A DNA stretch of 64,000 bases, from positions 128,001-192,000 of the forward strand of contig CAVWWD010000007.1 in NCBI GenBank assembly GCA_963758635.1. The letters run 5' to 3'. The notes beneath the pieces were generated by a model. The model had not been told where the DNA came from, did no database searches, and saw nothing but the letters and a program-made list of their open reading frames with translations. Source of the stretch: an uncultured Candidatus Rokubacteria bacterium (GTDB lineage: Bacteria; Methylomirabilota; Methylomirabilia; Rokubacteriales; CSP1-6). Below, piece after piece: positions 1 through 64,000 of this stretch; positions within the stretch are counted from its first letter, which is position 1; every line of letters begins with the position of its first letter. The translations under genes and the position numbers were made by a program.

Positions 1-545
1 CGGCGAGCGCGACCCCGACCTCGCCGTATGCCGCCGCCAAATGGGCGGCCGGCGGCTACGCTCGCATGTTCCATCGTCTCTACCAGACGCCCGCGGTGAT
101 CGTGCGCCCCTTCTACACCTACGGACCGGCCCAGCCGGAGCACCGGGTGATCCCCTACACGATCCTCTGTTATCTGCGCGGCGTGCAGCCGCGGCTGTCC
201 AGCGCCCGCCGCCGGCTCGATTGCGTGTATGTCGACGATGTCATCGAGGGGCTCGTCCTGGCCGCCTGCCGGCCCGGCCTGGAGGGGGCCACCGTCGATC
301 TCGGCTCCGGCCAGGCGGTCTCCGTCAGCGATGTGGTCCTCAGGATCAAGGACCTCGCGGGGTCCTCCGTCGAGCCGGCATTCGGGGTCGAGGCCGACCG
401 GCCCGCGGACGAGACGCGCGTGGCCGACGCCGCGCATGCGTTCCGCGCCCTCGGATGGCGCGCGTCGACGGGGCTCGATGCGGGCCTGGCGCGCACCGTC
501 GCCTGGTATCGGGACCGGCAGCCCATCGGGGGAAACCAGTCATGA
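1..545 (+). CDS. NAD-dependent epimerase/dehydratase, C-terminal part (5' end outside window)
   Basis: YAAAK motif upstream of the annotated ORF start, then RPFYTYGP, RLDCVYVDDV, DLGSG and LGWR...GLARTVAWY, typical of extended SDR sugar epimerases. Confidence 0.85.
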   Translation, partial: ASATPTSPYAAAKWAAGGYARMFHRLYQTPAVIVRPFYTYGPAQPEHRVIPYTILCYLRGVQPRLSSARRRLDCVYVDDVIEGLVLAACRPGLEGATVDLGSGQAVSVSDVVLRIKDLAGSSVEPAFGVEADRPADETRVADAAHAFRALGWRASTGLDAGLARTVAWYRDRQPIGGNQS

Positions 546-1466
546 AGGTCGTGCTCTTCTGCGGTGGCCTGGGCACGCGGATCCGCGAGTACACGGACAC
601 GATCCCCAAGCCGATGATCCCCATCGGCTATCGACCCATGCTCTGGCATCTCATGAAGTACTACGCGCACTTCGGGCATCGCGACTTCATCCTGTGCCTC
701 GGGTATCGCGGCGACGTCATCAAGCAGTACTTCCTCAACTACGACGAGTGTCTGTCCAACGACTTCGTCCTGTCCGGAGGGGGGCCGGGACCTGACCCTG
801 CGGAGCCGCGACATCCAGGACTGGACCATCAGCTTCGTCGACACGGGCCTGCACTCCAACCTGGGGCAGCGCCTCAAGGCGGTCGAGCCCTATCTGGATG
901 GCGATGACGCGTTCCTGGCCAACTACGCCGACGGGCTCACCAACCTGTACCTGCCCGACCAGATCGATCAGTTCAGGCAGCAGGGCAAGGTGGCGAGCTT
1001 CCTCGGCGTGCGCCCGACGCAGTCGTTTCACGTCGTGTCGATGGACGACGACGGCTTCGTGCGCGACATCAGCCACGTGGGTCAGGCCGGGCTCTGGATC
1101 AACGCCGGCTTCTTCATCTTCAAGCGAGAGATCTTCGACTACATGCGCGACGGGGAGGAGCTGGTCGAGGAGCCGTTCCGGCGGCTCATCGCCGAGCGCC
1201 AGCTCATCGCCTACCCCTACCACGGCTTCTGGGCGTGCATGGATACCTTCAAGGACAAGCAGATGTTCGACGAGTTGAACGCGCGGGGAATGCCGCCGTG
1301 GGAGGTCTGGAGGCGCCCGGGAACCCGGCCGGCGGAGGGGCGTCCGGTCGCGAGACGCCGACCGGTGTGGCATGGACGACATGGTCGGGCGCGGTCCGTG
1401 GGCCGCGTCGGGCTTTCGGCTGCGGGCGACCGGCACGAGGCCGGGGGCATCGGTGATCACGCTTAG
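542..1466 (+). CDS. rfbF: glucose-1-phosphate cytidylyltransferase (frameshifted near 780-800)
   Basis: MKVVLFCGGLGTRIRE...PKPMIPIG, then in another frame ANYADG, WINAGFF, HGFWACMDTFKD; ATGA overlap with upstream gene; true 3' end uncertain. Confidence 0.85.
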
Positions 1467-2111
1467 CCTGACCGGCGCCACCGCGCCGATCTCCCACCTG
1501 CTCTGCCTGGGCGCCCACGCCGACGACATCGAGATCGGCTGCGGCGGCACGGTCCTCACGCTGCTGGAGCGCGGGGTGGCCATCGCGGTGACCTGGGTGG
1601 TGTTCAGCGCGGAAGGGCCGCGCGCCGAGGAGGCGCGTCGGAGCGCCGAGCGGTTCGCGGAGCGGCGCCGCCAAGCGGCAGATCATCATCAAGGACTTCC
1701 GTGACGGCTTCCTGCCCTATGACGGCGCCGCGGTCAAGGAGGCCTTCGAGGAGCTCAAGGCGACCGTCTCGCCCGATCGTGATCCTGACCCACTACCGGC
1801 ACGACCTCCACCAAGACCATCGCCTCGTGTCCGAGCTCACGTGGAACACGTTCCGCGACCACCTCATCCTCGAGTACGAGATCCCCAAGTACGACGGGGA
1901 TCTCGGGAGCCCGAACGTGTTCGTCCCGCTGGACGAGCCCGTCTGTCGCCGGAAGTTCGAAACGATCCTGTCGTGCTTCGAGAGCCAGAAGAACAAGCGC
2001 TGGTTCTCCGAGGACCTCTTCCGATCCCTGCTCCGCGTTCGTGGCATGGAGTGCAACGCCCCGAGCAACTATGCCGAGGCCTTTTACTGCAGAAAGCTCG
2101 TCGTCGCGTGA
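1453..2111 (+). CDS. PIG-L/LmbE family deacetylase (frameshifted ~1665-1780)
   Basis: LGAHADDIEIGCGG and DLHQDH metal-binding motifs, YEIPKYDGDLG, YAEAF. Confidence 0.85.
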
Positions 2112-2161
2112 GGGAACCTGGTGGCCGAGGAGCTCACTGCACGGCGGGAGAAACGACCGGA

Positions 2162-3234
2162 ATGACGAGGCTTGACAGCGCCCAAGGGCATGGAGTGCTC
2201 AACCTCCACGTCGGGGAACAGGTGGAAGTCCGTAGCGAGGCCGAGATCCTGGCCACGCTAGACGAGAACGGCGAGCTCGAGAACCTCCCGTTCATGCCGG
2301 AGATGCTGCGGTTCTGTGGGCAGCGGCTCACCGTGCACAAGGTGGCGCACAAGCTCTGCGACACGATCAGTCGGAGCGGTATGCGCCGTATGGACAACGC
2401 CGTGCACTTGACCGGGTCGCGCTGTGCCGGGCAGGCGCATGGTGGATGCCAGACGGGATGTTCGTTGTACTGGAAGGAAGCGTGGCTCAAACGGGTGACG
2501 GCCGACGACGCGGTCGAACCGCCGTGGCGCGCGCCACTTGGGAGCAGGCCGGGCCAACCGCCAGACGCTGGAGATCGCCACACAGGAAGCGCTCCGCATC
2601 GGACGGAGAGGAGCGCTTTTCCTGTCAGGCGACGGAGTTGCTGCGGGCTGCTCCAGTGTGCCTACCCTTCAAGGACCTGCGCCAGTACCTCACCGACATA
2701 CGGACCGGCAACGTCGGCTGGGCCGCGATGCTGCGCACGTTCTTCTTTGGGCTCTTCAACCGCTTCCAGAGTCGGAGCAAGCGAGTGCTGCCCAGGCGTT
2801 TGTGGATCAAGGATGGGCTGAGCTGGGGGTTCGTCAAAGGTGGTGTCGTCGGCAGAACCCCGACCGGGCGGCTCGACTTGCAGCCGGGCGAACTCGTCCG
2901 TGTCAAGTCCAAGGAAGAGATCATGGGGACGCTCAACACCGACCTTCTCAACCGAGGCATGGGGTTCGAAGAGGAGATGGCGCGGTACTGCGGGCAGACC
3001 ACCCGAGTACGCGCCCGCGTCGACCGGTGTATCGACGAAGGGACCGGTCGGATGCTGGAGATGAAGAGTCCGTGCATCGTGCTGGAAGATGTCGTGTGCC
3101 AGGGTATCTACCACGCCAACTGCCCGCGAGAGTTCATACCGTTCTGGCGGGAAATCTGGCTCGAGCGGGTTGAGGAAACGCCTGACGCAGGCAGCGCCAG
3201 TGACTGTGTGGCCGAACCTGGACCGAGCCGGTAG
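2162..3234 (+). CDS. hypothetical protein with two homologous Cys-rich domains (frameshifted ~2520-2600)
   Basis: Repeated L(H/Q)(V/P)GE.V.V(R/K)S..EI..TL...F..EM..(F/Y)CG...C(D/I)...C...W(K/R)E.WL.RV in ORFs 1841..2821 and 2446..3234. Confidence 0.7.
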
Positions 3235-3275
3235 CCGCTGATTCGGGACCCAGCAGGACGAGACGGAAGAACCGA

Positions 3276-4189
3276 GTGCGGTTAGCCGACACGCTGGTGT
3301 CCATCGGGCTTCCGGTGCGGAACGGCGTCGGATCGTCTGCCGACGGTGGTCCGATCGGTGCTGGCACAGGATCACGAGCGCCTGGAACTGGTGATCTCCG
3401 ACAACGCCTCGACCGACGGTACCGAGGAGCTCTGCCGCGACCTGGCGAGAGCCGATCGTCGGATCGTCTACTACCGGCAGGCGGAGAACGTGGGGTTGCT
3501 GAACAACTTCATCCATGCGATCCGGCTCGCGAATGGCACCTTCTTCCGCTGGGTGGGCGACGATGACTGGCTGGCGCCTCGCTGCGTGTCGCGGTCCCTG
3601 GAGGCGTTCGCCGAGGACGACCGGCTCCTCCTCGTGACGACACAGATCGCCTACACCGACCCTGACGGTGTCACCGCAGATCCCCGTATACCGGGGCACC
3701 GGGCTGCGGTCCGACGACCCGATCGTGCGGTTCGCCGAGATGCTGCGGCTGCACAACCAGAGCCGACCTGTTGATCGACCCGCTCTACGGGCTCATGCGG
3801 CGGGCGCCGGTGGCGCGCCATTCCCCGGCGCAACATGCTCCGCGAGGACGAGGTGTTTGCGACGAAGCTTGCGTTGGCTGGACCATGGGGCCACGTAGCC
3901 GAGGTGCTCGCCCACCGGAACATGAGGCACGAACGCCTGCCGGCGGTGGCTCGCCGCCTTGGCGTGCCGGCCTGGCAGGCCCACGTGGCCAACACGCTCC
4001 AGTGCCGGGAGATCCTGCGGTGGATGCGCTAGGCTGAGCTCACGCCTGGGCAACGCCGCCGGGCGCGCGCGGCGGTCGGCGCGGATGTACCTGCGCCGCC
4101 AGCAGCGCGGTGCGATGCGCCGCGGCGCGCAAGCTCGTGCGCCTGGCCGCCGCGCTCGTGGCATCTCGCCGAGCTCCGCGGCGCGCTGA
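3276..4189 (+). CDS. glycosyltransferase family 2 (multiple frameshifts)
   Basis: LVSIGLPVRNG, ELVISDNASTDGT, FFRWVGDDD, DPLYGLMRR spread over consecutive ORFs; 3' end approximate. Confidence 0.8.
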
Positions 4190-4361
4190 CTCTCTCAAGC
4201 ACTGCGCTCGCACCTGGGCATCTGCTTTACGCACACGGCCGCGCATGCGGTAGGCGTTACGCTCTCCTGACAACTGATCGACGAGGGATCCGGGTCGAAG
4301 CGAGTCACCGACTGTTCATGCCGGTACGGTCGTCGCCGTGCCTGGCGCCGGGGGCTGGCGC

Positions 4362-5781
4362 ATGATTGAGCAGCAGCAATTCGAGTTGCGACGCACGATA
4401 GTGATGGCCGATGGTCAGCCTGACCATCGTGGCCTACCTGGTGGCCTGCGCGGTACGGTTCTGGCTCGGGCCGGAGTCGATGGACCTCGCTCTCGCACCT
4501 CGCCCTGATTCCCGCGCATGGTTCCGCTCTGGTTGCTCCTGCTGCCGTTCTTCGGGGCCTACGATAGCCCGCGCACGATGTCCCGACGCGACTATCTGTG
4601 GGCCACGACCCGGGCGGTGGCGGTGGGTCTGGCGGTCATCTTCAGCGGGTTGTTCCTGTTCCGTGTCCATCACCTGAGCCGGGCGGTCATCGTGCTCTTC
4701 GCGGTGCTGGACGTCGCGGCGCTCTTTCGCCGTTCGCCTGTGGATGATCCAGTACTTCCGGCGTTCGATCGAGCGCATCGAGAACGTGCGGCGGGTGCTG
4801 ATCGTCGGTACCGGAGGGCGGGCGCAGGCGGCTCGCCGAGGCCCTCCTTCGGCGATCGGAGTGGGGGATCCACATCATCGGGCATCTCGATCCGGATCCG
4901 GCCCGTGTGGGCACGCGGGTGCTCGGGTCGCCGGTCCTGGGCACCGTGGACGACATCGCGGCCATCCTTCGCGACCAGGTGATCGACGAGGTCCTGATCG
5001 CCATCCCCCGCGACATGCTCGGGGCGGTGGAGAAAGTGGCCAAGGCCTGCGAGGAGGAAGGCATCAGGCACTGCCTGATGGCCGACGTCTTCGACACCAA
5101 GGTCGCCCGCGTCGAGCGTGGCACGGTTCGGGTCCATCCCGCTGCTGTTGTTCGAGCCGGTCTCCCAGGACGAGCGGCGGCTCCTCGTGAAGCGGGTGAT
5201 CGATCTCGCGCGCGACCCTCTTCATGCTCCCGCTTGCTCCTCCCGCTGATCGGCGTGATCGCGGTCGCCATCAAGCTCGACTCGCCCGGGCCCGGTGCTT
5301 CTTCCGCCAGGACCGGGTCGGCTACCTGAAGCGGCGCTTCCGGATGCTCAAGTTCCGGACGATGGTCGACGGGGCCGACAAGCTCCAGAGCCAGCTCGAG
5401 CACCTCAACGAGGCGGCCGGGCCCATCTTCAAGATCAAGAACGACCCCCGCATCACCCGGGTGGGGCGGTTCCTGCGGCGCACCAGCCTCGACGAGCTGC
5501 CGCAGATCTTCAACGTGATCGCGGGCGACATGAGCCTGGTCGGCCCGCGGCCGATGTCGCTGCGCGACGTGCAGCTCTTCGACCAGGGCATCCAGCGGCG
5601 GCGATTCAGCGTGAAGCCCGGCCTCACCTGCCTCTGGCAGGTCTCCGGGCGGAGCCTGCTGCCCTTTTCGAAGTGGCTGGAGCTGGACCTCGACTACATC
5701 GACAACTGGTCGCTCGCGCTGGATCTTCGGATCCTCGTGAAGACCATTCCGGTGGTCCTGAAAGGTACGGGAGCCGTCTGA
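4362..5781 (+). CDS. priming sugar transferase (WcaJ/CpsE/WbaP-like), frameshifted
   Basis: N-terminal TM segments, VLIVGTG/IDEVLIA domain, C-terminal FRMLKFRTM, DPRITRVGRFLRRTSLDELPQ, GDMSLVGPRP, KPGLT. Confidence 0.9.
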
Positions 5782-6945
5782 TGATCACCGAGACGCGCTC
5801 GGAGGCCATCTCCGCCCGCATGAGCGAGGCCGCCGGGAGTGGTCGCCCGTCTCCGGGCGCTCGCCCTCCGGTCACTCGCCCGGATGTACCGCCGGGACGA
5901 GCGGTTGTTCGTGTTCCGGCTACGCGCGGCGGGCAGGGAAATCGCCTCCGAGGGCTTGAGCCGCCGCTACAGCGCGATCGCCGTGATCGGCATGGCCGAG
6001 GACGACACGGTGGACGCCCGGGCGGTGCTCGGCGGCCACGATCTGCACGACGTGTGCGGCCGGCTGATGAGCGACGTGTCTCGCCTGTCGACGCTCGGCG
6101 ACGTCGCGCTCATCCTGTGGGCGGCCCGGGCGGCGTCCTATGGCGACCGGCAGTGGGCCTGGCAGCGCCTGCTGGAGCTCCGGCCCGCCGAGCGCACGCA
6201 TCCGACGGTGGAGGTTGCCTGGAGCCTGGCCGCGCTGTGCGTGGACGCGGAGGCGCCGGTGGGCGACCTCCGGAAGCGCCTCGCGCGCCGGCTCGTGGAG
6301 GCCTTCGCGACACGCTCGGCGATCTTTCCCCACGTCATTCGCGAGGACGGCGGCGGCGAGGCCGCTCTCACATCGTGTCCTTCGCGGATCTCGTGTACCC
6401 GATCCACGCCCTGGCCCTCTATCACCGCTTCTCCGGCGACCGCGACGCCCGCGACGTGGCGATGCGCTGCGCCGCCGACATCTGCCGTCAGCAGGGTCGC
6501 GCGGGGGCAGTGGTGGTGGCACTACGACCGGCGCACGGGGCGTGTCGTCGAGAGGTATCCGGTCTACGCCGTGCACCAGGACGCGATGGCCCCGATGGCG
6601 CTCCTCGCCCTCGAACAGGCCACCGGCGCCGACTACTCCGAGCCGATCGCCCGTGGCCTCGCCTGGCTGGCCCGGTCGCCGGAGCTCAGCGGCGGCTCCC
6701 TGATCGACGAGAGCGCTGGCCTGATCTGGCGCAAGGTCGCCCGGCGGGAGCCCGGAAAGCTGTCGCGCTACGCGCAGGCAATGGTCAGTGGTGTGCACGC
6801 CTCCATGCGTGTCCCCGGGCTCGATCTCGTGTTCCCAGCGGTCACGGTGGATCGCGAGGACCGTCCCTACCACCCAGGCTGGCTGCTCTACGCCTGGCCT
6901 GGCCACCGTCTCGCCGCCTGGCGGGGCGACGTCTCGGAACGATGA
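5781..6945 (+). CDS. EPS-cluster hypothetical protein, possible (alpha/alpha)-toroid fold (frameshifted)
   Basis: TGATG coupling to upstream gene; motifs SFADLVYPIHAL, GQWWWHYD, YPVYAVHQDAMAPMAL, RPYHPGWLLYAW. Confidence 0.65.
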
Positions 6946-7098
6946 GCCTGGCCGCCCTCCTCGTGCGCCGCAGAGCCTCGGCGCACCTGTGCGGTGCCAT
7001 GCCCGCGCCGCTGGTTTGCCCCGGAGCGCCGATGCTATCCGTGCACGGGCCCGGCTGCTCCTGGCCGCGATGTCGGCTATTAGCAGCAGCAGCGAATC

Positions 7099-8526
7099 AT
7101 GAATGCGATCGGCGGCCAGCACGCTCGCTCTGCTGGCGACAGTGGTGGTATTTGGGCCACGGCGATGGGCGCTGCTCGGGATGAGTGCTGGTGTGCTCTT
7201 TCCTGACCCAGGGGCAGTCGCTCGAGGTACTCGGCTTGACGCTCTACCCGATGCGATGTCTGGAGCTGGTCGGTTTCATCCGCGTGATCGTGCGCAAGGA
7301 GTTCTCGGTCTCGAGGGTCACGCCGGTAGACAAGGCCTTACTCGGCCGTGTATGCGTATACGACGATCGTGTTTCTGCTGCGGACCGCCCTGGGCGGCGG
7401 TACCTCCGAGAGCATCGCCCAGGTGACCGACAAGGCTAAATCGGCATGCTGGTCGATGCGGTGCTCTGTTACTTCACCTTCCGGGGCCTGCTCGTAAGCA
7501 TTCGGTGATCTCGTCTGGTTCCTGCGGAGCTTCGCGTTGCTTCTGGTGCCCTACGTGGCGCTGGTGTCCGTGGAGTCGGTGACAGCGAACAACCCGTTCT
7601 GCCATGGTGGGAGGACAGCCGACCATCTGGCGCGACATCGGCAGGATGCGGTGCAGCGGCAGCTTTGCGCCATCCGTCACTGCTCGGTACGCTCGGGGCG
7701 AGCTTTCTCCCGCTTGTACGTCGCGCTGGCCTTGACCGGGGCAACCGTGCTCGCGCTCTGGCTGGAGTCGGCTGCTGCGTCGAGCATCGTGCTCCTCGCG
7801 GACTCGGGCGGACCGCTGATTGTCGTGGCCCTGGGCATTGCCGCGTGGGCTCTGTGGACCGTGCGGCAGACAGAATGTTCGCCGTAAGATGGACGATCGT
7901 CGGGATGCTCGTCGTTCCTGGCGTTGGTGATGAAGGTTCCGTTGTGGTACCTGCCGCAGAAGCTGAGTTCCCTTGTCGGCGGAGACGGCTGGCACCGTTC
8001 CGAACTGATGAACAAGGCGATCGAGAACGTCGATCAATGGTGGTTGGCCGGTATGGCTTTGGACCGGACCGCGGACTGGTTCTTCTACAAGGCAAAGGGT
8101 GCCGTGGACATTACCAATACGTACCTCCTCTTCGGTTTGGATGCAGGCCTTCTGGCGATCGTGCTGTTCATTCTCTTGCTCACTCCGCGCTTTCCGCGGT
8201 CTGGGCGAGGGGCTCGGCGGCACTCCGTGCGAGTTTGCGGGGAGACTCGTGAGGCCGAAGTTCTTCTGTGGGGGCTCGGCGCAGTCCTCGCGGGGCATAT
8301 CGGCAATTTCTTTGCCATAACGTACTGGGACCAGACATACGCGATCTGGTTCATGCAGCTCGCGGCAATGTCAAGTGTCTCCCGCGCATGCGCAGAGGAG
8401 ACGGCGGGTCTGGTTCGTGGCGTGAACCCCGTTTGGTGGGCGTGGAACGGACAGAGTGCGTGGTTTGACGGGGGGGAGCCCGGCCGTAGTGCGGTCGAAG
8501 AATCTCGTGGACTTGGGCGGGGGTGA
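7099..8526 (+). CDS. Wzy/O-antigen ligase-like polytopic membrane protein (heavily frameshifted)
   Basis: Hydrophobic fragments across several frames, including FAHPSLLG, GGDGWHRSEL, DITNTYL; located in polysaccharide cluster. Confidence 0.6.
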
Positions 8527-9477
8527 AACCCGTGGTCACTCCGGCTCCTTCCGAGCGCGGGATATACGGGTTGCGAGATCTGGACATGAGCGCATACCCG
8601 CCTGAGCCGGCGCAGCGACACCCGACCGTTCCAGCGGACCGGCGTCTGGGGTCCGTAGTGATCCCGGCCCATAACGAGGAGTTTGTCATCGGCCGTTGCC
8701 TCGACGCCCTCTCCGCCGGCGTGACGCCGGGCGAGGTCGAGGTGGTCGTGGTGTGTAACGGGTGCACCGACAGGACGGCCTCAGTGGCTCGTCAATCGGG
8801 TCATTCAATCACGGTCCTGGAACTCGAAGGTCGATCGAAGATCGAAGCCTTGCGAGCCGGTAGAGCGGGCCGTCAGCGCCCTTCCCCGGCTCTTTCTCGA
8901 CGCGGACGTGGTGTTGAGCGGCCAGGCCGCGAAGGCTTTGTTGACCCGCTTGGCGGAGCCATCGGTTGTCGCGGCCAGACCGCCAATTCGTTACGACGCT
9001 TCGGCCAGTTGCTGGCTCGTCCAGCGCTTTTACGCGGCCCGCGCGCAGCTTCCCAACGTCCTGGGTTCTCTGTGGGGCGCCGGCGTCTATGGCCTGTCGG
9101 CTGCAGGGCGTTTGCGGTTCCAGGACTTTCCGCAGGTCGTGGCCGAGGATCTGTTCGTGGACAGGCTCTTCACCACAGAAGAGGTCGAGATTCTCCCGAT
9201 CGAGCCGGTGACCGTCACCTGTCCTCGGACGGTGCGAGGGCTCCTGCGTGTTCTGAAACGCACTTACCGGGGCAACGCGGCCCTGACCGGGGTGCCGGGC
9301 CCCCCCCGACCGGGTACGCAGGCGACAATCCGGGAGCTTGCTCGGCTGGCGCGATGCGGACTCCCGTCGCTCCGCGACGCGATCGTCTACGGTTCGTTCG
9401 TGACCCTGGGCCGCGCCGCCGCGCAATTCGGGCCGAGCCACATCGGGATGTGGGAGCGCGATGAGACCTCACGCTGA
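8523..9477 (+). CDS. glycosyltransferase family 2 (frameshift ~8860)
   Basis: SVVIPAHNEE, VVVCNGCTDRT, then LFLDADV and AEDLFVD in the second frame. Confidence 0.85.
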
Positions 9478-9527
9478 CGCCTCGGCCAGAACCTTCAAGC
9501 CCGAAGGCCTATGTTTCGGGAAGCGTC

Positions 9528-10382
9528 ATGCCCGAAGACTTCTCGCTTCTGAAGGCTGAGGAGATCGAAGCATTGGGGCACAGTGCAGTCGACACTCGCC
9601 GACTATTCGGACTTGACTTCGTCTGTGACTTCGATTTCGAGCTCACGGTCGAACGCATACTCGGTCCGCAGCCCGAGGACGGCCATCTGCCGCTTGTGGT
9701 AACGCCAAACGTCGACCAGGTGGTCCGGCTGGCGCAGCCCCGCCACTCTCAGCTCGCGGCTGCGCTCGCCCGGGCGCGGGTCGTTCTGCCCGACGGGCAG
9801 CCCATCATCTGGGTGAGCCGCCTGCTCGGCCGCCCGCTTGCCGCTCGTCTGCCGGGGAGCACGCTGTTCCCCCTGGTGTGGCGCCGGCTCAGCGACGAGC
9901 AGCGCCCGACTCTGGTGATCGCGCCGTCCTCGGAGGTGGCCGATGGCTTGCGAAGTGAGCACGCTGAGCTCGCCACGTTCGTGGCACCGTTCTTCGACGC
10001 TGACGACGAGAAGGCTGTCGCTGACGTGGTGGCCAGTTGCCTGCAATGCATCGAGTTCAAAAAGCCGGAGTTCGTCTTCATCGGCGTCGGGTTTCCAAAG
10101 CAAGAGCTGCTGGCCCTCGGGATCATGAAGGCGCTGGCCGGCGCCGGGAGATCGATGCCGCTGTTCCTGCTCCTCGGCGGGAGCTTCGACATGCATCTCG
10201 GTCGAATTTCGCGAGCGCCGGCGTGGATGCAGCGCTCCGGTCTGGAGTGGTTCTATCGGTTGAGTCGGGAGCCGCGCCGCCTTTGGCGCCGGTACCTCGT
10301 CACGGACCTGGCCTTCGTCGCGCTCGTGGTGGCCGAGCTGAAAGCCGCCCGACGCCCCGAGCCGAACTCCATGAGGAATTGA
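9528..10382 (+). CDS. WecB/TagA/CpsF family glycosyltransferase (GT26)
   Basis: VVTPNVD, LPDGQP, GVGFPKQE, RAPAWMQRSGLEWFYRLSREPRRLWRRY. Confidence 0.92.
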   Translation: MPEDFSLLKAEEIEALGHSAVDTRRLFGLDFVCDFDFELTVERILGPQPEDGHLPLVVTPNVDQVVRLAQPRHSQLAAALARARVVLPDGQPIIWVSRLLGRPLAARLPGSTLFPLVWRRLSDEQRPTLVIAPSSEVADGLRSEHAELATFVAPFFDADDEKAVADVVASCLQCIEFKKPEFVFIGVGFPKQELLALGIMKALAGAGRSMPLFLLLGGSFDMHLGRISRAPAWMQRSGLEWFYRLSREPRRLWRRYLVTDLAFVALVVAELKAARRPEPNSMRN

Positions 10383-10537
10383 GAGGAGGTTGGTTGCTCC
10401 CTCGATCGAAAGCGGGACAGTGTTCCCAGGGAGCGCGCTCGGCGACCTGCTACTCCTTCCCACCGCGTGCAGTCACGCTGGACGCGGTCGCACCAAGCCG
10501 AGATTGAGCTGTCTCCCGCGCGGATAGAGCCAGAGTG

Positions 10538-11875
10538 TCAGCTGGTGATCCGGTAGATGTGTACCGCGTTCGCGTCGGCGAATGAATCTGTGAACTGCCT
10601 GGTCGTGACCAGCCGAACACGGTCCTCGTATAACACCTCTACGGTCGATCCCGCCGCGACGGTGAAAATCGCCGTGGTAGCTCCCCCGGTGGACCCGGCG
10701 AACACATACCACGTCTCATCGGGCCCACGCTTTGCCATCACGCGCACGCCGCCAGAAACCGTTACATAGCGGTCGGCAAACGGTGAGTTGAGCACCGGCG
10801 CAAGTTCGGTGATCTGTCGGTTGACCTCGGCCACGGTGGCGCGAACGGAGGCGTAGCAGGAGTCGCGCAGGATGTGTTGCGTTTGGCAGGACCCGCCGAA
10901 GCTGTGGTTGAAGTAGATGATACCGCGGGCGCCGGCAATGATCGAGTGCCATACGGCGGACCGGATCTGGGCAGACTGGATCGTCGGAAAGTTGTGCTCG
11001 GTGGACGGGTGACCGGCCTCCACGAAAGCCCACACGGGCTGGCGCCGGCCGTCCACGGCGTCGAGTCGCCTCATCTTGTCGACCTGCCGCCCGTACTGTG
11101 CTCCAGACCGGCAGGCCGGGTCGGTGCCGGCCACGCATTCGTGGTTGTCGGTAAACCAGTACACGTCACTTGACACAAAGTCCTGAAATAGATTCACGAA
11201 CACCTGAGCTGCCTTGTCGGACTGCCAAATGATGACGCCCTTGCCATAGTTCGAATACCGGGGTTTTCCGTCGTTGGGTAGCGTACTATTGATCGTTCGC
11301 TGCACTGTGTAGCCGCATCGACCGCCACTGGTATTGGGCGGAATGCAATGATTCCAAGCCAGCACACCGTCCCAGGCATCCCAGCCAGGGCCAAAGACCA
11401 TGTCGGCTTCGTCTGAGACGACCCAGCCAGTGATGGCCTGGTGGGAGACACCCAGCCATTCATTTGACTGCGCGAGCGTGTACATTCCCGCCGCCGCGAC
11501 GAGGTCGAGATTCGAATTGCGCGTGATGACCACATAGGTGTTGAGCCCGGCCGCCTTGTCTAGGTCGACGTCGCGCTGCTCGACGACGCTTTCGAACCAC
11601 ACGCCGATCGGAAAGAAGGACGGGTTCGTGGGGAACGTATTCGGCCACCGCGAGAAGTAGCCTAGACCTCCGTCGATGTCGCGCAGCGTCACCCCGGGTG
11701 GCAATGGGCCTCCCGCATCACCAGAGCCGATCCGCGGGTCGCTTGGAGCGGCTGGGGGGCTCAACTGTTGTGCGACGGGACCGCTGCTGCCAAGACATTG
11801 AACGACGAACAGCCCAGCCAGTAGGCGGCAGCTAAACCGTCGCGACAACAGTCGGTGGAAGCGCGCTTTGATCAA
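10538..11875 (-). CDS. secreted putative glycoside hydrolase (clan GH-A-like TIM barrel plus C-terminal beta domain), paralog A
   Basis: Signal-peptide-like N-terminus; FFPIGVWFESV, SDEADM, NYGKG, PVWAFVE, GARGIIYFNHSFGG; TTG start inferred from GGAGG RBS (ORF open to 11890). Confidence 0.65.
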   Translation of the reverse strand: MIKARFHRLLSRRFSCRLLAGLFVVQCLGSSGPVAQQLSPPAAPSDPRIGSGDAGGPLPPGVTLRDIDGGLGYFSRWPNTFPTNPSFFPIGVWFESVVEQRDVDLDKAAGLNTYVVITRNSNLDLVAAAGMYTLAQSNEWLGVSHQAITGWVVSDEADMVFGPGWDAWDGVLAWNHCIPPNTSGGRCGYTVQRTINSTLPNDGKPRYSNYGKGVIIWQSDKAAQVFVNLFQDFVSSDVYWFTDNHECVAGTDPACRSGAQYGRQVDKMRRLDAVDGRRQPVWAFVEAGHPSTEHNFPTIQSAQIRSAVWHSIIAGARGIIYFNHSFGGSCQTQHILRDSCYASVRATVAEVNRQITELAPVLNSPFADRYVTVSGGVRVMAKRGPDETWYVFAGSTGGATTAIFTVAAGSTVEVLYEDRVRLVTTRQFTDSFADANAVHIYRITS

Positions 11876-12290
11876 CGTCCAGTCCTCCAATCGGGGTCGG
11901 GCGCACCTGCAGTTCGACCAAGGGACCTATCAGGAGCGACGTATCAGGAGGTCGTGCAGGAGCATCACTCGTGACGCAGAGCGGCCGCTCGATGCTTCAC
12001 CACCAACGACGCGAAGGCTGTAAACCTTGGTCTCTCATCGCGTCTGACACCCGCCGTGGGCGAGCCCCTCATATCTCGCATCGCCCGGATGCACCGCGCT
12101 GGTCGCCCACCCAGGGTCTCTCGCGCTGAATCGTGCCTCTCTCCGAAAATGAGCGCATCTGCAGCTCGCCAGCCTCGTTGCCGGTCTCGACGAAGTCGTC
12201 GAAATGAAGTCCTGTTACCTCCGCGCGATCTGACGACACTTCGACTACCCAACTGCGCTCGCTCTGGACGAAAGCTGGCTGCCGGGCCGC

Positions 12291-13823
12291 TTAGAGTGGT
12301 CGCTGGCTTGTGGTTGGTGTGGGAGAATCCGATAAATCTGTCGACGCCCCGTAGGTGGAAGCCGGAGCCTCTTCAGACGAGCGGATTGTCAAGCTCCGCA
12401 GAATGTCCAAGTACAACGATTTCTGGGCCATCACGAACAGGAGCACCCACGCGTAAACGATGAGAAAAACAACGCCGCCCAGCAGAAGCCTCGTGAGGGG
12501 CGACAGTGAAGCACCTAGGAAGAATATGGTCGCGAAGGCAGCTGACGCACCCGCGAACCCCGAGAGCAGCGGCCGGCCCACCACGCTCAGCACGTCCCGG
12601 TAAGAGACCACGGTGTCACGAAACACCCACAGCAGATGCGGGATGACCCATAGGGTCATCGCTGCTGAAAAACCGAGCGCGACGCCTTCCGGTCCGTACG
12701 GCAGGCCGAGCACGCAGCCGGTCATCACCAAGGGCGCGATGACGAGCGCAAGCTTCAAGCTCCGCCCAACCATTCCCAGCGAGACCAGCAGCCAACCTGT
12801 GGGGTTGATCAGGGCGAAGGCCAAGATGGTCGGCGTCAGGAAGCGGAAGACCGGGACCGCGTCCTTCCATTTTGGTCCAAGCATCACGAAAATCAATTCT
12901 TCGGCGAAGAGAGCGCAGACGACAGCTATGGGTATCGTGACGGCGAGGATAAGCGCGTAGGCCTTGAGGAAATAACTTCTGAACCTCTTGGGGTCATCCT
13001 GGACGCGCGACAGCACCGGAAAGGTCACAGCGCCCACCGCGAGATTGAGGTTCTCGGTCGGGAGATTGATCAGTTGGTACGCCCTCCCGTAGATTCCCGT
13101 GATCTCGGCCCCCCAGAAACGCCCCAACAGGACCTTATCAAGATTGTAGGCGACGTAGACAACCAAGCTGTTCAGCGTGACGATGCCTCCAAAGCGTATC
13201 ATCGAACCCATTCCGGTGCCGCGACGGGGCCGTCCAGGAATCCAGCCGGCAAAGAGCCAGGTGAAAAGTGTGGATACGAAAGGCACGGTGACAGACCACG
13301 CAACCAGAGCCCAATATCCGTGCCCTCGCAAAGCCATGACGACACTGACCACGCTGCTTGCGAGCAAGGACAGGATCTCGATGATCGCCAGAGCGGTGAA
13401 GCGCAATCGGCGCTGGAGGAGAGCCGAATGTTGCACGCTCGCGGCGCTGAAGAGGAATCCAAGCGCCAATACGACGGTGACCATGAAGAGTCGCGGCTCG
13501 TGATAGAAGGCGACCACAAGTGGAGCAACGGCAAGGGATACGAGACCAAGCATCGCGCCCACGAACACGTTAATCCAGAAGAGCGTTGACATCTGATCGT
13601 TGCTGATGGTGGCGCGCTGGACCGAGGCGGTAGACAGACCAAACTCCCGGAAGTAACTCAGGATGCCGGTGACCGCAGTGACCATGCCCACGAGGCCGAA
13701 GTCGGTAGGCTGGAGAACACGAGCCAGAACCATAAGCGATGCGATCCGCAAGAGAAAATTAGCCGCCTGGGCGCATAGTTTTGCCAGCCCACCGCGGATC
13801 GCCCGCTCCTTCAGGTCCCTCAT
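12291..13823 (-). CDS. polysaccharide flippase (Wzx/PST family)
   Basis: LARVLQPTDFGLVGM, G(I)YGRAYQL, many TM helices over 510 aa. Confidence 0.9.
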   Translation of the reverse strand: MRDLKERAIRGGLAKLCAQAANFLLRIASLMVLARVLQPTDFGLVGMVTAVTGILSYFREFGLSTASVQRATISNDQMSTLFWINVFVGAMLGLVSLAVAPLVVAFYHEPRLFMVTVVLALGFLFSAASVQHSALLQRRLRFTALAIIEILSLLASSVVSVVMALRGHGYWALVAWSVTVPFVSTLFTWLFAGWIPGRPRRGTGMGSMIRFGGIVTLNSLVVYVAYNLDKVLLGRFWGAEITGIYGRAYQLINLPTENLNLAVGAVTFPVLSRVQDDPKRFRSYFLKAYALILAVTIPIAVVCALFAEELIFVMLGPKWKDAVPVFRFLTPTILAFALINPTGWLLVSLGMVGRSLKLALVIAPLVMTGCVLGLPYGPEGVALGFSAAMTLWVIPHLLWVFRDTVVSYRDVLSVVGRPLLSGFAGASAAFATIFFLGASLSPLTRLLLGGVVFLIVYAWVLLFVMAQKSLYLDILRSLTIRSSEEAPASTYGASTDLSDSPTPTTSQRPL

Positions 13824-13974
13824 CGCCTTTTCACCTGCTCACCCGAGCAGTGCTCTGACGTAGCCTGCCATTCTTTGAACCCCACCCTCGCAGGGAGCCG
13901 GTTCCACAGCGCACGTCATCGGTGTTTGCGTGCGGCGAGGGGGCCGACCCGATTGAGCGGCAGACTATGCCGGC

Positions 13975-14326
13975 ATGGCCCTCGGCCGTGCGCAGGCGGC
14001 CGCGCCGATAGCCGTTGCGGTAGCCGTCGCCCGGCGCGGCCCCGGTCACGTAGTACTCCCAGCCCACGGCCTCACCTCGGCTTCCAGCCCTTCCTCCACG
14101 ATCTTGCGAGACCGCCAGCTTGAGCTGTGCAGCCGCGGGCGTCGCCGTCTCCCACGCCCGGGGTCAGCAGCTCATCGAGCTTCTGGCTCGTCCGCTCCGA
14201 TGCCGGGATTCTCGTGGGCACGCCGATGCCTCCTCTTGCCGTCGGCACCAACCGGCGACCTTGGGTTTCGCGACACCAGCAAGAGTGCATCCCCGTCTCG
14301 CTTCCCGCAACTATAGGATTTCACCC
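13975..14326 (-). pseudogene. IS256-family transposase N-terminal remnant with probable left end
   Basis: Manual translation from GTG 14221 (RBS GAGGAGG) gives, across frameshifts, ...RKIVEEGLEAEV..VG.EYY...GYRNGYRRGRLRTAEG, the mutator/IS256 N-terminal signature; truncated after TAEG. Confidence 0.75.
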
Positions 14327-14422
14327 AACAGCACCAGCGGATTAGAGCGATAATCTTTGGATCCGGTCGGAAGTGTGCTCGGGTCAACCGTTGTGTGAGT
14401 CAACCGTGGGGGAGGGAGCACC

Positions 14423-15071
14423 GTGGGACGGCGCCTACGTCATTTGATAACTGACCCGGCAGAGCAACGGTCCATCGGGACTACCCTGCGAAGGAAACGG
14501 TGGGAAGTGCTTCGCCGGCGCTTCCCCGATTTCGCGAAGATGCGTTGTGCTTGACCTCGGTGGCACGGTCGTGCACTGGGAGACCAGTCCAATCTGTCCC
14601 CGATCAGTGGTCGTGGTCAACCTGCTTCCCGAGTCAAGTGATATCGACTCGATCACGGCCGTGCAGGGCGACGCCTGTGACCCGCCCACCGTGGTGCGGG
14701 ACGCAGAGTTCGATCTGGTCTATTCCAATTCCCTGATCGAGCATGTGGGCGGCTACGCCCGCTGCCGTGACTTCGCGGCCGTGGTCCACGCCATGGCGTC
14801 ACACCACTGGGTGCAGACCCCGTATCGCTACTTCCCGATCGAACCGCACCGGCTCTTTCCAGGCCTGCAGTTCCTGCCGCAGCGCGCCCGCGCGTGGGCA
14901 ATCCGGCACTGGCCGCTGTCGCCTGCGTCGCCCAATCCGGAACAGGCTCTTCGGGATGTCCTCGAGGTCGAGCTGCTGTCGAAGACGGAAATGAAGTACT
15001 ATTTTCCTCGCTCCGAACTCCTTGAGGAACGAGTGCTGGGGTTGACGAAGTCGCTTATCGCGGTCGTCTGA
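14423..15071 (+). CDS. class I SAM-dependent methyltransferase-like protein (frameshift ~14545)
   Basis: RRRFPDFAKMR/VLDLGG, QGDACD, FDLVYSNSLIEHVGG, WVQTPYRYFPIEPH. Confidence 0.8.
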
Positions 15072-15209
15072 CGGAAGCGAAAGAGCGTCGGTCAACAGAA
15101 GGCCCGGACGCTGTGTACCAAGTCAACTTCTTCGAACCAAGACCATGAGCGAGATGACTGACGCTGCAGTCAGAGACTCGGTCCTGCCATCTTATGTGAC
15201 CAAGGGCCG

Positions 15210-15345
15210 GCGACACCTACACCGGGCTCGAAGAGGCGCGCCCGCACATCAACACTTTCATCGACCAGATCTACAATAGGCAACGCGTTCACTCGGCGCT
15301 GGCTATCTGTCGCCGCGTGAGTTCGCGGTCTCGCGGTCAACTGCC
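15210..15345 (+). pseudogene. IS3-family transposase C-terminal remnant
   Basis: Manual translation DTYTGLEEARPHINTFIDQIYNRQRVHSAL(g)YLSPREF matches the IS3 YN..R.HSALGYLSP..F terminus. Confidence 0.75.
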
Positions 15346-15472
15346 GTGATCGGCGCCGCTCATGGCCGCGGTTGCCGGCGTCGAGGATCACTCGTTTCTC
15401 TGGGCCATGTGAGGGGTAGGATTTCGTTGGACACCTCACTGGAGGGCATGATGGGCCTCCAAGGAGGGAGCC

Positions 15473-15850
15473 ATGAGCAAACGCAAGAAGGCGAGGCAGG
15501 TCCTGGCCGGGGCGGCGGCGGCCGCGGGCGCTGACAACGGACGGGAGCCGGGGCGCTTTTCGGCGCGGCGGAAGACGGAGACGATCCTGCGCCTGCTGCG
15601 GGGCGAGGCGCTCGACGGCGTGGCGCGCGAGCTCGGGGTGACGGCGGCGACGCTGGCGCAGTGGCGGGAGCAGTTCCTGGCGGGGGGGCAGAGCGCGCTG
15701 AAGAGCCGGCCGGCCGACGAGCGGGATGACGAGATCCAGCGGCTGCGGGCCAAGGTCGGCGAGATCACGATGAACAACGAGCTGCTCCTGGATCGGTGCC
15801 ATCGGCTGGAGGGCGGCCTCCCTTTGGCGTGGCGGAGGCGGAGCGAATGA
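15473..15850 (+). CDS. IS3-family transposase OrfA (HTH)
   Basis: RFSARRKTETILRLLRGE..ARELGVT..TLAQWREQF, coiled-coil LRAKVGEITM. Confidence 0.88.
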   Translation: MSKRKKARQVLAGAAAAAGADNGREPGRFSARRKTETILRLLRGEALDGVARELGVTAATLAQWREQFLAGGQSALKSRPADERDDEIQRLRAKVGEITMNNELLLDRCHRLEGGLPLAWRRRSE

Positions 15851-16734
15851 GCCAGACCCGCTCCCCCTCCACGCAGCAGGTCTACGGTCTGGCGCGGGTG
15901 TGCCGGGTGTGGGAGGTGGCGCGCTCGACGGTGTACGCCACGAAGGGCCGGGCGGCGGGGCCGGCGACGGCCCCGGGGCGGCGCGGCCCGAAGCCGCGGT
16001 GGAGCGACGAGACGTTGCTGAGCGAGATCCGGGCCGTGCTGGCGGCCGCGGTGTTTCTGGGGGAGGGGCATCGCAAGGTCTGGGCGCGGCTGCGGTGGCA
16101 GGGGGTGCGGACGTCGAAGGCCCGGGTGCTGCGGCTGATGCGGGAGGCGCACCTGCTGGCGCCCACGCGTGTGGGCCACGCCCACGGGCCGAAGGCGCAC
16201 GACGGGACGATCACCACGGAGCAGCCGGATCAGATGTGGGGGATGGATGCGACGAGTTGTCTGACCCGCGAGGGGACGGCCACAGTCTTCGTGGTGGTGG
16301 ATCACTGCGCGGCCGAGTGCATCGGGCTGCACGCGGCCAAGCCGGGGACCCGGTTCGAGGCGGTGGAGCCGCTGCGGCAGGGGATCCACGCCCTGTTCGG
16401 CGGCTACGAGGCCGGCATCGCGGGCGGGCTGCAGGCGCGGCACGATCACGGCAGCGAGTACATGAGCGACTACTTCCAAGATGAGCTGAAGTTCCTGGGC
16501 ATCGTGTCCAGCCCGGCGTTCGTGCGCGAGCCGGAAGGCAACGGCGTGGCGGAGCGGTTCATCCGCACGCTCAAGGAGCAGCTGCTCTGGGTCCGGAGCT
16601 TCGACACCGTGGAGGAGTTGCGCCACGCGCTCCTCGAGTTCAAGGCGCGGTACAACCGCGCGTGGCTCTGCGAACGCCACGGGCATCAGACGCCGGCGCA
16701 GGTGCGCGCCCAGCTCCTGCCGAGGGCCGCGTGA
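15847..16734 (+). CDS. IS3-family transposase OrfB (integrase core, DDE)
   Basis: ATGA overlap with orfA; GHRKVWARL, WGMD, HDHGSEY, PEGNGVAERFIRTLKEQ. Confidence 0.9.
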   Translation: MSQTRSPSTQQVYGLARVCRVWEVARSTVYATKGRAAGPATAPGRRGPKPRWSDETLLSEIRAVLAAAVFLGEGHRKVWARLRWQGVRTSKARVLRLMREAHLLAPTRVGHAHGPKAHDGTITTEQPDQMWGMDATSCLTREGTATVFVVVDHCAAECIGLHAAKPGTRFEAVEPLRQGIHALFGGYEAGIAGGLQARHDHGSEYMSDYFQDELKFLGIVSSPAFVREPEGNGVAERFIRTLKEQLLWVRSFDTVEELRHALLEFKARYNRAWLCERHGHQTPAQVRAQLLPRAA

Positions 16735-16878
16735 GGCTGCGGGGGCCCGCCCGACCGGAACGCGAGGGCCGTAGAGGCGCTACAAGGGGCCTTGGAGAGG
16801 AGGGCCGCTATCTCGGTATCCCCCCCACGGCGCCCGATCGAGTCAGTTACCACCACTCCACTCACAGAAGGGAACAAA

Positions 16879-18183
16879 ATGGGGAATCTACGATGGCTGG
16901 TCGTGGCGGCGGCACTCGCCCAAGCGGGTGCTCCACAGGTCGCACTCGCTCAAGCGGGCGCCCCAGCGGCGCCGACGAATCTCCGGATTGTCACCAGCGC
17001 GCCGCCGCCTGGAGTGACGTACCGCGCGCCGGATGGCGGGACGGATTACTTCGCGCGGTTCAGCGGCGGCACCATCCCGTCGTCGCCATCGTTCTTTCCG
17101 CTCGCCGTCTGGTTCGAGAGCGTCATCAGTCAGTCCGACATAGATTTGGACAAGGGGGCGGGCCTCAATACCTACGTGGTGCTGACCGTCAACTCGGATG
17201 CGGCGCTCGTGGCCTCGAACGGCATGTATTTTTTTGCGCATCAGGGGGCGTGGAAGGCGAAATTGCCGTTTGCGCGCGCGGGGTGGGAGTTGGACGACGA
17301 AGTGGACATGATTTACGGCGCGCCGAGTGGATTCACGCACCTGAGCACGATTCTGTCGTCGCTCCCTGCCGACAACAAACCGCGCTATGCCAACTATGGG
17401 AAGGGCGTCATGGCCTGGCTGGATGATGTCGACGCCACGCAGTTTGTCAACGCCTACACGCATGTCACCTCGGCCGACTTTTACTTTTGGACGGACCTCA
17501 ATATCTGTGAGGAGCAAGAAGGGGGATGGTTCTATAAACACTTGGGCATCCCCGGCTTCAGCCCCCCGCGCGCCCTCACCACGGCAGAGTGTCGCGCGGC
17601 CTGGAACTATGGATATGTGATCGACCGCCTGCGCCAACTGGATGGCATGGCCGGGGGTACGGGTCCGACCCAACGCCGGCCGATGTGGGGGTTTGTCGAG
17701 CTTGGGAACCCCTGGAGCCAAAATGTGCCGAAGATTACCCCCGCACAGGTGCGAGCAGCCGTGTGGCACATGCTGATCGCGGAAGCGCGCGGCATCATCT
17801 ACTTCAACCATACCTTCGGGGGAGCCTGCATTTCGCAGCATATCTTGCGCGATCCGTGTTATGCGACGATCCGGGCCGAGGTGACCACGATCAATCAGCG
17901 GATCGTGGCGTTGGCCCCCGTGCTTAATGCGGCCTTTGCTGATGGCTATGTCACGACCTCCAGCGGGGTCCGGGTGATGACCAAGTACGGGCCGGATGGC
18001 GCCTTCTATGTCTTCGCCGGATCCAAGCAGCATGCGTCACAGACCGTCACGTTTACGGTGGCGGCGGGCGCGACCGTGGAGGTGCTCTTTGAGAATCGAA
18101 CGCTCACGATTACCGGTGGGAAGTTCAGTGACACGTTTGCTGACGGAAACGCCATACACATCTACCGGATCACCGGCGGGTGA
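16879..18183 (+). CDS. secreted putative glycoside hydrolase, paralog B
   Basis: Signal peptide LRWLVVAAALAQA; collinear with 10538..11875 (FFPLAVWFESV, DEVDM, NYGKG, PMWGFVE, ARGIIYFNHTFGG, HIYRIT). Confidence 0.7.
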   Translation: MGNLRWLVVAAALAQAGAPQVALAQAGAPAAPTNLRIVTSAPPPGVTYRAPDGGTDYFARFSGGTIPSSPSFFPLAVWFESVISQSDIDLDKGAGLNTYVVLTVNSDAALVASNGMYFFAHQGAWKAKLPFARAGWELDDEVDMIYGAPSGFTHLSTILSSLPADNKPRYANYGKGVMAWLDDVDATQFVNAYTHVTSADFYFWTDLNICEEQEGGWFYKHLGIPGFSPPRALTTAECRAAWNYGYVIDRLRQLDGMAGGTGPTQRRPMWGFVELGNPWSQNVPKITPAQVRAAVWHMLIAEARGIIYFNHTFGGACISQHILRDPCYATIRAEVTTINQRIVALAPVLNAAFADGYVTTSSGVRVMTKYGPDGAFYVFAGSKQHASQTVTFTVAAGATVEVLFENRTLTITGGKFSDTFADGNAIHIYRITGG

Positions 18184-18338
18184 TGCAATCACGCTACGAA
18201 CGCCGGGCAGCCTTCAGCTCGGTTGCCATCGAAGCCACGTCGCAGATGTCGTCCCCGATCCCCGCAGCGTTTGAGTTCTTGTAAGCATGTCGACGGGAAC
18301 GCCGGTTCACCTTTACTCCGTGGATAAAGAGTCCAGCT

Positions 18339-19304
18339 GTGGCGCCTACTGAGATGACAACGACCTGCGTCTCCAGCGGCCGTGTCTTCACCGACGACCA
18401 TGAGGTCGTCGACTGCGCCGCTATCATCGTGACCTACAACAGCGCGGCAGACATCGGCGGCCTGCTGGACTCACTCCCTGCTGCCGCGGCGGGCCTGCGG
18501 ATTCGGGCCGTGGTGGTCGACAACGACTCTTCTGACGACATCGCGTCCATAGTCGCGCGTTTCCCCGGCGTGCTCTTCGTGCCCGCGGGCGGAAACCTGG
18601 GCTACGCTGGCGGGCTCAACCTCGGCCGCCGATACTGCCGGCAGAGCCGCTCCGTCCTCGTGCTCAATCCCGATCTGGTGCTCGCACCCGGCAGCATCCG
18701 AGCGCTCCTTGCCGCACTGGCGCGACACGGCACCGGCGCCGCAGTGCCACGCATGCTCAACGAGGACGGCCATCTCTTCCCCTCTCTTCGCCGGGAGCCA
18801 TCCCTTACCCGCGCACTTGGCGATGGGCTGTTCGGCAAGGCGTGGCCGAACCGGCCGGCGTGGCTATCCGAGATGGTCTGGACGCGTGAAGCCTACGAGT
18901 CCGAAGGCCCGGTCCAGTGGGCGACTGGCGCCGCGCTGCTCGTGTCGGCCGCGGCCGACGCCGCCGTCGGGGCCTGGGACGATGCGCGGTTCTTCCTCTA
19001 CTCGGAGGAGACCGACTACTGCCGACGACTGCGAGAGGGCGGGCACAGTATCCACTACGTGCCGGAGGCGACCGTTGTGCACCGCGGCGGTGGCTCCGGC
19101 ATCAGCGTCGATCTAGCGGCGTTGAGTGCGGTCAACCGGATCCGCTACTTCCGCAAGTACCACGGTCGGCTGGCCAGTGCGGTGTTTCGTGCCGCGGTGA
19201 TCCTAACCGAGCTCCTGCGGGTGCACCGTCCCGGCAATCGCCGGGCCCTGTGGGTGCTGCTGTCGGCGCATCGTTGGTCACGACTGCCGGGGCAGCGTGT
19301 GTAG
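18339..19304 (+). CDS. glycosyltransferase family 2 (WbbL/rhamnosyltransferase-like)
   Basis: IIVTYNS, VVVDNDSSD, GNLGYAGG, LNPD, FFLYSEETD. Confidence 0.9.
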   Translation: MAPTEMTTTCVSSGRVFTDDHEVVDCAAIIVTYNSAADIGGLLDSLPAAAAGLRIRAVVVDNDSSDDIASIVARFPGVLFVPAGGNLGYAGGLNLGRRYCRQSRSVLVLNPDLVLAPGSIRALLAALARHGTGAAVPRMLNEDGHLFPSLRREPSLTRALGDGLFGKAWPNRPAWLSEMVWTREAYESEGPVQWATGAALLVSAAADAAVGAWDDARFFLYSEETDYCRRLREGGHSIHYVPEATVVHRGGGSGISVDLAALSAVNRIRYFRKYHGRLASAVFRAAVILTELLRVHRPGNRRALWVLLSAHRWSRLPGQRV

Positions 19305-19739
19305 TCCCGGAAATTGTCCGCCAAGCCTATGGTTTATGGCCACTTCACGGTGGTAGTGTCATCGTGCTGTCCGGCTTTTCGCTCGCTCTCTCAAACTGGC
19401 GCTGGCGGTGCCGGCGACGCTGGTGGTCGGGCGGCTATTCGCGGCCGTATTCGAGCTGCGGTTCACAAGGCACAGAACGCGGGCAGCTCTTCGGGCGGCG
19501 GCTCGTGTCTGACTCGCCGGACGGCGAGATTGCGACCATGAGTTGCGGAACGGAGCTCCTTACTCGGAACCGCGTTGACCCAGGACCGGCCGAGGGTGGC
19601 ACGGGCCGCCGCGACTTCCCGGCTTGGCAGGTTGAGGTAGCAGCGGGCGTCTGCAGTGCCGACTCTACGGAGCGTGCCGGCAACCTCCACAACTTGTAGC
19701 GGCCCGAACGTCGCGCCCGTCAGACTCGTCGCCCGCGCG

Positions 19740-20035
19740 TCACCCGGTGATTCCTGTTAGATGTTCGCGTTCGCGTCGACGAACGAATCCGTGAACTGAC
19801 GGTTTGTGAGGGTTCGAGTCCGGCCCTCGTACAACACCTCCACGCTCGATCCCGCCGCGACGGTGAAGGTCGCCGTGGTGGCGCCTCCCGTCCATCCAGC
19901 GAACACGTAACAGGCTCCGTCGGGACCGCGCTTGGCGATCGCCCGCCCGCCGCGCGAGACCGTCCATACCCGTCGGCGAACGGCGAATTGAGCACCGTCG
20001 CGAGCTGGGTGATCTGCGGGTTGAACCCGCCCAGA
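19740..20035 (-). pseudogene. truncated third copy (C-terminal domain) of the paralog A/B gene
   Basis: Manual translation NPQITQLATVLNSPFADGY...AKRGPDGACYVFAG.TGGATTATFTVAAGSSVEVLYE...RQFTDSFVDAN...ITG*, matching the paralog A C-terminus. Confidence 0.85.
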
Positions 20036-20038
20036 CGG

Positions 20039-21046
20039 TCACCGCTGCTGGAAGATGCGTATGTAGTCGACCTCCAGCTGATGGACCAGGGTCTGACTCG
20101 ACAAGACCGACCCCCAATCGCGTTCCCATTGGTTGTCGATCATCATGTGCAAGATGAGCTGCATGGGACCGCTCTCGATGGTGCTGGAATTGCCATTGAA
20201 CTGCCCGCACTTGACTCCGTCGATGTACCAGGCGATGTGCGTGGGCTGCCAGTCCAGGCCGAATCTGACGAAATCCGTTGAGTAATTTCGTACCGGGCAC
20301 GCTCCGTTGTTGTGCAAGCCATTGTTGGGAGTGTAGGAGCTAGCGCGACCGTTGTAGTGATAGTGCATGAAGATCGTGTCAGGAAAGCCGCCGAGTATCT
20401 CGACGATATCGATTTCCGTAGCGTAGTTGAAGCTCGGATTGGTCGGGAGCATCCAGAAGGCCGTGAAGAATCCCGGCGTCCCCGGGAACTTCATCCGCGC
20501 TTCGATGTAGCCGTACGTGAACGGAAACAGGTAAGGGGAGCCGTTGTCGGCTCGGGGCCGGGCCGTCGATACCAGCCCTGCCTTGTAGGTGCACACGCCT
20601 TGGTAGCACGCATTGTTGGGATAAGGCGGCGAGAGAGGCTCAGCCACGAGCTTGGCCGTGCCGTTGCTTATGCGCACCTGCGATGGCAGATAGCGTTCTT
20701 TGCCCGAGTTGAATGATGCCGTGCAGTCGCCGAAGTTCCAGTCGAAGCACGGTGTGAGCTTCGTGGTGTCGAGCGTGGTGCCATTGAATTCTTCGAAGTA
20801 TGTGACGGCCCATTGCTTGCCACTGGCGACCGGTGCTGGGGGCAACGGGAAGCAGTTCGGAGGAGCGCCGATCTGGCCCGTGGGACAGGCGCCGCCGCTG
20901 ACTGTGAGGTTCGTCGGGGCGTTCGGCACGGTCAACTGCGCGAGCGCGGTGCCGCCGCCGACGCACAGAACTGTGAACAGCCCGATCAACAGATGGGAGA
21001 GACGCCAGCGGGGAAACAGTTGGTGGCGGCGAATTCGTAAAAGCAT
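20039..21046 (-). CDS. secreted glycoside hydrolase family 16
   Basis: GGAGG RBS, signal peptide, FEEFNG..LD, FTYGYIEARMK, AFWM, catalytic EIDIVE, WYIDG, VDYIRIFQ. Confidence 0.9.
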   Translation of the reverse strand: MLLRIRRHQLFPRWRLSHLLIGLFTVLCVGGGTALAQLTVPNAPTNLTVSGGACPTGQIGAPPNCFPLPPAPVASGKQWAVTYFEEFNGTTLDTTKLTPCFDWNFGDCTASFNSGKERYLPSQVRISNGTAKLVAEPLSPPYPNNACYQGVCTYKAGLVSTARPRADNGSPYLFPFTYGYIEARMKFPGTPGFFTAFWMLPTNPSFNYATEIDIVEILGGFPDTIFMHYHYNGRASSYTPNNGLHNNGACPVRNYSTDFVRFGLDWQPTHIAWYIDGVKCGQFNGNSSTIESGPMQLILHMMIDNQWERDWGSVLSSQTLVHQLEVDYIRIFQQR

Positions 21047-21247
21047 TGAACCTCCGCAGTCACGTGTTGGCGATGTGCAACCCGGTCGGCTGCGCAACGT
21101 GGCGCACGACCCCGGGCAAGCTGGACTGGCTGCGTGCGCTTACCCTCGCTTCCCACCTCTTTTCCTGACTTCTCGTCGATCGATCGGGCGGGCTGGGCGG
21201 TCCAGCCGTTGGCCCGCGCGCGTGGCCTCTGGACACCGACGAGACAC

Positions 21248-22393
21248 CTACCTCTGTGTGGTCGCGGCGACGATCCGAGAATAGCTGCCGAGGTTTCCGG
21301 CAGCGTCGGTCGCCCGGACGCGGTAGCGATAGCGGGTGTTCGGCGAGAGCCCCGTGTTGCTGTAACTCGTGCCGGACGGCGCCGCGATCTGGACGAAGTT
21401 CGAGCATTTCCGGCCCTGGCAGCGTTCCACGCGATAGGCGGTCACGCCCACGGCGTCGGTGGAGGCGGTCCAGTTCAGGTCGATCCGGCTGCTGCTCACC
21501 GCGGTGGCCACGAGCCCGCCGACCTTCGTCGGCGGTGTGGTGTCGCCGGGGCTCGTGGCCGCAAAAGCGGCCGTGACGGTCACGGGGGTATTACCCGCGA
21601 TCGTGCACGGCGCGGTGCCCGAGCAGCCGGCGGTCCAGCCGCTGAAGGTCGAGCCAACCGACGGAGTTGCCGTGAGGGTGACAATCGTACCGGCGGCGAA
21701 GCTCTCGAAGCAGTCGCTGCCGCAAGAGATTCCGGCGGGACTGCTGGTCACCGTCCCGGATCCGGTGCCCATCTTGGTCACGGTGACAACAGGGCCAGTG
21801 GGAGGGGGAGCCGCAAAAGCGGCCGTGACGGTCACGGGGGTATTACCCGCGATCGTGCACGGCGCGGTGCCCGAGCAGCCGGCGGTCCAGCCGCTGAAGG
21901 TCGAGCCAGCCGACGGAGTTGCCGTGAGGGTGACAGTCGTACCGGCGGCGAAGCTCTCGAAGCAGTCGCTGCCGCAAGAGATTCCGGCGGGACTGCTGGT
22001 CACCGTCCCGGATCCGGTGCCCATCCTGGTCACAGTGACAAGAGGGCCAGTGGGGCCGGCCGAGGAGCCACAGGCTTCGTTCGAGTAAGCCGAATCGCCC
22101 GCGGAGTTGAAAGCCCGGACCCGGTAGCAATACGTCGTGCCCGCGTCCACCGTGTCCTGATGCGTCGTGACCCCGGCACCGGTCGTCCCGATCTGCGAGT
22201 AGGCTCCGGCGCTCACCAGCCTGCGCTCTATCTTGAAGCCGGCGGTGCCAGCGGAGTTGTCATCCCAGGTCAGCGTGAGCTGATCTGCACTGGCCGTGGC
22301 GACGACGAGGACGGTGACGGCGAAAAGCACCGCCACTCCGAGAAGCTTCCGGGCAGCCGGCTTCGGGGCGCACGCAAACACATACGATGGCAC
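21248..22393 (-). CDS. secreted protein: FN3 + two InlB B-repeat-like domains + FN3
   Basis: Signal peptide; LTW.D...YCYRVRAFN..GDSAYSN; two G.GSGTVTSSPAGISCG..C...VTLTATP..GS.FSGW..GC repeats; DTTPPT...IDLNW...YRYRVRATDAAGN. Confidence 0.88.
   Translation of the reverse strand: MPSYVFACAPKPAARKLLGVAVLFAVTVLVVATASADQLTLTWDDNSAGTAGFKIERRLVSAGAYSQIGTTGAGVTTHQDTVDAGTTYCYRVRAFNSAGDSAYSNEACGSSAGPTGPLVTVTRMGTGSGTVTSSPAGISCGSDCFESFAAGTTVTLTATPSAGSTFSGWTAGCSGTAPCTIAGNTPVTVTAAFAAPPPTGPVVTVTKMGTGSGTVTSSPAGISCGSDCFESFAAGTIVTLTATPSVGSTFSGWTAGCSGTAPCTIAGNTPVTVTAAFAATSPGDTTPPTKVGGLVATAVSSSRIDLNWTASTDAVGVTAYRVERCQGRKCSNFVQIAAPSGTSYSNTGLSPNTRYRYRVRATDAAGNLGSYSRIVAATTQR
21558..22053. repeat. near-identical tandem duplication, 252-bp period (84 aa)
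   Basis: GCAAAAGCGGCCGTGACGGTCACGGGGGTATTACC begins at both 21561 and 21813, with few mismatches along the unit. Confidence 0.95.
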
Positions 22394-22455
22394 AGTCGCC
22401 TCCCTGAGTCATTGGGGAACAACTTACCGCCCGCGGCCGCGGGCCACTCGAGGAG

Positions 22456-22470
22456 GCAACGAACGTGCCA
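22456..22470 (-). promoter_or_regulatory. sigma54 (-24/-12) promoter upstream of the FN3 gene
   Basis: Minus strand TGGCACGTTCGTTGC = TGGCAC-N5-TTGC with exact GG-N10-GC spacing, ~60 nt upstream of the start codon. Confidence 0.8.
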
Positions 22471-22662
22471 GCGCCCCGCGTGGGTGCCAGAGTGGCGGCG
22501 TCCCGAATGACTGAAGGCCTTTCAGGGAAGGAGAGTTCGCTGTGCGGACAGCGTTTGCGGTGCGGCCCATCCGCGGAGCGTCAAGGCGCCGACGAACACG
22601 TGCCCGGCGGTGTCACAGGGAAGAAACGTCTGACGTGGTCGTGCAGATGCTTGTGCAGTGTG

Positions 22663-23577
22663 TCAGTTCTGCATGGGTGATGCCTCGGGCGTTCCACGCC
22701 CTCGCCCGATCCGGGAGAGCCGTCCAGTCTTCCAGCCGGAACGGACAGAAGAGTACGCGTAGTCGTAGTAGCGGGAGGTGGCCGTCGGTCGCTCGCTGTT
22801 GTTGAAGAGCAAACCCACGACCTTGTCCGGCTCGACCATGTTCAGTGCGTCGGCGAGGAGCCGTCGCGACGTCTGGTGGCACCTCACGACGATCAGGTAG
22901 CCATCCACCCAGCGCCCGAGGATGCGCGAGTCCAGCACGGGCACGAGCGGTGGGGTGTCGAGCACGACGTAGTCGAAGCGGCTCCGGGCCTCGGCGAGGA
23001 TCTCGCCCATCCGCGGCGCCTGGAAGAGCTCATAGGAGTTCGGCGACGGGGAGCCGGCCGCGATCACGGCCAGATTGAACGGCGGCCGCGCGCGAACGGC
23101 GTCGTCGAATGAGAGGCTCGGGTCGAGCACGAGGTCCGCCAGCGCTGGCCCGTCCGGCTCAACGAGCCCGAGTCGCCTCGCGATCGCCGGGCGCCGCAGG
23201 TCCGCGTCGATCAGCAGGATGCGCACGCCCGGAGCCTGCGCCAACGCCCCGGCGAGGTTGATCGCCGTGGTCGTCTTTCCATCGCCGACCGTCGGGCTCG
23301 TGACCGCCACCGCCGAGAGCCCGGATCGCTTGTGTGCCTGCTCCACGGCGTGCCGCAGCGCCCGGTACTGTTCGGCCTCGACCGCGTTCGGGATGAGCAG
23401 GCTCACCAGGTGGTCATCGATCCCGACGGGGGAGGTCGACGCCTCGCGCCCACTCGTCGGGATAGGGGGCGATGGAGTGGGCGGGGAAGCCGGCGAGACG
23501 GCGGAGGGCCGAGGAGACAGCGCGCGGAGTGCGCGGTCGCGTTCGGCTTGCTCGAGGGCCTTGGAGAACTTGCTCAT
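22663..23577 (-). CDS. CpsD/CapB family tyrosine-protein kinase
   Basis: AEQYRALR, VTSPTVGDGKTT, LLIDADLRRP, VVLDTPP, Tyr-rich tail YYDYAY. Confidence 0.92.
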   Translation of the reverse strand: MSKFSKALEQAERDRALRALSPRPSAVSPASPPTPSPPIPTSGREASTSPVGIDDHLVSLLIPNAVEAEQYRALRHAVEQAHKRSGLSAVAVTSPTVGDGKTTTAINLAGALAQAPGVRILLIDADLRRPAIARRLGLVEPDGPALADLVLDPSLSFDDAVRARPPFNLAVIAAGSPSPNSYELFQAPRMGEILAEARSRFDYVVLDTPPLVPVLDSRILGRWVDGYLIVVRCHQTSRRLLADALNMVEPDKVVGLLFNNSERPTATSRYYDYAYSSVRSGWKTGRLSRIGRGRGTPEASPMQN

Positions 23578-24578
23578 CGCAGCATCGCTCCTCGCAGGAT
23601 TCGGGTCCACTCGGTCGCGCCCGGCGCACCGAGGTGTTCCAGCAAACCCGGATTGAACATCTCGGCCGCGCCGGCCGCGACGACCAAGCCCGCCAGAACG
23701 AGGGCGATGCTCGCGGCGAGGTGGGGGATCCGCTGGCGCAAGAGCGCGTGGATGCCCTGGAGTCGCCGCGGACGGTCCTCGAGATACGCGATCGCCTCCT
23801 CCACGATGTCGCGGTCGATCCGTCGTCGCTGGTCGGCGTAGCCGATCACCAGGCAGTGATCGCACACGATGTTGATCAAGCGGGGTATCCCGCCCGTGTA
23901 GCCGGCGATGCGCGCGAGTGCCCGTTCGGTGAAGAGTCCGAGATCGGCGGCGCGGGCGATGCGGAGGCGCGCGCGGATGTAGTCGCGGGTCTCGTTGCCC
24001 GTCAGCGGAGGGATCTCGCAGCGCAGGGCGATCCGCTGCTTGAGCTGCCGCAGCTCCGGCAACTCCAGCTTGGAGCGGATCTCGGTTTGTCCCACGAGCA
24101 CGATCTGGAGCAGCTTCTCCGAGGCGGTCTCGAAGTTGGACAGCAGGCGGATCTGTTCGAGGGTCTGCGGCGTGAGGTTTTGCGCCTCGTCCACTATGAG
24201 GACGGTCTGGAGGCCCGCGCGGCCGCGCTCGGCCAGGAAGCTGTTGAAGGCGAACAGGCGCTGGGCCGGTGAGTGGTCGGCCTTCAAGATCCCGAAACTC
24301 TCCAGAGCGTACTCGAAGATCTGGTCGAAGGGCAGCATGGTGTTGAATACGTATGCCACGGCGGCCGTGCTGTCCAGCCGCTTGAGCAGCGACTGCACGA
24401 GCGTCGTCTTGCCCATTCCGACCTCGCCCGACAGCAGCATAAAGCCCTTGCGCTCCTCCAGGCCGTACTTGAGCTGTGCGAGCGCCTCGCGGTGTCCGGG
24501 AGCCATGTAGAGGAAGTGCGGGTCCGGGGTCGTCTGGAACGGCTTCTCGGCGAGGCCATAGAAGGTGAGGTCCATCAT
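23574..24578 (-). CDS. ExeA/GspA-like AAA ATPase (polysaccharide-locus associated)
   Basis: FYGLAEKPF.TPDP.F, GEVGMGKTT, IVDEAQNL, LVGQTE, GGIPRLIN; C-terminal TM. Confidence 0.9.
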   Translation of the reverse strand: MMDLTFYGLAEKPFQTTPDPHFLYMAPGHREALAQLKYGLEERKGFMLLSGEVGMGKTTLVQSLLKRLDSTAAVAYVFNTMLPFDQIFEYALESFGILKADHSPAQRLFAFNSFLAERGRAGLQTVLIVDEAQNLTPQTLEQIRLLSNFETASEKLLQIVLVGQTEIRSKLELPELRQLKQRIALRCEIPPLTGNETRDYIRARLRIARAADLGLFTERALARIAGYTGGIPRLINIVCDHCLVIGYADQRRRIDRDIVEEAIAYLEDRPRRLQGIHALLRQRIPHLAASIALVLAGLVVAAGAAEMFNPGLLEHLGAPGATEWTRILRGAMLR

Positions 24579-24651
24579 TGAGCCTCCACGCTGCGCCGCA
24601 GCCGTCTCCAGGCAGGACCGGTGCGGTCAGCAGGCGCCGGGCACGCCGTCG

Positions 24652-26055
<1,404 letters not shown>

Positions 26056-26850
26056 GCCCTCGTCTCCTGTGACAACGACGCTTCCGAAAAGGACGCCTTC
26101 GCAGCTCCCGCCTCCCTGGTGAGGCACGAGGCGATGCTCGGCGATCCAGGACCGGTCCATCTGCTGGCCTGTGCGCGGTTCCTTTCAAGGCAAGGCTTCC
26201 CGGGTGCGCAACACGCGCCGGGAATGGTCGTGGCCGCGACGCCGCGCGCCCCCCGTTTCCTCCGTAAGTCCCCGTCCCGCGCGGAGTAGACCTCTCGTCC
26301 GGGTAAGGGGCTACTTCGTCTTGACTCGCAGCGTGGGTATCAGGAGGCACGAACCGTACCAGATTACCCCTACAAGCTTGGTAACCGCGGATCCTCGATC
26401 TTCAGGTTCTTTGCAGAATAGACGTGAGCTCCGTGCAAGGTCGCGCGACAGTTGCATATTGTGAGTCGGCCGTTGCAGAACGACTGAAAGGGAAATCCCC
26501 TTGTTGCGGCGGACTACGCGTTGCGATGGGCAAGCGACACTATTTGTCGGGTTTTAACACGGGACAGGGCCTCAGAAGATGACCGCGCCGTCGACTCGTG
26601 TTAAAGACCCATAGAATTCACCGACTTACATAAAGGATCACGGTCGTCCGCAGTGGTTCGGTCCTTGCAACCGCCCACGGACCGAGATGTCGAATCCACT
26701 GTCGAAACCGACCCGCTCCGACATCCCGATTGCAGCTTTCGACTGTGAAAGGCTTTGCTAGATATTGCTCCGATTGACTGACGCCTAAGGCCGCGGGTAG
26801 GACTCGGCCCTCTGAATCCTGCCCTCCACCGTTGATCCGGAGGTGTTGCT

Positions 26851-29800
26851 TTGGCCAGCGCGCTGTCCGAACTGCCGGAGATGCTCCCCGAATTTCTGGG
26901 TGATTGCCCCGAGATTTTGGAGCTTCGCCGACAGGTCTCGAGGCTGCTGACCCGTACCGGGGCTGGCGGCCGTTTGCCTCCGATCCTGATCCTCGGCGAG
27001 ACGGGGACCGGCAAGGGGCTGCTCGCCCGCTGCATCCACCGGGCAAGCCCCCGGCAAACGCGACCCTTCGTCGACGTGGACTGTGCGGCTATCCCGGACA
27101 CTCTGCTGGAGGCCGAGCTGTTCGGCTTCGAGCGTGGGGCGTTCACCGACGCCCGGCAGGCCAAGCCCGGCCTCTTTCAGTCGGCCCATCTGGGGACGAT
27201 CTTCCTCGACGAGGTCGGGCTCATGCCGCGGCCGCTTCAGAGCAAGCTCCTCAAGGTGGTCGAGCAGCGAGAGGTGCGCCGGCTCGGCGGCACGCGGAAC
27301 ACGCCTCTCGACGTGTGCATCATCTCCGCAACCAACGAGCAGCTCGTGACCGCGACCAGCGAAGGGCGGTTCCGCGAGGATCTGTACCATCGCCTCTCCG
27401 CGGTGACGCTGCATCTGCCACCCCTCCGCGAACGCGGGCCCGACATCCTGCTGCTGGCCGAGCGCTTCATCGCTCGAGCGTGTCTCGAGTACGGCCTGCC
27501 CCAGAAGCGGCTCGGCCTCGACGCCCGGGAAGCGATCCTCGCGTATCGGTGGCCGGGCAACCTGCGCGAGCTCCTGAACGTCGCCGATCGCGTGACGCTC
27601 CTGTCCGACGAGCCGGTGATCACCGCGGCGCGGCTCGACCTGCCGACGGGTGGCCATCGGGCAGGGCGAGGCTCCTTCGACGATACGCCCAGCCTCCGTG
27701 AGTCCTCCGTTGCGCTCGAGCGCGCCGAGCTCCTCGAAGCTTTGGAGCGCGCGGGCTGGCGACTGGCCGTGGCGGCGAGCCGACTTGGCCTACCACGCAA
27801 CACGCTGCGGTACCGATTGGAGAAGCTCGGGATCTCGCTCGAGCGTAGCCGCCGCGAGGGAGCTAACCCGGCTCCTGCCGAACAGGCCGCGCCGGCCTCG
27901 CCGCGACGGGGCGACGTGGGACGCGTGCCTCGTCGGGTGGTGGCGCTGCGCGTCGGCCTCGATGGACTCCCGGATGATGTGTCGGAGCCGGCGCATGACT
28001 CCGTGGGAGAGGCCGCGCTCGCGCCGGGGCGGCCGATCGACCGCATCGCGGCCAGGCTCCGAAGCTTCGGGGCACGTACCCGGGTCGTGGGTGACTCGCA
28101 GGTCTCAGCCGTCTTCGGTCTCGATCCCGGGGAGGACGCGACCGGCCGCGCCGCGCTCGCCGGCCTCAGCATCCGGGAGACGGCGGCGCGGCTCGCGCCC
28201 GACGGAGGCAAGGGCGTGTCGGTGAGAACGGCGATCCATGCCGAGACCGTGCTCGTCTGCACGGACGGCGGGGTGATGAGCGTCGTCGAGCTGGACTCCC
28301 GCCGCCTCGACGCGCAGCTCGACACGGTGCTCACGCTGGCCGAGCCGGGGACCATCGCCGTCAGCGACGCCGCCGCGCTCCGACTCGACCGCCGGTTCAC
28401 GCTGGTGCCGATCGCCGGCGCCAGCTCGTTCCATCGACTGCTCGCGCCGCGAGCCGCCAGCGCGAGCGACGGGCGATTGCTCACGCCGTTCGTGGGGCGT
28501 GAAGACACGATCGACACGCTCTTGCGCCTGTTCGCAGAGGTCGAGCGTGGCCATGGCCAGGTTGTTGGCGTCGTGGGCGAGCCCGGCATCGGCAAGTCTC
28601 GGCTCCTCTCGGAGCTGCGCCTCCGGCTCGCCGGGCGGCCGTATTTCTGGCGCCAAGGACGGTATCTGCCAGACGGTGGCGCCCTCCCGTTCCAGCCGGC
28701 CGTGGACATTCTCCGTGAGGCGTTCGCCCTCGGCCACGACGACGATCCCGAGGCCGTGGCCGAGAAGGTGTCGGTGCGCCTCCAGGACATGGGTCTGGAT
28801 CCGGAGACCACAGGCCCCCTGATCCTCGCGTTTCTCGGCGATCGCGCCGCGAGCCGGACGCTCCGCGCCGTGCGACCCGATGACCTCAAGGCTCAGCTCT
28901 TCGAGATCTTGATCCGGCTGGCCATCGAGCGGAGCCTCGACGCACCGCTCGTCCTCGTCATCGAGGATCTGCAGTGGTCGCCGCCCGCGGCCAGCGAGTT
29001 CCTCCGCGCACTGGTGGGTGTGGTCTCGGGCGCACGCATCATGCTGCTGTGCACGTACCGGCCGGAGTATCAGCCGACCTGGCTCGACCGTTCCTACGTG
29101 ACCCAGCTCGCGCTCCAGCCGCTGTCGCGGGAGGACAGCGTGGCCGTGGTGCGCAGCCATCCTGCCGGTCGCGATCTCTCGGACCGGCTGGAGAATCGAC
29201 TCCTCGACCGGGGAGATGGCAATCCGTTCTTCCTCGAAGAGCTCGTGGCGGCGTCGAGCCAGCACGTGGTCACCGAATCGACCGTCCCGGCCACGATCGA
29301 GGCGGTGATCGTCGCACGCGTCGAGTCGCTGCCCGAGGAGCTGTGCCGTGTCCTGCACGTCGCTGCCGTCGCCGGTCAGGAAGTGCCTCTGCGCGTCCTG
29401 CAGGACGTGATCGGCGGAGCGGCGTCCGACCTCGACGGCCGGCTCGAGCATCTGGCCCGCCTGGAGTTCATCCGGCCGGTGCTTCGCGGGCGGGAGCGGG
29501 CGTACCTCTTCAAGCACACGCTCACGCGCCACGTCATCTATCAGAGCCTCACCGCGTGGACGCGCGAGAGCCTGCACCGGGCCATCGCGGAGATCCTCGA
29601 GCGCCTCAACACGCCTGGCTCCGAGGCCGCCATCGAGCGTCTGGGGCACCACTACGCCAACGGTCACGTGCCGCTCAAGGCGGTCCAGTACCTCCGGCAT
29701 GCCGCCGCTCGCGCCGGCCGGCGCAACGAGCCCGCGCAGGCGGTGAGGACGCTGCGCGAAGCCCTCGTCCAGGCGCGCCGTCTTCCCGGCGGCCCTGCGC

Positions 29801-30942
29801 GCGACGGCACGATTCTCGACCTCGCCACGCGCCAGACGCAGCCGCTCGCGCTACTCGGTCGACTGACCGAGGCTCGTGACGAGCTCACCCTCTACCGCCA
29901 CCTGGTCAGGCATGTCGACGACGCGGGAGTGGTCGCGAGATTCCTTGCCGCCCTTGGCTCCGTCTACGGACGGCTCGGCGACGATCGCCAGGGCAGCGTG
30001 CACCTCGACATAGCGCTCCAGTATGCGCTCCGCTCCGGCGACGACAGGACGCTCGCCCGCGCTCATCTGATGCTGTCGCAATCGCGGTTCTGGTCAGGCG
30101 ACTTCTCACGCGGGATCTGGCACGGGCTGGAGTCCGCGTCGCTGTTCGAGCGCCTTCGGGAGCCGTGGCGCGTCGGCCGGTCCCTGGTCCACGTGGCCTG
30201 GAACCAGGCGTCGCTCGGGGAGGTGGGCCAGGCGGCGGCGGCGGCCGAGCGTGTGCAGGAGCTCGCGCGAGAGTCGGACGACGACACGCTGCTCCTGTCC
30301 GCGGGAAGTATCTGTCGCGCCTGGGTCTCCGGGATGAGCGGGCGCGCCGAGGAGTCGATCGCCGCGGGCCGGCTCGCCCTCGAGGCGGCGCGCGGCCCGT
30401 CCAATCAAGCCTTCGCGCTCTCATTCCTCGGAGGCGCGTACCTGGAGGCCGACGACGCGGCCAGCGCGGCGGCGTCGCTGGAGCAGGCCGCGAGTCGTCT
30501 CGACGGGTTCGGCTTCATCCGGCTCAGCGGGCTTGCCTCCGCCTGGCTCGGCGAGGCGCTGCTGCTCCTCGGGGAGGTGGACCGTGCCGAGGCGGTGGCG
30601 CTGGCGTCCTCGGCGCAGATGGGGCGGGTCGGCTGTCCATTCGTCGTGGCCTGGGGCGAGCGTACGCTGGGGCGCGTGGCGCAGGCGCGGGGGCGGCTCG
30701 ACGAGGCCGACCTCCGCCTGGGACGGGCCCAGGACGGCTTCGATCGCCTGTCGGCTCGCTACGAGGCCGCGCGCACCATGCTCGCGCGCGCGTCGGTGGC
30801 GTGCGCCGCGGGGCGCCGTTCCGCTGCGGATAACCTCGTGGGCGCGGCCGGCCCGGCCTTCGTCGCCATGCAGCTGCCCTCCTACCTCCGCGAGGAGCGA
30901 ACACTCGCGCGGCGATTCGCTGGCAACGCCCTCGCAACCTGA
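26851..30942 (+). CDS. multidomain regulator: sigma54-interaction AAA + Fis HTH + degenerate nucleotide-cyclase-like domain + STAND ATPase + TPR
   Basis: GETGTGKG/GAFTDA/WPGNLREL, LGLPRNTLRYRL, PFVGRE, GEPGIGKSRL, LVIEDLQW, GNPFFLEEL, YLFKH.LT, helical repeats; start codon uncertain. Confidence 0.88.
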   Translation: MASALSELPEMLPEFLGDCPEILELRRQVSRLLTRTGAGGRLPPILILGETGTGKGLLARCIHRASPRQTRPFVDVDCAAIPDTLLEAELFGFERGAFTDARQAKPGLFQSAHLGTIFLDEVGLMPRPLQSKLLKVVEQREVRRLGGTRNTPLDVCIISATNEQLVTATSEGRFREDLYHRLSAVTLHLPPLRERGPDILLLAERFIARACLEYGLPQKRLGLDAREAILAYRWPGNLRELLNVADRVTLLSDEPVITAARLDLPTGGHRAGRGSFDDTPSLRESSVALERAELLEALERAGWRLAVAASRLGLPRNTLRYRLEKLGISLERSRREGANPAPAEQAAPASPRRGDVGRVPRRVVALRVGLDGLPDDVSEPAHDSVGEAALAPGRPIDRIAARLRSFGARTRVVGDSQVSAVFGLDPGEDATGRAALAGLSIRETAARLAPDGGKGVSVRTAIHAETVLVCTDGGVMSVVELDSRRLDAQLDTVLTLAEPGTIAVSDAAALRLDRRFTLVPIAGASSFHRLLAPRAASASDGRLLTPFVGREDTIDTLLRLFAEVERGHGQVVGVVGEPGIGKSRLLSELRLRLAGRPYFWRQGRYLPDGGALPFQPAVDILREAFALGHDDDPEAVAEKVSVRLQDMGLDPETTGPLILAFLGDRAASRTLRAVRPDDLKAQLFEILIRLAIERSLDAPLVLVIEDLQWSPPAASEFLRALVGVVSGARIMLLCTYRPEYQPTWLDRSYVTQLALQPLSREDSVAVVRSHPAGRDLSDRLENRLLDRGDGNPFFLEELVAASSQHVVTESTVPATIEAVIVARVESLPEELCRVLHVAAVAGQEVPLRVLQDVIGGAASDLDGRLEHLARLEFIRPVLRGRERAYLFKHTLTRHVIYQSLTAWTRESLHRAIAEILERLNTPGSEAAIERLGHHYANGHVPLKAVQYLRHAAARAGRRNEPAQAVRTLREALVQARRLPGGPARDGTILDLATRQTQPLALLGRLTEARDELTLYRHLVRHVDDAGVVARFLAALGSVYGRLGDDRQGSVHLDIALQYALRSGDDRTLARAHLMLSQSRFWSGDFSRGIWHGLESASLFERLREPWRVGRSLVHVAWNQASLGEVGQAAAAAERVQELARESDDDTLLLSAGSICRAWVSGMSGRAEESIAAGRLALEAARGPSNQAFALSFLGGAYLEADDAASAAASLEQAASRLDGFGFIRLSGLASAWLGEALLLLGEVDRAEAVALASSAQMGRVGCPFVVAWGERTLGRVAQARGRLDEADLRLGRAQDGFDRLSARYEAARTMLARASVACAAGRRSAADNLVGAAGPAFVAMQLPSYLREERTLARRFAGNALAT

Positions 30943-30972
30943 TCCGCGTCCGTCGTCAGGGTCACGGCGCCG

Positions 30973-32463
30973 TCACGTCGTTGCCGGTCGGGATGCCTCC
31001 GAGGCTCGCGGGAAAAACATCTGGACGACCGTACCCTGGCCAGGCGTCGAGTCGATCTCCACGTAGCCGCCGTGCTGCTTCACGATGCCGTAGACGCTCG
31101 GTAGCCCGAGGCCCGTCCGGCCGTCGCGGGCCCTCGGCGCGGCGAAGGGCTCGAAGAGGTGCGCGCGCTTCTCCGGCGCGATGCCCTGTCCGGTGTCACG
31201 CACCGTGATGGCCACGTGCGACCTGGTCACCTCCGTGCCAGCAACGTCGCCCGCCCCGGGCCCGGGCACGTTGGCCACTCCGACCTCGAGACGGCCGCCG
31301 TCCGGCATGGCATCCCGCGCGTTCGCCACGAGATGCATGATCGCGCCCTCGACCTGGGCGCGGTCGGCCTCCACCGGCCAGGCCTGCGGCGCGCGGCACT
31401 CCAGGGTCACCGTGGGGGGAAGCAGGGCCTGGATGTGAGGCGCCAGCCCGCGCACGATCTCGCTCAGGCTCAGGGGCTCGAGGCGAAGCATGACGCTGCT
31501 GCTGAAGGCGAGTAGCTCGGCGGCCAGCTTGGCGGTGAGCCGCGCTCCCTTCACGATCGCGAGCAGCCGGCGCCTGAGGGGCTCGTCGTCGAGGCCCTCG
31601 TAGACGAATTCGCTCTCGCGCAGGATGAGCGTGGCGAGCCCATTGAGCTCGTTGGCCACGCCACCGGCCAGGCGCCCGACGGCCTCGGAGGACTCCATCT
31701 GCTGCACGCGCGCCTGGAGCCGCTTGCGCTCGGCGATGTCGATGACCGTGACCCGCACCGCCGGGGCGTCGTGCCACGAGACTTCCGTGCTCCACGCCTC
31801 GACCCACAGAGGCTTGCCGTCGCGGGTGACGTGCTCGATCTCCTGGCCGTGCGGGACGGGCTCACCGCGTAGAAGGGCCGCGGTGTAGTCGGCGAGCCGA
31901 TCGCGCGCGGCCGGAGCCACGAGGTCGGAGAAGCGGGTGCCGGCGAGAGCGGCGGGCTCATCGTACCCGTGCATCTCCGCCAGCTTCCTGGTGGCGAACC
32001 GGATCACGCCGTCCTGGTGGATGCAGATACCGCCGGGCGCGCCCTCGACCAGGCTCTGATGGCGGGCCTGGCCCTCCTCGAGGTCCCGCCGCGCCACGCG
32101 CAGCGCCTGCTGGGCCCTGACCCGCTCGGTCACGTCGATGGCGTGGCCGAGCACGCGCGCCTCCCGGCCGGCCCCGCCGATCATCACGTTGCGGTACTCC
32201 CAGAAGCGCTCCGAGCCATCCCTGGCCAGGAGCAGCATGAGGCCACTGTCCTGACCTTTCTCGCGGATGCGGACGAGGTAGTCGTCGAAGAGGTGCGCCA
32301 CCGTGGGAGCGAGGTATTCGCGGAGGCTGTGGCCGACGCCGTCGTCCGCCGTCCAGCCGAGGGTGCGGGCCGCCGCCGGACTCACGTACGAGAGCACGCC
32401 CTCCTGGTCATGGATGCACATGAGACCGAGGCTGTTCTCGACGAGGAGTCGGTAGTCGTCCAT
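30973..32463 (-). CDS. PAS-PAS sensor histidine kinase-like protein (H-box His replaced by Asn)
   Basis: Two PAS/PAC domains (DVTER, DIAERK); GRLAGGVANELN; NARDAM, DTGQGI, GLGL. Confidence 0.85.
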   Translation of the reverse strand: MDDYRLLVENSLGLMCIHDQEGVLSYVSPAAARTLGWTADDGVGHSLREYLAPTVAHLFDDYLVRIREKGQDSGLMLLLARDGSERFWEYRNVMIGGAGREARVLGHAIDVTERVRAQQALRVARRDLEEGQARHQSLVEGAPGGICIHQDGVIRFATRKLAEMHGYDEPAALAGTRFSDLVAPAARDRLADYTAALLRGEPVPHGQEIEHVTRDGKPLWVEAWSTEVSWHDAPAVRVTVIDIAERKRLQARVQQMESSEAVGRLAGGVANELNGLATLILRESEFVYEGLDDEPLRRRLLAIVKGARLTAKLAAELLAFSSSVMLRLEPLSLSEIVRGLAPHIQALLPPTVTLECRAPQAWPVEADRAQVEGAIMHLVANARDAMPDGGRLEVGVANVPGPGAGDVAGTEVTRSHVAITVRDTGQGIAPEKRAHLFEPFAAPRARDGRTGLGLPSVYGIVKQHGGYVEIDSTPGQGTVVQMFFPRASEASRPATT

Positions 32464-32731
32464 GTTGGTTGCGCTGGGGCTCGCTCGCCTGATGCTTGAC
32501 GGGTGCGCGGCCAGCGCGATTCCTACAGCAATATCACATCAATGTCCCTCGGGACGGCACTCGCGAGAGTGGGGCGACGTATTTCCGAACGGTTCCCGGC
32601 GTGATGCTCCTGCAAGGAACTCGCGAGCGAGAGAGACCGATCGTCTGCCGCGCGGCCTGCTCTTCTAGCACACCGACTGCGTGATCTAGCGGGGCTCGCG
32701 ACCGTCCATACCAGGGAGAATATCTTTTTAG

Positions 32732-32778
32732 TTGACAGCGCTTTCAATAGTTCCTATTGTTTCAGCACACGCTGAAAC
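32732..32778 (+). promoter_or_regulatory. sigma70-type promoter with overlapping inverted repeats
   Basis: TTGACA-N17-TATTGT (32732-32760); palindromes CAATAG-ttc-CTATTG and GTTTCAGC-acac-GCTGAAAC. Confidence 0.75.
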
Positions 32779-32797
32779 CTATGGAACGAGTGAAAGG

Positions 32798-33844
32798 ATG
32801 TTTAAGTCTCAGGCTCTGCGTCAGTCGGCGGCTCAGCGACTCCGTGACCTGTTTCCTCGAGCGTCAGCCTGGGAGGAGACGCAGGACGCGGCCGTCGGCA
32901 CGCAAACTGTGGATGTGCTGGTGAAATTCAAGTTGGGTGCGGCCGAGCAAACCCTCGCGGTCGACTTCGCATCCTTGGGTCAGCCCAGACAGGTCCGTGA
33001 GGCCATCACGCGCCTGTCCGACGTGAAGCGCGAGTTCCCGTCGGCCTACCCGGTGGCGGTGGCGCAGTACATCGGCGCGCAGAGCGGGACGCTGCTCAAG
33101 CGCAACGGCATCGGATACCTCGACCTCTCCGGCAACTGCCATCTTTCGTTCGAGAACGTCCTGATCGAGAAGACGGGCAAGCCGAACGCCCAGCCGTCGA
33201 CCCGACCGCTCAAGTCGCTGTTCGCCCCGCGCGCCACCCGCGTGGTCCGAGTGCTCCTCGTCGACCCCCAGCACATGTGGCGGCTCGAGGAGCTCGGCAA
33301 GGCGGCCGACGTGAGCCTCGGCCACGCCCATAACGTGGTCAAGCGGCTCGAGCAGCTCGCGTGGGTGTCCCGCGACGAGAACCAGCGCATTCAGCTCGCG
33401 CGGCCGGGTGACCTCCTCGACGCCTGGGTGGACTCCTACACTTACAGGCGGAACGACACCGGCGCGTTCTTCTCGGCGGATCGCATCACCCGGAAGGTGA
33501 TCGGCGAGCTCGCCCGCGTGGCCCACACCGAGGGCCGACGCTACGCCTTCACGCTGCACGCCGGCGCCGCGCTCATCGCGCCGAACATGCGCTTTCCCGC
33601 GATCCACTGCTACGTGGAGGGCAATCCTGCGCCCCTGGTCCGGGCCCTCGGTCTTCGCAGCGGCGAGGGCGAGGGAAACGTGTACCTGATGGCCCCTTAC
33701 GACGAGGGCGTGTTCTACGCGCCGCTCACGAAGGGCGGCCTCCCGGTGGTCAGCCTGCCGCAGCTCTACGCTGACCTCTACCACTACGAGCGCCGGGGCA
33801 GGGAGCAGGCCACCCACCTCCGCCGCGAGGCGATGGGGTACTGA
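32798..33844 (+). CDS. AbiEi-like (type IV TA antitoxin family) transcriptional regulator
   Basis: GIGYLDLSGNC, wHTH RVVRVLL...ELGKAADVSLGHAHNVVKRL, LLDAW..Y, C-terminal QLYADLY...RRGREQA. Confidence 0.75.
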   Translation: MFKSQALRQSAAQRLRDLFPRASAWEETQDAAVGTQTVDVLVKFKLGAAEQTLAVDFASLGQPRQVREAITRLSDVKREFPSAYPVAVAQYIGAQSGTLLKRNGIGYLDLSGNCHLSFENVLIEKTGKPNAQPSTRPLKSLFAPRATRVVRVLLVDPQHMWRLEELGKAADVSLGHAHNVVKRLEQLAWVSRDENQRIQLARPGDLLDAWVDSYTYRRNDTGAFFSADRITRKVIGELARVAHTEGRRYAFTLHAGAALIAPNMRFPAIHCYVEGNPAPLVRALGLRSGEGEGNVYLMAPYDEGVFYAPLTKGGLPVVSLPQLYADLYHYERRGREQATHLRREAMGY

Positions 33845-33912
33845 ACGAGCCCGCGTGGGCCGAACACGTTTGCGGTGGCACATGGCTGTACACGAAAGGG
33901 GGTGAGTTCTCA

Positions 33913-33951
33913 ATGGCGAAGAAGAAGGCGGCCAAGAAGAAGAAGAAGTAA
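33913..33951 (+). CDS. putative 12-aa lysine-rich small protein MAKKKAAKKKKK
   Basis: Strong SD AAAGGGGGTGAG about 7 nt upstream, all Lys codons AAG, TAA stop. Confidence 0.55.
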   Translation: MAKKKAAKKKKK

Positions 33952-33967
33952 GGCGGCAACGTGCTGA

Positions 33968-34071
33968 GCGGCGGGGGGTGGCGGCCCCCCACCGCGGTTG
34001 GACCTTCAGCGCGTCCGCGGCGCCATCTGGCGCTGCGGTCTCCGGGACGGGGGGTGGAAACGCCCCCCGTC
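33968..34071. terminator. GC-rich hairpins between the sORF and convergent rpmB
   Basis: GACGGGGGGTG-GAAA-CGCCCCCCGTC (34046-34071) plus further stems at ~33968-33995 and ~34017-34036; no clear U-tract. Confidence 0.55.
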
Positions 34072-34100
34072 ACCGGTTCCTTCTGGAGGTCGTCGAGCGC

Positions 34101-34292
34101 TCAGACGACCTTCGTGACCTTCCCGGCCTTCAAACACCTCGTGCAGACCCGCACTCGCTTCACGGCCCCCGCCACCTTCGCCCGCATCGAGACGAGGTTC
34201 GCCAGCCACCGGCGCTTCGTGACGTTGTGAGCGTGGCTGATGCGGTGGCCGACGGCAGGCCCCTTCCCGCAGATATCGCAGCGCTGAGCCAT
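34101..34292 (-). CDS. rpmB: 50S ribosomal protein L28 (zinc-ribbon type)
   Basis: MAQRCDICGKGPAVGHRISHAHNVTKRRWLANL...VCTRCLK. Confidence 0.97.
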   Translation of the reverse strand: MAQRCDICGKGPAVGHRISHAHNVTKRRWLANLVSMRAKVAGAVKRVRVCTRCLKAGKVTKVV

Positions 34293-34339
34293 CCTGACTC
34301 CTTCGGGTTTCGTGAAGCGGTTGCTGGTTGCGGCCCTTC

Positions 34340-34368
34340 CTTATACCGTATGCAAGAGGGCAATGCAA
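34340..34368 (-). promoter_or_regulatory. candidate sigma70 promoter of rpmB
   Basis: Minus strand TTGCAT-N17-TATAAG. Confidence 0.5.
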
Positions 34369-34484
34369 GGAGCCGTCGTCTAAGTCGCTGAAAAATCGGG
34401 CGAGGCGCAGGCTCCCCGTCCCCCGAGCAACGGGGGACAGAGGTCTCGGGCCCTCTTCGTCGAGCCCCGCAGGAGGAGGATGGC

Positions 34485-35192
34485 ATGGACAGATCCTTGA
34501 CCCACGTGATCGTCGGTGTCCTGAGCGCCATGGGCCAGCGGCTGCTCTCCGCGCTGCCCTTGATGCTCACGTTGATCACGGTCATCGCGCTCGGCATGGT
34601 GATCGCCTGGGTGGCCGCCCGGCTCGTGTCGCGCCTCGCTCAGGCCGTGGACCTCGACCGCCGCGCGCGGAGCTGGGGCGTGGCGTCGTCCCTGGGCCGC
34701 GATGGGGGCGGCCGCACGCCGAGCGGCACGCTCGGGCTCATCGTGTTCTGGGGCGTGCTGCTGCTGATCGTCACCCTCGCCGTCGACGCGATGGCGGTGC
34801 CGGGCACCGAGCGGATCACCGCCTTCTTCTTCTCGTGGATTCCCGTCGCGCTCGGCGCCGTGCTGATCCTGGTCGTGGGCACGCTCTTCGCGAACTTCCT
34901 CTCCCAGGGCACGCTGATCGCCGCGGTGAACGCGGGTGTCCCCGAGGCGCGGCTGCTCGCGCGGGTCGTGCGCTGGGGGCTCCTGCTCTTCACCGTGGCC
35001 GCGGCGGCGACCCATCTCGGCCTCGCGAAGGAAATGGTCCTCGTCGCGTTCGGCATGACCTTCGGCGGGCTCGTGCTCGCGGCCTCGCTCGCGTTCGGTC
35101 TCGGCGGCCGACACCTCGCGCGGGAGATCCTGGAGCGCCGCCTGCGCCGGGAGCTGGACGCCGAGCGCCCCGAGCACCTGACTCACCTGTGA
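34485..35192 (+). CDS. CmpX/TM-helix repeat membrane protein (mechanosensitive-channel-like)
   Basis: GGAGG RBS; several TM segments; LAFGLGGRHLAREIL C-terminal motif. Confidence 0.75.
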   Translation: MDRSLTHVIVGVLSAMGQRLLSALPLMLTLITVIALGMVIAWVAARLVSRLAQAVDLDRRARSWGVASSLGRDGGGRTPSGTLGLIVFWGVLLLIVTLAVDAMAVPGTERITAFFFSWIPVALGAVLILVVGTLFANFLSQGTLIAAVNAGVPEARLLARVVRWGLLLFTVAAAATHLGLAKEMVLVAFGMTFGGLVLAASLAFGLGGRHLAREILERRLRRELDAERPEHLTHL

Positions 35193-35199
35193 GAGAGGC

Positions 35200-36378
35200 T
35201 CAGGTCCGGTGTCCGCGTTCTCCGAAGGCGGCCGCAGCGGCATGATAGACGGCCTCCGTCCGCTCGGCGACGGCGTCCCATCCGAACCGGCGCTCCACGT
35301 GCCGGCGGCCCGCCCCGCCCATCGCCCGGGCGCGAGCGGGGTCCGCGAGGAGCGCGGCCATGGCTTCGCCGAGCGCGTCGGGGCGGCCGGGCGGCACCAG
35401 GATCCCCGTCTCGCCGTCCACGACCACCTCGAGGATGCCGCCCACCGCGGAGGCGACCACGGGGGTCTCGCACGCCATCGCCTCGAGATTGATGACCCCG
35501 AACGGCTCGTACACGGACGGGCAGACGAAGAGCGCGGCGTGGGAGTAGAGCTGGATCACGTCGTCGACCGGCACCATCGCGTCGATCCACGTGACGCGCG
35601 GCCGCGCGGCGACCGCCGCGCGCAGCCGCTCGGCGATCTCCGGCGTGTCCGGCGCGGCGGCGCACAGCACGAGCTGCACCGGCTCGGGCAGGGCCGCGGC
35701 CGCCTCGACCAGGTGGAAGATGCCCTTCTGCTCCGAGATGCGCCCGACGAAGAGCACGTAGGGCGGGCGCACGCCGAGGCGGTCGAGGGCGTCCCGGGCG
35801 CGGGTGCGCCGGTAGCGGCCCAGGTCGATGCCGTTGTGGACGACGACCACGCGCTCCGCGGGGACGTCGAAGTGCGCCATCACGTCGCGGCGCATGGCCT
35901 CCGAGACCCCGATCACCCGGTCGGCGCCCTCCAGCGCCATCCGCTCCGCCCAGCTCGACACGCGATAGCCCGGCCCGAGCTGCTCGGCCTTCCAGGGACG
36001 CAGGGGCTCGAGGCTGTGCACGGTCACGACGAGGGGCACGTCGTGGAGCATCCGGATGAGCACGCCGGCCAGCGCCGCGTACCAGGTGTGCGCATGGGCA
36101 ACGTCGGCCTGGACGGGGTCCCGCGCCATGGCGAGCCCGACGGAGAGCGCCTCGAGGGCGGGAGCGTAGCGGAGGCCGTCGGCGCCGCGGCCCACCCGCG
36201 GCCACGGCGTGTAGCCGCGCGCGGCGATGCCGGCCGCGGGCGGGGCCGGCTCGTCGAAGCAGCGGACCTCCACGCTCATGCGGCGCGCGAGGGCGCGCGT
36301 GAGCTCGTCCACCACGACCCCGGCGCCGCCGTAGATGTGGGGCGGGTACTCGCGAGTGAGGCACAGCACGCGCATCAC
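35200..36378 (-). CDS. glgM: GT4 glycogen synthase / alpha-maltose-1-phosphate synthase (actinobacterial GlgA/GlgM type)
   Basis: LTREYPPHIYGGAGV, HAHTWYA, HSLEPLRPWKAEQLG.GY..SSW.E, CPSVYEPFGVINLEAMAC. Confidence 0.9.
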   Translation of the reverse strand: MMRVLCLTREYPPHIYGGAGVVVDELTRALARRMSVEVRCFDEPAPPAAGIAARGYTPWPRVGRGADGLRYAPALEALSVGLAMARDPVQADVAHAHTWYAALAGVLIRMLHDVPLVVTVHSLEPLRPWKAEQLGPGYRVSSWAERMALEGADRVIGVSEAMRRDVMAHFDVPAERVVVVHNGIDLGRYRRTRARDALDRLGVRPPYVLFVGRISEQKGIFHLVEAAAALPEPVQLVLCAAAPDTPEIAERLRAAVAARPRVTWIDAMVPVDDVIQLYSHAALFVCPSVYEPFGVINLEAMACETPVVASAVGGILEVVVDGETGILVPPGRPDALGEAMAALLADPARARAMGGAGRRHVERRFGWDAVAERTEAVYHAAAAAFGERGHRT

Positions 36379-36398
36379 CGACCAGCCTATCACCGCCC

Positions 36399-37691
36399 AT
36401 GACGCCTCCCATCATCTACAACCTGTTCCCGACGCTGGTCGGCCCGGCCGCGGGCTGGGTCGCGCACGCCGAGCGCGCCGCGAGCATGGGCTTCGACTGG
36501 CTGTACGTGAACCCCGTGCACTACCCCGGCTTCTCGGGAAGCCTCTACGCGGTGAAGGACCACGAGCGGCTGCACCCGCTGCTCGTGCCCGGCGACGGCG
36601 CGGCGCCGCTCGCGGCGCTCGGCCCCGTGGTGGGCGCGATACGCGAGCGTGGGCTCGGGGTGATGCTCGACCTGGTCGTCAACCACACCGCCCGGGACAG
36701 CGTGCTCGTGGAGCGTCGGCCCACGTGGTATCGGCGCGACGCGGCCGGCCGGGTGATGAGCCCCTCGGCGATCGACCCCGCCAACGCCGAGCGCGTCACC
36801 GTGTGGGGGGACCTGGCCGAGATCGACAACGCCGGGTCGTCCGAGCGAGACGATCTGTGGGGCTACTGGCAGGGGCTGATCGAGCGGTATCTCGACCTGG
36901 GGGTGACGGGCTTCCGGTGCGACGCCGCGTACAAGGTGCCGGCGGCCCTGTGGCGACGCCTGATCGCGACGGCGCGAGAGCGCACCCCGGAGGCGCTCTT
37001 CGTGGCGGAGACGCTCGGCTGCCGCATCGAGGAGGTCACGGCCCTCGGCGCGGCGGGATTCGACTACTTCTACAACAGCTCGAAGTGGTGGGACTTCGTC
37101 GCGCCGTGGGCCCTCGAGCAGCACGCGGCGTTCGGGCGCATCGCGCCCTCGATCGCCTTCCCCGAATCCCACGACACCGCCCGCCTCGCCGCCGAGACCG
37201 GTGGCCAGGAGGCCGTGCAGCGGCAGCGCTACGCGTTCGCCGCCGTCTTCTCGGCCGGCCTCCAGCTCACGATCGGGTACGAGTTCGGGTTCCGCCGGGC
37301 GCTCGACGTGGTCCGGACGAGCCCCGCGGACTGGGAGGCGCCGCTGTTCGACCTGCAGCCGTTCATCCGGCGGACGAACGCCCTCAAGCGCAGCCAGCCC
37401 TTGCTGCGCGAGGAAGGCGTGCTGCGGCCGGCCCCGCCGCCGGGCGATCGGGTCACCGCGCTCCGGCGGGAGAGCGCGGACGGCCGGCACCGCGGGCTCG
37501 TGCTGGTGAACCGGGACGCCCGCGGGTCGGCGCCGGCGTCGACCGCCGCCGCCGGCGTCTCCCCGCGCGCGCGCCTCTTTCGCCCGTGCGCGGACGATGC
37601 GCCCGCGGCCGGAGAGGCGGTCCCGGCCGAGATCCGGCTCGCCCCGGCCGAGATCGCGCTCATCGTGGAGGAGCCGGGCCGATCCGTGTGA
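36399..37691 (+). CDS. alpha-amylase family (GH13) protein
   Basis: IYNLFP, GFSGSLYAVKD, DLVVNHTA, GFRCDAA, AETLG, ESHDT catalytic-triad motifs. Confidence 0.88.
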   Translation: MTPPIIYNLFPTLVGPAAGWVAHAERAASMGFDWLYVNPVHYPGFSGSLYAVKDHERLHPLLVPGDGAAPLAALGPVVGAIRERGLGVMLDLVVNHTARDSVLVERRPTWYRRDAAGRVMSPSAIDPANAERVTVWGDLAEIDNAGSSERDDLWGYWQGLIERYLDLGVTGFRCDAAYKVPAALWRRLIATARERTPEALFVAETLGCRIEEVTALGAAGFDYFYNSSKWWDFVAPWALEQHAAFGRIAPSIAFPESHDTARLAAETGGQEAVQRQRYAFAAVFSAGLQLTIGYEFGFRRALDVVRTSPADWEAPLFDLQPFIRRTNALKRSQPLLREEGVLRPAPPPGDRVTALRRESADGRHRGLVLVNRDARGSAPASTAAAGVSPRARLFRPCADDAPAAGEAVPAEIRLAPAEIALIVEEPGRSV

Positions 37692-37780
37692 GGGTGAGCG
37701 CCCGACGACGCGAGCGACGCGGTCGGGCCGGCGCCGGGGGCGCGAGGGCGAGGCGCGAGGGCGAGGAAGGAGCGTGGACG

Positions 37781-38164
37781 ATGGCGCAGGGAGCGCGAGT
37801 GCTCGTGGTGGACGACGACGCGGAGATGCGTGCGATGCTGAGGGACGAGCTTGTCCACGACGGCTACGAGGTGGCCGAGGCCGCCGACGGAGGGGAGGCC
37901 GTCCTGGCGTGCCGCGGCCGCGCCTTCGACGTGATCGTGATGGACAAGAACATGCCGGGCCCGAGCGGGCTGGACCTGCTCCCGGGCTTCCGGCGCTCCT
38001 GTCCGGGCTCCCGCATCATCATGATGACGGCGTTCGGCGACCTGCCGTCGTACACCGAGGCGGTGGAGAAGGGGGCGGTGGACTTCCTGTTCAAGCCCTT
38101 CCGCATCGACGAGCTGAAGGCGGCGCTCCACCGGGCCCTCGACGCCGGCACGCCCTCGCCCTGA
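37781..38164 (+). CDS. single-domain response regulator
   Basis: VLVVDDD, IVMD..MPG.SG, MTAFG, FLFKPF; AAGGAG RBS. Confidence 0.92.
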   Translation: MAQGARVLVVDDDAEMRAMLRDELVHDGYEVAEAADGGEAVLACRGRAFDVIVMDKNMPGPSGLDLLPGFRRSCPGSRIIMMTAFGDLPSYTEAVEKGAVDFLFKPFRIDELKAALHRALDAGTPSP

Positions 38165-38173
38165 TGGTGACGC

Positions 38174-39760
38174 GTGAAGAACCTCACCGCGCGCCTGGTC
38201 CTCCTGCTGATGCTGGTCCTGCTCGTCGTCACGGGCCTCGCGGACTACGTGCGTCTGGCGCGCGAGCGCGACCGCCTCGTCGCGGTCACCATGACCGACC
38301 AGCGCATCTTCACCGACACGCTCGCGCTGGCCGTCCGGCGCAACGTGTCGCGAGGACGGACCACGGAGGAGCTCCAGGAGCTGCTCGAGGACATCCGTCG
38401 CCGCCCCCGCCTGGTGTGGGCGGCCATCTACGACTCGAAGGGACGCCGGGTGGCCGCCGCCGCGGGCTCGGGCGAGGCGCCGGCCCAGGCGGACCGCATC
38501 GTCGAGCGCGCCCTCGCGAGCCGGGCGCCCGTGTCCGAGACGTTCATGGAGCCGGGCGGCAAGGTGCTCCGGTCGATCCGTCCGCTGCGCTGGCCGGACG
38601 GCGGGACGGCCGCCGTCGAGGTGCGCCAGAGCCTCCGCGGGGTCGAGCGCGAGTTCGAGCGCGCGGTGCGGGAGAGCGTGGTGACCCGCGTGGCCGTGCT
38701 CGCCCTGTTCGTGCTCCTCGTGGTGGTGGTGACGCGCTGGAGCGTCGCCCGGCCGATCCGGGCGCTGATCCGCGGCGCGCGGGCGGTGGGCAGCGGCGAT
38801 CTCACCCAGCGCATCGACATGCGCGGGACCACCGAGCTGCGGCAGCTCGCCGACGAGTTCAACCGCATGGCCGAGAGCCTCGAGCGGGCGCAGCGGGCCC
38901 TGGTCGCCCAGTCCGAGGAGCGGGTGCGCCTGGAGCGCGAGGTGGAGCAGGCCCAGAAGCTGGCCGCCGTGGGGCTGCTCGCCGCCGAGGTCGCGCACGA
39001 GCTGGGGACGCCGCTGAACGTGATCTCCGGCCGGACGGAGGCCTTGTCGCGATCGCTGCCGCCGGACGCCCCCGGCCGCCGGCACGTGGAGCTGATCCAG
39101 GCCCAGACGGACCGGATCGCCCACATCGTGCGCGACCTGCTCGATCACGCGCGACCCCGGCGCCCGGAGCTCCGCGCGCAGGCCCTGGGTCCGCTCCTGA
39201 CCCGGGTCGTCGACCTGGTCGACGCCCGCTTCCGCGCCAAGGGCGTGCGGATCGCCCTCGAGCCGGCGCCACCGGAGGCGGTGGTCCACGCCGATCCCGA
39301 CCAGCTCTACCAGGTCTTCATCAACCTGCTGAGCAACGCGCTGGACGCGGCCGCGCCCGGCACGGTGGTCCGGATCGCCAGCGGGCCCGAGCCGCTCCTG
39401 CCCGCCGCGGGCCGCCACGGCGTGATCCGCGGGAAGGTGGATCCGCCGTTCGCCGCCGTGCACGTGATGGACGAGGGCCCCGGGCTGTCGCACGACGAGA
39501 TGAGCCGCGTCTTCCAGCCGTTCTTCTCCACCAAGCGCCGGGGGCAGGGCACGGGGCTGGGGCTGCCCATCGTCGAGGAGATCGTGCGAGCGCACCGGGG
39601 CGAGGTCGAGATCCTCTCGACGCCGGGCGTGGGCACCGAGGTCGTCGTGCGGCTCCCCATCGGGATCCGGAGCGAGACCGGGGCGGCCGTGCCGGCACGC
39701 GCCGGCGCGCGCCCGTCCGCCTCTCACCCCGGCGGTACAATCGAGGCTCGAAGCGCGTGA
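38174..39760 (+). CDS. HAMP-domain sensor histidine kinase
   Basis: Two TMs, HAMP, AHELGTPL, NLLSNALDA, DEGPG, FQPFFSTK..G.GTGLGL. Confidence 0.93.
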   Translation: MKNLTARLVLLLMLVLLVVTGLADYVRLARERDRLVAVTMTDQRIFTDTLALAVRRNVSRGRTTEELQELLEDIRRRPRLVWAAIYDSKGRRVAAAAGSGEAPAQADRIVERALASRAPVSETFMEPGGKVLRSIRPLRWPDGGTAAVEVRQSLRGVEREFERAVRESVVTRVAVLALFVLLVVVVTRWSVARPIRALIRGARAVGSGDLTQRIDMRGTTELRQLADEFNRMAESLERAQRALVAQSEERVRLEREVEQAQKLAAVGLLAAEVAHELGTPLNVISGRTEALSRSLPPDAPGRRHVELIQAQTDRIAHIVRDLLDHARPRRPELRAQALGPLLTRVVDLVDARFRAKGVRIALEPAPPEAVVHADPDQLYQVFINLLSNALDAAAPGTVVRIASGPEPLLPAAGRHGVIRGKVDPPFAAVHVMDEGPGLSHDEMSRVFQPFFSTKRRGQGTGLGLPIVEEIVRAHRGEVEILSTPGVGTEVVVRLPIGIRSETGAAVPARAGARPSASHPGGTIEARSA

Positions 39761-39803
39761 TGCGCAGTCGCGCGGGCGCGGGTCCGACGAGGGAAGGTGA
39801 GAC

Positions 39804-41807
39804 ATGGCGTTGATGGCGGCGCAGAGGCCCGCGCGCGGCGACGCGCGGACGGTGTGGATCGGCGGCGTCTGGCCCGAGCTCGACGGCGGCCGCTCCCCGG
39901 TCAAGCGCGTCGTCGGCGACGTCCTCGAGGTGACCGCGGACGTCTTCCTGGAGGGGCACGGCAGCCTGGCCGCCGTCCTCTGCCATCGCACGATCAAGGA
40001 CACGTCCTGGCGCGAGGCGCCGATGGTCCACGCGGGCAACGACCGGTGGACGGCGCGCATTCCCCTGGAGGAGAACACCCGGTACCTCTACACCGTCGAG
40101 GCCTGGGCCGACCCGTGGGGCTCGTGGGCCGTGGATCTGCGCAAGCGCGTCGCCGCGGGGCTCGACGTGCGGAGCGAGCTGCGGGAAGGGGCGGGGCTGG
40201 TCCGCGCCACCCGGGACCGCGCGGGCGGCGCCAACCGCGAGCGGCTCCAGCGACTCCTGGACGAGCTCGACCGAGACGCCGATCCCGCGCGCCAGGCCCG
40301 GGCGCTCCTCGCCGACGAGACCGCCGCGCTCCTGGCCCTCCACGTCGACCGCAGCGCGGCCACGCGCTACGACCGCGAGCTCGAGGTCGTGGTGGATCGC
40401 CCGCAGGCGCGCTTCGCCGCCTGGTACGAGCTCTTCCCGCGCTCGCAGGGCACGCGGCCGGGCGCCCACGGCACCTTCCACGACTGCATCCGGCGCCTGC
40501 CCGACATCGCGGCGATGGGCTTCGACGTGATCTATCTGCCCCCCATCCATCCCATCGGCCGGACGGCCCGAAAGGGCCGGAACAACGCGCTCGCCGCCGG
40601 GCCCGACGATCCGGGCTCGCCGTGGGCCATCGGCAACGAGCACGGCGGGCACACGGCCATCGAGCCCGCGCTGGGCACGCCCGAGGACTTCCGGGCCCTG
40701 GTGGCGGCGGCGCGCGAGCACGGGATCGAGGTCGCGCTGGACTACGCGCTGCAATGCTCGCCCGACCACCCGTGGGTGCGCGAGCATCCCGAGTGGTTCC
40801 ACCGGCGTCCCGACGGCACGATCAAGTACGCGGAGAACCCGCCGAAGAAGTACCAGGACATCTACCCGATCAACTTCGCGTGCCGCGACCGCGAGGCGCT
40901 GTGGGAGGAGCTGCGCGGCATCGTGCTCCACTGGATCGGCGAGGGCGTCCGCACGTTCCGCGTGGACAACCCGCACACCAAGCCCATCCCGTTCTGGGCG
41001 TGGCTGATCCGCGAGGTGCAGGCGGTCTACCCGGACGTGATCTTCCTGAGCGAGGCCTTCACGCGGCCCAAGGTGATGCAGGCCCTCGCCAAGGTCGGCT
41101 TCACGCAGTCCTACACGTACTTCACCTGGCGGAACTTCAAGGACGAGCTGCGCGAGTACTTCACCGAGCTCACGCAGGGCGAGATGGCGGAGTACTTCCG
41201 GGGCAACCTCTTCTGCAACACGCCGGACATCCTCCCGCCCGTCCTCCAGCAGGGCGGCCGGGCCGCCTTCAAGATGCGGGCGGCGCTCGCCGCGACGCTG
41301 TCCTCGGTGTGGGGCATCTACAGCGGCTTCGAGCTCCTCGAGCACGCCGCCATCCCGGGCCGCGAGGAGTACCTCGACTCCGAGAAGTACGAGGTCAAGG
41401 TCCGCGACTGGGCCGCGCCCGGCAGCATCACGCCGTACCTGACGCGGCTGAATCGCATCCGCCGCGAGCATCCCGCGCTGCAGGAGTACACCGCGCTGCG
41501 CTTCTACGAGGCCGACGGCGAGCACGTCCTCTTCTACGGCAAGCGGAGCCCGGACGGCGCCGACGTGGTCTGGGTGGCGGTGAACCTCGATCCCTACGAC
41601 GCCCACGAGGCGACGCTCCGGCTGCCCCTCGCCGACGTCGGGCTCGCGCCCGACGATCGCGTCCAGGTCCACGACCTCCTCACCGACCGGCGCCAGCTCT
41701 GGCGCGGGCCGGAGCAGAAGATCCGCCTCGACCCCGCCGAGGAGCCCGCGGCGGTCTTCCACGTCACCCCGCTGCCTCGCAAGCCGTTCGACGAGCCCTG
41801 CGCGTGA
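39804..41807 (+). CDS. glgE: alpha-1,4-glucan:maltose-1-phosphate maltosyltransferase
   Basis: [72 protein letters not shown]. Confidence 0.96.
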
Positions 41808-41812
41808 CCGCC

Positions 41813-43489
41813 ATGGACGACCTCTGGTTCAAGGACGCGGTGCTCTACGAGCTGCACGTGAAGGCGTTCCAGGACGACGACGGCAACGGGGTGGGCGACT
41901 TCCGCGGCCTGACGCGCCGGCTCGACTACCTGTCCGAGCTCGGCGTCGACTGCCTCTGGCTGCTGCCGTTCTTCCCGTCCCCCCTGCGGGACGACGGCTA
42001 CGACATCGCCGACTACCACGAGGTCTCGCCGCTGTACGGCAGCATGGCCGACTTCGAGGCGTTCCTGCGCGAGGCGCACCGGCGCGACATGCGGGTCATC
42101 GCCGACCTCGTCGTGAACCACACGTCGGACCAGCATCCGTGGTTCCAGGAGGCGCGGCGCGATCCCGCCTCGCCCCGCCGCGACTGGTACGTGTGGAGCC
42201 CCCACGACCGCGCGTACCGCGACGCCCGCATCATCTTCGTGGACACCGAGAAGTCGAACTGGACGTGGGACCCGGAGGCCGGCGCCTACTACTGGCACCG
42301 CTTCTTCAGCCACCAGCCCGACCTCAACTACGACAACCCCGCGGTGCGGCGGGCCATGACCGACGCGATGCGCTTCTGGCTCGACAAGGGCCTCGACGGG
42401 TTCCGCTGCGACGCGGTGCCGTACCTGTTCGAGCGCGAGGGGACGAGCTGCGAGAACCTCCCGGAGACCCACGTCTTCCTCAAGGCGCTGCGCGCCGAGC
42501 TCGACGCGCGGTACACGGGGCGCGTCCTCCTCGCCGAGGCGAACCAGTGGCCCAAGGACGTGCGGCCGTACTTCGGCGACGGCGACGAGTTCCACATGGC
42601 CTTCCACTTCCCGCTCATGCCGCGGATGTTCATGGCCGTCCACAGCGCCAACCGCCTGCCCATCACCGACATGTTCCAGCACACGCCGCGCATCCCCGAC
42701 GGCTGCCAGTGGTGCCTGTTCCTGCGCAACCACGACGAGCTGACGCTGGAGATGTGCACGGACCCCGAGCGCGACTACATGTACTACGCGTACGCGCAGG
42801 ACCCGCGCATGAAGCTCAACGTCGGGATCCGGCGCCGGCTCGCGCCCCTCGTCGACGGAGACCGGAGGAAGATCGAGCTGCTCAACGGGCTGCTGTTCGC
42901 CTTCCCCGGCACGCCCATCATCTACTACGGCGACGAGCTCGGCATGGGGGACAACATCCACCTCGGCGATCGGAACGGCGTGCGGACGCCGATGCAGTGG
43001 TCGGCCGACCGCAACGCGGGATTCTCGAGCGCGTCGCCCGAGCGGCTCTACACCCCCGTGATCACCGAGGCGCCGTACGGCTACCAGACCCTCAACGTCG
43101 AGGCCCAGCGGGCGTCGGCCAGCTCGCTCCTCCGGTGGACCCGGCGCCTCGTGGCCACGCGCAAGCGGACGAAGGCGTTCGGCCGCGGCGGCTTGCGCTT
43201 CCTCGAGCCGGACAACCAGCGCGTGCTGGCGTTCCTGCGCGAGCACGAGGGCGAGACGATCCTCGTCGTGGCCAACCTCGCCGATACCGTGGAGCCGGCC
43301 GTGCTCGCGCTGGCGCCGTTCGCGGGGCGCGTCCCCACGGAGATGTTCGACGGCGCGCGGCTGCCGCGCATCGGCCCCGAGCCGTACCTGCTCACGCTGG
43401 CGCCCTACGCCTTCTACTGGCTCCGCCTCGACGACCCCGCGGCGGCGACGGACCGGCCCTATGTCCTCGACTCGTCGTCCATCATCTAG
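41813..43489 (+). CDS. treS: trehalose synthase / maltose alpha-D-glucosyltransferase
   Basis: [65 protein letters not shown]; alternative GTG start at 41804. Confidence 0.96.
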
Positions 43490-45680
43490 CCGCGCCGCGG
43501 CGCGGCCACCGCAATGGCTGTCGCGGGTGGCCGCCGCCCTGTCCGCGCGGCTGCCCGGCGAGCGGTGGTTCTCGGGCAAGGCCCGGAGCGTCGCGCGCGT
43601 GCGCCCGCTCGACTGGGCGGGCCTGCCCGGCAGCGCGGCGACGCTCGCCCTGTTCGAGGTCACCGGCGAGGCGGGCGACACCGAGCGGTACTTCGTTCCC
43701 CTGCGCGACGCCGACCCCGGCGCCGAGGCGCTCGACGACGCCGGGGTCTGCGCCGCGATCGTCGAGGCGATGCGCGCGGGCGCGGAGGTGCCGGGCGCCC
43801 GCGGCGTGTTCCGCTTCGCGTCCACCGCCGTGCTCCCCGAGATCTTGCCCGTGGCCCCGACCACGACGCGGTCCACGGGCGCCGAGCAGAGCAACACGTC
43901 GCGGGTGCTGGGCGAGCGCGCCATGCTCAAGGTGATCCGCCGCACCGAGACCGGGGTGAACCCCGAGCTCGAGCTCACGCGCTTCCTCACCGCCGAGACG
44001 CAGTTCCGCGAGGCGCCGCGGCTGGCCGGCTCGCTCGTCTGGGAGGGCGAGGCCGGCCCCCTGACCCTGGCGACGCTCCACGAGCTCGTGCCCGCGGTGG
44101 GCGACGCGTGGACCGTGCTCCAGCAGCGGCTCGACGAGTACTTCGCCGCCCTCGGCAATCGCGCCGGGGACGTGGCCGCCGACCCCGCGTACGCGCGCGC
44201 GCTCGGCGCCGCCGACGCGAAGGAGGCCCAGGCCCTCGGGTCGCTCACCGCCCGGCTGCACCGCGCGCTCGCGAGCGCCGGCCCGCGGAGCCCGATGGCG
44301 CCAGAGCCGATCACGGCCGACGACGTGGCGACCTGGCGGGCGGAGATGGAGGCACGGCTGGAGCGGTCGGCCGCCGGGCTCCGCGCCGGCCAGGCCGTCC
44401 TCACCGAGGACGCGGCGTCCGCGACCGAGCGCGTGCTCGCCGAGCTGCCCCGGCTCATCGAGCCGGCCGCCGGCCTCGAGGCGCTGGCCGCGGACGGCGT
44501 CGTCAAGATCCGGATCCACGGCGACTACCACCTGGGGCAGATCCTGAAGACGCGCGACGGCTTCGCGGTGGTGGACTTCGAGGGGGAGCCCGCCCGCGCG
44601 CTGCCCGCCCGGCGCGCCAAGGAATGCGCGCTTCGCGACGTGGCCGGCATGCTGCGTTCGTTCTCGTACGCGGTGCGGGCGGCGCTGCGCCGCGCCACCG
44701 AGAACGCTCCGGACAGCCCGCGGCTCGCCGAGCGGCTCGCGCCGTGGGCCGACGCCTGGGAGGAAGGCGTCCGCGAGGCCTTCCTCGAGGCGTACGTGGC
44801 GGGCGCGCGGGAGGACGCCGCCGTCGCGTTCGTCCCCGGCGAGCCGGACGCCGTCCACGCCGCGCTGCGCGCCTTCGAGCTGGACAAGGCCGTCTACGAG
44901 CTCGACTACGAGCTCAACCACCGTCCGAGCTGGGTGCGGATCCCCCTCGAGGCGCTGGCTCGGCTCGCCGCCGGTCCCGCGGCCCCGCGTCGCGCCGCGC
45001 GGCTCCGGCCCGGCGAGGGACCGTTCCGGTTCACCGCGTGCTTCGAGCTGCACGAGTTCCTGGGCGCGCGCGCGGAGAACGAGCGCCAGCTCGCCGAGCT
45101 CATCGAGACCGTGCCGCTGGACTCGATCTACTTCCACACCCATGGCTTCCTGCTGCGCCACCGCTTCGCGGCCGGGCTCTACCCGAACGACTTCGCCACG
45201 TGGGTGGCCGTCCACGTCCGCGACCAGGTGCTGGGGGAGCGCCTGGCCATGGTCGATCCGAGCGAGTTCCCGAACCTCCAGGCGCTCCGCGAGGAGCTGG
45301 TGGCGGTCATCGACGACCACCTCCGGCAGCTTCCCGTGGTGCCGCACGTGATCCTCGCCGAGCCGTTCGACTTCGTCCGCTCGCACATCGTCGAGATCCC
45401 CACCGGCGTCGAGGCGAGGACGCTCGCCGAGCTGCGCCAGGCGCTGCTCGAGGTGGACGTGAGCGCGATCTTCTTCCATCTCGTCGAGGCCCGCCTGCGC
45501 CTCGGCCGAGGGCAGAACGACTTCGCCGCGTGGTTCGAGCACGCGCTGGGGATGCCGGAGCTGGCCGCCCGGGCGCAGCAGGTGAGCCCCTACGGGGCGA
45601 GCCTGGAGCGGACGCGCGCGCGGCTCATCCAGCTCTGCGACGAGGCCCTGGCCGACCCCGCCTCCGGCGCGCCGCGATGA
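43461..45680 (+). CDS. maltokinase (Mak/Pep2) fused to a C-terminal DUF5752-like domain
   Basis: [53 protein letters not shown]; then [37 protein letters not shown]. Confidence 0.85.
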
Positions 45681-46879
45681 TCCCGCCCCAGCTCGAGGCG
45701 TACCAGGACATCGCGCCGCGGGGCACCATCGACCTCCTCATGCGGCTGGCCGAGCGGCTGCGCGGCCGGCGCTTCGTCCACGTCAACGGCAGCCGGTTCG
45801 GCGCGGGGTCGCCCGAGAGCTTGCGCCGGCTCGTCCCCATGCTGCAGGGGCTCGGCATCGACACGTCGTGGGAGGTGGTGGTGGGCGACCCCGACTTCTA
45901 CGCCGCGGTGCGGAGGATCGAACGGGGCCTCGCCGGGCTGGACCCGGCCGTCGCGGAGGCGTCGGTGCGCGCGTTCCGCGAGGGCGCGGCCGGCAACGCG
46001 GCGTCCCTCGCGCTCGCCGCCGACGTGGTCATGGTCCACGACGTCGCGGCCGTGCCCCTCGCCGAGCGGCGCGACGGGCAGGGGAGGTGGGTGTGGCGAT
46101 GCCACGCCGATCTCTCGCGCGCCCATCGCCGCGTCTGGCACGCCCTGCGCGAGAGCGTGGAACGCTACGACGCCGCGGTGTTCTCGCTGCCCCGGTTCGC
46201 CCAGCGCGTGCCGATCCCGACGCTCATCGTGCATCCGTCCATCGATCCGCTGAGCGAGCGCAACATGGACCTCAGGCGCGACGAGGTCGCGCAGATCCTG
46301 GACCGCCTGGGGGTGGCGCGCGACAAGCCCATCGTGCTCCAGGTGGCCCCGTACGCGAGCGACCGCGACCCGGTGGGCGTCGTCCGCGCGTACCGGCTGG
46401 CCAAGAAATACGCGGACTGCCGCCTGGTCCTCGCGGGCTGGGGCGTCAACGACAACGCCGAGGGCGCCGCGGCCCTCCAGGCGGTACGCGAGCTCGCCGG
46501 CAACGATCCCGACATCCGTCCCCTGGTGCTGCCGCCGGACGCCGGCCGCGAGCTGAACGCGCTGCAGCGGGCGGCCGCCGTCGTGGTGCACAAGCCGCTG
46601 CGCGAGGACTTCGGACTCGTCGTGGCCGAAGCCATGTGGAAGGGCAAGCCGGTGGTGGCCAGCACCGTCGGTGGCCTCTCGACCCAGGTCATCCACGAGG
46701 TCACCGGCTTCTGCGTGACCTCGGTGGAGGGCGCGGCGCTCCGCATCCGGCAGCTCCTCGAGGACCCCGAGCTGCGCGCGCGCCTCGGAGGCGCCGGCCG
46801 AGAGTACGTGCGGCGCCGGTTCCTCATCACCCGGCACCTCGGCGACTACCTCGCGCTCCTCGCGAGCTTCACGACATGA
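45677..46879 (+). CDS. TreT-like GT4 glycosyltransferase (trehalose synthase-like, divergent motifs)
   Basis: FVHVN, WVWRCHAD, PSIDPLSERN, NALQRAA, EDFGLVVAEAMWKGKPV, FLITRHLGDYL. Confidence 0.8.
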   Translation: MIPPQLEAYQDIAPRGTIDLLMRLAERLRGRRFVHVNGSRFGAGSPESLRRLVPMLQGLGIDTSWEVVVGDPDFYAAVRRIERGLAGLDPAVAEASVRAFREGAAGNAASLALAADVVMVHDVAAVPLAERRDGQGRWVWRCHADLSRAHRRVWHALRESVERYDAAVFSLPRFAQRVPIPTLIVHPSIDPLSERNMDLRRDEVAQILDRLGVARDKPIVLQVAPYASDRDPVGVVRAYRLAKKYADCRLVLAGWGVNDNAEGAAALQAVRELAGNDPDIRPLVLPPDAGRELNALQRAAAVVVHKPLREDFGLVVAEAMWKGKPVVASTVGGLSTQVIHEVTGFCVTSVEGAALRIRQLLEDPELRARLGGAGREYVRRRFLITRHLGDYLALLASFTT

Positions 46880-48118
46880 GCGAGGCGCGGCCGGACGGCG
46901 CCCTGCTCGCCGCCCCCGACGTGACCGCGGTCGACGCGCTGGCCGACGTGGACCTGGTGGTCGCGGTGGCCGCACGGGACCAGGACGCGGCGATCGTCGA
47001 GCTGCTCGAGGCGGCGGCGGCCGCGCTCGACAAGCACCTGCACGCGGAGCGCGGCGCCGTGGTCGCGCTCGAGGCCGCGGGCCACGCGCCCACGGGTGAG
47101 GCCCTGCGCGCGTGGTGCGCACAGTCCACGGCGGGCGCCCGCCGGCTGCTGCTGTCGCCCCGAGAGCCGCTCCGTACGGGCGATGCTCAGCGGACGCTGC
47201 TGGAGGTGGGCGGCCGGCCCGGCGTGACCGCGTGCCTCCTCGTCGACGGAGACCTGGCCGGCATGCCGGCGGAGGCGCTCGCCGGGTTGCTGGAGCCCGT
47301 CGTTCACGGGCTGGCCGACGCGGTCATGCCCGCCTACACGCGGGGGGCCTCGGAGGGGACGCTCACGACGAACCTGCTCAGGCCGGCGATGCTCGCCTTC
47401 TACGGTCGTGACCTGCAGCAGGTGGTGGGCGGGGTGACGGCCCTGGCCGGGCCGCTCGCGGGCCGTCTCGCCGAGGAGCGACCGCCGCTCTCCGAGGGTC
47501 CGGGGCCCGCGGTGTGGCTCACCACGGCGCTGGCCGCCGCGGACGCGCGGCTGGCGCAGGTGCACGTGGGGCGGCGCCCGGCGGGCCGGCCGGGCGCGGC
47601 GCGCGATCTCCCCGGCATCCTCGCGGACACGGTGGGCCCGCTGTTCGCGAGGCTCGAGGAGCACGCGGCGGTCTGGGAGGGGCGGCCCGACCGGCTCCCC
47701 GTGGCGACCCTCGGCGAATCGGCGCGCGATGCTCCCGATGCCCGTCCTCCCCGACGTGGCGCCGATGGTGCGCGCGTTCCGCCTCGGCGTGAAGGACCTG
47801 TCGCCGGTGTGGGAGCAGATCATGCTCACGTCCACGCTCGCCGACCTCTACCCGCTGGCGCTCCACGAGCCCGACGAGTTCCGCTTCGCGCCGTCGCTCT
47901 GGGCGCGCGTGGTCGTCGATTTCGCGGTGGCCTTCCACGAGCGCCGGTTGCCGGCCGACCACCTGCTGCGCTCCCTCACCCCGCTCTACCTGGGCCGCGT
48001 CGCCGCGTTCCTGCTCACGGCGTGGCGGCAGCCCGCGGACGCGGTGACGGCGGCCCTGACCGACGTCGCCCGCGCGTTCGAGGACGAACGCCCGGCCATG
48101 GCCGCGCGCTGGCGGTAG
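46876..48118 (+). CDS. GT-A fold glycosyltransferase, glucosyl-3-phosphoglycerate/mannosylglycerate synthase-like (frameshift ~47720)
   Basis: LLVDGD, P.Y.R...EGTLT, YGRDLQQ..GG, LWARVVVDFA, SLTPLYLGRVAAF. Confidence 0.65.
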
Positions 48119-48315
48119 CGCCGCGGCCCGCCAGCGGCCACCAGCCGTGGTGGAAATCCGGTATGCTCCGGACGAGCATGAGACGCGGCGCGGGCGACAT
48201 GGCTGGGCCGGCGGGATGAGGCACGCGGGTGCCGGCTAGTGAGCCCCGCGCATCTGACTAATGCCGAGCGGTGGGACTATAGGGGCCCGTGGCGTTGCCG
48301 TATTCTGCGAGGGTC

Positions 48316-50436
48316 ATGAGGACCGCTCCCCGCGGCGCGCCCCGGGACGCCGCGGCCGCGGTGGGCCTCGACACGCCGCTGCAGTTCCTCAAGGGCGTGG
48401 GGCCGCAGAAGTCCCAGCTCCTCGAGCGCATCGGCCTCGTCACCGTTCACGACGCGCTCCTGCACCTGCCGAGCCGCCACGAGGACCGGAGCCGTATCCT
48501 CCCGCTGCGCAGCGTGACCCCGGGGGACGCGCGAACCTGCGCGGGGACCATCGCGGGGGTGAGCCCGCCACCGCGCGGGCGCCCGCGTGTGCCGCTCGCC
48601 GTGGTCCTCCGCGACGCCACCGGCTTCCTCCGCGCCCTCTGGTTCAACCAGCGCTATCTCGAGCGCGTCTTCACGCGCGGCCAGCGGCTCATCGTCCATG
48701 GCAAGGTGCAGCCGCCGCGGGGCGGCGGCGCCCTCGAGATGCTGGTGAAGGACTACGAGATCGTCGAGAGCGCCGACGACGAGCATCTGCACACGGGCCG
48801 CCTCGTCCCCATCTATCCCGCCACCGAGCGTGTGTCGCAGCGGTGGCTCCGCGCGCTGACGCGGCGGCTCGTCGACGAGTTCGCCGACCGCGTGCCCGAG
48901 ACGCTGCCCGAGCCGCTCCGGGCGCGCCGCGACCTCGACGCCATCGCCCGCGCGATCCGCGAAGGACACTTCCCCGAGACGGAGGCCGAGCAGGCGCGGG
49001 CGCGGCGCCGCCTCGTCTTCGAGGACTTCCTCGTGCTGGAGCTGGGCCTCGCCATCCGCCGCCACCGTGAGGGCCGCGAGCCCGGACTGGCCATGCGGCC
49101 GCCCGGCGCCCTCGGGCGGCGCCTCCTCGAGTCGCTGCCGTTCGCGCTCACCGCCGCCCAGGAGCGCGTCTGGCAGGAGATCCGGGTCGACATGGCCACC
49201 GCGCACCCGATGAACCGGCTCCTCCAGGGCGACGTGGGATCCGGCAAGACGCTCGTGGCCGTGCTCGCCATGCTCACCGCGATCGAGTCGGGGTTCCAGG
49301 CCGCGCTGATGGCGCCCACCGAGATCCTGGCCGAGCAGCACGCGCGGACGCTCGGCGCGCTGCTCCGGCCGCTCGACCTCGGGGTGGCGCTCCTCACCAA
49401 CGCCACGCGGGGCAAGGAACGCCAGGCCCTTCTCGCCGCCGTCGCCGACGGCACGCTGCCGTGCGTGGTGGGCACCCACGCCCTCGTCCAGGGCGGCGTG
49501 ACGTTCCGGCGGCTCGGCCTCGCCGTGGTGGACGAGCAGCACCGCTTCGGCGTGCTCCAGCGCGCCACCCTCCGCTCGAAGGGGGAGCGGCCCGACGTGC
49601 TGGTGATGACGGCCACGCCCATCCCGCGGACGCTCGCCCTCACGCTCTACGGCGATCTCGACGTGTCGGTGATCGACGCGATGCCGCCGGGCCGCCGGCC
49701 GGTGCGCACGTTCGTCCGGGAGGAGAACAAGCGGCGCGACATCTACGCGTTCCTTCGTGAGGAGATGCGCGCGGGCCGGCAGGTCTACGTCGTCTACCCG
49801 CTCGTGGAGGAGTCCGAGGTCTCCGACCTCCGGGCCGCGACCGAGATGCAGGGACAGCTCGCCGCCGAGGTCTTCCCGGAGTTCGCGGTAGGCCTCCTCC
49901 ACGGCCAGATGGCCGGGGCGGAGAAGGACCGGGTGATGGAGGAGTTCCGCGCCGGGCGCGTCCAGCTCCTGGTCTCCACCACCGTGATCGAGGTGGGCAT
50001 CGACGTGCCGAACGCATCCGTCATGCTCGTGGAGCACGCCGAGCGCTTCGGGCTGTCCCAGCTCCACCAGCTCCGCGGCCGCGTGGGCCGTGGCCCGTGG
50101 AAGAGCTACTGCATCCTGATGAGCCGCGCCGCCGGAGCGTCCGACGCGCGCCGCCGGCTCGACGCCATGGCCGAGACGAGCGACGGGTTCCGGATCGCCG
50201 AGACGGACCTGTCGCTCCGCGGGCCCGGCGACTTCTTCGGCACGCGCCAGTCCGGCCTGCCCGCGTTCCGCGTCGCCGACCTCCTGCGCGACGCGGCGGT
50301 GCTCGAGGAGGCGCGCCAGGAGGCGTTCAAGCTGGTCGCCACCGACCCGGACCTGCGCGCACCGGAGCACCGCGCCCTCCGCGCCGCGCTGCTGGCGCGC
50401 TGGCGCGGCAAGCTCGATCTCGCCAGTGTCGGGTGA
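48316..50436 (+). CDS. recG: ATP-dependent DNA helicase RecG
   Basis: LKGVGP, MNRLLQGDVGSGKT, MAPTEILAEQH, DEQHRFGV, TATPIPRTL, QLHQLRGRVGRG. Confidence 0.97.
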   Translation: MRTAPRGAPRDAAAAVGLDTPLQFLKGVGPQKSQLLERIGLVTVHDALLHLPSRHEDRSRILPLRSVTPGDARTCAGTIAGVSPPPRGRPRVPLAVVLRDATGFLRALWFNQRYLERVFTRGQRLIVHGKVQPPRGGGALEMLVKDYEIVESADDEHLHTGRLVPIYPATERVSQRWLRALTRRLVDEFADRVPETLPEPLRARRDLDAIARAIREGHFPETEAEQARARRRLVFEDFLVLELGLAIRRHREGREPGLAMRPPGALGRRLLESLPFALTAAQERVWQEIRVDMATAHPMNRLLQGDVGSGKTLVAVLAMLTAIESGFQAALMAPTEILAEQHARTLGALLRPLDLGVALLTNATRGKERQALLAAVADGTLPCVVGTHALVQGGVTFRRLGLAVVDEQHRFGVLQRATLRSKGERPDVLVMTATPIPRTLALTLYGDLDVSVIDAMPPGRRPVRTFVREENKRRDIYAFLREEMRAGRQVYVVYPLVEESEVSDLRAATEMQGQLAAEVFPEFAVGLLHGQMAGAEKDRVMEEFRAGRVQLLVSTTVIEVGIDVPNASVMLVEHAERFGLSQLHQLRGRVGRGPWKSYCILMSRAAGASDARRRLDAMAETSDGFRIAETDLSLRGPGDFFGTRQSGLPAFRVADLLRDAAVLEEARQEAFKLVATDPDLRAPEHRALRAALLARWRGKLDLASVG

Positions 50437-50446
50437 GGCCGCTCGC

Positions 50447-51346
50447 ATGACGACAACCTTCCCGGTGCGTCTGCGCACCATCGACGCCGGGGGGCCGGTG
50501 CACTTCGCCGATTTCGGCGGCGTGGGACCGCCGATGGTCCTCGTGCACGGGCTCGGCGGGTCTTGCGAGAACTGGCTCGCCGTGGGCGGCGCGCTGGCCG
50601 AGCACGCGCGGGTGCTGGCCCCGGATCTGCCGGGCTTCGGCCGCACGCCGCCCGCGGGCCGCGAGATCACCGTGACGGCCAGTCAGCGCTCGCTCCATCG
50701 CTTCCTCGAGGTCGCCGTGGGGCAGCCGGCGGTCCTCGTGGGCAACTCGATGGGCGGCCTCGTCGCCATGATGCAGGCGGCGAGCGAGCCGGCCAGCGTG
50801 GCCGGGCTCGTCCTGGTTGCGCCGGCGCAACCGCAGGTTCGCGGCGGGCGGCCCGATCTCGCGGTCCAGGCGCTGTTCGCCATCTACCTGGTGCCCGGCG
50901 TGGCCGGTTGGTTCCTCCGGACGCGAGCGGCCCGGCTCGGGCCCGAAGGGTTGGTGGCGGAGCTCCTTCGCCTGCTCTGCATCGACGGCTCCCGGGTGCC
51001 GCCGGACGTGCAACGCGCGCACGTCGCACTGGTCCGCGAGCGGCTCGAGTCGATGCCGTGGGCCAACGACGTCTTCCTGTCGGCCACCCGCTCGCTGCTC
51101 GGCCTGCTGCTGCGCCCCTCGCGCTACCACGCGATGGTCGACCGCATCGCCGCGCCGACGCTCCTGGTCCATGGCCGCGGTGATCGGCTCGTGCCGCTGG
51201 CCGGCTCGCAGGCGCTGGTCCGCCGGAAGCCGGACTGGGCGCTCGACGTGCTCGACGACATCGGCCACGTGCCGCAGCTCGAGGCCCCAGCGCGCTTCGT
51301 CGATGCGGTCGTGCGTTGGCTCGGGGGCCGGTCGGGGCGCGCGTGA
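50447..51346 (+). CDS. alpha/beta fold hydrolase
   Basis: HGLGG, DLPGFG, GNSMGG, D and GH catalytic motifs. Confidence 0.9.
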   Translation: MTTTFPVRLRTIDAGGPVHFADFGGVGPPMVLVHGLGGSCENWLAVGGALAEHARVLAPDLPGFGRTPPAGREITVTASQRSLHRFLEVAVGQPAVLVGNSMGGLVAMMQAASEPASVAGLVLVAPAQPQVRGGRPDLAVQALFAIYLVPGVAGWFLRTRAARLGPEGLVAELLRLLCIDGSRVPPDVQRAHVALVRERLESMPWANDVFLSATRSLLGLLLRPSRYHAMVDRIAAPTLLVHGRGDRLVPLAGSQALVRRKPDWALDVLDDIGHVPQLEAPARFVDAVVRWLGGRSGRA

Positions 51347-51378
51347 GCCTCTCCACCGGCATTCGCGAGCGAGGCGGC

Positions 51379-51933
51379 GTGCGAGTCATCGCGGGGGAGC
51401 TGAAGGGGCGGCGCCTGGTGACGCCGCGGGGCCGGACGACACGGCCCACCGCGGACCAGGTCCGCATCGCGTGCCTGGACACCCTGATGCCGTTCGTCGC
51501 CGGCGGCCCCTTCCTGGACCTCTTCGCGGGGGCGGGGGGCGTGGGGATCGAGGCGCTGTCCCGCGGCGCGCCCCACGCCGTGTTCGTGGAGACGGACCCC
51601 GCGGCGCTGCGCGCGCTCCGCGACAACGTCGATGCGCTCGGGCTCGCGGGCCGGGCGCGCGTGCTCCGGGCCGACGCGGAGCGGGGCGTGGAAACGCTGG
51701 CCCGCGCCGGCGAGCGGTTCGCCGTGGTCTTCCTGGATCCGCCCTACGACTCGCCACGCGCCGCCCCCGCGCTCGCGCGGGTCCTGGAGGGCGCGTGCCT
51801 GCTTCCCGGGGCGGTCGTCGTGGTCCAGCACGCCACGAAGACGCCGCCCGCGCTCGGCAGCGACGTGGTGGCCGCGTGGAAGACCCGCCGGTTCGGGGAG
51901 ACGTCCTTGACATTCCTCCGCGCCCCTGCCTAA
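51379..51933 (+). CDS. rsmD: 16S rRNA (guanine966-N2)-methyltransferase
   Basis: RVIAGELKGRRL, TRPT, LDLFAGAG..GIEALSRGA, FLDPPY; recG-rsmD-coaD synteny. Confidence 0.94.
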   Translation: MRVIAGELKGRRLVTPRGRTTRPTADQVRIACLDTLMPFVAGGPFLDLFAGAGGVGIEALSRGAPHAVFVETDPAALRALRDNVDALGLAGRARVLRADAERGVETLARAGERFAVVFLDPPYDSPRAAPALARVLEGACLLPGAVVVVQHATKTPPALGSDVVAAWKTRRFGETSLTFLRAPA

Positions 51934-51936
51934 ACT
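51907..51936 (+). promoter_or_regulatory. internal sigma70 promoter for coaD within the rsmD 3' end
   Basis: TTGACA-N18-TAAACT. Confidence 0.6.
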
Positions 51937-51976
51937 CAGCCGGTTTCGAGCCCGATCCTTCCGCCGGAGGTCTCTC

Positions 51977-52462
51977 GTGGGCAAGCGCGGAGTGTATCCC
52001 GGGATGTTCGACCCCATGCACAACGGACACCTGGACCTCATCGAGCGCAGCCTGCGCATCTTCGACGAGCTCATCGTGGCCGTCGTCGCCAACCCGTCCA
52101 AGGAGCCGCTGTTCACGGTGAAGGAGCGGCTCGAGCTGATCGACGAGGCGACGCGCGGCCTCGAGCGCATGCGCATCACGTCGTTCGACGGCCTGCTCGT
52201 GGACCTCGTGAACCGCGAGGCCGCGGACTGCATCGTCCGGGGCATCCGCGCGGTGTCGGACTTCGAGTACGAGTTCCAGATGGCGCTGATGAACCGGAAG
52301 CTGCAGAGCACCGTGGAGACGGTGTTCATGATGCCCCACGAGCGCTACAGCTACGTCTCCTCGCGGCTCATCAAGGAGGTGGCCTCGCTGGGCGCCCCCG
52401 TCACCGGCATGGTGCCGCCCATCGTCGAGGAGCGTCTGAACGAGAAGTTCCCCAAGAGGTGA
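51977..52462 (+). CDS. coaD: phosphopantetheine adenylyltransferase
   Basis: YPGMFDPMHNGHLDLIER, RGIRAVSDFEYEFQMALMNR, VSSRLIKEVA. Confidence 0.97.
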   Translation: MGKRGVYPGMFDPMHNGHLDLIERSLRIFDELIVAVVANPSKEPLFTVKERLELIDEATRGLERMRITSFDGLLVDLVNREAADCIVRGIRAVSDFEYEFQMALMNRKLQSTVETVFMMPHERYSYVSSRLIKEVASLGAPVTGMVPPIVEERLNEKFPKR

Positions 52463-52467
52463 CCGTG

Positions 52468-53658
52468 ATGCTCGCCGATCGGATGAAGACCCTCGCCCCC
52501 TCGCCCACGCTCGCCATGCAGGCCCGGGCCAAGGCCATGCGCGCCCAGGGCATCGACGTGATCTCCTTCGGCGCGGGCGAGCCCGACTTCGACACGCCGG
52601 CCCGGATCAAGCAGGCGGCGATCCGGGCCCTCGAGAGCGGCCAGACCAAGTACACCGAGGTCGGCGGCGTGCCCGAGCTGCGCGCCGCCGTCTGCCACAA
52701 GCTCAAGCGCGACCAGGGCCTGGACTACACGCCGGACGAGATCGTGGTCTCGTGCGGGGCCAAGCACACGCTCTACAACATCGTGATGGCCCTCGTGAAC
52801 CCGGGCGACGAGGTGCTGATCCCGAGCCCGTACTGGGTCTCGTATCCCGAGCAGGTCCGCCTCCTCGGCGGCGTGCCCGTGGCGGTGCCCACGCCCGAGT
52901 CGACGGGCTTCGACCTGGACCCCGCGGAGCTCCGGAAGGCCGTGACCTCGCGCACGAAGATGATCGTGGTGGACAGCCCCGGCAATCCCACCGGCGCCGT
53001 CTTCTCCGCGGCGGCCCTGCGCGCGGTCGGCGAGCTCGCGGTGGAGCGCGGCCTGTGGATCATCTCCGACGAGTGCTACGAGGCGCTCACCTACGAGGGA
53101 CGCCACGTGTCGATCGCGTCGCTGTCGCCTGCGATCAAGGCGCGGACGATCGTGGTGAACACGTGCTCGAAGGCCTACGCGATGACGGGCTGGCGCATCG
53201 GCTACGCCGCGGGCGCGCGCGAGCTGATCCGGGCCATGACCGACGTGCAGAGCCAGGTCACGTCCAATCCCTCGTCGGTGGCGCAGTGGGCCGCCGTCGA
53301 GGCGCTCACCGGCCCCCAGGACGAGATCGCCAAGATGGTGGGCGAGTTCGATCGCCGCCGCCGGACCATCGTGGACGGCCTCAACGCGGTGCCGGGCGTG
53401 AGCTGCGTGATGCCGCGCGGGGCCTTCTACGCGTTCCCGAACGTGTCGGGCCTCTTCGGCAAGCGCGCCAAGGGCGGCGTGCTCCGGGGCTCCGCCGACG
53501 TGTGCGCGTTCCTCCTCGACGAGGCGCGCATCGCCACCGTGGCCGGCGTGGACTTCGGCTCCGACGCGCACATCCGGCTGTCCTACGCGACGGCGCTCGA
53601 CAAGATCATCGAGGGGCTCGCCCGGATGAACGCGGCGGTACGCTCCCTCGAGGGGTGA
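52468..53658 (+). CDS. aspC: class I/II PLP-dependent (aspartate) aminotransferase
   Basis: GEPDFDTP, PYWVSYP, SPGNPTG, SDECY, SKAYAMTGWRIGY, GAFY, IRLSYA. Confidence 0.9.
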   Translation: MLADRMKTLAPSPTLAMQARAKAMRAQGIDVISFGAGEPDFDTPARIKQAAIRALESGQTKYTEVGGVPELRAAVCHKLKRDQGLDYTPDEIVVSCGAKHTLYNIVMALVNPGDEVLIPSPYWVSYPEQVRLLGGVPVAVPTPESTGFDLDPAELRKAVTSRTKMIVVDSPGNPTGAVFSAAALRAVGELAVERGLWIISDECYEALTYEGRHVSIASLSPAIKARTIVVNTCSKAYAMTGWRIGYAAGARELIRAMTDVQSQVTSNPSSVAQWAAVEALTGPQDEIAKMVGEFDRRRRTIVDGLNAVPGVSCVMPRGAFYAFPNVSGLFGKRAKGGVLRGSADVCAFLLDEARIATVAGVDFGSDAHIRLSYATALDKIIEGLARMNAAVRSLEG

Positions 53659-53670
53659 AGAGGTGACGGC

Positions 53671-54115
53671 ATGAAGATCGAGGGCTCGTACGACCTCGCC
53701 GCCCCGCGCGAGCGGGTGTGGGCCGCCTTCCTGGATCCCGCCACGCTCGCCCAGGCCATCCCGGGCTGCGACGGGCTCGAGGAGATCGGCGCCGGCGAGT
53801 ACAAGGCGATGATGAAGATCGGCGTCGGCGCCATCAAGGGCACCTTCGAGGGCAAGGTGCGTCTGAGCGACCTGGAGCCGCCGACGCGCTACCGCATGGC
53901 CGTGGAGGGCAAGGGCGGCCCCGGCTTCGTCCGCGGCGACGCGAGCATGGCGCTGTCCGACGTTCGACGGCGGCACGCGCGTGACCTACGACGCCGACGT
54001 GCAGGTGGGCGGGCTCATCGCGAGCGTCGGCCAGCGGATGCTGGGCGGCGTCTCGAAGATGATGCTCGACAACTTCTTCACCAAGATGACGGAGCTCCTC
54101 GCCGCCCGCACGTGA
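53671..54115 (+). CDS. coxG: CoxG/SRPBCC family protein (frameshift ~53965)
   Basis: APRERVW..LDP..L...IPGC; second frame VTYDADVQVGGLIASVGQRM...FF. Confidence 0.85.
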
Positions 54116-54738
54116 TCCCGGCCCGCGTCGCCCTCGCCGGCGCCGCGCTGGTGGCGCTGGCCTCGGCCGGCGCGGCCGCCGCCCCGCGCGTCACCCCCGG
54201 CGAGTGCACGCGCGACGGCCTCTACTGCCTCTACCGCTCGATCCTGCCCAGCGCGGGTCTGGTCGCCGACTGCCGGTCCGCCACCGACTGCCGCGTGGGC
54301 TACTACTACGGCGCCCCCGAGCAGGCGACCTGGTTCACGCCCCCCGCGGGCACGCCCACGTTCCCGAAGCCGACCGTGACCTGGCACACGGCCACGCTGG
54401 CCGAGGCCCGGTTTCCGTGCGGGCCCGGTTGCGCCACCAGCTACTTCTTCGAGGCGCGCCGGAGGCGGGTCTCCGCGCCGCGGCCGGACGTCCTGCACGT
54501 GGACCCCACGCGCCAGCTCCTCGCCGCGACGAGCGGCCGCGCGCTGGTGGTGTCGCAGATCTTCGCGGGCCGCGAGGTGGCGCGCATCGAGCGCCCGTGG
54601 GCGCCGGCGCCGCGCCTGGGGGAGGTGGTGACCGCCGTGCGCTTCGATCCCGACGGCCGGCTCACGTTCACGTGGCTCCGGGGCGAGGAGCGCGCCCCGG
54701 TCACGGAGCGCGTCGTGGTCCCGTCGATCCCGCGCTGA
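54112..54738 (+). CDS. hypothetical secreted protein
   Basis: GTGA overlap, signal peptide VALAGAALVALASAGAAAA, paired cysteines including CGPGC. Confidence 0.7.
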   Translation: MIPARVALAGAALVALASAGAAAAPRVTPGECTRDGLYCLYRSILPSAGLVADCRSATDCRVGYYYGAPEQATWFTPPAGTPTFPKPTVTWHTATLAEARFPCGPGCATSYFFEARRRRVSAPRPDVLHVDPTRQLLAATSGRALVVSQIFAGREVARIERPWAPAPRLGEVVTAVRFDPDGRLTFTWLRGEERAPVTERVVVPSIPR

Positions 54739-54748
54739 GCGGGGGAGG

Positions 54749-55951
54749 CTATCCTTCCGACGCGACGGCGTGGGCGGCGATGGGGGCGCGGAGCATGGAC
54801 GTGAGGGGGATCGTCACGAACACGATGACGCCGATCGCGGCCAGGGTGACGGCCACGCCCGCCCAGTCGCTCACCATCCCGTAGACGAACGGCGCCAGCG
54901 CCGAGGCGCTGATCCCCACCGTGTAGAACACGGCGTAGCTCCGCGCGCGGCGGTCGGGATCGACGAGGTCGGCCACGGTGCCGTAGAGCACCGACGACGT
55001 GCCGTTCAGCGCGATGCCGAGGATCGGCAGCACGGCGAGGCAGCCGCCGAGCGGAAGGGCCAGGAGCAGCAGGATGCCCACGCCGGTGGCCGTCTCGGTG
55101 ACGATCACGGTGCGGATGATGCCGAGCCGCTCGGCCAGCGCGCCGCAGGCGAGCTTGCCCGCCGCGCCGCCCGCGAACACGAGCATGAGGGCCAGGCCCA
55201 CGCCGCCCACCGGCGAGCCCTTGGCGATGAGCAGGAAGGGCAGGAAGGTGAGGAAGCCGGAGCGGGTGCCGTTGTCGATGACCTGGATCAGCGACAGCGC
55301 GCGAAAGCCGCGCGGCGTCGCGGATGCCCCAGCCCGAGCGCGCCGGCTCGCCGGGGTGCGCGCGCGGCACGGCCGCTTCCGGTCCGCCGACGTGCAGACG
55401 AGCGAGCACGAAGGGCAGCGCGCAGGCGGCGGCGAGCCCGAGCGCCGCATACACGCTCGTGGCCGCGCGCCATCCGCACCACGCCGCGGCCAGGCCCACG
55501 GCGGCCGGCACGGCGACCTTGCCGAGGTCCCCCGAGAAGTTGTACGTGCCGAGCGCCACGCGCCGGGCGGCCCTGCTCGTAGGCCTTCGACACGATCGAC
55601 GACGACAGGGGGTGCTGGACGCTCGAGCCGAGGCCGGCGGCGAGCAAGGCAGGCGAGGAGGCCGGCGAACCCGCCGCTCGTTCCCGCGGCCAGGTAGCCG
55701 AGCGCGGTGACCGCGGTGCCGATCGCGAGGAGGCGGGCCTCGCCCCAGCGCTCGGCGAGGAGGCCCGCCGGCACCTGGAAGCTCGCCATGCCGCCGCTGT
55801 ACGCCGTCTTCAGGAGGCCCACCTGGGTGAACGAGAGCCCGAGCTCGGCGGTCCACACCGGCAGCAGGACGAGGAGGATGTCCGAGAACCCGTCGTGGAC
55901 GAAGTGGATGACCGATGCGGCGGTGAGCACCGCGGCGGGACGTCGAGCCAT
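54749..55951 (-). CDS. MFS transporter (FSR-like; compensating frameshifts ~55320-55650)
   Basis: HFVHDG, LGLSFTQVGLL, GLLAERWG, GLGSSVQHP, NGTSSVLYGTV. Confidence 0.88.
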   Translation of the reverse strand: MARRPAAVLTAASVIHFVHDGFSDILLVLLPVWTAELGLSFTQVGLLKTAYSGGMASFQVPAGLLAERWGEARLLAIGTAVTALGYLAAGTSGGFAGLLACLARRRPRLERPAPPVVVDRVEGLRAGPPGAWRSARTTSRGTSARSPCRPPWAWPRRGADGARPRACMRRSGSPPPARCPSCSLVCTSADRKRPCRARTPASRRARAGASATPRGFRALSLIQVIDNGTRSGFLTFLPFLLIAKGSPVGGVGLALMLVFAGGAAGKLACGALAERLGIIRTVIVTETATGVGILLLLALPLGGCLAVLPILGIALNGTSSVLYGTVADLVDPDRRARSYAVFYTVGISASALAPFVYGMVSDWAGVAVTLAAIGVIVFVTIPLTSMLRAPIAAHAVASEG

Positions 55952-56135
55952 GCGCCGATTGTTCCACAGCCGGCGCGGCGCGGGCAACGCACGAAGTTCG
56001 TCGGGGGAGGTTCTCATGCGCCCATATCGAAGACACGCGGGCCATGCGACGAAGCTCACGCTGCGGGGTGCCATGGCCGCGATGAGGCTCTTGATGGCGA
56101 CGAATGCATACCATTGTGGTATGCCAGGCTCCAGA

Positions 56136-56505
56136 GTGTACTGGACGCTGGTCTTCACCGCGGCCAGTCTGGAGCACCTCGCAGAGCGGGGCATCCACGC
56201 GATGGACGTTACCGATGCCGCCTACGGCAAGAATGGCCCTGCACGCGTACGTAGATCCGGCCGGGGTGCCCGGCAGCGCTGGTCGTAGTAGCGCCGCTGG
56301 AGACGGGCGACCTTCTGACCTGTGTGTTCCGGCGGCGCACCCGCGCGATCTTGAGACGGAGGGTGCGTTCACCGTTTCGGGCCAAGGACGGCAGGAGTCT
56401 CCGGGGCGATTCAACGCGTCGATGCGCTTGTGTGTCAGCGCCCGCATATCCGACGCGGATGAAGTGAGGAGTTATCGCAGGTGGCGCGCAGACAAAAGGA
56501 GATAA
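56136..56505 (+). CDS. BrnT-like type II toxin (frameshifted)
   Basis: EHLAERGI...DV..A, VV...G.LLTCVF, C-terminal CVSAR.SDADEVRSY. Confidence 0.55.
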
Positions 56506-56821
56506 GGGTACAGTATCCACTCGGAAGAGCAGGATTCCAGTATTCCGAACCGATCGAGACGAGCGTGGGTTCTGGGCGCGGCACAGTGTCGAGGAATTCG
56601 CCAGAGACCTTGTGGATCTAGACGTTGAGATTCGCCCGCCGCGCACGGAGCAAATCGCTCTCCGCCTCCACAAGGAGGACCTGCAGACACTGCGTTCCTT
56701 GGCCGCGGAACGCGGCGTGGGACACACAACTTTGGCGAGAACCGTCCTCGAGGGCTGGATCACACGGTCGCGGACGAGGAGCACAACCGTACGACGCAGG
56801 CAGAACCGCCGCCCAGCCTGA
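56481..56821 (+). CDS. BrnA/CopG-like antitoxin (start frameshifted in an A-run)
   Basis: GAGGAG RBS + GTG; IPVFRTDRDERGFWARHSVEEF and RHH-like QIALRL..EDL..LR.LAAERGVGHTTLAR. Confidence 0.75.
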
Positions 56822-56898
56822 TCCGGAGATCTCCCTCTAACAGAGTCTGGAGCCGACGGTGTGCGGGGTTTCTTGTCTTGCCCGTCTCGCCCTCCAGG

Positions 56899-57711
56899 CT
56901 AGGACGGGAGAGACCCGAGAAAGTCGAGGACGGCGCGGTGGAACGCCTCGGGCTGGTCGCGGTTGGCGAAGTGGCCCGCGGGCGAGAGGAGCACGAACTG
57001 CGCGTGCTTGATCTTCTCCGTCATCACGCGCATGGCGGCGAGCGAGGGATCCTCGTCGCCGCAGATCAGGAGCGTGGGCGCGGCGATCTCCGACAGGCGC
57101 TCGGTGACGTAGTCCATCTGGAGCAGCGCGCGCAGCGCGTTCGCGTACCCGACGGGCTCCAGCATCCGGTACATGGCGAAGACCTCGTCACGGGCCCGGG
57201 GGTCGAGCTTGATCCGTCCCGCCACGTTCGGATTGGACGCGATCGCGAACTCGGCCATGGCGTCCATGCCTCCGGCCAGGGTCACCTCGATGCTCCGCGC
57301 CCGCATCACGAGGTGCGCCACCGAGAGCGGCAGCCCCGCCGCCGACGACGAGTCGACGACCACGAGGGCGGCCACGCGCTCGGGGTGGGCGAGGGTGAAG
57401 CGCGTGGCGATGCCGCCGCCGAGGCTCAGGCCGCCCACGGCGGGACGCGCGAGGCCGAGATGGTCCACGAGGTCGCGCAGGTCGAGCGTCCAGTGGCCGA
57501 ACGTCACGCGGGTCGGGTCGGCCGGGCTCTCCGACCGGGCGTGGCCGCGGGGCTCCCAGAGCACGAGGCGGTGCCGCGCGGCGAGGGCGGCCACGTTGGG
57601 CGCCCACATGCCGGCGTTGCCGCCGATCCCGTAGGCGAGGACGAGCGGCGTCCCCGAGCCGTGCTCCTCGTAGTAGATCCTGACGCCGTCGGTGGTCGTG
57701 AAGTGCGCCAT
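56899..57711 (-). CDS. alpha/beta fold hydrolase
   Basis: IYYEEHGSG.P, RGHARS, GLSLGG, GDED, AGH. Confidence 0.9.
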   Translation of the reverse strand: MAHFTTTDGVRIYYEEHGSGTPLVLAYGIGGNAGMWAPNVAALAARHRLVLWEPRGHARSESPADPTRVTFGHWTLDLRDLVDHLGLARPAVGGLSLGGGIATRFTLAHPERVAALVVVDSSSAAGLPLSVAHLVMRARSIEVTLAGGMDAMAEFAIASNPNVAGRIKLDPRARDEVFAMYRMLEPVGYANALRALLQMDYVTERLSEIAAPTLLICGDEDPSLAAMRVMTEKIKHAQFVLLSPAGHFANRDQPEAFHRAVLDFLGSLPS

Positions 57712-57804
57712 GTCGAGCCTCCCGGGCGGCCGCGCGCCGCAATTGCTGCTCCATGGAAAGGGCCGCCCGCGCGGATGTCAAGCAGGACGACGAGGCAGCG
57801 TTCG

Positions 57805-57930
57805 CCCTTCTCCCTCTCCCTTCGAGGGAGAGGGCCGGGGTGAGGGTCGGTGGCACTATCTCACGGCGAGACTGTCCGTGTGCTTGCGCGACCGCCCCTC
57901 ACCCTGCCCTCTCCCCAAAGGGGAGAGGGA
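57805..57930. repeat. inverted pair of CCCTCTCCC-loop-GGGAGAGGG REP-like stem-loop elements
   Basis: CCCTCTCCC-ttcga-GGGAGAGGG-ccggggtgagggt (~57812-57847) and ccctcaccctg-CCCTCTCCCC-aaa-GGGGAGAGGG (~57896-57929). Confidence 0.8.
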
Positions 57931-57998
57931 ACGCCGTGACGCCTTGGCGCGCGGCGAGCGTTGGCGCGGCGCCCGCGCGCGTGCTAGAGTCCGCGACC

Positions 57999-58727
57999 AT
58001 GAGCGACAATGTCACCCTTGTCCGCGACGGCGCCATCGCGACGGTCACGCTCGACCGTCCCGAGCGGCGCAACTCCCTCAGCGATCCCATGCTGACCGAC
58101 CTCGGCGCGGCCTTCGCCGAGCTGCGCGACGACGCCGCGACGCGCGTGGTGATCGTCACCGGGACGCCGCCGATGTTCTCCGCGGGCGCCGACGCCCCCT
58201 TCAAGAAGGGCATGACGGCGGAGGAGCGGCGGCAGATGTTCCTCGGCCGGAAGAGCCAGTTCCGCCGGCTCTTCGAGCGCGCCAACACCATGCTGGAGAG
58301 CCTCGAGCAGGCCACGATCTGCCAGATCAACGGCCACGCGGTGGGCGGCGGCTGGGGCCTCACCCTCGCGTGCGACTTCCGTTTCGCGGGCGCGTCGGCC
58401 CAGATGTGGATCCCCGAGGTGGACCTGGGCGTGCCGCTTGGCGTGGCCTCCACGACGCGCTTCGTGCGCCTCGTGGGGCCGGCGCGCGCCAAGGAGATCA
58501 TCATGGGCTGCCGGCGCTACTCGGCGGCGGAGGCGGAGGCGTGGGGCCTCGTGCATCGCGCGGTGGCCGACGACCTCCTCGCCAGGACGGTGCGCGAGTA
58601 CGCGGCCCTGCTCGCGGCCAAGCCGTTCCGCGCGCTCGCGGAGATGAAGGCGCGGATCAACGCCATCGCCCGCACCGGCATCCCAGAGGTGAACGCGATG
58701 ACCGAGGGATTCCTCGACCGAACCTGA
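57999..58727 (+). CDS. enoyl-CoA hydratase/isomerase family protein
   Basis: TVTLDRPERRN, FSAGAD, NGHAVGGG..L..ACDFR, PEVDLG. Confidence 0.92.
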   Translation: MSDNVTLVRDGAIATVTLDRPERRNSLSDPMLTDLGAAFAELRDDAATRVVIVTGTPPMFSAGADAPFKKGMTAEERRQMFLGRKSQFRRLFERANTMLESLEQATICQINGHAVGGGWGLTLACDFRFAGASAQMWIPEVDLGVPLGVASTTRFVRLVGPARAKEIIMGCRRYSAAEAEAWGLVHRAVADDLLARTVREYAALLAAKPFRALAEMKARINAIARTGIPEVNAMTEGFLDRT

Positions 58728-58778
58728 GGCCGGCGGGCGTCCCGCCCGCTGCGCCGCGAAGACCAAGGAGGAGAGTCC

Positions 58779-60199
58779 ATGAGCAGCAGACCCATGGCGA
58801 GCTACAGCCTCACCGTCCGGTTGCGCATCGCCAACCTGCCCGGGATGCTCGGCAAGGTGACCTCGGCGATCGGCGAGGCCGGCGGCGACATCGGCGCGGT
58901 GGACATCGTCGAGGCGGGGGGCCCCACCATCACCCGCAACGTCTCGTTCAAGGCGGGGGACGAGGGTCACGGCGAGCGGATCGTCGAGCGCCTCCGGCGT
59001 GTCGAGGGCGTCACCGTCGTCAACGTGTCCGACCGCACCTTCCTCATGCACCTCGGCGGCAAGATCGCCACGCAGGCCCGGGTGGCGGTGAAGACCCGCG
59101 ACGACCTCTCGATGGTCTACACGCCGGGCGTGGCCCGCGTGTGCATGGCCATCCACGCCGAGCCCGAGAAGGCCTACAACCTCACGATCAAGCAGAACAC
59201 GGTGGCGGTCGTCAGCGACGGCTCCGCCGTCCTCGGCCTCGGCAACATCGGCCCCTTCGGCGCCGCGCCCGTGATGGAAGGCAAATGCCTCATCTTCAAG
59301 GAGTTCGCCGGGGTGGACGCGTTCCCGCTGTGCCTGGCCACCCAGGACGTGGACGAGATCGTGCGCACGGTGATGGCCGTGTCGCCGATCTTCGGCGGCA
59401 TCAACCTCGAGGACATCTCGGCGCCGCGGTGCTTCGAGATCGAGGAGCGCCTTCAGGAGGCGCTCGAGATCCCGGTGTTCCATGACGACCAGCACGGCAC
59501 CGCGGTGGTGGTGCTCGCCGCGCTCCTGAACGCGCTCAAGATCGTGAAGAAGAGCCTGTCCGAGGCCCGCATCGTGTTCGTGGGCGCGGGCGCCTCCGGC
59601 ATCGCCACCGCCAAGCTCCTCATGCTGGAAGGGGCGCAGCACATCGTGGCGTGCGACCGCGTCCGGCCTCCTCTACCGCGGCCGCACCGACAACATGAAC
59701 TCGATGAAGCAGTGGTTCGCCGAGCACACGAACCCGAAGGGGCTGCGCGGCAGCGTCGCCACCGCCGTCGAGGGCGCCGACGTGTTCATCGGGCTGTCCG
59801 GGCCGGGCGTGGTGTCGGTGGCGGACATCAAGACGATGGGTCGCGACCCGATCGTGTTCGCGATGGCCAACCCGACGCCGGAGATCATGCCCGAGGAGGT
59901 GGCCTCGAACGTGCGCGTGATGGCGACCGGACGCTCCGACTATCCGAACCAGATCAACAACTCCTGCTGCTTCCCCGGCTTCTTCCGCGGCATGCTCGAC
60001 GTGCGGGCCCGGCGGGTCAACGACGAGATGAAGCTGGCCGCGGCGCACGCGCTGGCCGGGCATCGTGAGCGAGAGCGAGCTGTGCGAGGAGTACATCACG
60101 CCCGGCATGTTCGACTCGCGGGTGGTCCCGGCGGTCACGGCCGCCGTCGCCGAGGCCGCGGTCAAGACGGGGGTGGCCCGCCGCCGCGCCCGGGCCTGA
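58779..60199 (+). CDS. malic enzyme with N-terminal ACT domain (frameshifts ~59660, ~60060)
   Basis: PGMLGKV ACT; DLSMVYTPGVA, DGSAVLGLGNIG, VMEGK, INLEDI, FHDDQHGTA, GAGASG, AMANPTPEI, TGRSDYPNQINN. Confidence 0.92.
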
Positions 60200-60316
60200 C
60201 GCTCCGGGCCCCGCGCCCGGCCGAACGGAACGATTCAACGGCCGGCGACCCGTCCGATCCGCCGCGAAGGCGGCGCGGACAGGTCGCCGGCCGTGGTGTT
60301 TCCAGACGCCCGCGGA

Positions 60317-61081
60317 TCAGCCGCCGCGCGTCCAGACGCCGGCGGGGTCGCAGTCGCGGACGATCGCGAGATCCTCCGCGGTGGGGGCCGGCGTCTCGCC
60401 CACGTCGGGGGCGACGAGCAGGTCCCACCCCGTGGCCGCCCGCACGGTCTCGACGCTCTGCCCGGGGTGGTACGAGGCGAGCACCATCTCCGCGCGCTCG
60501 GGGTCGAAGCGGAAGACGCCCAGCGTCGTGATGACCGCCGAGGGGCCGCCGCCGTGGAGTCCGACGCGCGCGCGCCAGCCCGGCCCGTCGCCGAAGCCGG
60601 GCGAGGTGACGTAGTCGACCCGCTCCCGGAACCGGTGGCGCTCCTGCGGCATGATCACCACGAAGCGGCGCGACAGGCTCGCGATGTCGGCGCCGCCCCC
60701 GCTGCCGGGCAGCCGCACGCGCGGATGCGCCCAGTCGCCGACGTACGACGTGTTGAGGTTCCCGCGCCGGTCGATCTCCGCTCCGCCGATGAAGCCCATG
60801 TCCACCAGGCCCTGCTGGAGGAGGGCCATGATCTCGAGCGTGCCCGTGGCCCACACCGCGCCCCGGACGTTCGGCGTGTCGCTCATCGTCATGAGCGTCG
60901 CCGGGGCGGGGGCGTCGCGCACGATCCCGTTCTCGAAGAGGCCGACGGCGGCGGGCGCGTGGGTGCGCTTGGCGAAGGCGAACGCGAGGAGGGGCAAGCG
61001 CATGCCGACGAACACGACCTCGCCGTCGCGGATCTCGCGCCCCGCGGCGATCACCATCAGCTCGCGGTCGGTGAAGCTCAC
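60317..61081 (-). CDS. CoA-transferase subunit B (GctB/CatJ-like)
   Basis: VFVGMRLP, FENG, GFIGGAEIDRRGNLN, RLPGSGGGADIA, VDYVTSPG. Confidence 0.9.
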   Translation of the reverse strand: MSFTDRELMVIAAGREIRDGEVVFVGMRLPLLAFAFAKRTHAPAAVGLFENGIVRDAPAPATLMTMSDTPNVRGAVWATGTLEIMALLQQGLVDMGFIGGAEIDRRGNLNTSYVGDWAHPRVRLPGSGGGADIASLSRRFVVIMPQERHRFRERVDYVTSPGFGDGPGWRARVGLHGGGPSAVITTLGVFRFDPERAEMVLASYHPGQSVETVRAATGWDLLVAPDVGETPAPTAEDLAIVRDCDPAGVWTRGG

Positions 61082-61113
61082 GGGACCATCAGCTCGCGGT
61101 CGGTGAAGCTCAC
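61053..61113. repeat. 29-bp perfect direct repeat duplicating the start of the CoA-transferase B gene
   Basis: ACCATCAGCTCGCGGTCGGTGAAGCTCAC at 61053-61081 and 61085-61113. Confidence 0.95.
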
Positions 61114-62225
61114 CGGAGCACGAAGGGCGTGGCCCCCGCCGGCGAGTACGGGTGGCGGCGCACCGCCTCCTCGTTCACCTCCACGCCGAGCCCCGGCCCG
61201 GTGGGCACCTCGACCCAGCCGTCGCGGGCGGCGATGGGCCGTGCCAGGAACGGCGTCTCGTGCTCCCCGGTGGGGAACTCCACCGGCGTGGCGCCGCCGA
61301 AGGTGGCGGCCACGTGCAAGGTGGCGGCGAGGCCGGGGCCGAAGTAGAACGCGTGGGGGGCGACGGGGAGCCCCGCGCCCTGGGCCAGGGCCACGATCTT
61401 CCGCATCTCCGAGATCCCGCCCACCTTGGTGATGCTGGGCTGGAGGATGTCGGCGGCGCGATGGGCCACGATCTCCTGGAACCCGTAGATCGTGGACTCG
61501 TTCTCGCCGAGCGCGATCGGGGCGCGGCTGGCCGCGCGGACCCGCGCGAGACCGACGTAGTCCTCCGGCGGCCACACCGGCTCCTCGAGCCAGGTGAGCG
61601 CGAACGGCTCGAGATCGCGGGCCATCGCGATCGCCTCCGTCGCCGTCCACGGGCAGTTGGTGTCGAGCATCAGCTCCACCTGCGGGCCGACGGCCTCGCG
61701 CGCGGCGCGCACCGACTCCACGTCGATCTGGTGGAGCTTCAGCCGCGTGAACCCCTGGGCCACGTACTGGCGGCACGCCGCCGCCACGTCGGCGGGCGAG
61801 CCGTAGCGCACGAGGCTCGCGTAGACGGGCATCCGCGGCCGCACCGCGCCGCCCAGGAGCTCGTACACCGGCACGCCGCGCGCCTTGCCGGCCAGGTCCC
61901 AGAGGGCGATCTCCACGCCGCTGATCGCGAACATGGCGAGGCCGCGGCGCCCGTAGATCATCGTGCCGCGGTGCATGACGTCGACCAGGGCCTCGATGTC
62001 GGCGGCGTCGTGCCCCATGAGGAGCGGGGCCAGGCTCTCCTCGATCACGTTGACCACGGCGAGCGGCGCGCCGTAGGCGAAGGCCTCGCCGACGCCGGTG
62101 AGGCCCTCGTCGGTTCCCACGCGCACCACGATCTGCTTCGCCGTGGCCGCGGGCCATGGCGAGGGCGGGTTCATCGGGCGCGTGGGGATGGCCAGGGGAA
62201 TCGCGTCGATGCGCGTGATCTTCAT
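61110..62225 (-). CDS. mandelate racemase/muconate lactonizing enzyme family
   Basis: TDEGLTGVGE, IALWDLAGK..GVPVYELLGG, LMLDTN, WLEEP, ALGEN, DILQP..TKVGG. Confidence 0.93.
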   Translation of the reverse strand: MKITRIDAIPLAIPTRPMNPPSPWPAATAKQIVVRVGTDEGLTGVGEAFAYGAPLAVVNVIEESLAPLLMGHDAADIEALVDVMHRGTMIYGRRGLAMFAISGVEIALWDLAGKARGVPVYELLGGAVRPRMPVYASLVRYGSPADVAAACRQYVAQGFTRLKLHQIDVESVRAAREAVGPQVELMLDTNCPWTATEAIAMARDLEPFALTWLEEPVWPPEDYVGLARVRAASRAPIALGENESTIYGFQEIVAHRAADILQPSITKVGGISEMRKIVALAQGAGLPVAPHAFYFGPGLAATLHVAATFGGATPVEFPTGEHETPFLARPIAARDGWVEVPTGPGLGVEVNEEAVRRHPYSPAGATPFVLR

Positions 62226-62243
62226 GTCGTCGAGCCTCCGTGT

Positions 62244-63164
62244 TCAGCCACCGAGGTCGAGCGGCTCGGACGGCGCCGGCCGCGTCGCGCGCAGGGCGTC
62301 CAGGCGCTCACGGCCGACGAGGCCGAGGAAGCCCGGCCAGTCGGCGATGCCCGTGACCCAGCGATCGAGCCAGCGCCGGCTGCCCTCCGGCGTGCGGGTG
62401 TCGTCGTGGTAGCGGCGGTAGAAGTCGTGGTCGCGCGCGTAGTGGCCCTGCACGGGCGAGGGATAGGCGCCCCACGGCTGGTGGACCACGGCGGCCACCT
62501 TGAACGGCGGCGCCAGGACGAGGTTCGGGTCCGAGAGGATGCGCTCGCGCGGCCAGACCTCCTCGGCGACCAGCACCACCCGCCGTGCGGCCAGCGCGGC
62601 CTGGCGCGTCACGCCGAGCGTGCCCCACACGTGCGCGTGCCCGTCGGCGTCGGCGCGCTGCACGTGCAGGATGGCCACGTCCGGCGCCAGCGCGGGCACG
62701 AGCACGACGGGAGAGCCCGAGAACGGATCGGTGGCCGGGCGGAGCCGCGGGTTGGAGCGGAGGAGATCGGTGCCGAGAAGCGAGCGCGTTGGAATGTAGG
62801 GCGCGCCCAGGGCCCCGGCCTGGAGCGCGGTCGCGAGCGTGAGGTTCGAGTGGTCCTCTACCTCGAGGGGCCGGGGCACGCCGGCCTCGACCGCGCGGCG
62901 ATAGTTGTGTCCGAGGCCGGCGCTCACGTTGCCGACCCACGCCGCCGTGACCTTGCGCGCGCAGCCCGCGCCGACGAGCTGGTCGAAGAGGATGTCCGAG
63001 ATCGGGCCGACCAGCTCGAGGTCGCGGCGGCCCTGGCGGATCAGCTCGTGGCCGGCCGCGAACGGGATCAGCGCCTCGAGCGCCGCCCCCATGCACACCG
63101 ACGCGCCGTCGGGCACGAACGACGCGAGCGCGTCGCGCATGGACATGAGCTTGTCCGAAGGCAC
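62244..63164 (-). CDS. CoA-transferase subunit A (GctA/CatI-like)
   Basis: IPFAAGHELIRQG, EDHSN, GALGAPY.P.RSLLGTD, PDVAILHVQRADADG, GAYPS. Confidence 0.9.
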   Translation of the reverse strand: MPSDKLMSMRDALASFVPDGASVCMGAALEALIPFAAGHELIRQGRRDLELVGPISDILFDQLVGAGCARKVTAAWVGNVSAGLGHNYRRAVEAGVPRPLEVEDHSNLTLATALQAGALGAPYIPTRSLLGTDLLRSNPRLRPATDPFSGSPVVLVPALAPDVAILHVQRADADGHAHVWGTLGVTRQAALAARRVVLVAEEVWPRERILSDPNLVLAPPFKVAAVVHQPWGAYPSPVQGHYARDHDFYRRYHDDTRTPEGSRRWLDRWVTGIADWPGFLGLVGRERLDALRATRPAPSEPLDLGG

Positions 63165-63220
63165 CGCGCCATCTTACTCCACGCGCTCGGTCAGGGCCGC
63201 CGGAGGAGCGGCGTGCCGCG

Positions 63221-63622
63221 TCAGAGGCCGAGCGCGGCGATGCCCGCCTTGGACACCTGCTCGTCCTGCTGGGACTGCACGCCGGACACGCCGACGGCGC
63301 CGACGCACTCGCCCTCGGCCATGATCGGCACGCCGCCCTGGATGGGCAGGTTGTCGGGGAACTTCATCATGACCGGGCGGTCCTTGATCAGGTCCTCCCA
63401 GACCTTGGTGGCGCGCCGGGTGAGGGCGGCGGTGCGCGCCTTGGCGGTGGCGACCTCGGCGGTCAAGGGCCCGGCGCCGTCGAGCCGCTCCAGGTAGAGC
63501 AGGAAGCCGGCGTCGTCGACGACCGCGAAGCTCACGTTCCACCGGTTCTTCTCGGCCTCGGCGCGGCACGCCGCGGCCACCTTGTGCACGTCTGCTCCCG
63601 TGAGGGCGGGCCTGGTCCGCAT
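63221..63622 (-). CDS. GlcG/HbpS family heme-binding protein
   Basis: AVVDDAG.LL.LERLDGA, A.AKARTA, GGVPI...G..VGAVGVSG...QD. Confidence 0.9.
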   Translation of the reverse strand: MRTRPALTGADVHKVAAACRAEAEKNRWNVSFAVVDDAGFLLYLERLDGAGPLTAEVATAKARTAALTRRATKVWEDLIKDRPVMMKFPDNLPIQGGVPIMAEGECVGAVGVSGVQSQQDEQVSKAGIAALGL

Positions 63623-63639
63623 GGGTGTCCCCCTGTGGT

Positions 63640-64000
63640 TCAGCGTGAGCGGGTGTACTTGACGACGCGCCGGGACCGTCCCCACGCGCCCGGGCGCACC
63701 ACGTAGAGGTCGCCGCGCGAGTCGCCCCAGATGCCGTGGCACGAGCGGAAGCTCGGGTCGCCCCACCGGGCGAGGCGCTCGCCGTCGAGGGTGAGCACGC
63801 TGACGAACCCGCCGTTGTGCTCGGGGATGTAGACGACGTCGTCTCCATCGACGTAGAAGACGGCGGGCCCGATGAGCTCGGTGGGCCAGATGCCCAGGAG
63901 CGCGCCCTGCTGGTCGAAGACCTGGACGCGGTCGTTCTCGCGGTCGCACACGAGCACGCGGCCCCGCCGGTCGATCCAGACGCCGTGGGGCAGGTTGAAC
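63640..64000 (-). CDS. NHL-repeat (PAL-like beta-propeller) protein, 3' part
   Basis: FNLPHGVWID..G.VLVCDRENDRVQVFD, HGIWGDSRGDLYV; runs off the window. Confidence 0.85.
   Translation of the reverse strand, partial: FNLPHGVWIDRRGRVLVCDRENDRVQVFDQQGALLGIWPTELIGPAVFYVDGDDVVYIPEHNGGFVSVLTLDGERLARWGDPSFRSCHGIWGDSRGDLYVVRPGAWGRSRRVVKYTRSR

Follow-up and report, generated by a model that had tools for sequence, protein, structure and literature searches.

Donor-strand complementation is known from bacterial pili. In the chaperone-usher Pap and Fim systems and in type V pili an Ig-like domain that lacks a strand is completed by the terminal peptide of another chain, and the strand missing in the Pap and Fim pilins is G. 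Secreted enzymes may also be assembled in cellulosomes, where a dockerin on each enzyme binds a cohesin on a scaffold that is anchored to the cell and has more than one binding module. The Pam pili of CPR bacteria follow the pilus principle with an Ig-like sandwich minus one strand that is completed by the terminal peptide of another chain (PMC13278184). A natural split fibronectin type III (FN3) fold is described for the Fn3nc (SAS1) module of HCF-1 and HCF-2, where a half repeat and one-and-a-half repeats join two polypeptides; these proteins are eukaryotic and nuclear, and OGT cleaves a single precursor to give the two halves (PMC6582346). We found no paper on split-FN3 docking in bacteria in our searches, which covered the main texts of openly accessible papers.

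This study concerns a stretch of 64,000 nucleotides (the window) from an uncultured Candidatus Rokubacteria bacterium, for which the first-pass annotation had proposed that three secreted enzymes carry the FN3 strand A that a neighbouring protein lacks. The neighbour is a secreted scaffold of 381 aa (21248..22393, minus strand) with Pfam matches to fn3 and two InlB B-repeat domains. Its signal peptide is followed by a strand-A-less FN3, the candidate socket, with strands B-G from DQLTLTW (22055..22285, minus strand), by two divergent B-repeat domains that would form a stalk (21554..22045, minus strand), and by a seven-stranded FN3 (21251..21544, minus strand) that is complete with its own strand A, PTKVGGLVA, as had been claimed. 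Each chain holds one A-less domain; no membrane or cell anchor was seen in the scaffold, which ends in ...ATTQR, and no spare strand in it reaches 15 bits with the tag profile introduced below, which agrees with the earlier statement that it has no spare PxAPxNL strand. In the fold search the C-terminal domain matched 4n68 (Z 15.3, rmsd 1.6, 94 residues aligned); all results of fold searches with the scaffold model were complete FN3 domains aligned mainly to that C-terminal domain, so these searches bear on it and not on the first domain.

The first domain matches PF00041 with 22.6 bits (E 5.8e-4), below the 25-bit cut-off, but it has the LxW of strand B and the Tyr corner of strand F, phmmer matches it to titin FN3 and FN3con, and its atlas neighbours are fn3. 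No strand A of its own (PxAPxxL motif) precedes strand B in the scaffold or in its family, and a conserved signal-peptidase site lies directly before strand B, which bears out the earlier reading that the domain starts at DQLTLTWDD. We note that the cleavage sites of the scaffold and of the tagged enzymes are probable sites, assigned by visual inspection and with the help of family alignments. In an AlphaFold single-sequence model of the scaffold the first domain has six strands (E2-8 to E63-74) and the last has seven, and AlphaFold folds the first domain by itself with a pLDDT of 55-85. The expected six-stranded domain was thereby seen, but as the modelled chain began at D37 the model could not show a strand A in it.

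The missing strand extends well beyond this one protein. A search of the window's class found a signal peptide followed by a B-first FN3 in 17 of 29 non-self loci read, and an internal A-less domain in 3 more; a small residue stands at -1 in 48 and at -3 in 45 of 49 N-terminal A-less cases. A Cys pair, which in the scaffold sits in strands F and G (TYCY...NEAC), was found in 50/50 parsed A-less domains as compared to 4/31 parsed complete domains, after five rows had been reassigned by eye. These counts support the view that the absence of strand A is conserved throughout the family and is accompanied by an extra Cys pair, which in the socket probably forms an F-G disulfide and could make the six-stranded domain stable alone. 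A socket-profile search of 1.84 billion representatives was dominated by tandem complete FN3 proteins and was uninformative. The genome holds a second A-less protein 29 kb before the window, with an FN3 match above the PF00041 cut-off, and both sockets and all three tags of the genome fall within 52 kb.

Translation confirmed the positions and strands of the three motifs reported for the enzymes. Those of paralog B (PAAPTNLRIV, consensus form, 16963..16992, plus strand) and of a GH16 enzyme (PNAPTNLTV, 20900..20926, minus strand) are orphan copies of FN3 strand A, while that of paralog A (PAAPSDPRI, 11729..11755, minus strand) is degenerate. Each tag stands 3-5 residues downstream of a likely Ala-X-Ala signal cleavage site before Gln, and Pfam gives no fn3 match in any of the three enzymes, as expected from the claim that no FN3 lies behind the motif. 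A tag profile built from 60 acidobacterial tags was run against the six-frame translation of the 6.17-Mb genome; B (30.3) and GH16 (22.9) took ranks 1 and 3 of the 12 matches of at least 15 bits, and the other 10 were apparently non-coding frames or internal matches. The B and GH16 tags thus appear to exceed chance expectation. The tag of paralog A scored only 10.2: its codons AGC GAC CCG stand where the orthologs P0008 and P0009 have Ser-Asn-Leu, and the Leu-to-Pro exchange (next to Asn-to-Asp) is probably strand-breaking, with the tag damaged, weakened or dead. Docking of all three enzymes, as first proposed, is therefore doubtful. Column identity is 0.75 in the tag compared to 0.38 in the signal and 0.39 in the linker behind the tag, in an alignment of sequences selected for having the tag.

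Of the enzymes described earlier as secreted glycosidases, the GH16 (20039..21046, minus strand, likely start ATG 21046) is firm, with 70.1 bits to PF00722, an ExDxxE catalytic motif that is intact as EIDIVE (20399-20416), and E228, D230 and E233 invariant in 38 sequences, whereas paralogs A and B are probable glycosidases. Paralog B (16879..18183, plus strand) is secreted and gives weak GH42-like and apiosidase-like signals; paralog A (10538..11875, minus strand, likely start TTG 11875) is 49% identical to it, and a frameshifted 3' relic of a paralog-A-like gene (19757..20038, minus strand) lies directly behind the GH16 stop codon. The A/B family has invariant D140, D143 and E274, apiosidase-like profile matches below cut-off in 28 of 90 members, an atlas assignment to the GH42 N-terminal cluster (0.95, with a 13% share), weak matches in 7 of 60 relatives, and no PDB relative that we found; it was not found at E 1e-40 in 251 genomes of a Vicinamibacterales-level order, a set without a positive control.

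The tag is unevenly spread over these families. It is present in 34 of the 35 nearest GH16 homologs and in 37 among the 120 nearest listed; distant homologs have dockerin (PF00404, in 3 of the 120 listed), complete FN3 or lipoprotein signals in its place, which supports the idea that the tag occupies a slot for attachment modules. Among A/B homologs 116 of 120 listed have no tag (some sequences are truncated), and in the 56 metagenome A/B loci, many on short contigs, all were untagged as far as N-termini were present and none had an A-less FN3 of the window's subtype. There are two types of signal-plus-tag cassette, each present on both enzyme folds, and the signal peptide of paralog B is of the Vicinamibacterales GH16 type, which supports a swapping of cassettes between the two folds and the tag as a portable module. 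The signal peptides of A and the GH16 are related, and these two enzymes have one cassette in common by descent; three independent tags were therefore rejected for two origins. Contigs of equal size hold a scaffold homolog and a GH16 homolog twice (2743 and 143459 bases), which suggests that the two may be a kept pair.

We favour the reading that the tag is an isolated FN3 strand A and acts as a plug. Once exported and freed of its signal peptide, the scaffold would begin with a domain of strands B-G, held folded by the F-G disulfide, with a groove open beside strand B. The tag of B or the GH16 would fill this groove, with Pro, Leu and Ile/Val toward the core, and complete a seven-stranded sandwich. 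One enzyme would thereby be tethered per scaffold, on the B-repeat stalk and close to the exopolysaccharide that the cluster around the locus produces. Another socket is possibly offered by the second A-less protein, and paralog A would probably dock weakly or not at all. By FN3 topology an enzyme with an N-terminal tag would sit where the socket joins the stalk, held by a linker of 5-10 residues, and we counted this against docking. The sequences, family traits, cassette swapping and co-occurrence counts were observed here; the cleavage sites, the disulfide, the binding, the strand register and the attachment target of the scaffold are inferred. Donor-strand docking in general we consider rather probable; docking onto the scaffold of the window is a closer call, which we put slightly on the doubtful side.

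The alternative that survives best, although we think it unlikely, is an imported relic. The tag might be a real donor strand in a source lineage, the Vicinamibacterales, probably for a PRxVEFDPSPDH-type domain of BACON-repeat fibre subunits, while the enzymes and the scaffold became neighbours here only by landing in one exopolysaccharide island. For instance, the GH16 is 79-89% identical to its nearest homologs, which are mostly acidobacterial where named, and a tagged GH16 occurs in only 1 of 251 genomes of the window's class, so the tags may be imports. The GC content of the locus is 0.60-0.66 as compared to about 0.71 for the contigs, and an IS-type element, for which no terminal repeats were found, adjoins paralog B. 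The decay of the paralog A tag, the two origins rather than three, and the absence of that second domain type from the window's genome all fit this alternative. The B tag, however, shows no defect, and relatives of the GH16 in other assemblies (P0196, P0319 and P0320) have retained the tag, apparently beside scaffold homologs. Genomes of the window's own class also have C-terminal tags near sockets (G006, G168, G082 and G050); in G006, which has the closest socket homolog in the class, the tag is on the same 22.7-kb contig.

Alternatively, tag and socket might be separate devices, a reading we regard as improbable: the six-stranded FN3 would be stable through its disulfide or through self-pairing via the exposed strand B, and the tag would bind something else, such as a secretion or surface receptor or any beta-sheet edge. 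Besides the link of the Cys pair to strand A loss and the folding of the domain alone in AlphaFold, with the patterns used, many sockets lack a tag in their vicinity or anywhere in the genome. Against the docking itself, none of 16 tagged GH16 loci has a socket at a distance of up to 10 kb, and tight linkage of tag and socket is not supported; of 20 acidobacterial socket regions only 3 have a tag close by, and of 36 regions of the window's class chosen for a socket only 2 hold one (control 0/20). In five socket-rich genomes of that class the pattern counts did not exceed the control, and 30 loci read contained no real tag. A first class-wide DNA pattern matched 54 of 251 genomes, close to its reversed control; the 30 loci read from it included two real tags, both C-terminal, and a doubtful N-terminal one. 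Raw in-frame co-occurrence in the class (5/17 vs 30/183) was not significant (p 0.19). In 200 Acidobacteriota genomes tag and domain overlapped in 5 as compared to 6.7 expected, in a test that was blunt because profile A4 at E 1e-10 mixed A-less with complete FN3 (17 of 30 domain loci A-less, 13 complete; 1 of 30 pattern loci a real tag).

At the level of the order the counts point the other way, although kin are not independent in these or in any other counts given here. The tag pattern gave 102 matches in 10 Vicinamibacterales-type genomes against 35 in reversed controls, and 60 loci read comprised 26 C-terminal orphan strands and 5 N-terminal GH16 tags. A signal-adjacent A-less FN3 was found in 13 of 16 tagged-GH16 genomes (10 of 13 after removing three seed genomes), compared to 0 of 30 loci read from 35 untagged genomes. 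An in-frame C-terminal tag went with the second A-less domain type in 9/13 vs 20/106 Vicinamibacterales genomes, with 2/8 in the out-of-frame control. The scan of related genomes suggested earlier has thus given genome-level co-occurrence in Vicinamibacterales and none that is significant in the window's own class or across Acidobacteriota. Four of the five proteins with an N-terminal domain of the second type that were read to their end finish in a tag, and an A-less domain at one end with a tag at the other recurs in three domain subtypes (L411, L547, L548 and L550; L519, L498 and L511; P0175). This recurrence, the co-occurrence within the order with its out-of-frame control, and the strand-A pattern kept in the tag at either terminus speak against separate devices. 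We note that the strongest co-occurrence is with this second type, whose FN3 identity is unproven: its Pfam fn3 match is weak (E 0.015, positions 9-82), HHalign gives 0.8% against the window's socket family, and L411 has no fn3 match.

It is highly unlikely that the end of the signal peptide (LVVATASA) is retained as strand A: LVVATASADQLTLTW does align residue by residue with LVATAVSSSRIDLNW from the C-terminal FN3, which is complete, and the Pfam match reaches into this region (profile 4-80), but the upstream segment of the family is variable and hydrophobic, ends in Ala-X-Ala, often has polar c-regions (WHQEASA) and has no conserved strand A, and in the second socket the profile match does not begin before position 11-16. 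A partnerless Pro-rich spacer is equally far-fetched, for although most homologs of both enzyme families have no tag, and catalysis therefore has no need of it, Asn, Leu/Val/Phe, Arg and Ile are conserved despite varying codons, and in 26 proteins the motif forms the C-terminus, with just two or three residues left to the stop codon, a useless place for a spacer.

Returning to strand docking, we speculate, with considerable doubt, that a general chaperone-free plug-and-socket system exists in soil and groundwater bacteria. A portable FN3 strand A at either end of any secreted protein, moving with the signal peptide, would dock into an A-less FN3; socket-plus-plug proteins would polymerise into fibres that tagged enzymes cap, and plugs would fit across socket subfamilies and phyla, so that acquired enzymes such as the GH16 and B are displayed at once on a native scaffold. 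If the tag binds, bacteria would have, in addition to cohesin-dockerin and covalent anchors, a third means of keeping secreted enzymes on the surface, and one used by abundant uncultured lineages. It would also explain why PxxPTNLRI is so common as an unannotated motif at protein tails and heads, and why many secreted proteins start with a truncated FN3. The nine-residue tag, usable at either terminus, and its 75-residue partner would then be a small natural protein-coupling pair, for which the Leu-to-Pro variant of paralog A offers a built-in negative control for binding.

The likeness to a cellulosome lies in a short module that secreted enzymes from different families have in common, proposed here to bind a non-catalytic scaffold, and in the dockerin that takes the tag slot in 3 GH16 homologs among the 120 listed. 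The term "cellulosome-like assembly" used at first was nevertheless overstated and is rejected, because there is one socket per scaffold and no anchor was seen; there is also no cohesin or dockerin Pfam match in the four proteins (A, B, GH16 and scaffold), and the docking would complete a fold instead of forming a domain-domain interface. In pili as here we see a sandwich minus one strand, in the scaffold by way of its probable cleavage site, and a second chain whose terminal peptide has the pattern of the strand that is missing (B and GH16, degenerate in A), with binding in trans a proposal in our case. Pili use the pilin Ig fold and their assembly is driven by chaperones or proteases, while here the acceptor is an FN3 minus strand A and the donors are enzymes whose folds are unrelated. 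In a scan of 15 ORFs around the locus no match to chaperone, usher or pilin Pfam families was found. As compared to HCF, where the donor is a half repeat, the putative donor here is a single strand, separately encoded and portable.

On sequence evidence, the tag, an orphan FN3 strand A of PxxPTNLRI type, and the incomplete FN3 domain of the scaffold are both real and conserved, and docking of the one into the other is plausible and would be simple to put to experiment. The first-pass annotation correctly placed the tags of the secreted probable glycosidases paralog A (11729-11755; likely start 11875) and paralog B (16963-16992; start 16879; 49% identity to paralog A) and of the GH16 enzyme (20900-20926; start 21046; PF00722, 70 bits). 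The scaffold (21248..22393, minus strand) has the domain order FN3, two InlB B-repeats, FN3. An exopolysaccharide cluster (flippase, WecG, GT2, CpsD-like kinase) surrounds the four proteins, and the GC of the locus is below that of the genome. Paralog B is oriented opposite to paralog A and the GH16; directly 5' of it lies an IS-type transposase of two ORFs (HTH_21, rve; 15473-16734, +), at which no terminal repeats were found. The scaffold's neighbours (22663-26160, -; 26851-30942, +) are a CpsD-like tyrosine kinase, an ExeA-like AAA ATPase, a sigma-54 response regulator and a sigma-54/AAA/TPR fusion.

The family of the scaffold's first domain is present in 54 of the 251 genomes of the window's class, and 18 of 30 class loci read, this one included, have a signal peptide followed by FN3 from strand B, the others being three internal A-less domains and nine complete FN3. 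Among 71 database homologs, the N-terminal A-less cases carry a small residue at -1 in 48/49 and at -3 in 45/49. The A-less form is marked by paired cysteines, one in strand F and one in strand G, found in 50/50 parsed A-less versus 4/31 parsed complete domains (five rows reclassified by eye, six unparsed rows excluded). Since the B-first start, cleavage-site residues and Cys pair run through the family, the absence of strand A is a selected family trait and not the product of a mis-called gene start. A structural model of the mature scaffold, its chain starting at D37 and so leaving no residues for a strand A there, has six strands in the first domain and seven in the last.

This genome encodes one further A-less domain, in the same cluster but 29 kb ahead of the window. 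Cys-paired, it opens a secreted protein (C7:98855-100600; L014:2850 onward) that presumably continues with some three repeats of Calx-beta-like type and ends in a carbohydrate-binding-like domain; the gene is broken by frameshifts, and the protein's end carries no tag. Also outside the window, a heavily frameshifted gene of that cluster (C7:105700-110870; L014) encodes a large secreted protein with what we take to be a pair of LamG-like domains, repeats of an Ig-like unit and an end resembling galactose oxidase, followed by NRPS-like genes within the cluster. In many A-less-FN3 scaffolds (P0143, P0149, P0150, P0159, L019, L024) the chain ends with a short stretch rich in Lys and Arg (e.g., ...FKRQGRRK), which may serve as a signal for surface binding or sorting.

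Signal peptide plus PxxPTNLRI begins 34 of the 35 nearest GH16 homologs among the matches listed and 37 of the 120 listed; in more distant homologs the slot holds a dockerin (3 of 120 listed), a complete FN3 or lipoprotein signals. Column identity in an alignment of tagged GH16s only was 0.75 for the tag, 0.38 for the signal, 0.39 for the linker behind the tag and 0.87 for the catalytic domain, and codons differ at fixed residues in the 11 loci, out of 16, that could be parsed. In the A/B family, the tag occurs only on the three nearest non-self homologs among the matches listed. A profile built from 60 acidobacterial tags gave 12 matches in the whole genome, paralog B ranking first and the GH16 third; paralog A scored only 10.2. 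Its tag differs from those of its orthologs by Asn-to-Asp and Leu-to-Pro changes, and the Pro, at a core-facing strand position, should disrupt the putative docking; alternatively, the changes may be sequencing errors in this assembly, where frameshifts are numerous. A third kind of N-terminal carrier, L270 (genome G253), has a signal peptide, PTAPTHLRL and then complete FN3-like domains.

Two signal-peptide types occur, each on both enzyme folds: one on paralog A, its ortholog P0008 and the window's GH16 (z 7-8), the other on paralog B, P0006 and Vicinamibacterales GH16s (z 7-12). The 5' end of the window's GH16 resembles paralog A, and directly behind it lies what is left of a third A/B paralog, the disrupted 3' end of a gene like that of paralog A (19757-20038, -). 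The shared signal types and A-like ends indicate that the three tags have two origins and that the tag travels with the signal peptide; the GH16 domain has evidently taken the place of the catalytic part in an A copy, signal and tag being retained. Among 79 loci, the tagged GH16s that have a name come from Acidobacteriota/Vicinamibacterales in 15 cases and from a bin with the label Gammaproteobacteria in one, and the window's GH16 was probably imported, as just 1 of 251 class genomes has the tagged gene. That the tag here is an imported relic seems to us unlikely, if the best of the alternatives.

Co-occurrence of tags and A-less domains in related genomes, a check proposed in the first-pass annotation, was found at order level for a second A-less type, the FN3-like PRxVEFDPSPDH domain of Vicinamibacterales; raw overlap in class and phylum was not significant. 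In ten tagged-GH16 genomes the tag pattern gave 102 matches versus 35 in controls, and of the 60 read, 26 were orphan strands at the C-termini of unrelated secreted proteins and five were GH16 tags, the remainder being noise or unclear. A signal-adjacent A-less FN3 lies elsewhere in 13/16 tagged-GH16 genomes (10/13 without three profile-seed genomes), and in the comparison set (19 genomes matched of 35 searched, from 63 other loci) all 30 loci read were complete FN3, a comparison in which phylum is a confounder, as is the tuning of the profile to Acidobacteria. All three remaining tagged-GH16 genomes carry the second A-less type. Four of five proteins opening with it finish in a tag, with BACON repeats in between, and three others have BACON repeats and tag only, the arrangements that fibre subunits joined head to tail, and their caps, would be expected to show. 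L411, L547, L548 and L550, secreted proteins of Vicinamibacterales-type genomes in which BACON repeats lie between this unannotated N-terminal domain and an orphan strand at the C-terminus, are candidate self-polymerising fibre subunits; the domain also terminates other large proteins (L400-L407). Among 121 genomes of the order-level set, 15 have an in-frame C-terminal tag, 11 of them with the second A-less type (31/121 overall); without two genomes seen before, the counts are 9/13 tagged versus 20/106 (p 0.0004, overstated by kinship), and 2/8 for genomes with out-of-frame matches only. A W-type A-less domain shares a chain with a terminal strand in L519, L498, L511 and P0175. Four genomes of the window's class (G006, G168, G082 and G050) have verified C-terminal tags close to sockets, the A-less candidate acceptors, and such tags occur also in G076, G074, G232 and G024; in two cases, scaffold and GH16 homologs lie on equally long contigs, which we take to be one and the same. 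An in-frame C-terminal PAAPTGFAISFK-type ending is conserved in four genomes of the family (G014:C330, G158:C194, G239:C51, G248:C62).

That tag and A-less domain are separate devices is, in our judgement, slightly less likely again than a relic. No socket lies within 10 kb of a tagged GH16 (0/16 loci), and tags were found near just 3/20 acidobacterial socket regions and in just 2/36 class regions picked for a socket (control 0/20), four of 40 regions having been left out as picked after a tag was seen. In five socket-rich class genomes, pattern counts overall did not exceed control, and 30 loci read held no real tag. Raw in-frame co-occurrence in 200 class genomes (5/17 versus 30/183) and overlap across Acidobacteriota (5 observed, 6.7 expected) were not significant, in tests whose sharpness suffered from noise and from divergent tags that fell outside the patterns. 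The second A-less type, the best-supported partner, was not found in the window's genome, and its membership of FN3 is putative: it matches Pfam fn3 at E 0.015 and, by HHalign, the scaffold's socket family at 0.8%. We give very little credence to an uncleaved signal peptide serving as strand A, or to the tag being a spacer.

Strand donation is the most likely reading of tag and A-less domain: the tag would fill out the socket's FN3 sandwich, the predicted disulfide would hold the empty domain folded, and each scaffold would tether one enzyme. We lean towards the tag acting as a donor strand somewhere, and propose docking onto this scaffold more tentatively. By FN3 topology, an N-terminally tagged enzyme exits the socket at the pole of the stalk, a tighter arrangement than for C-terminal tags. 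No anchor is visible in the scaffold.

In a search of openly accessible papers, none was found to describe split-FN3 docking in bacteria. The "cellulosome-like" assembly first suggested is abandoned, cohesin and dockerin being absent and the site single. An Ig-like viral domain is reported to have its absent strand A substituted in cis (PMC12051499), and in simulations of 10FNIII strand A is reported to detach first (PMC2585069). The putative mechanism would work like donor-strand complementation in pili (PMC13278184), and the putative tag-socket pair resembles the split Fn3 of HCF-1 (PMC6582346; via 10.64898/2025.12.28.696747).
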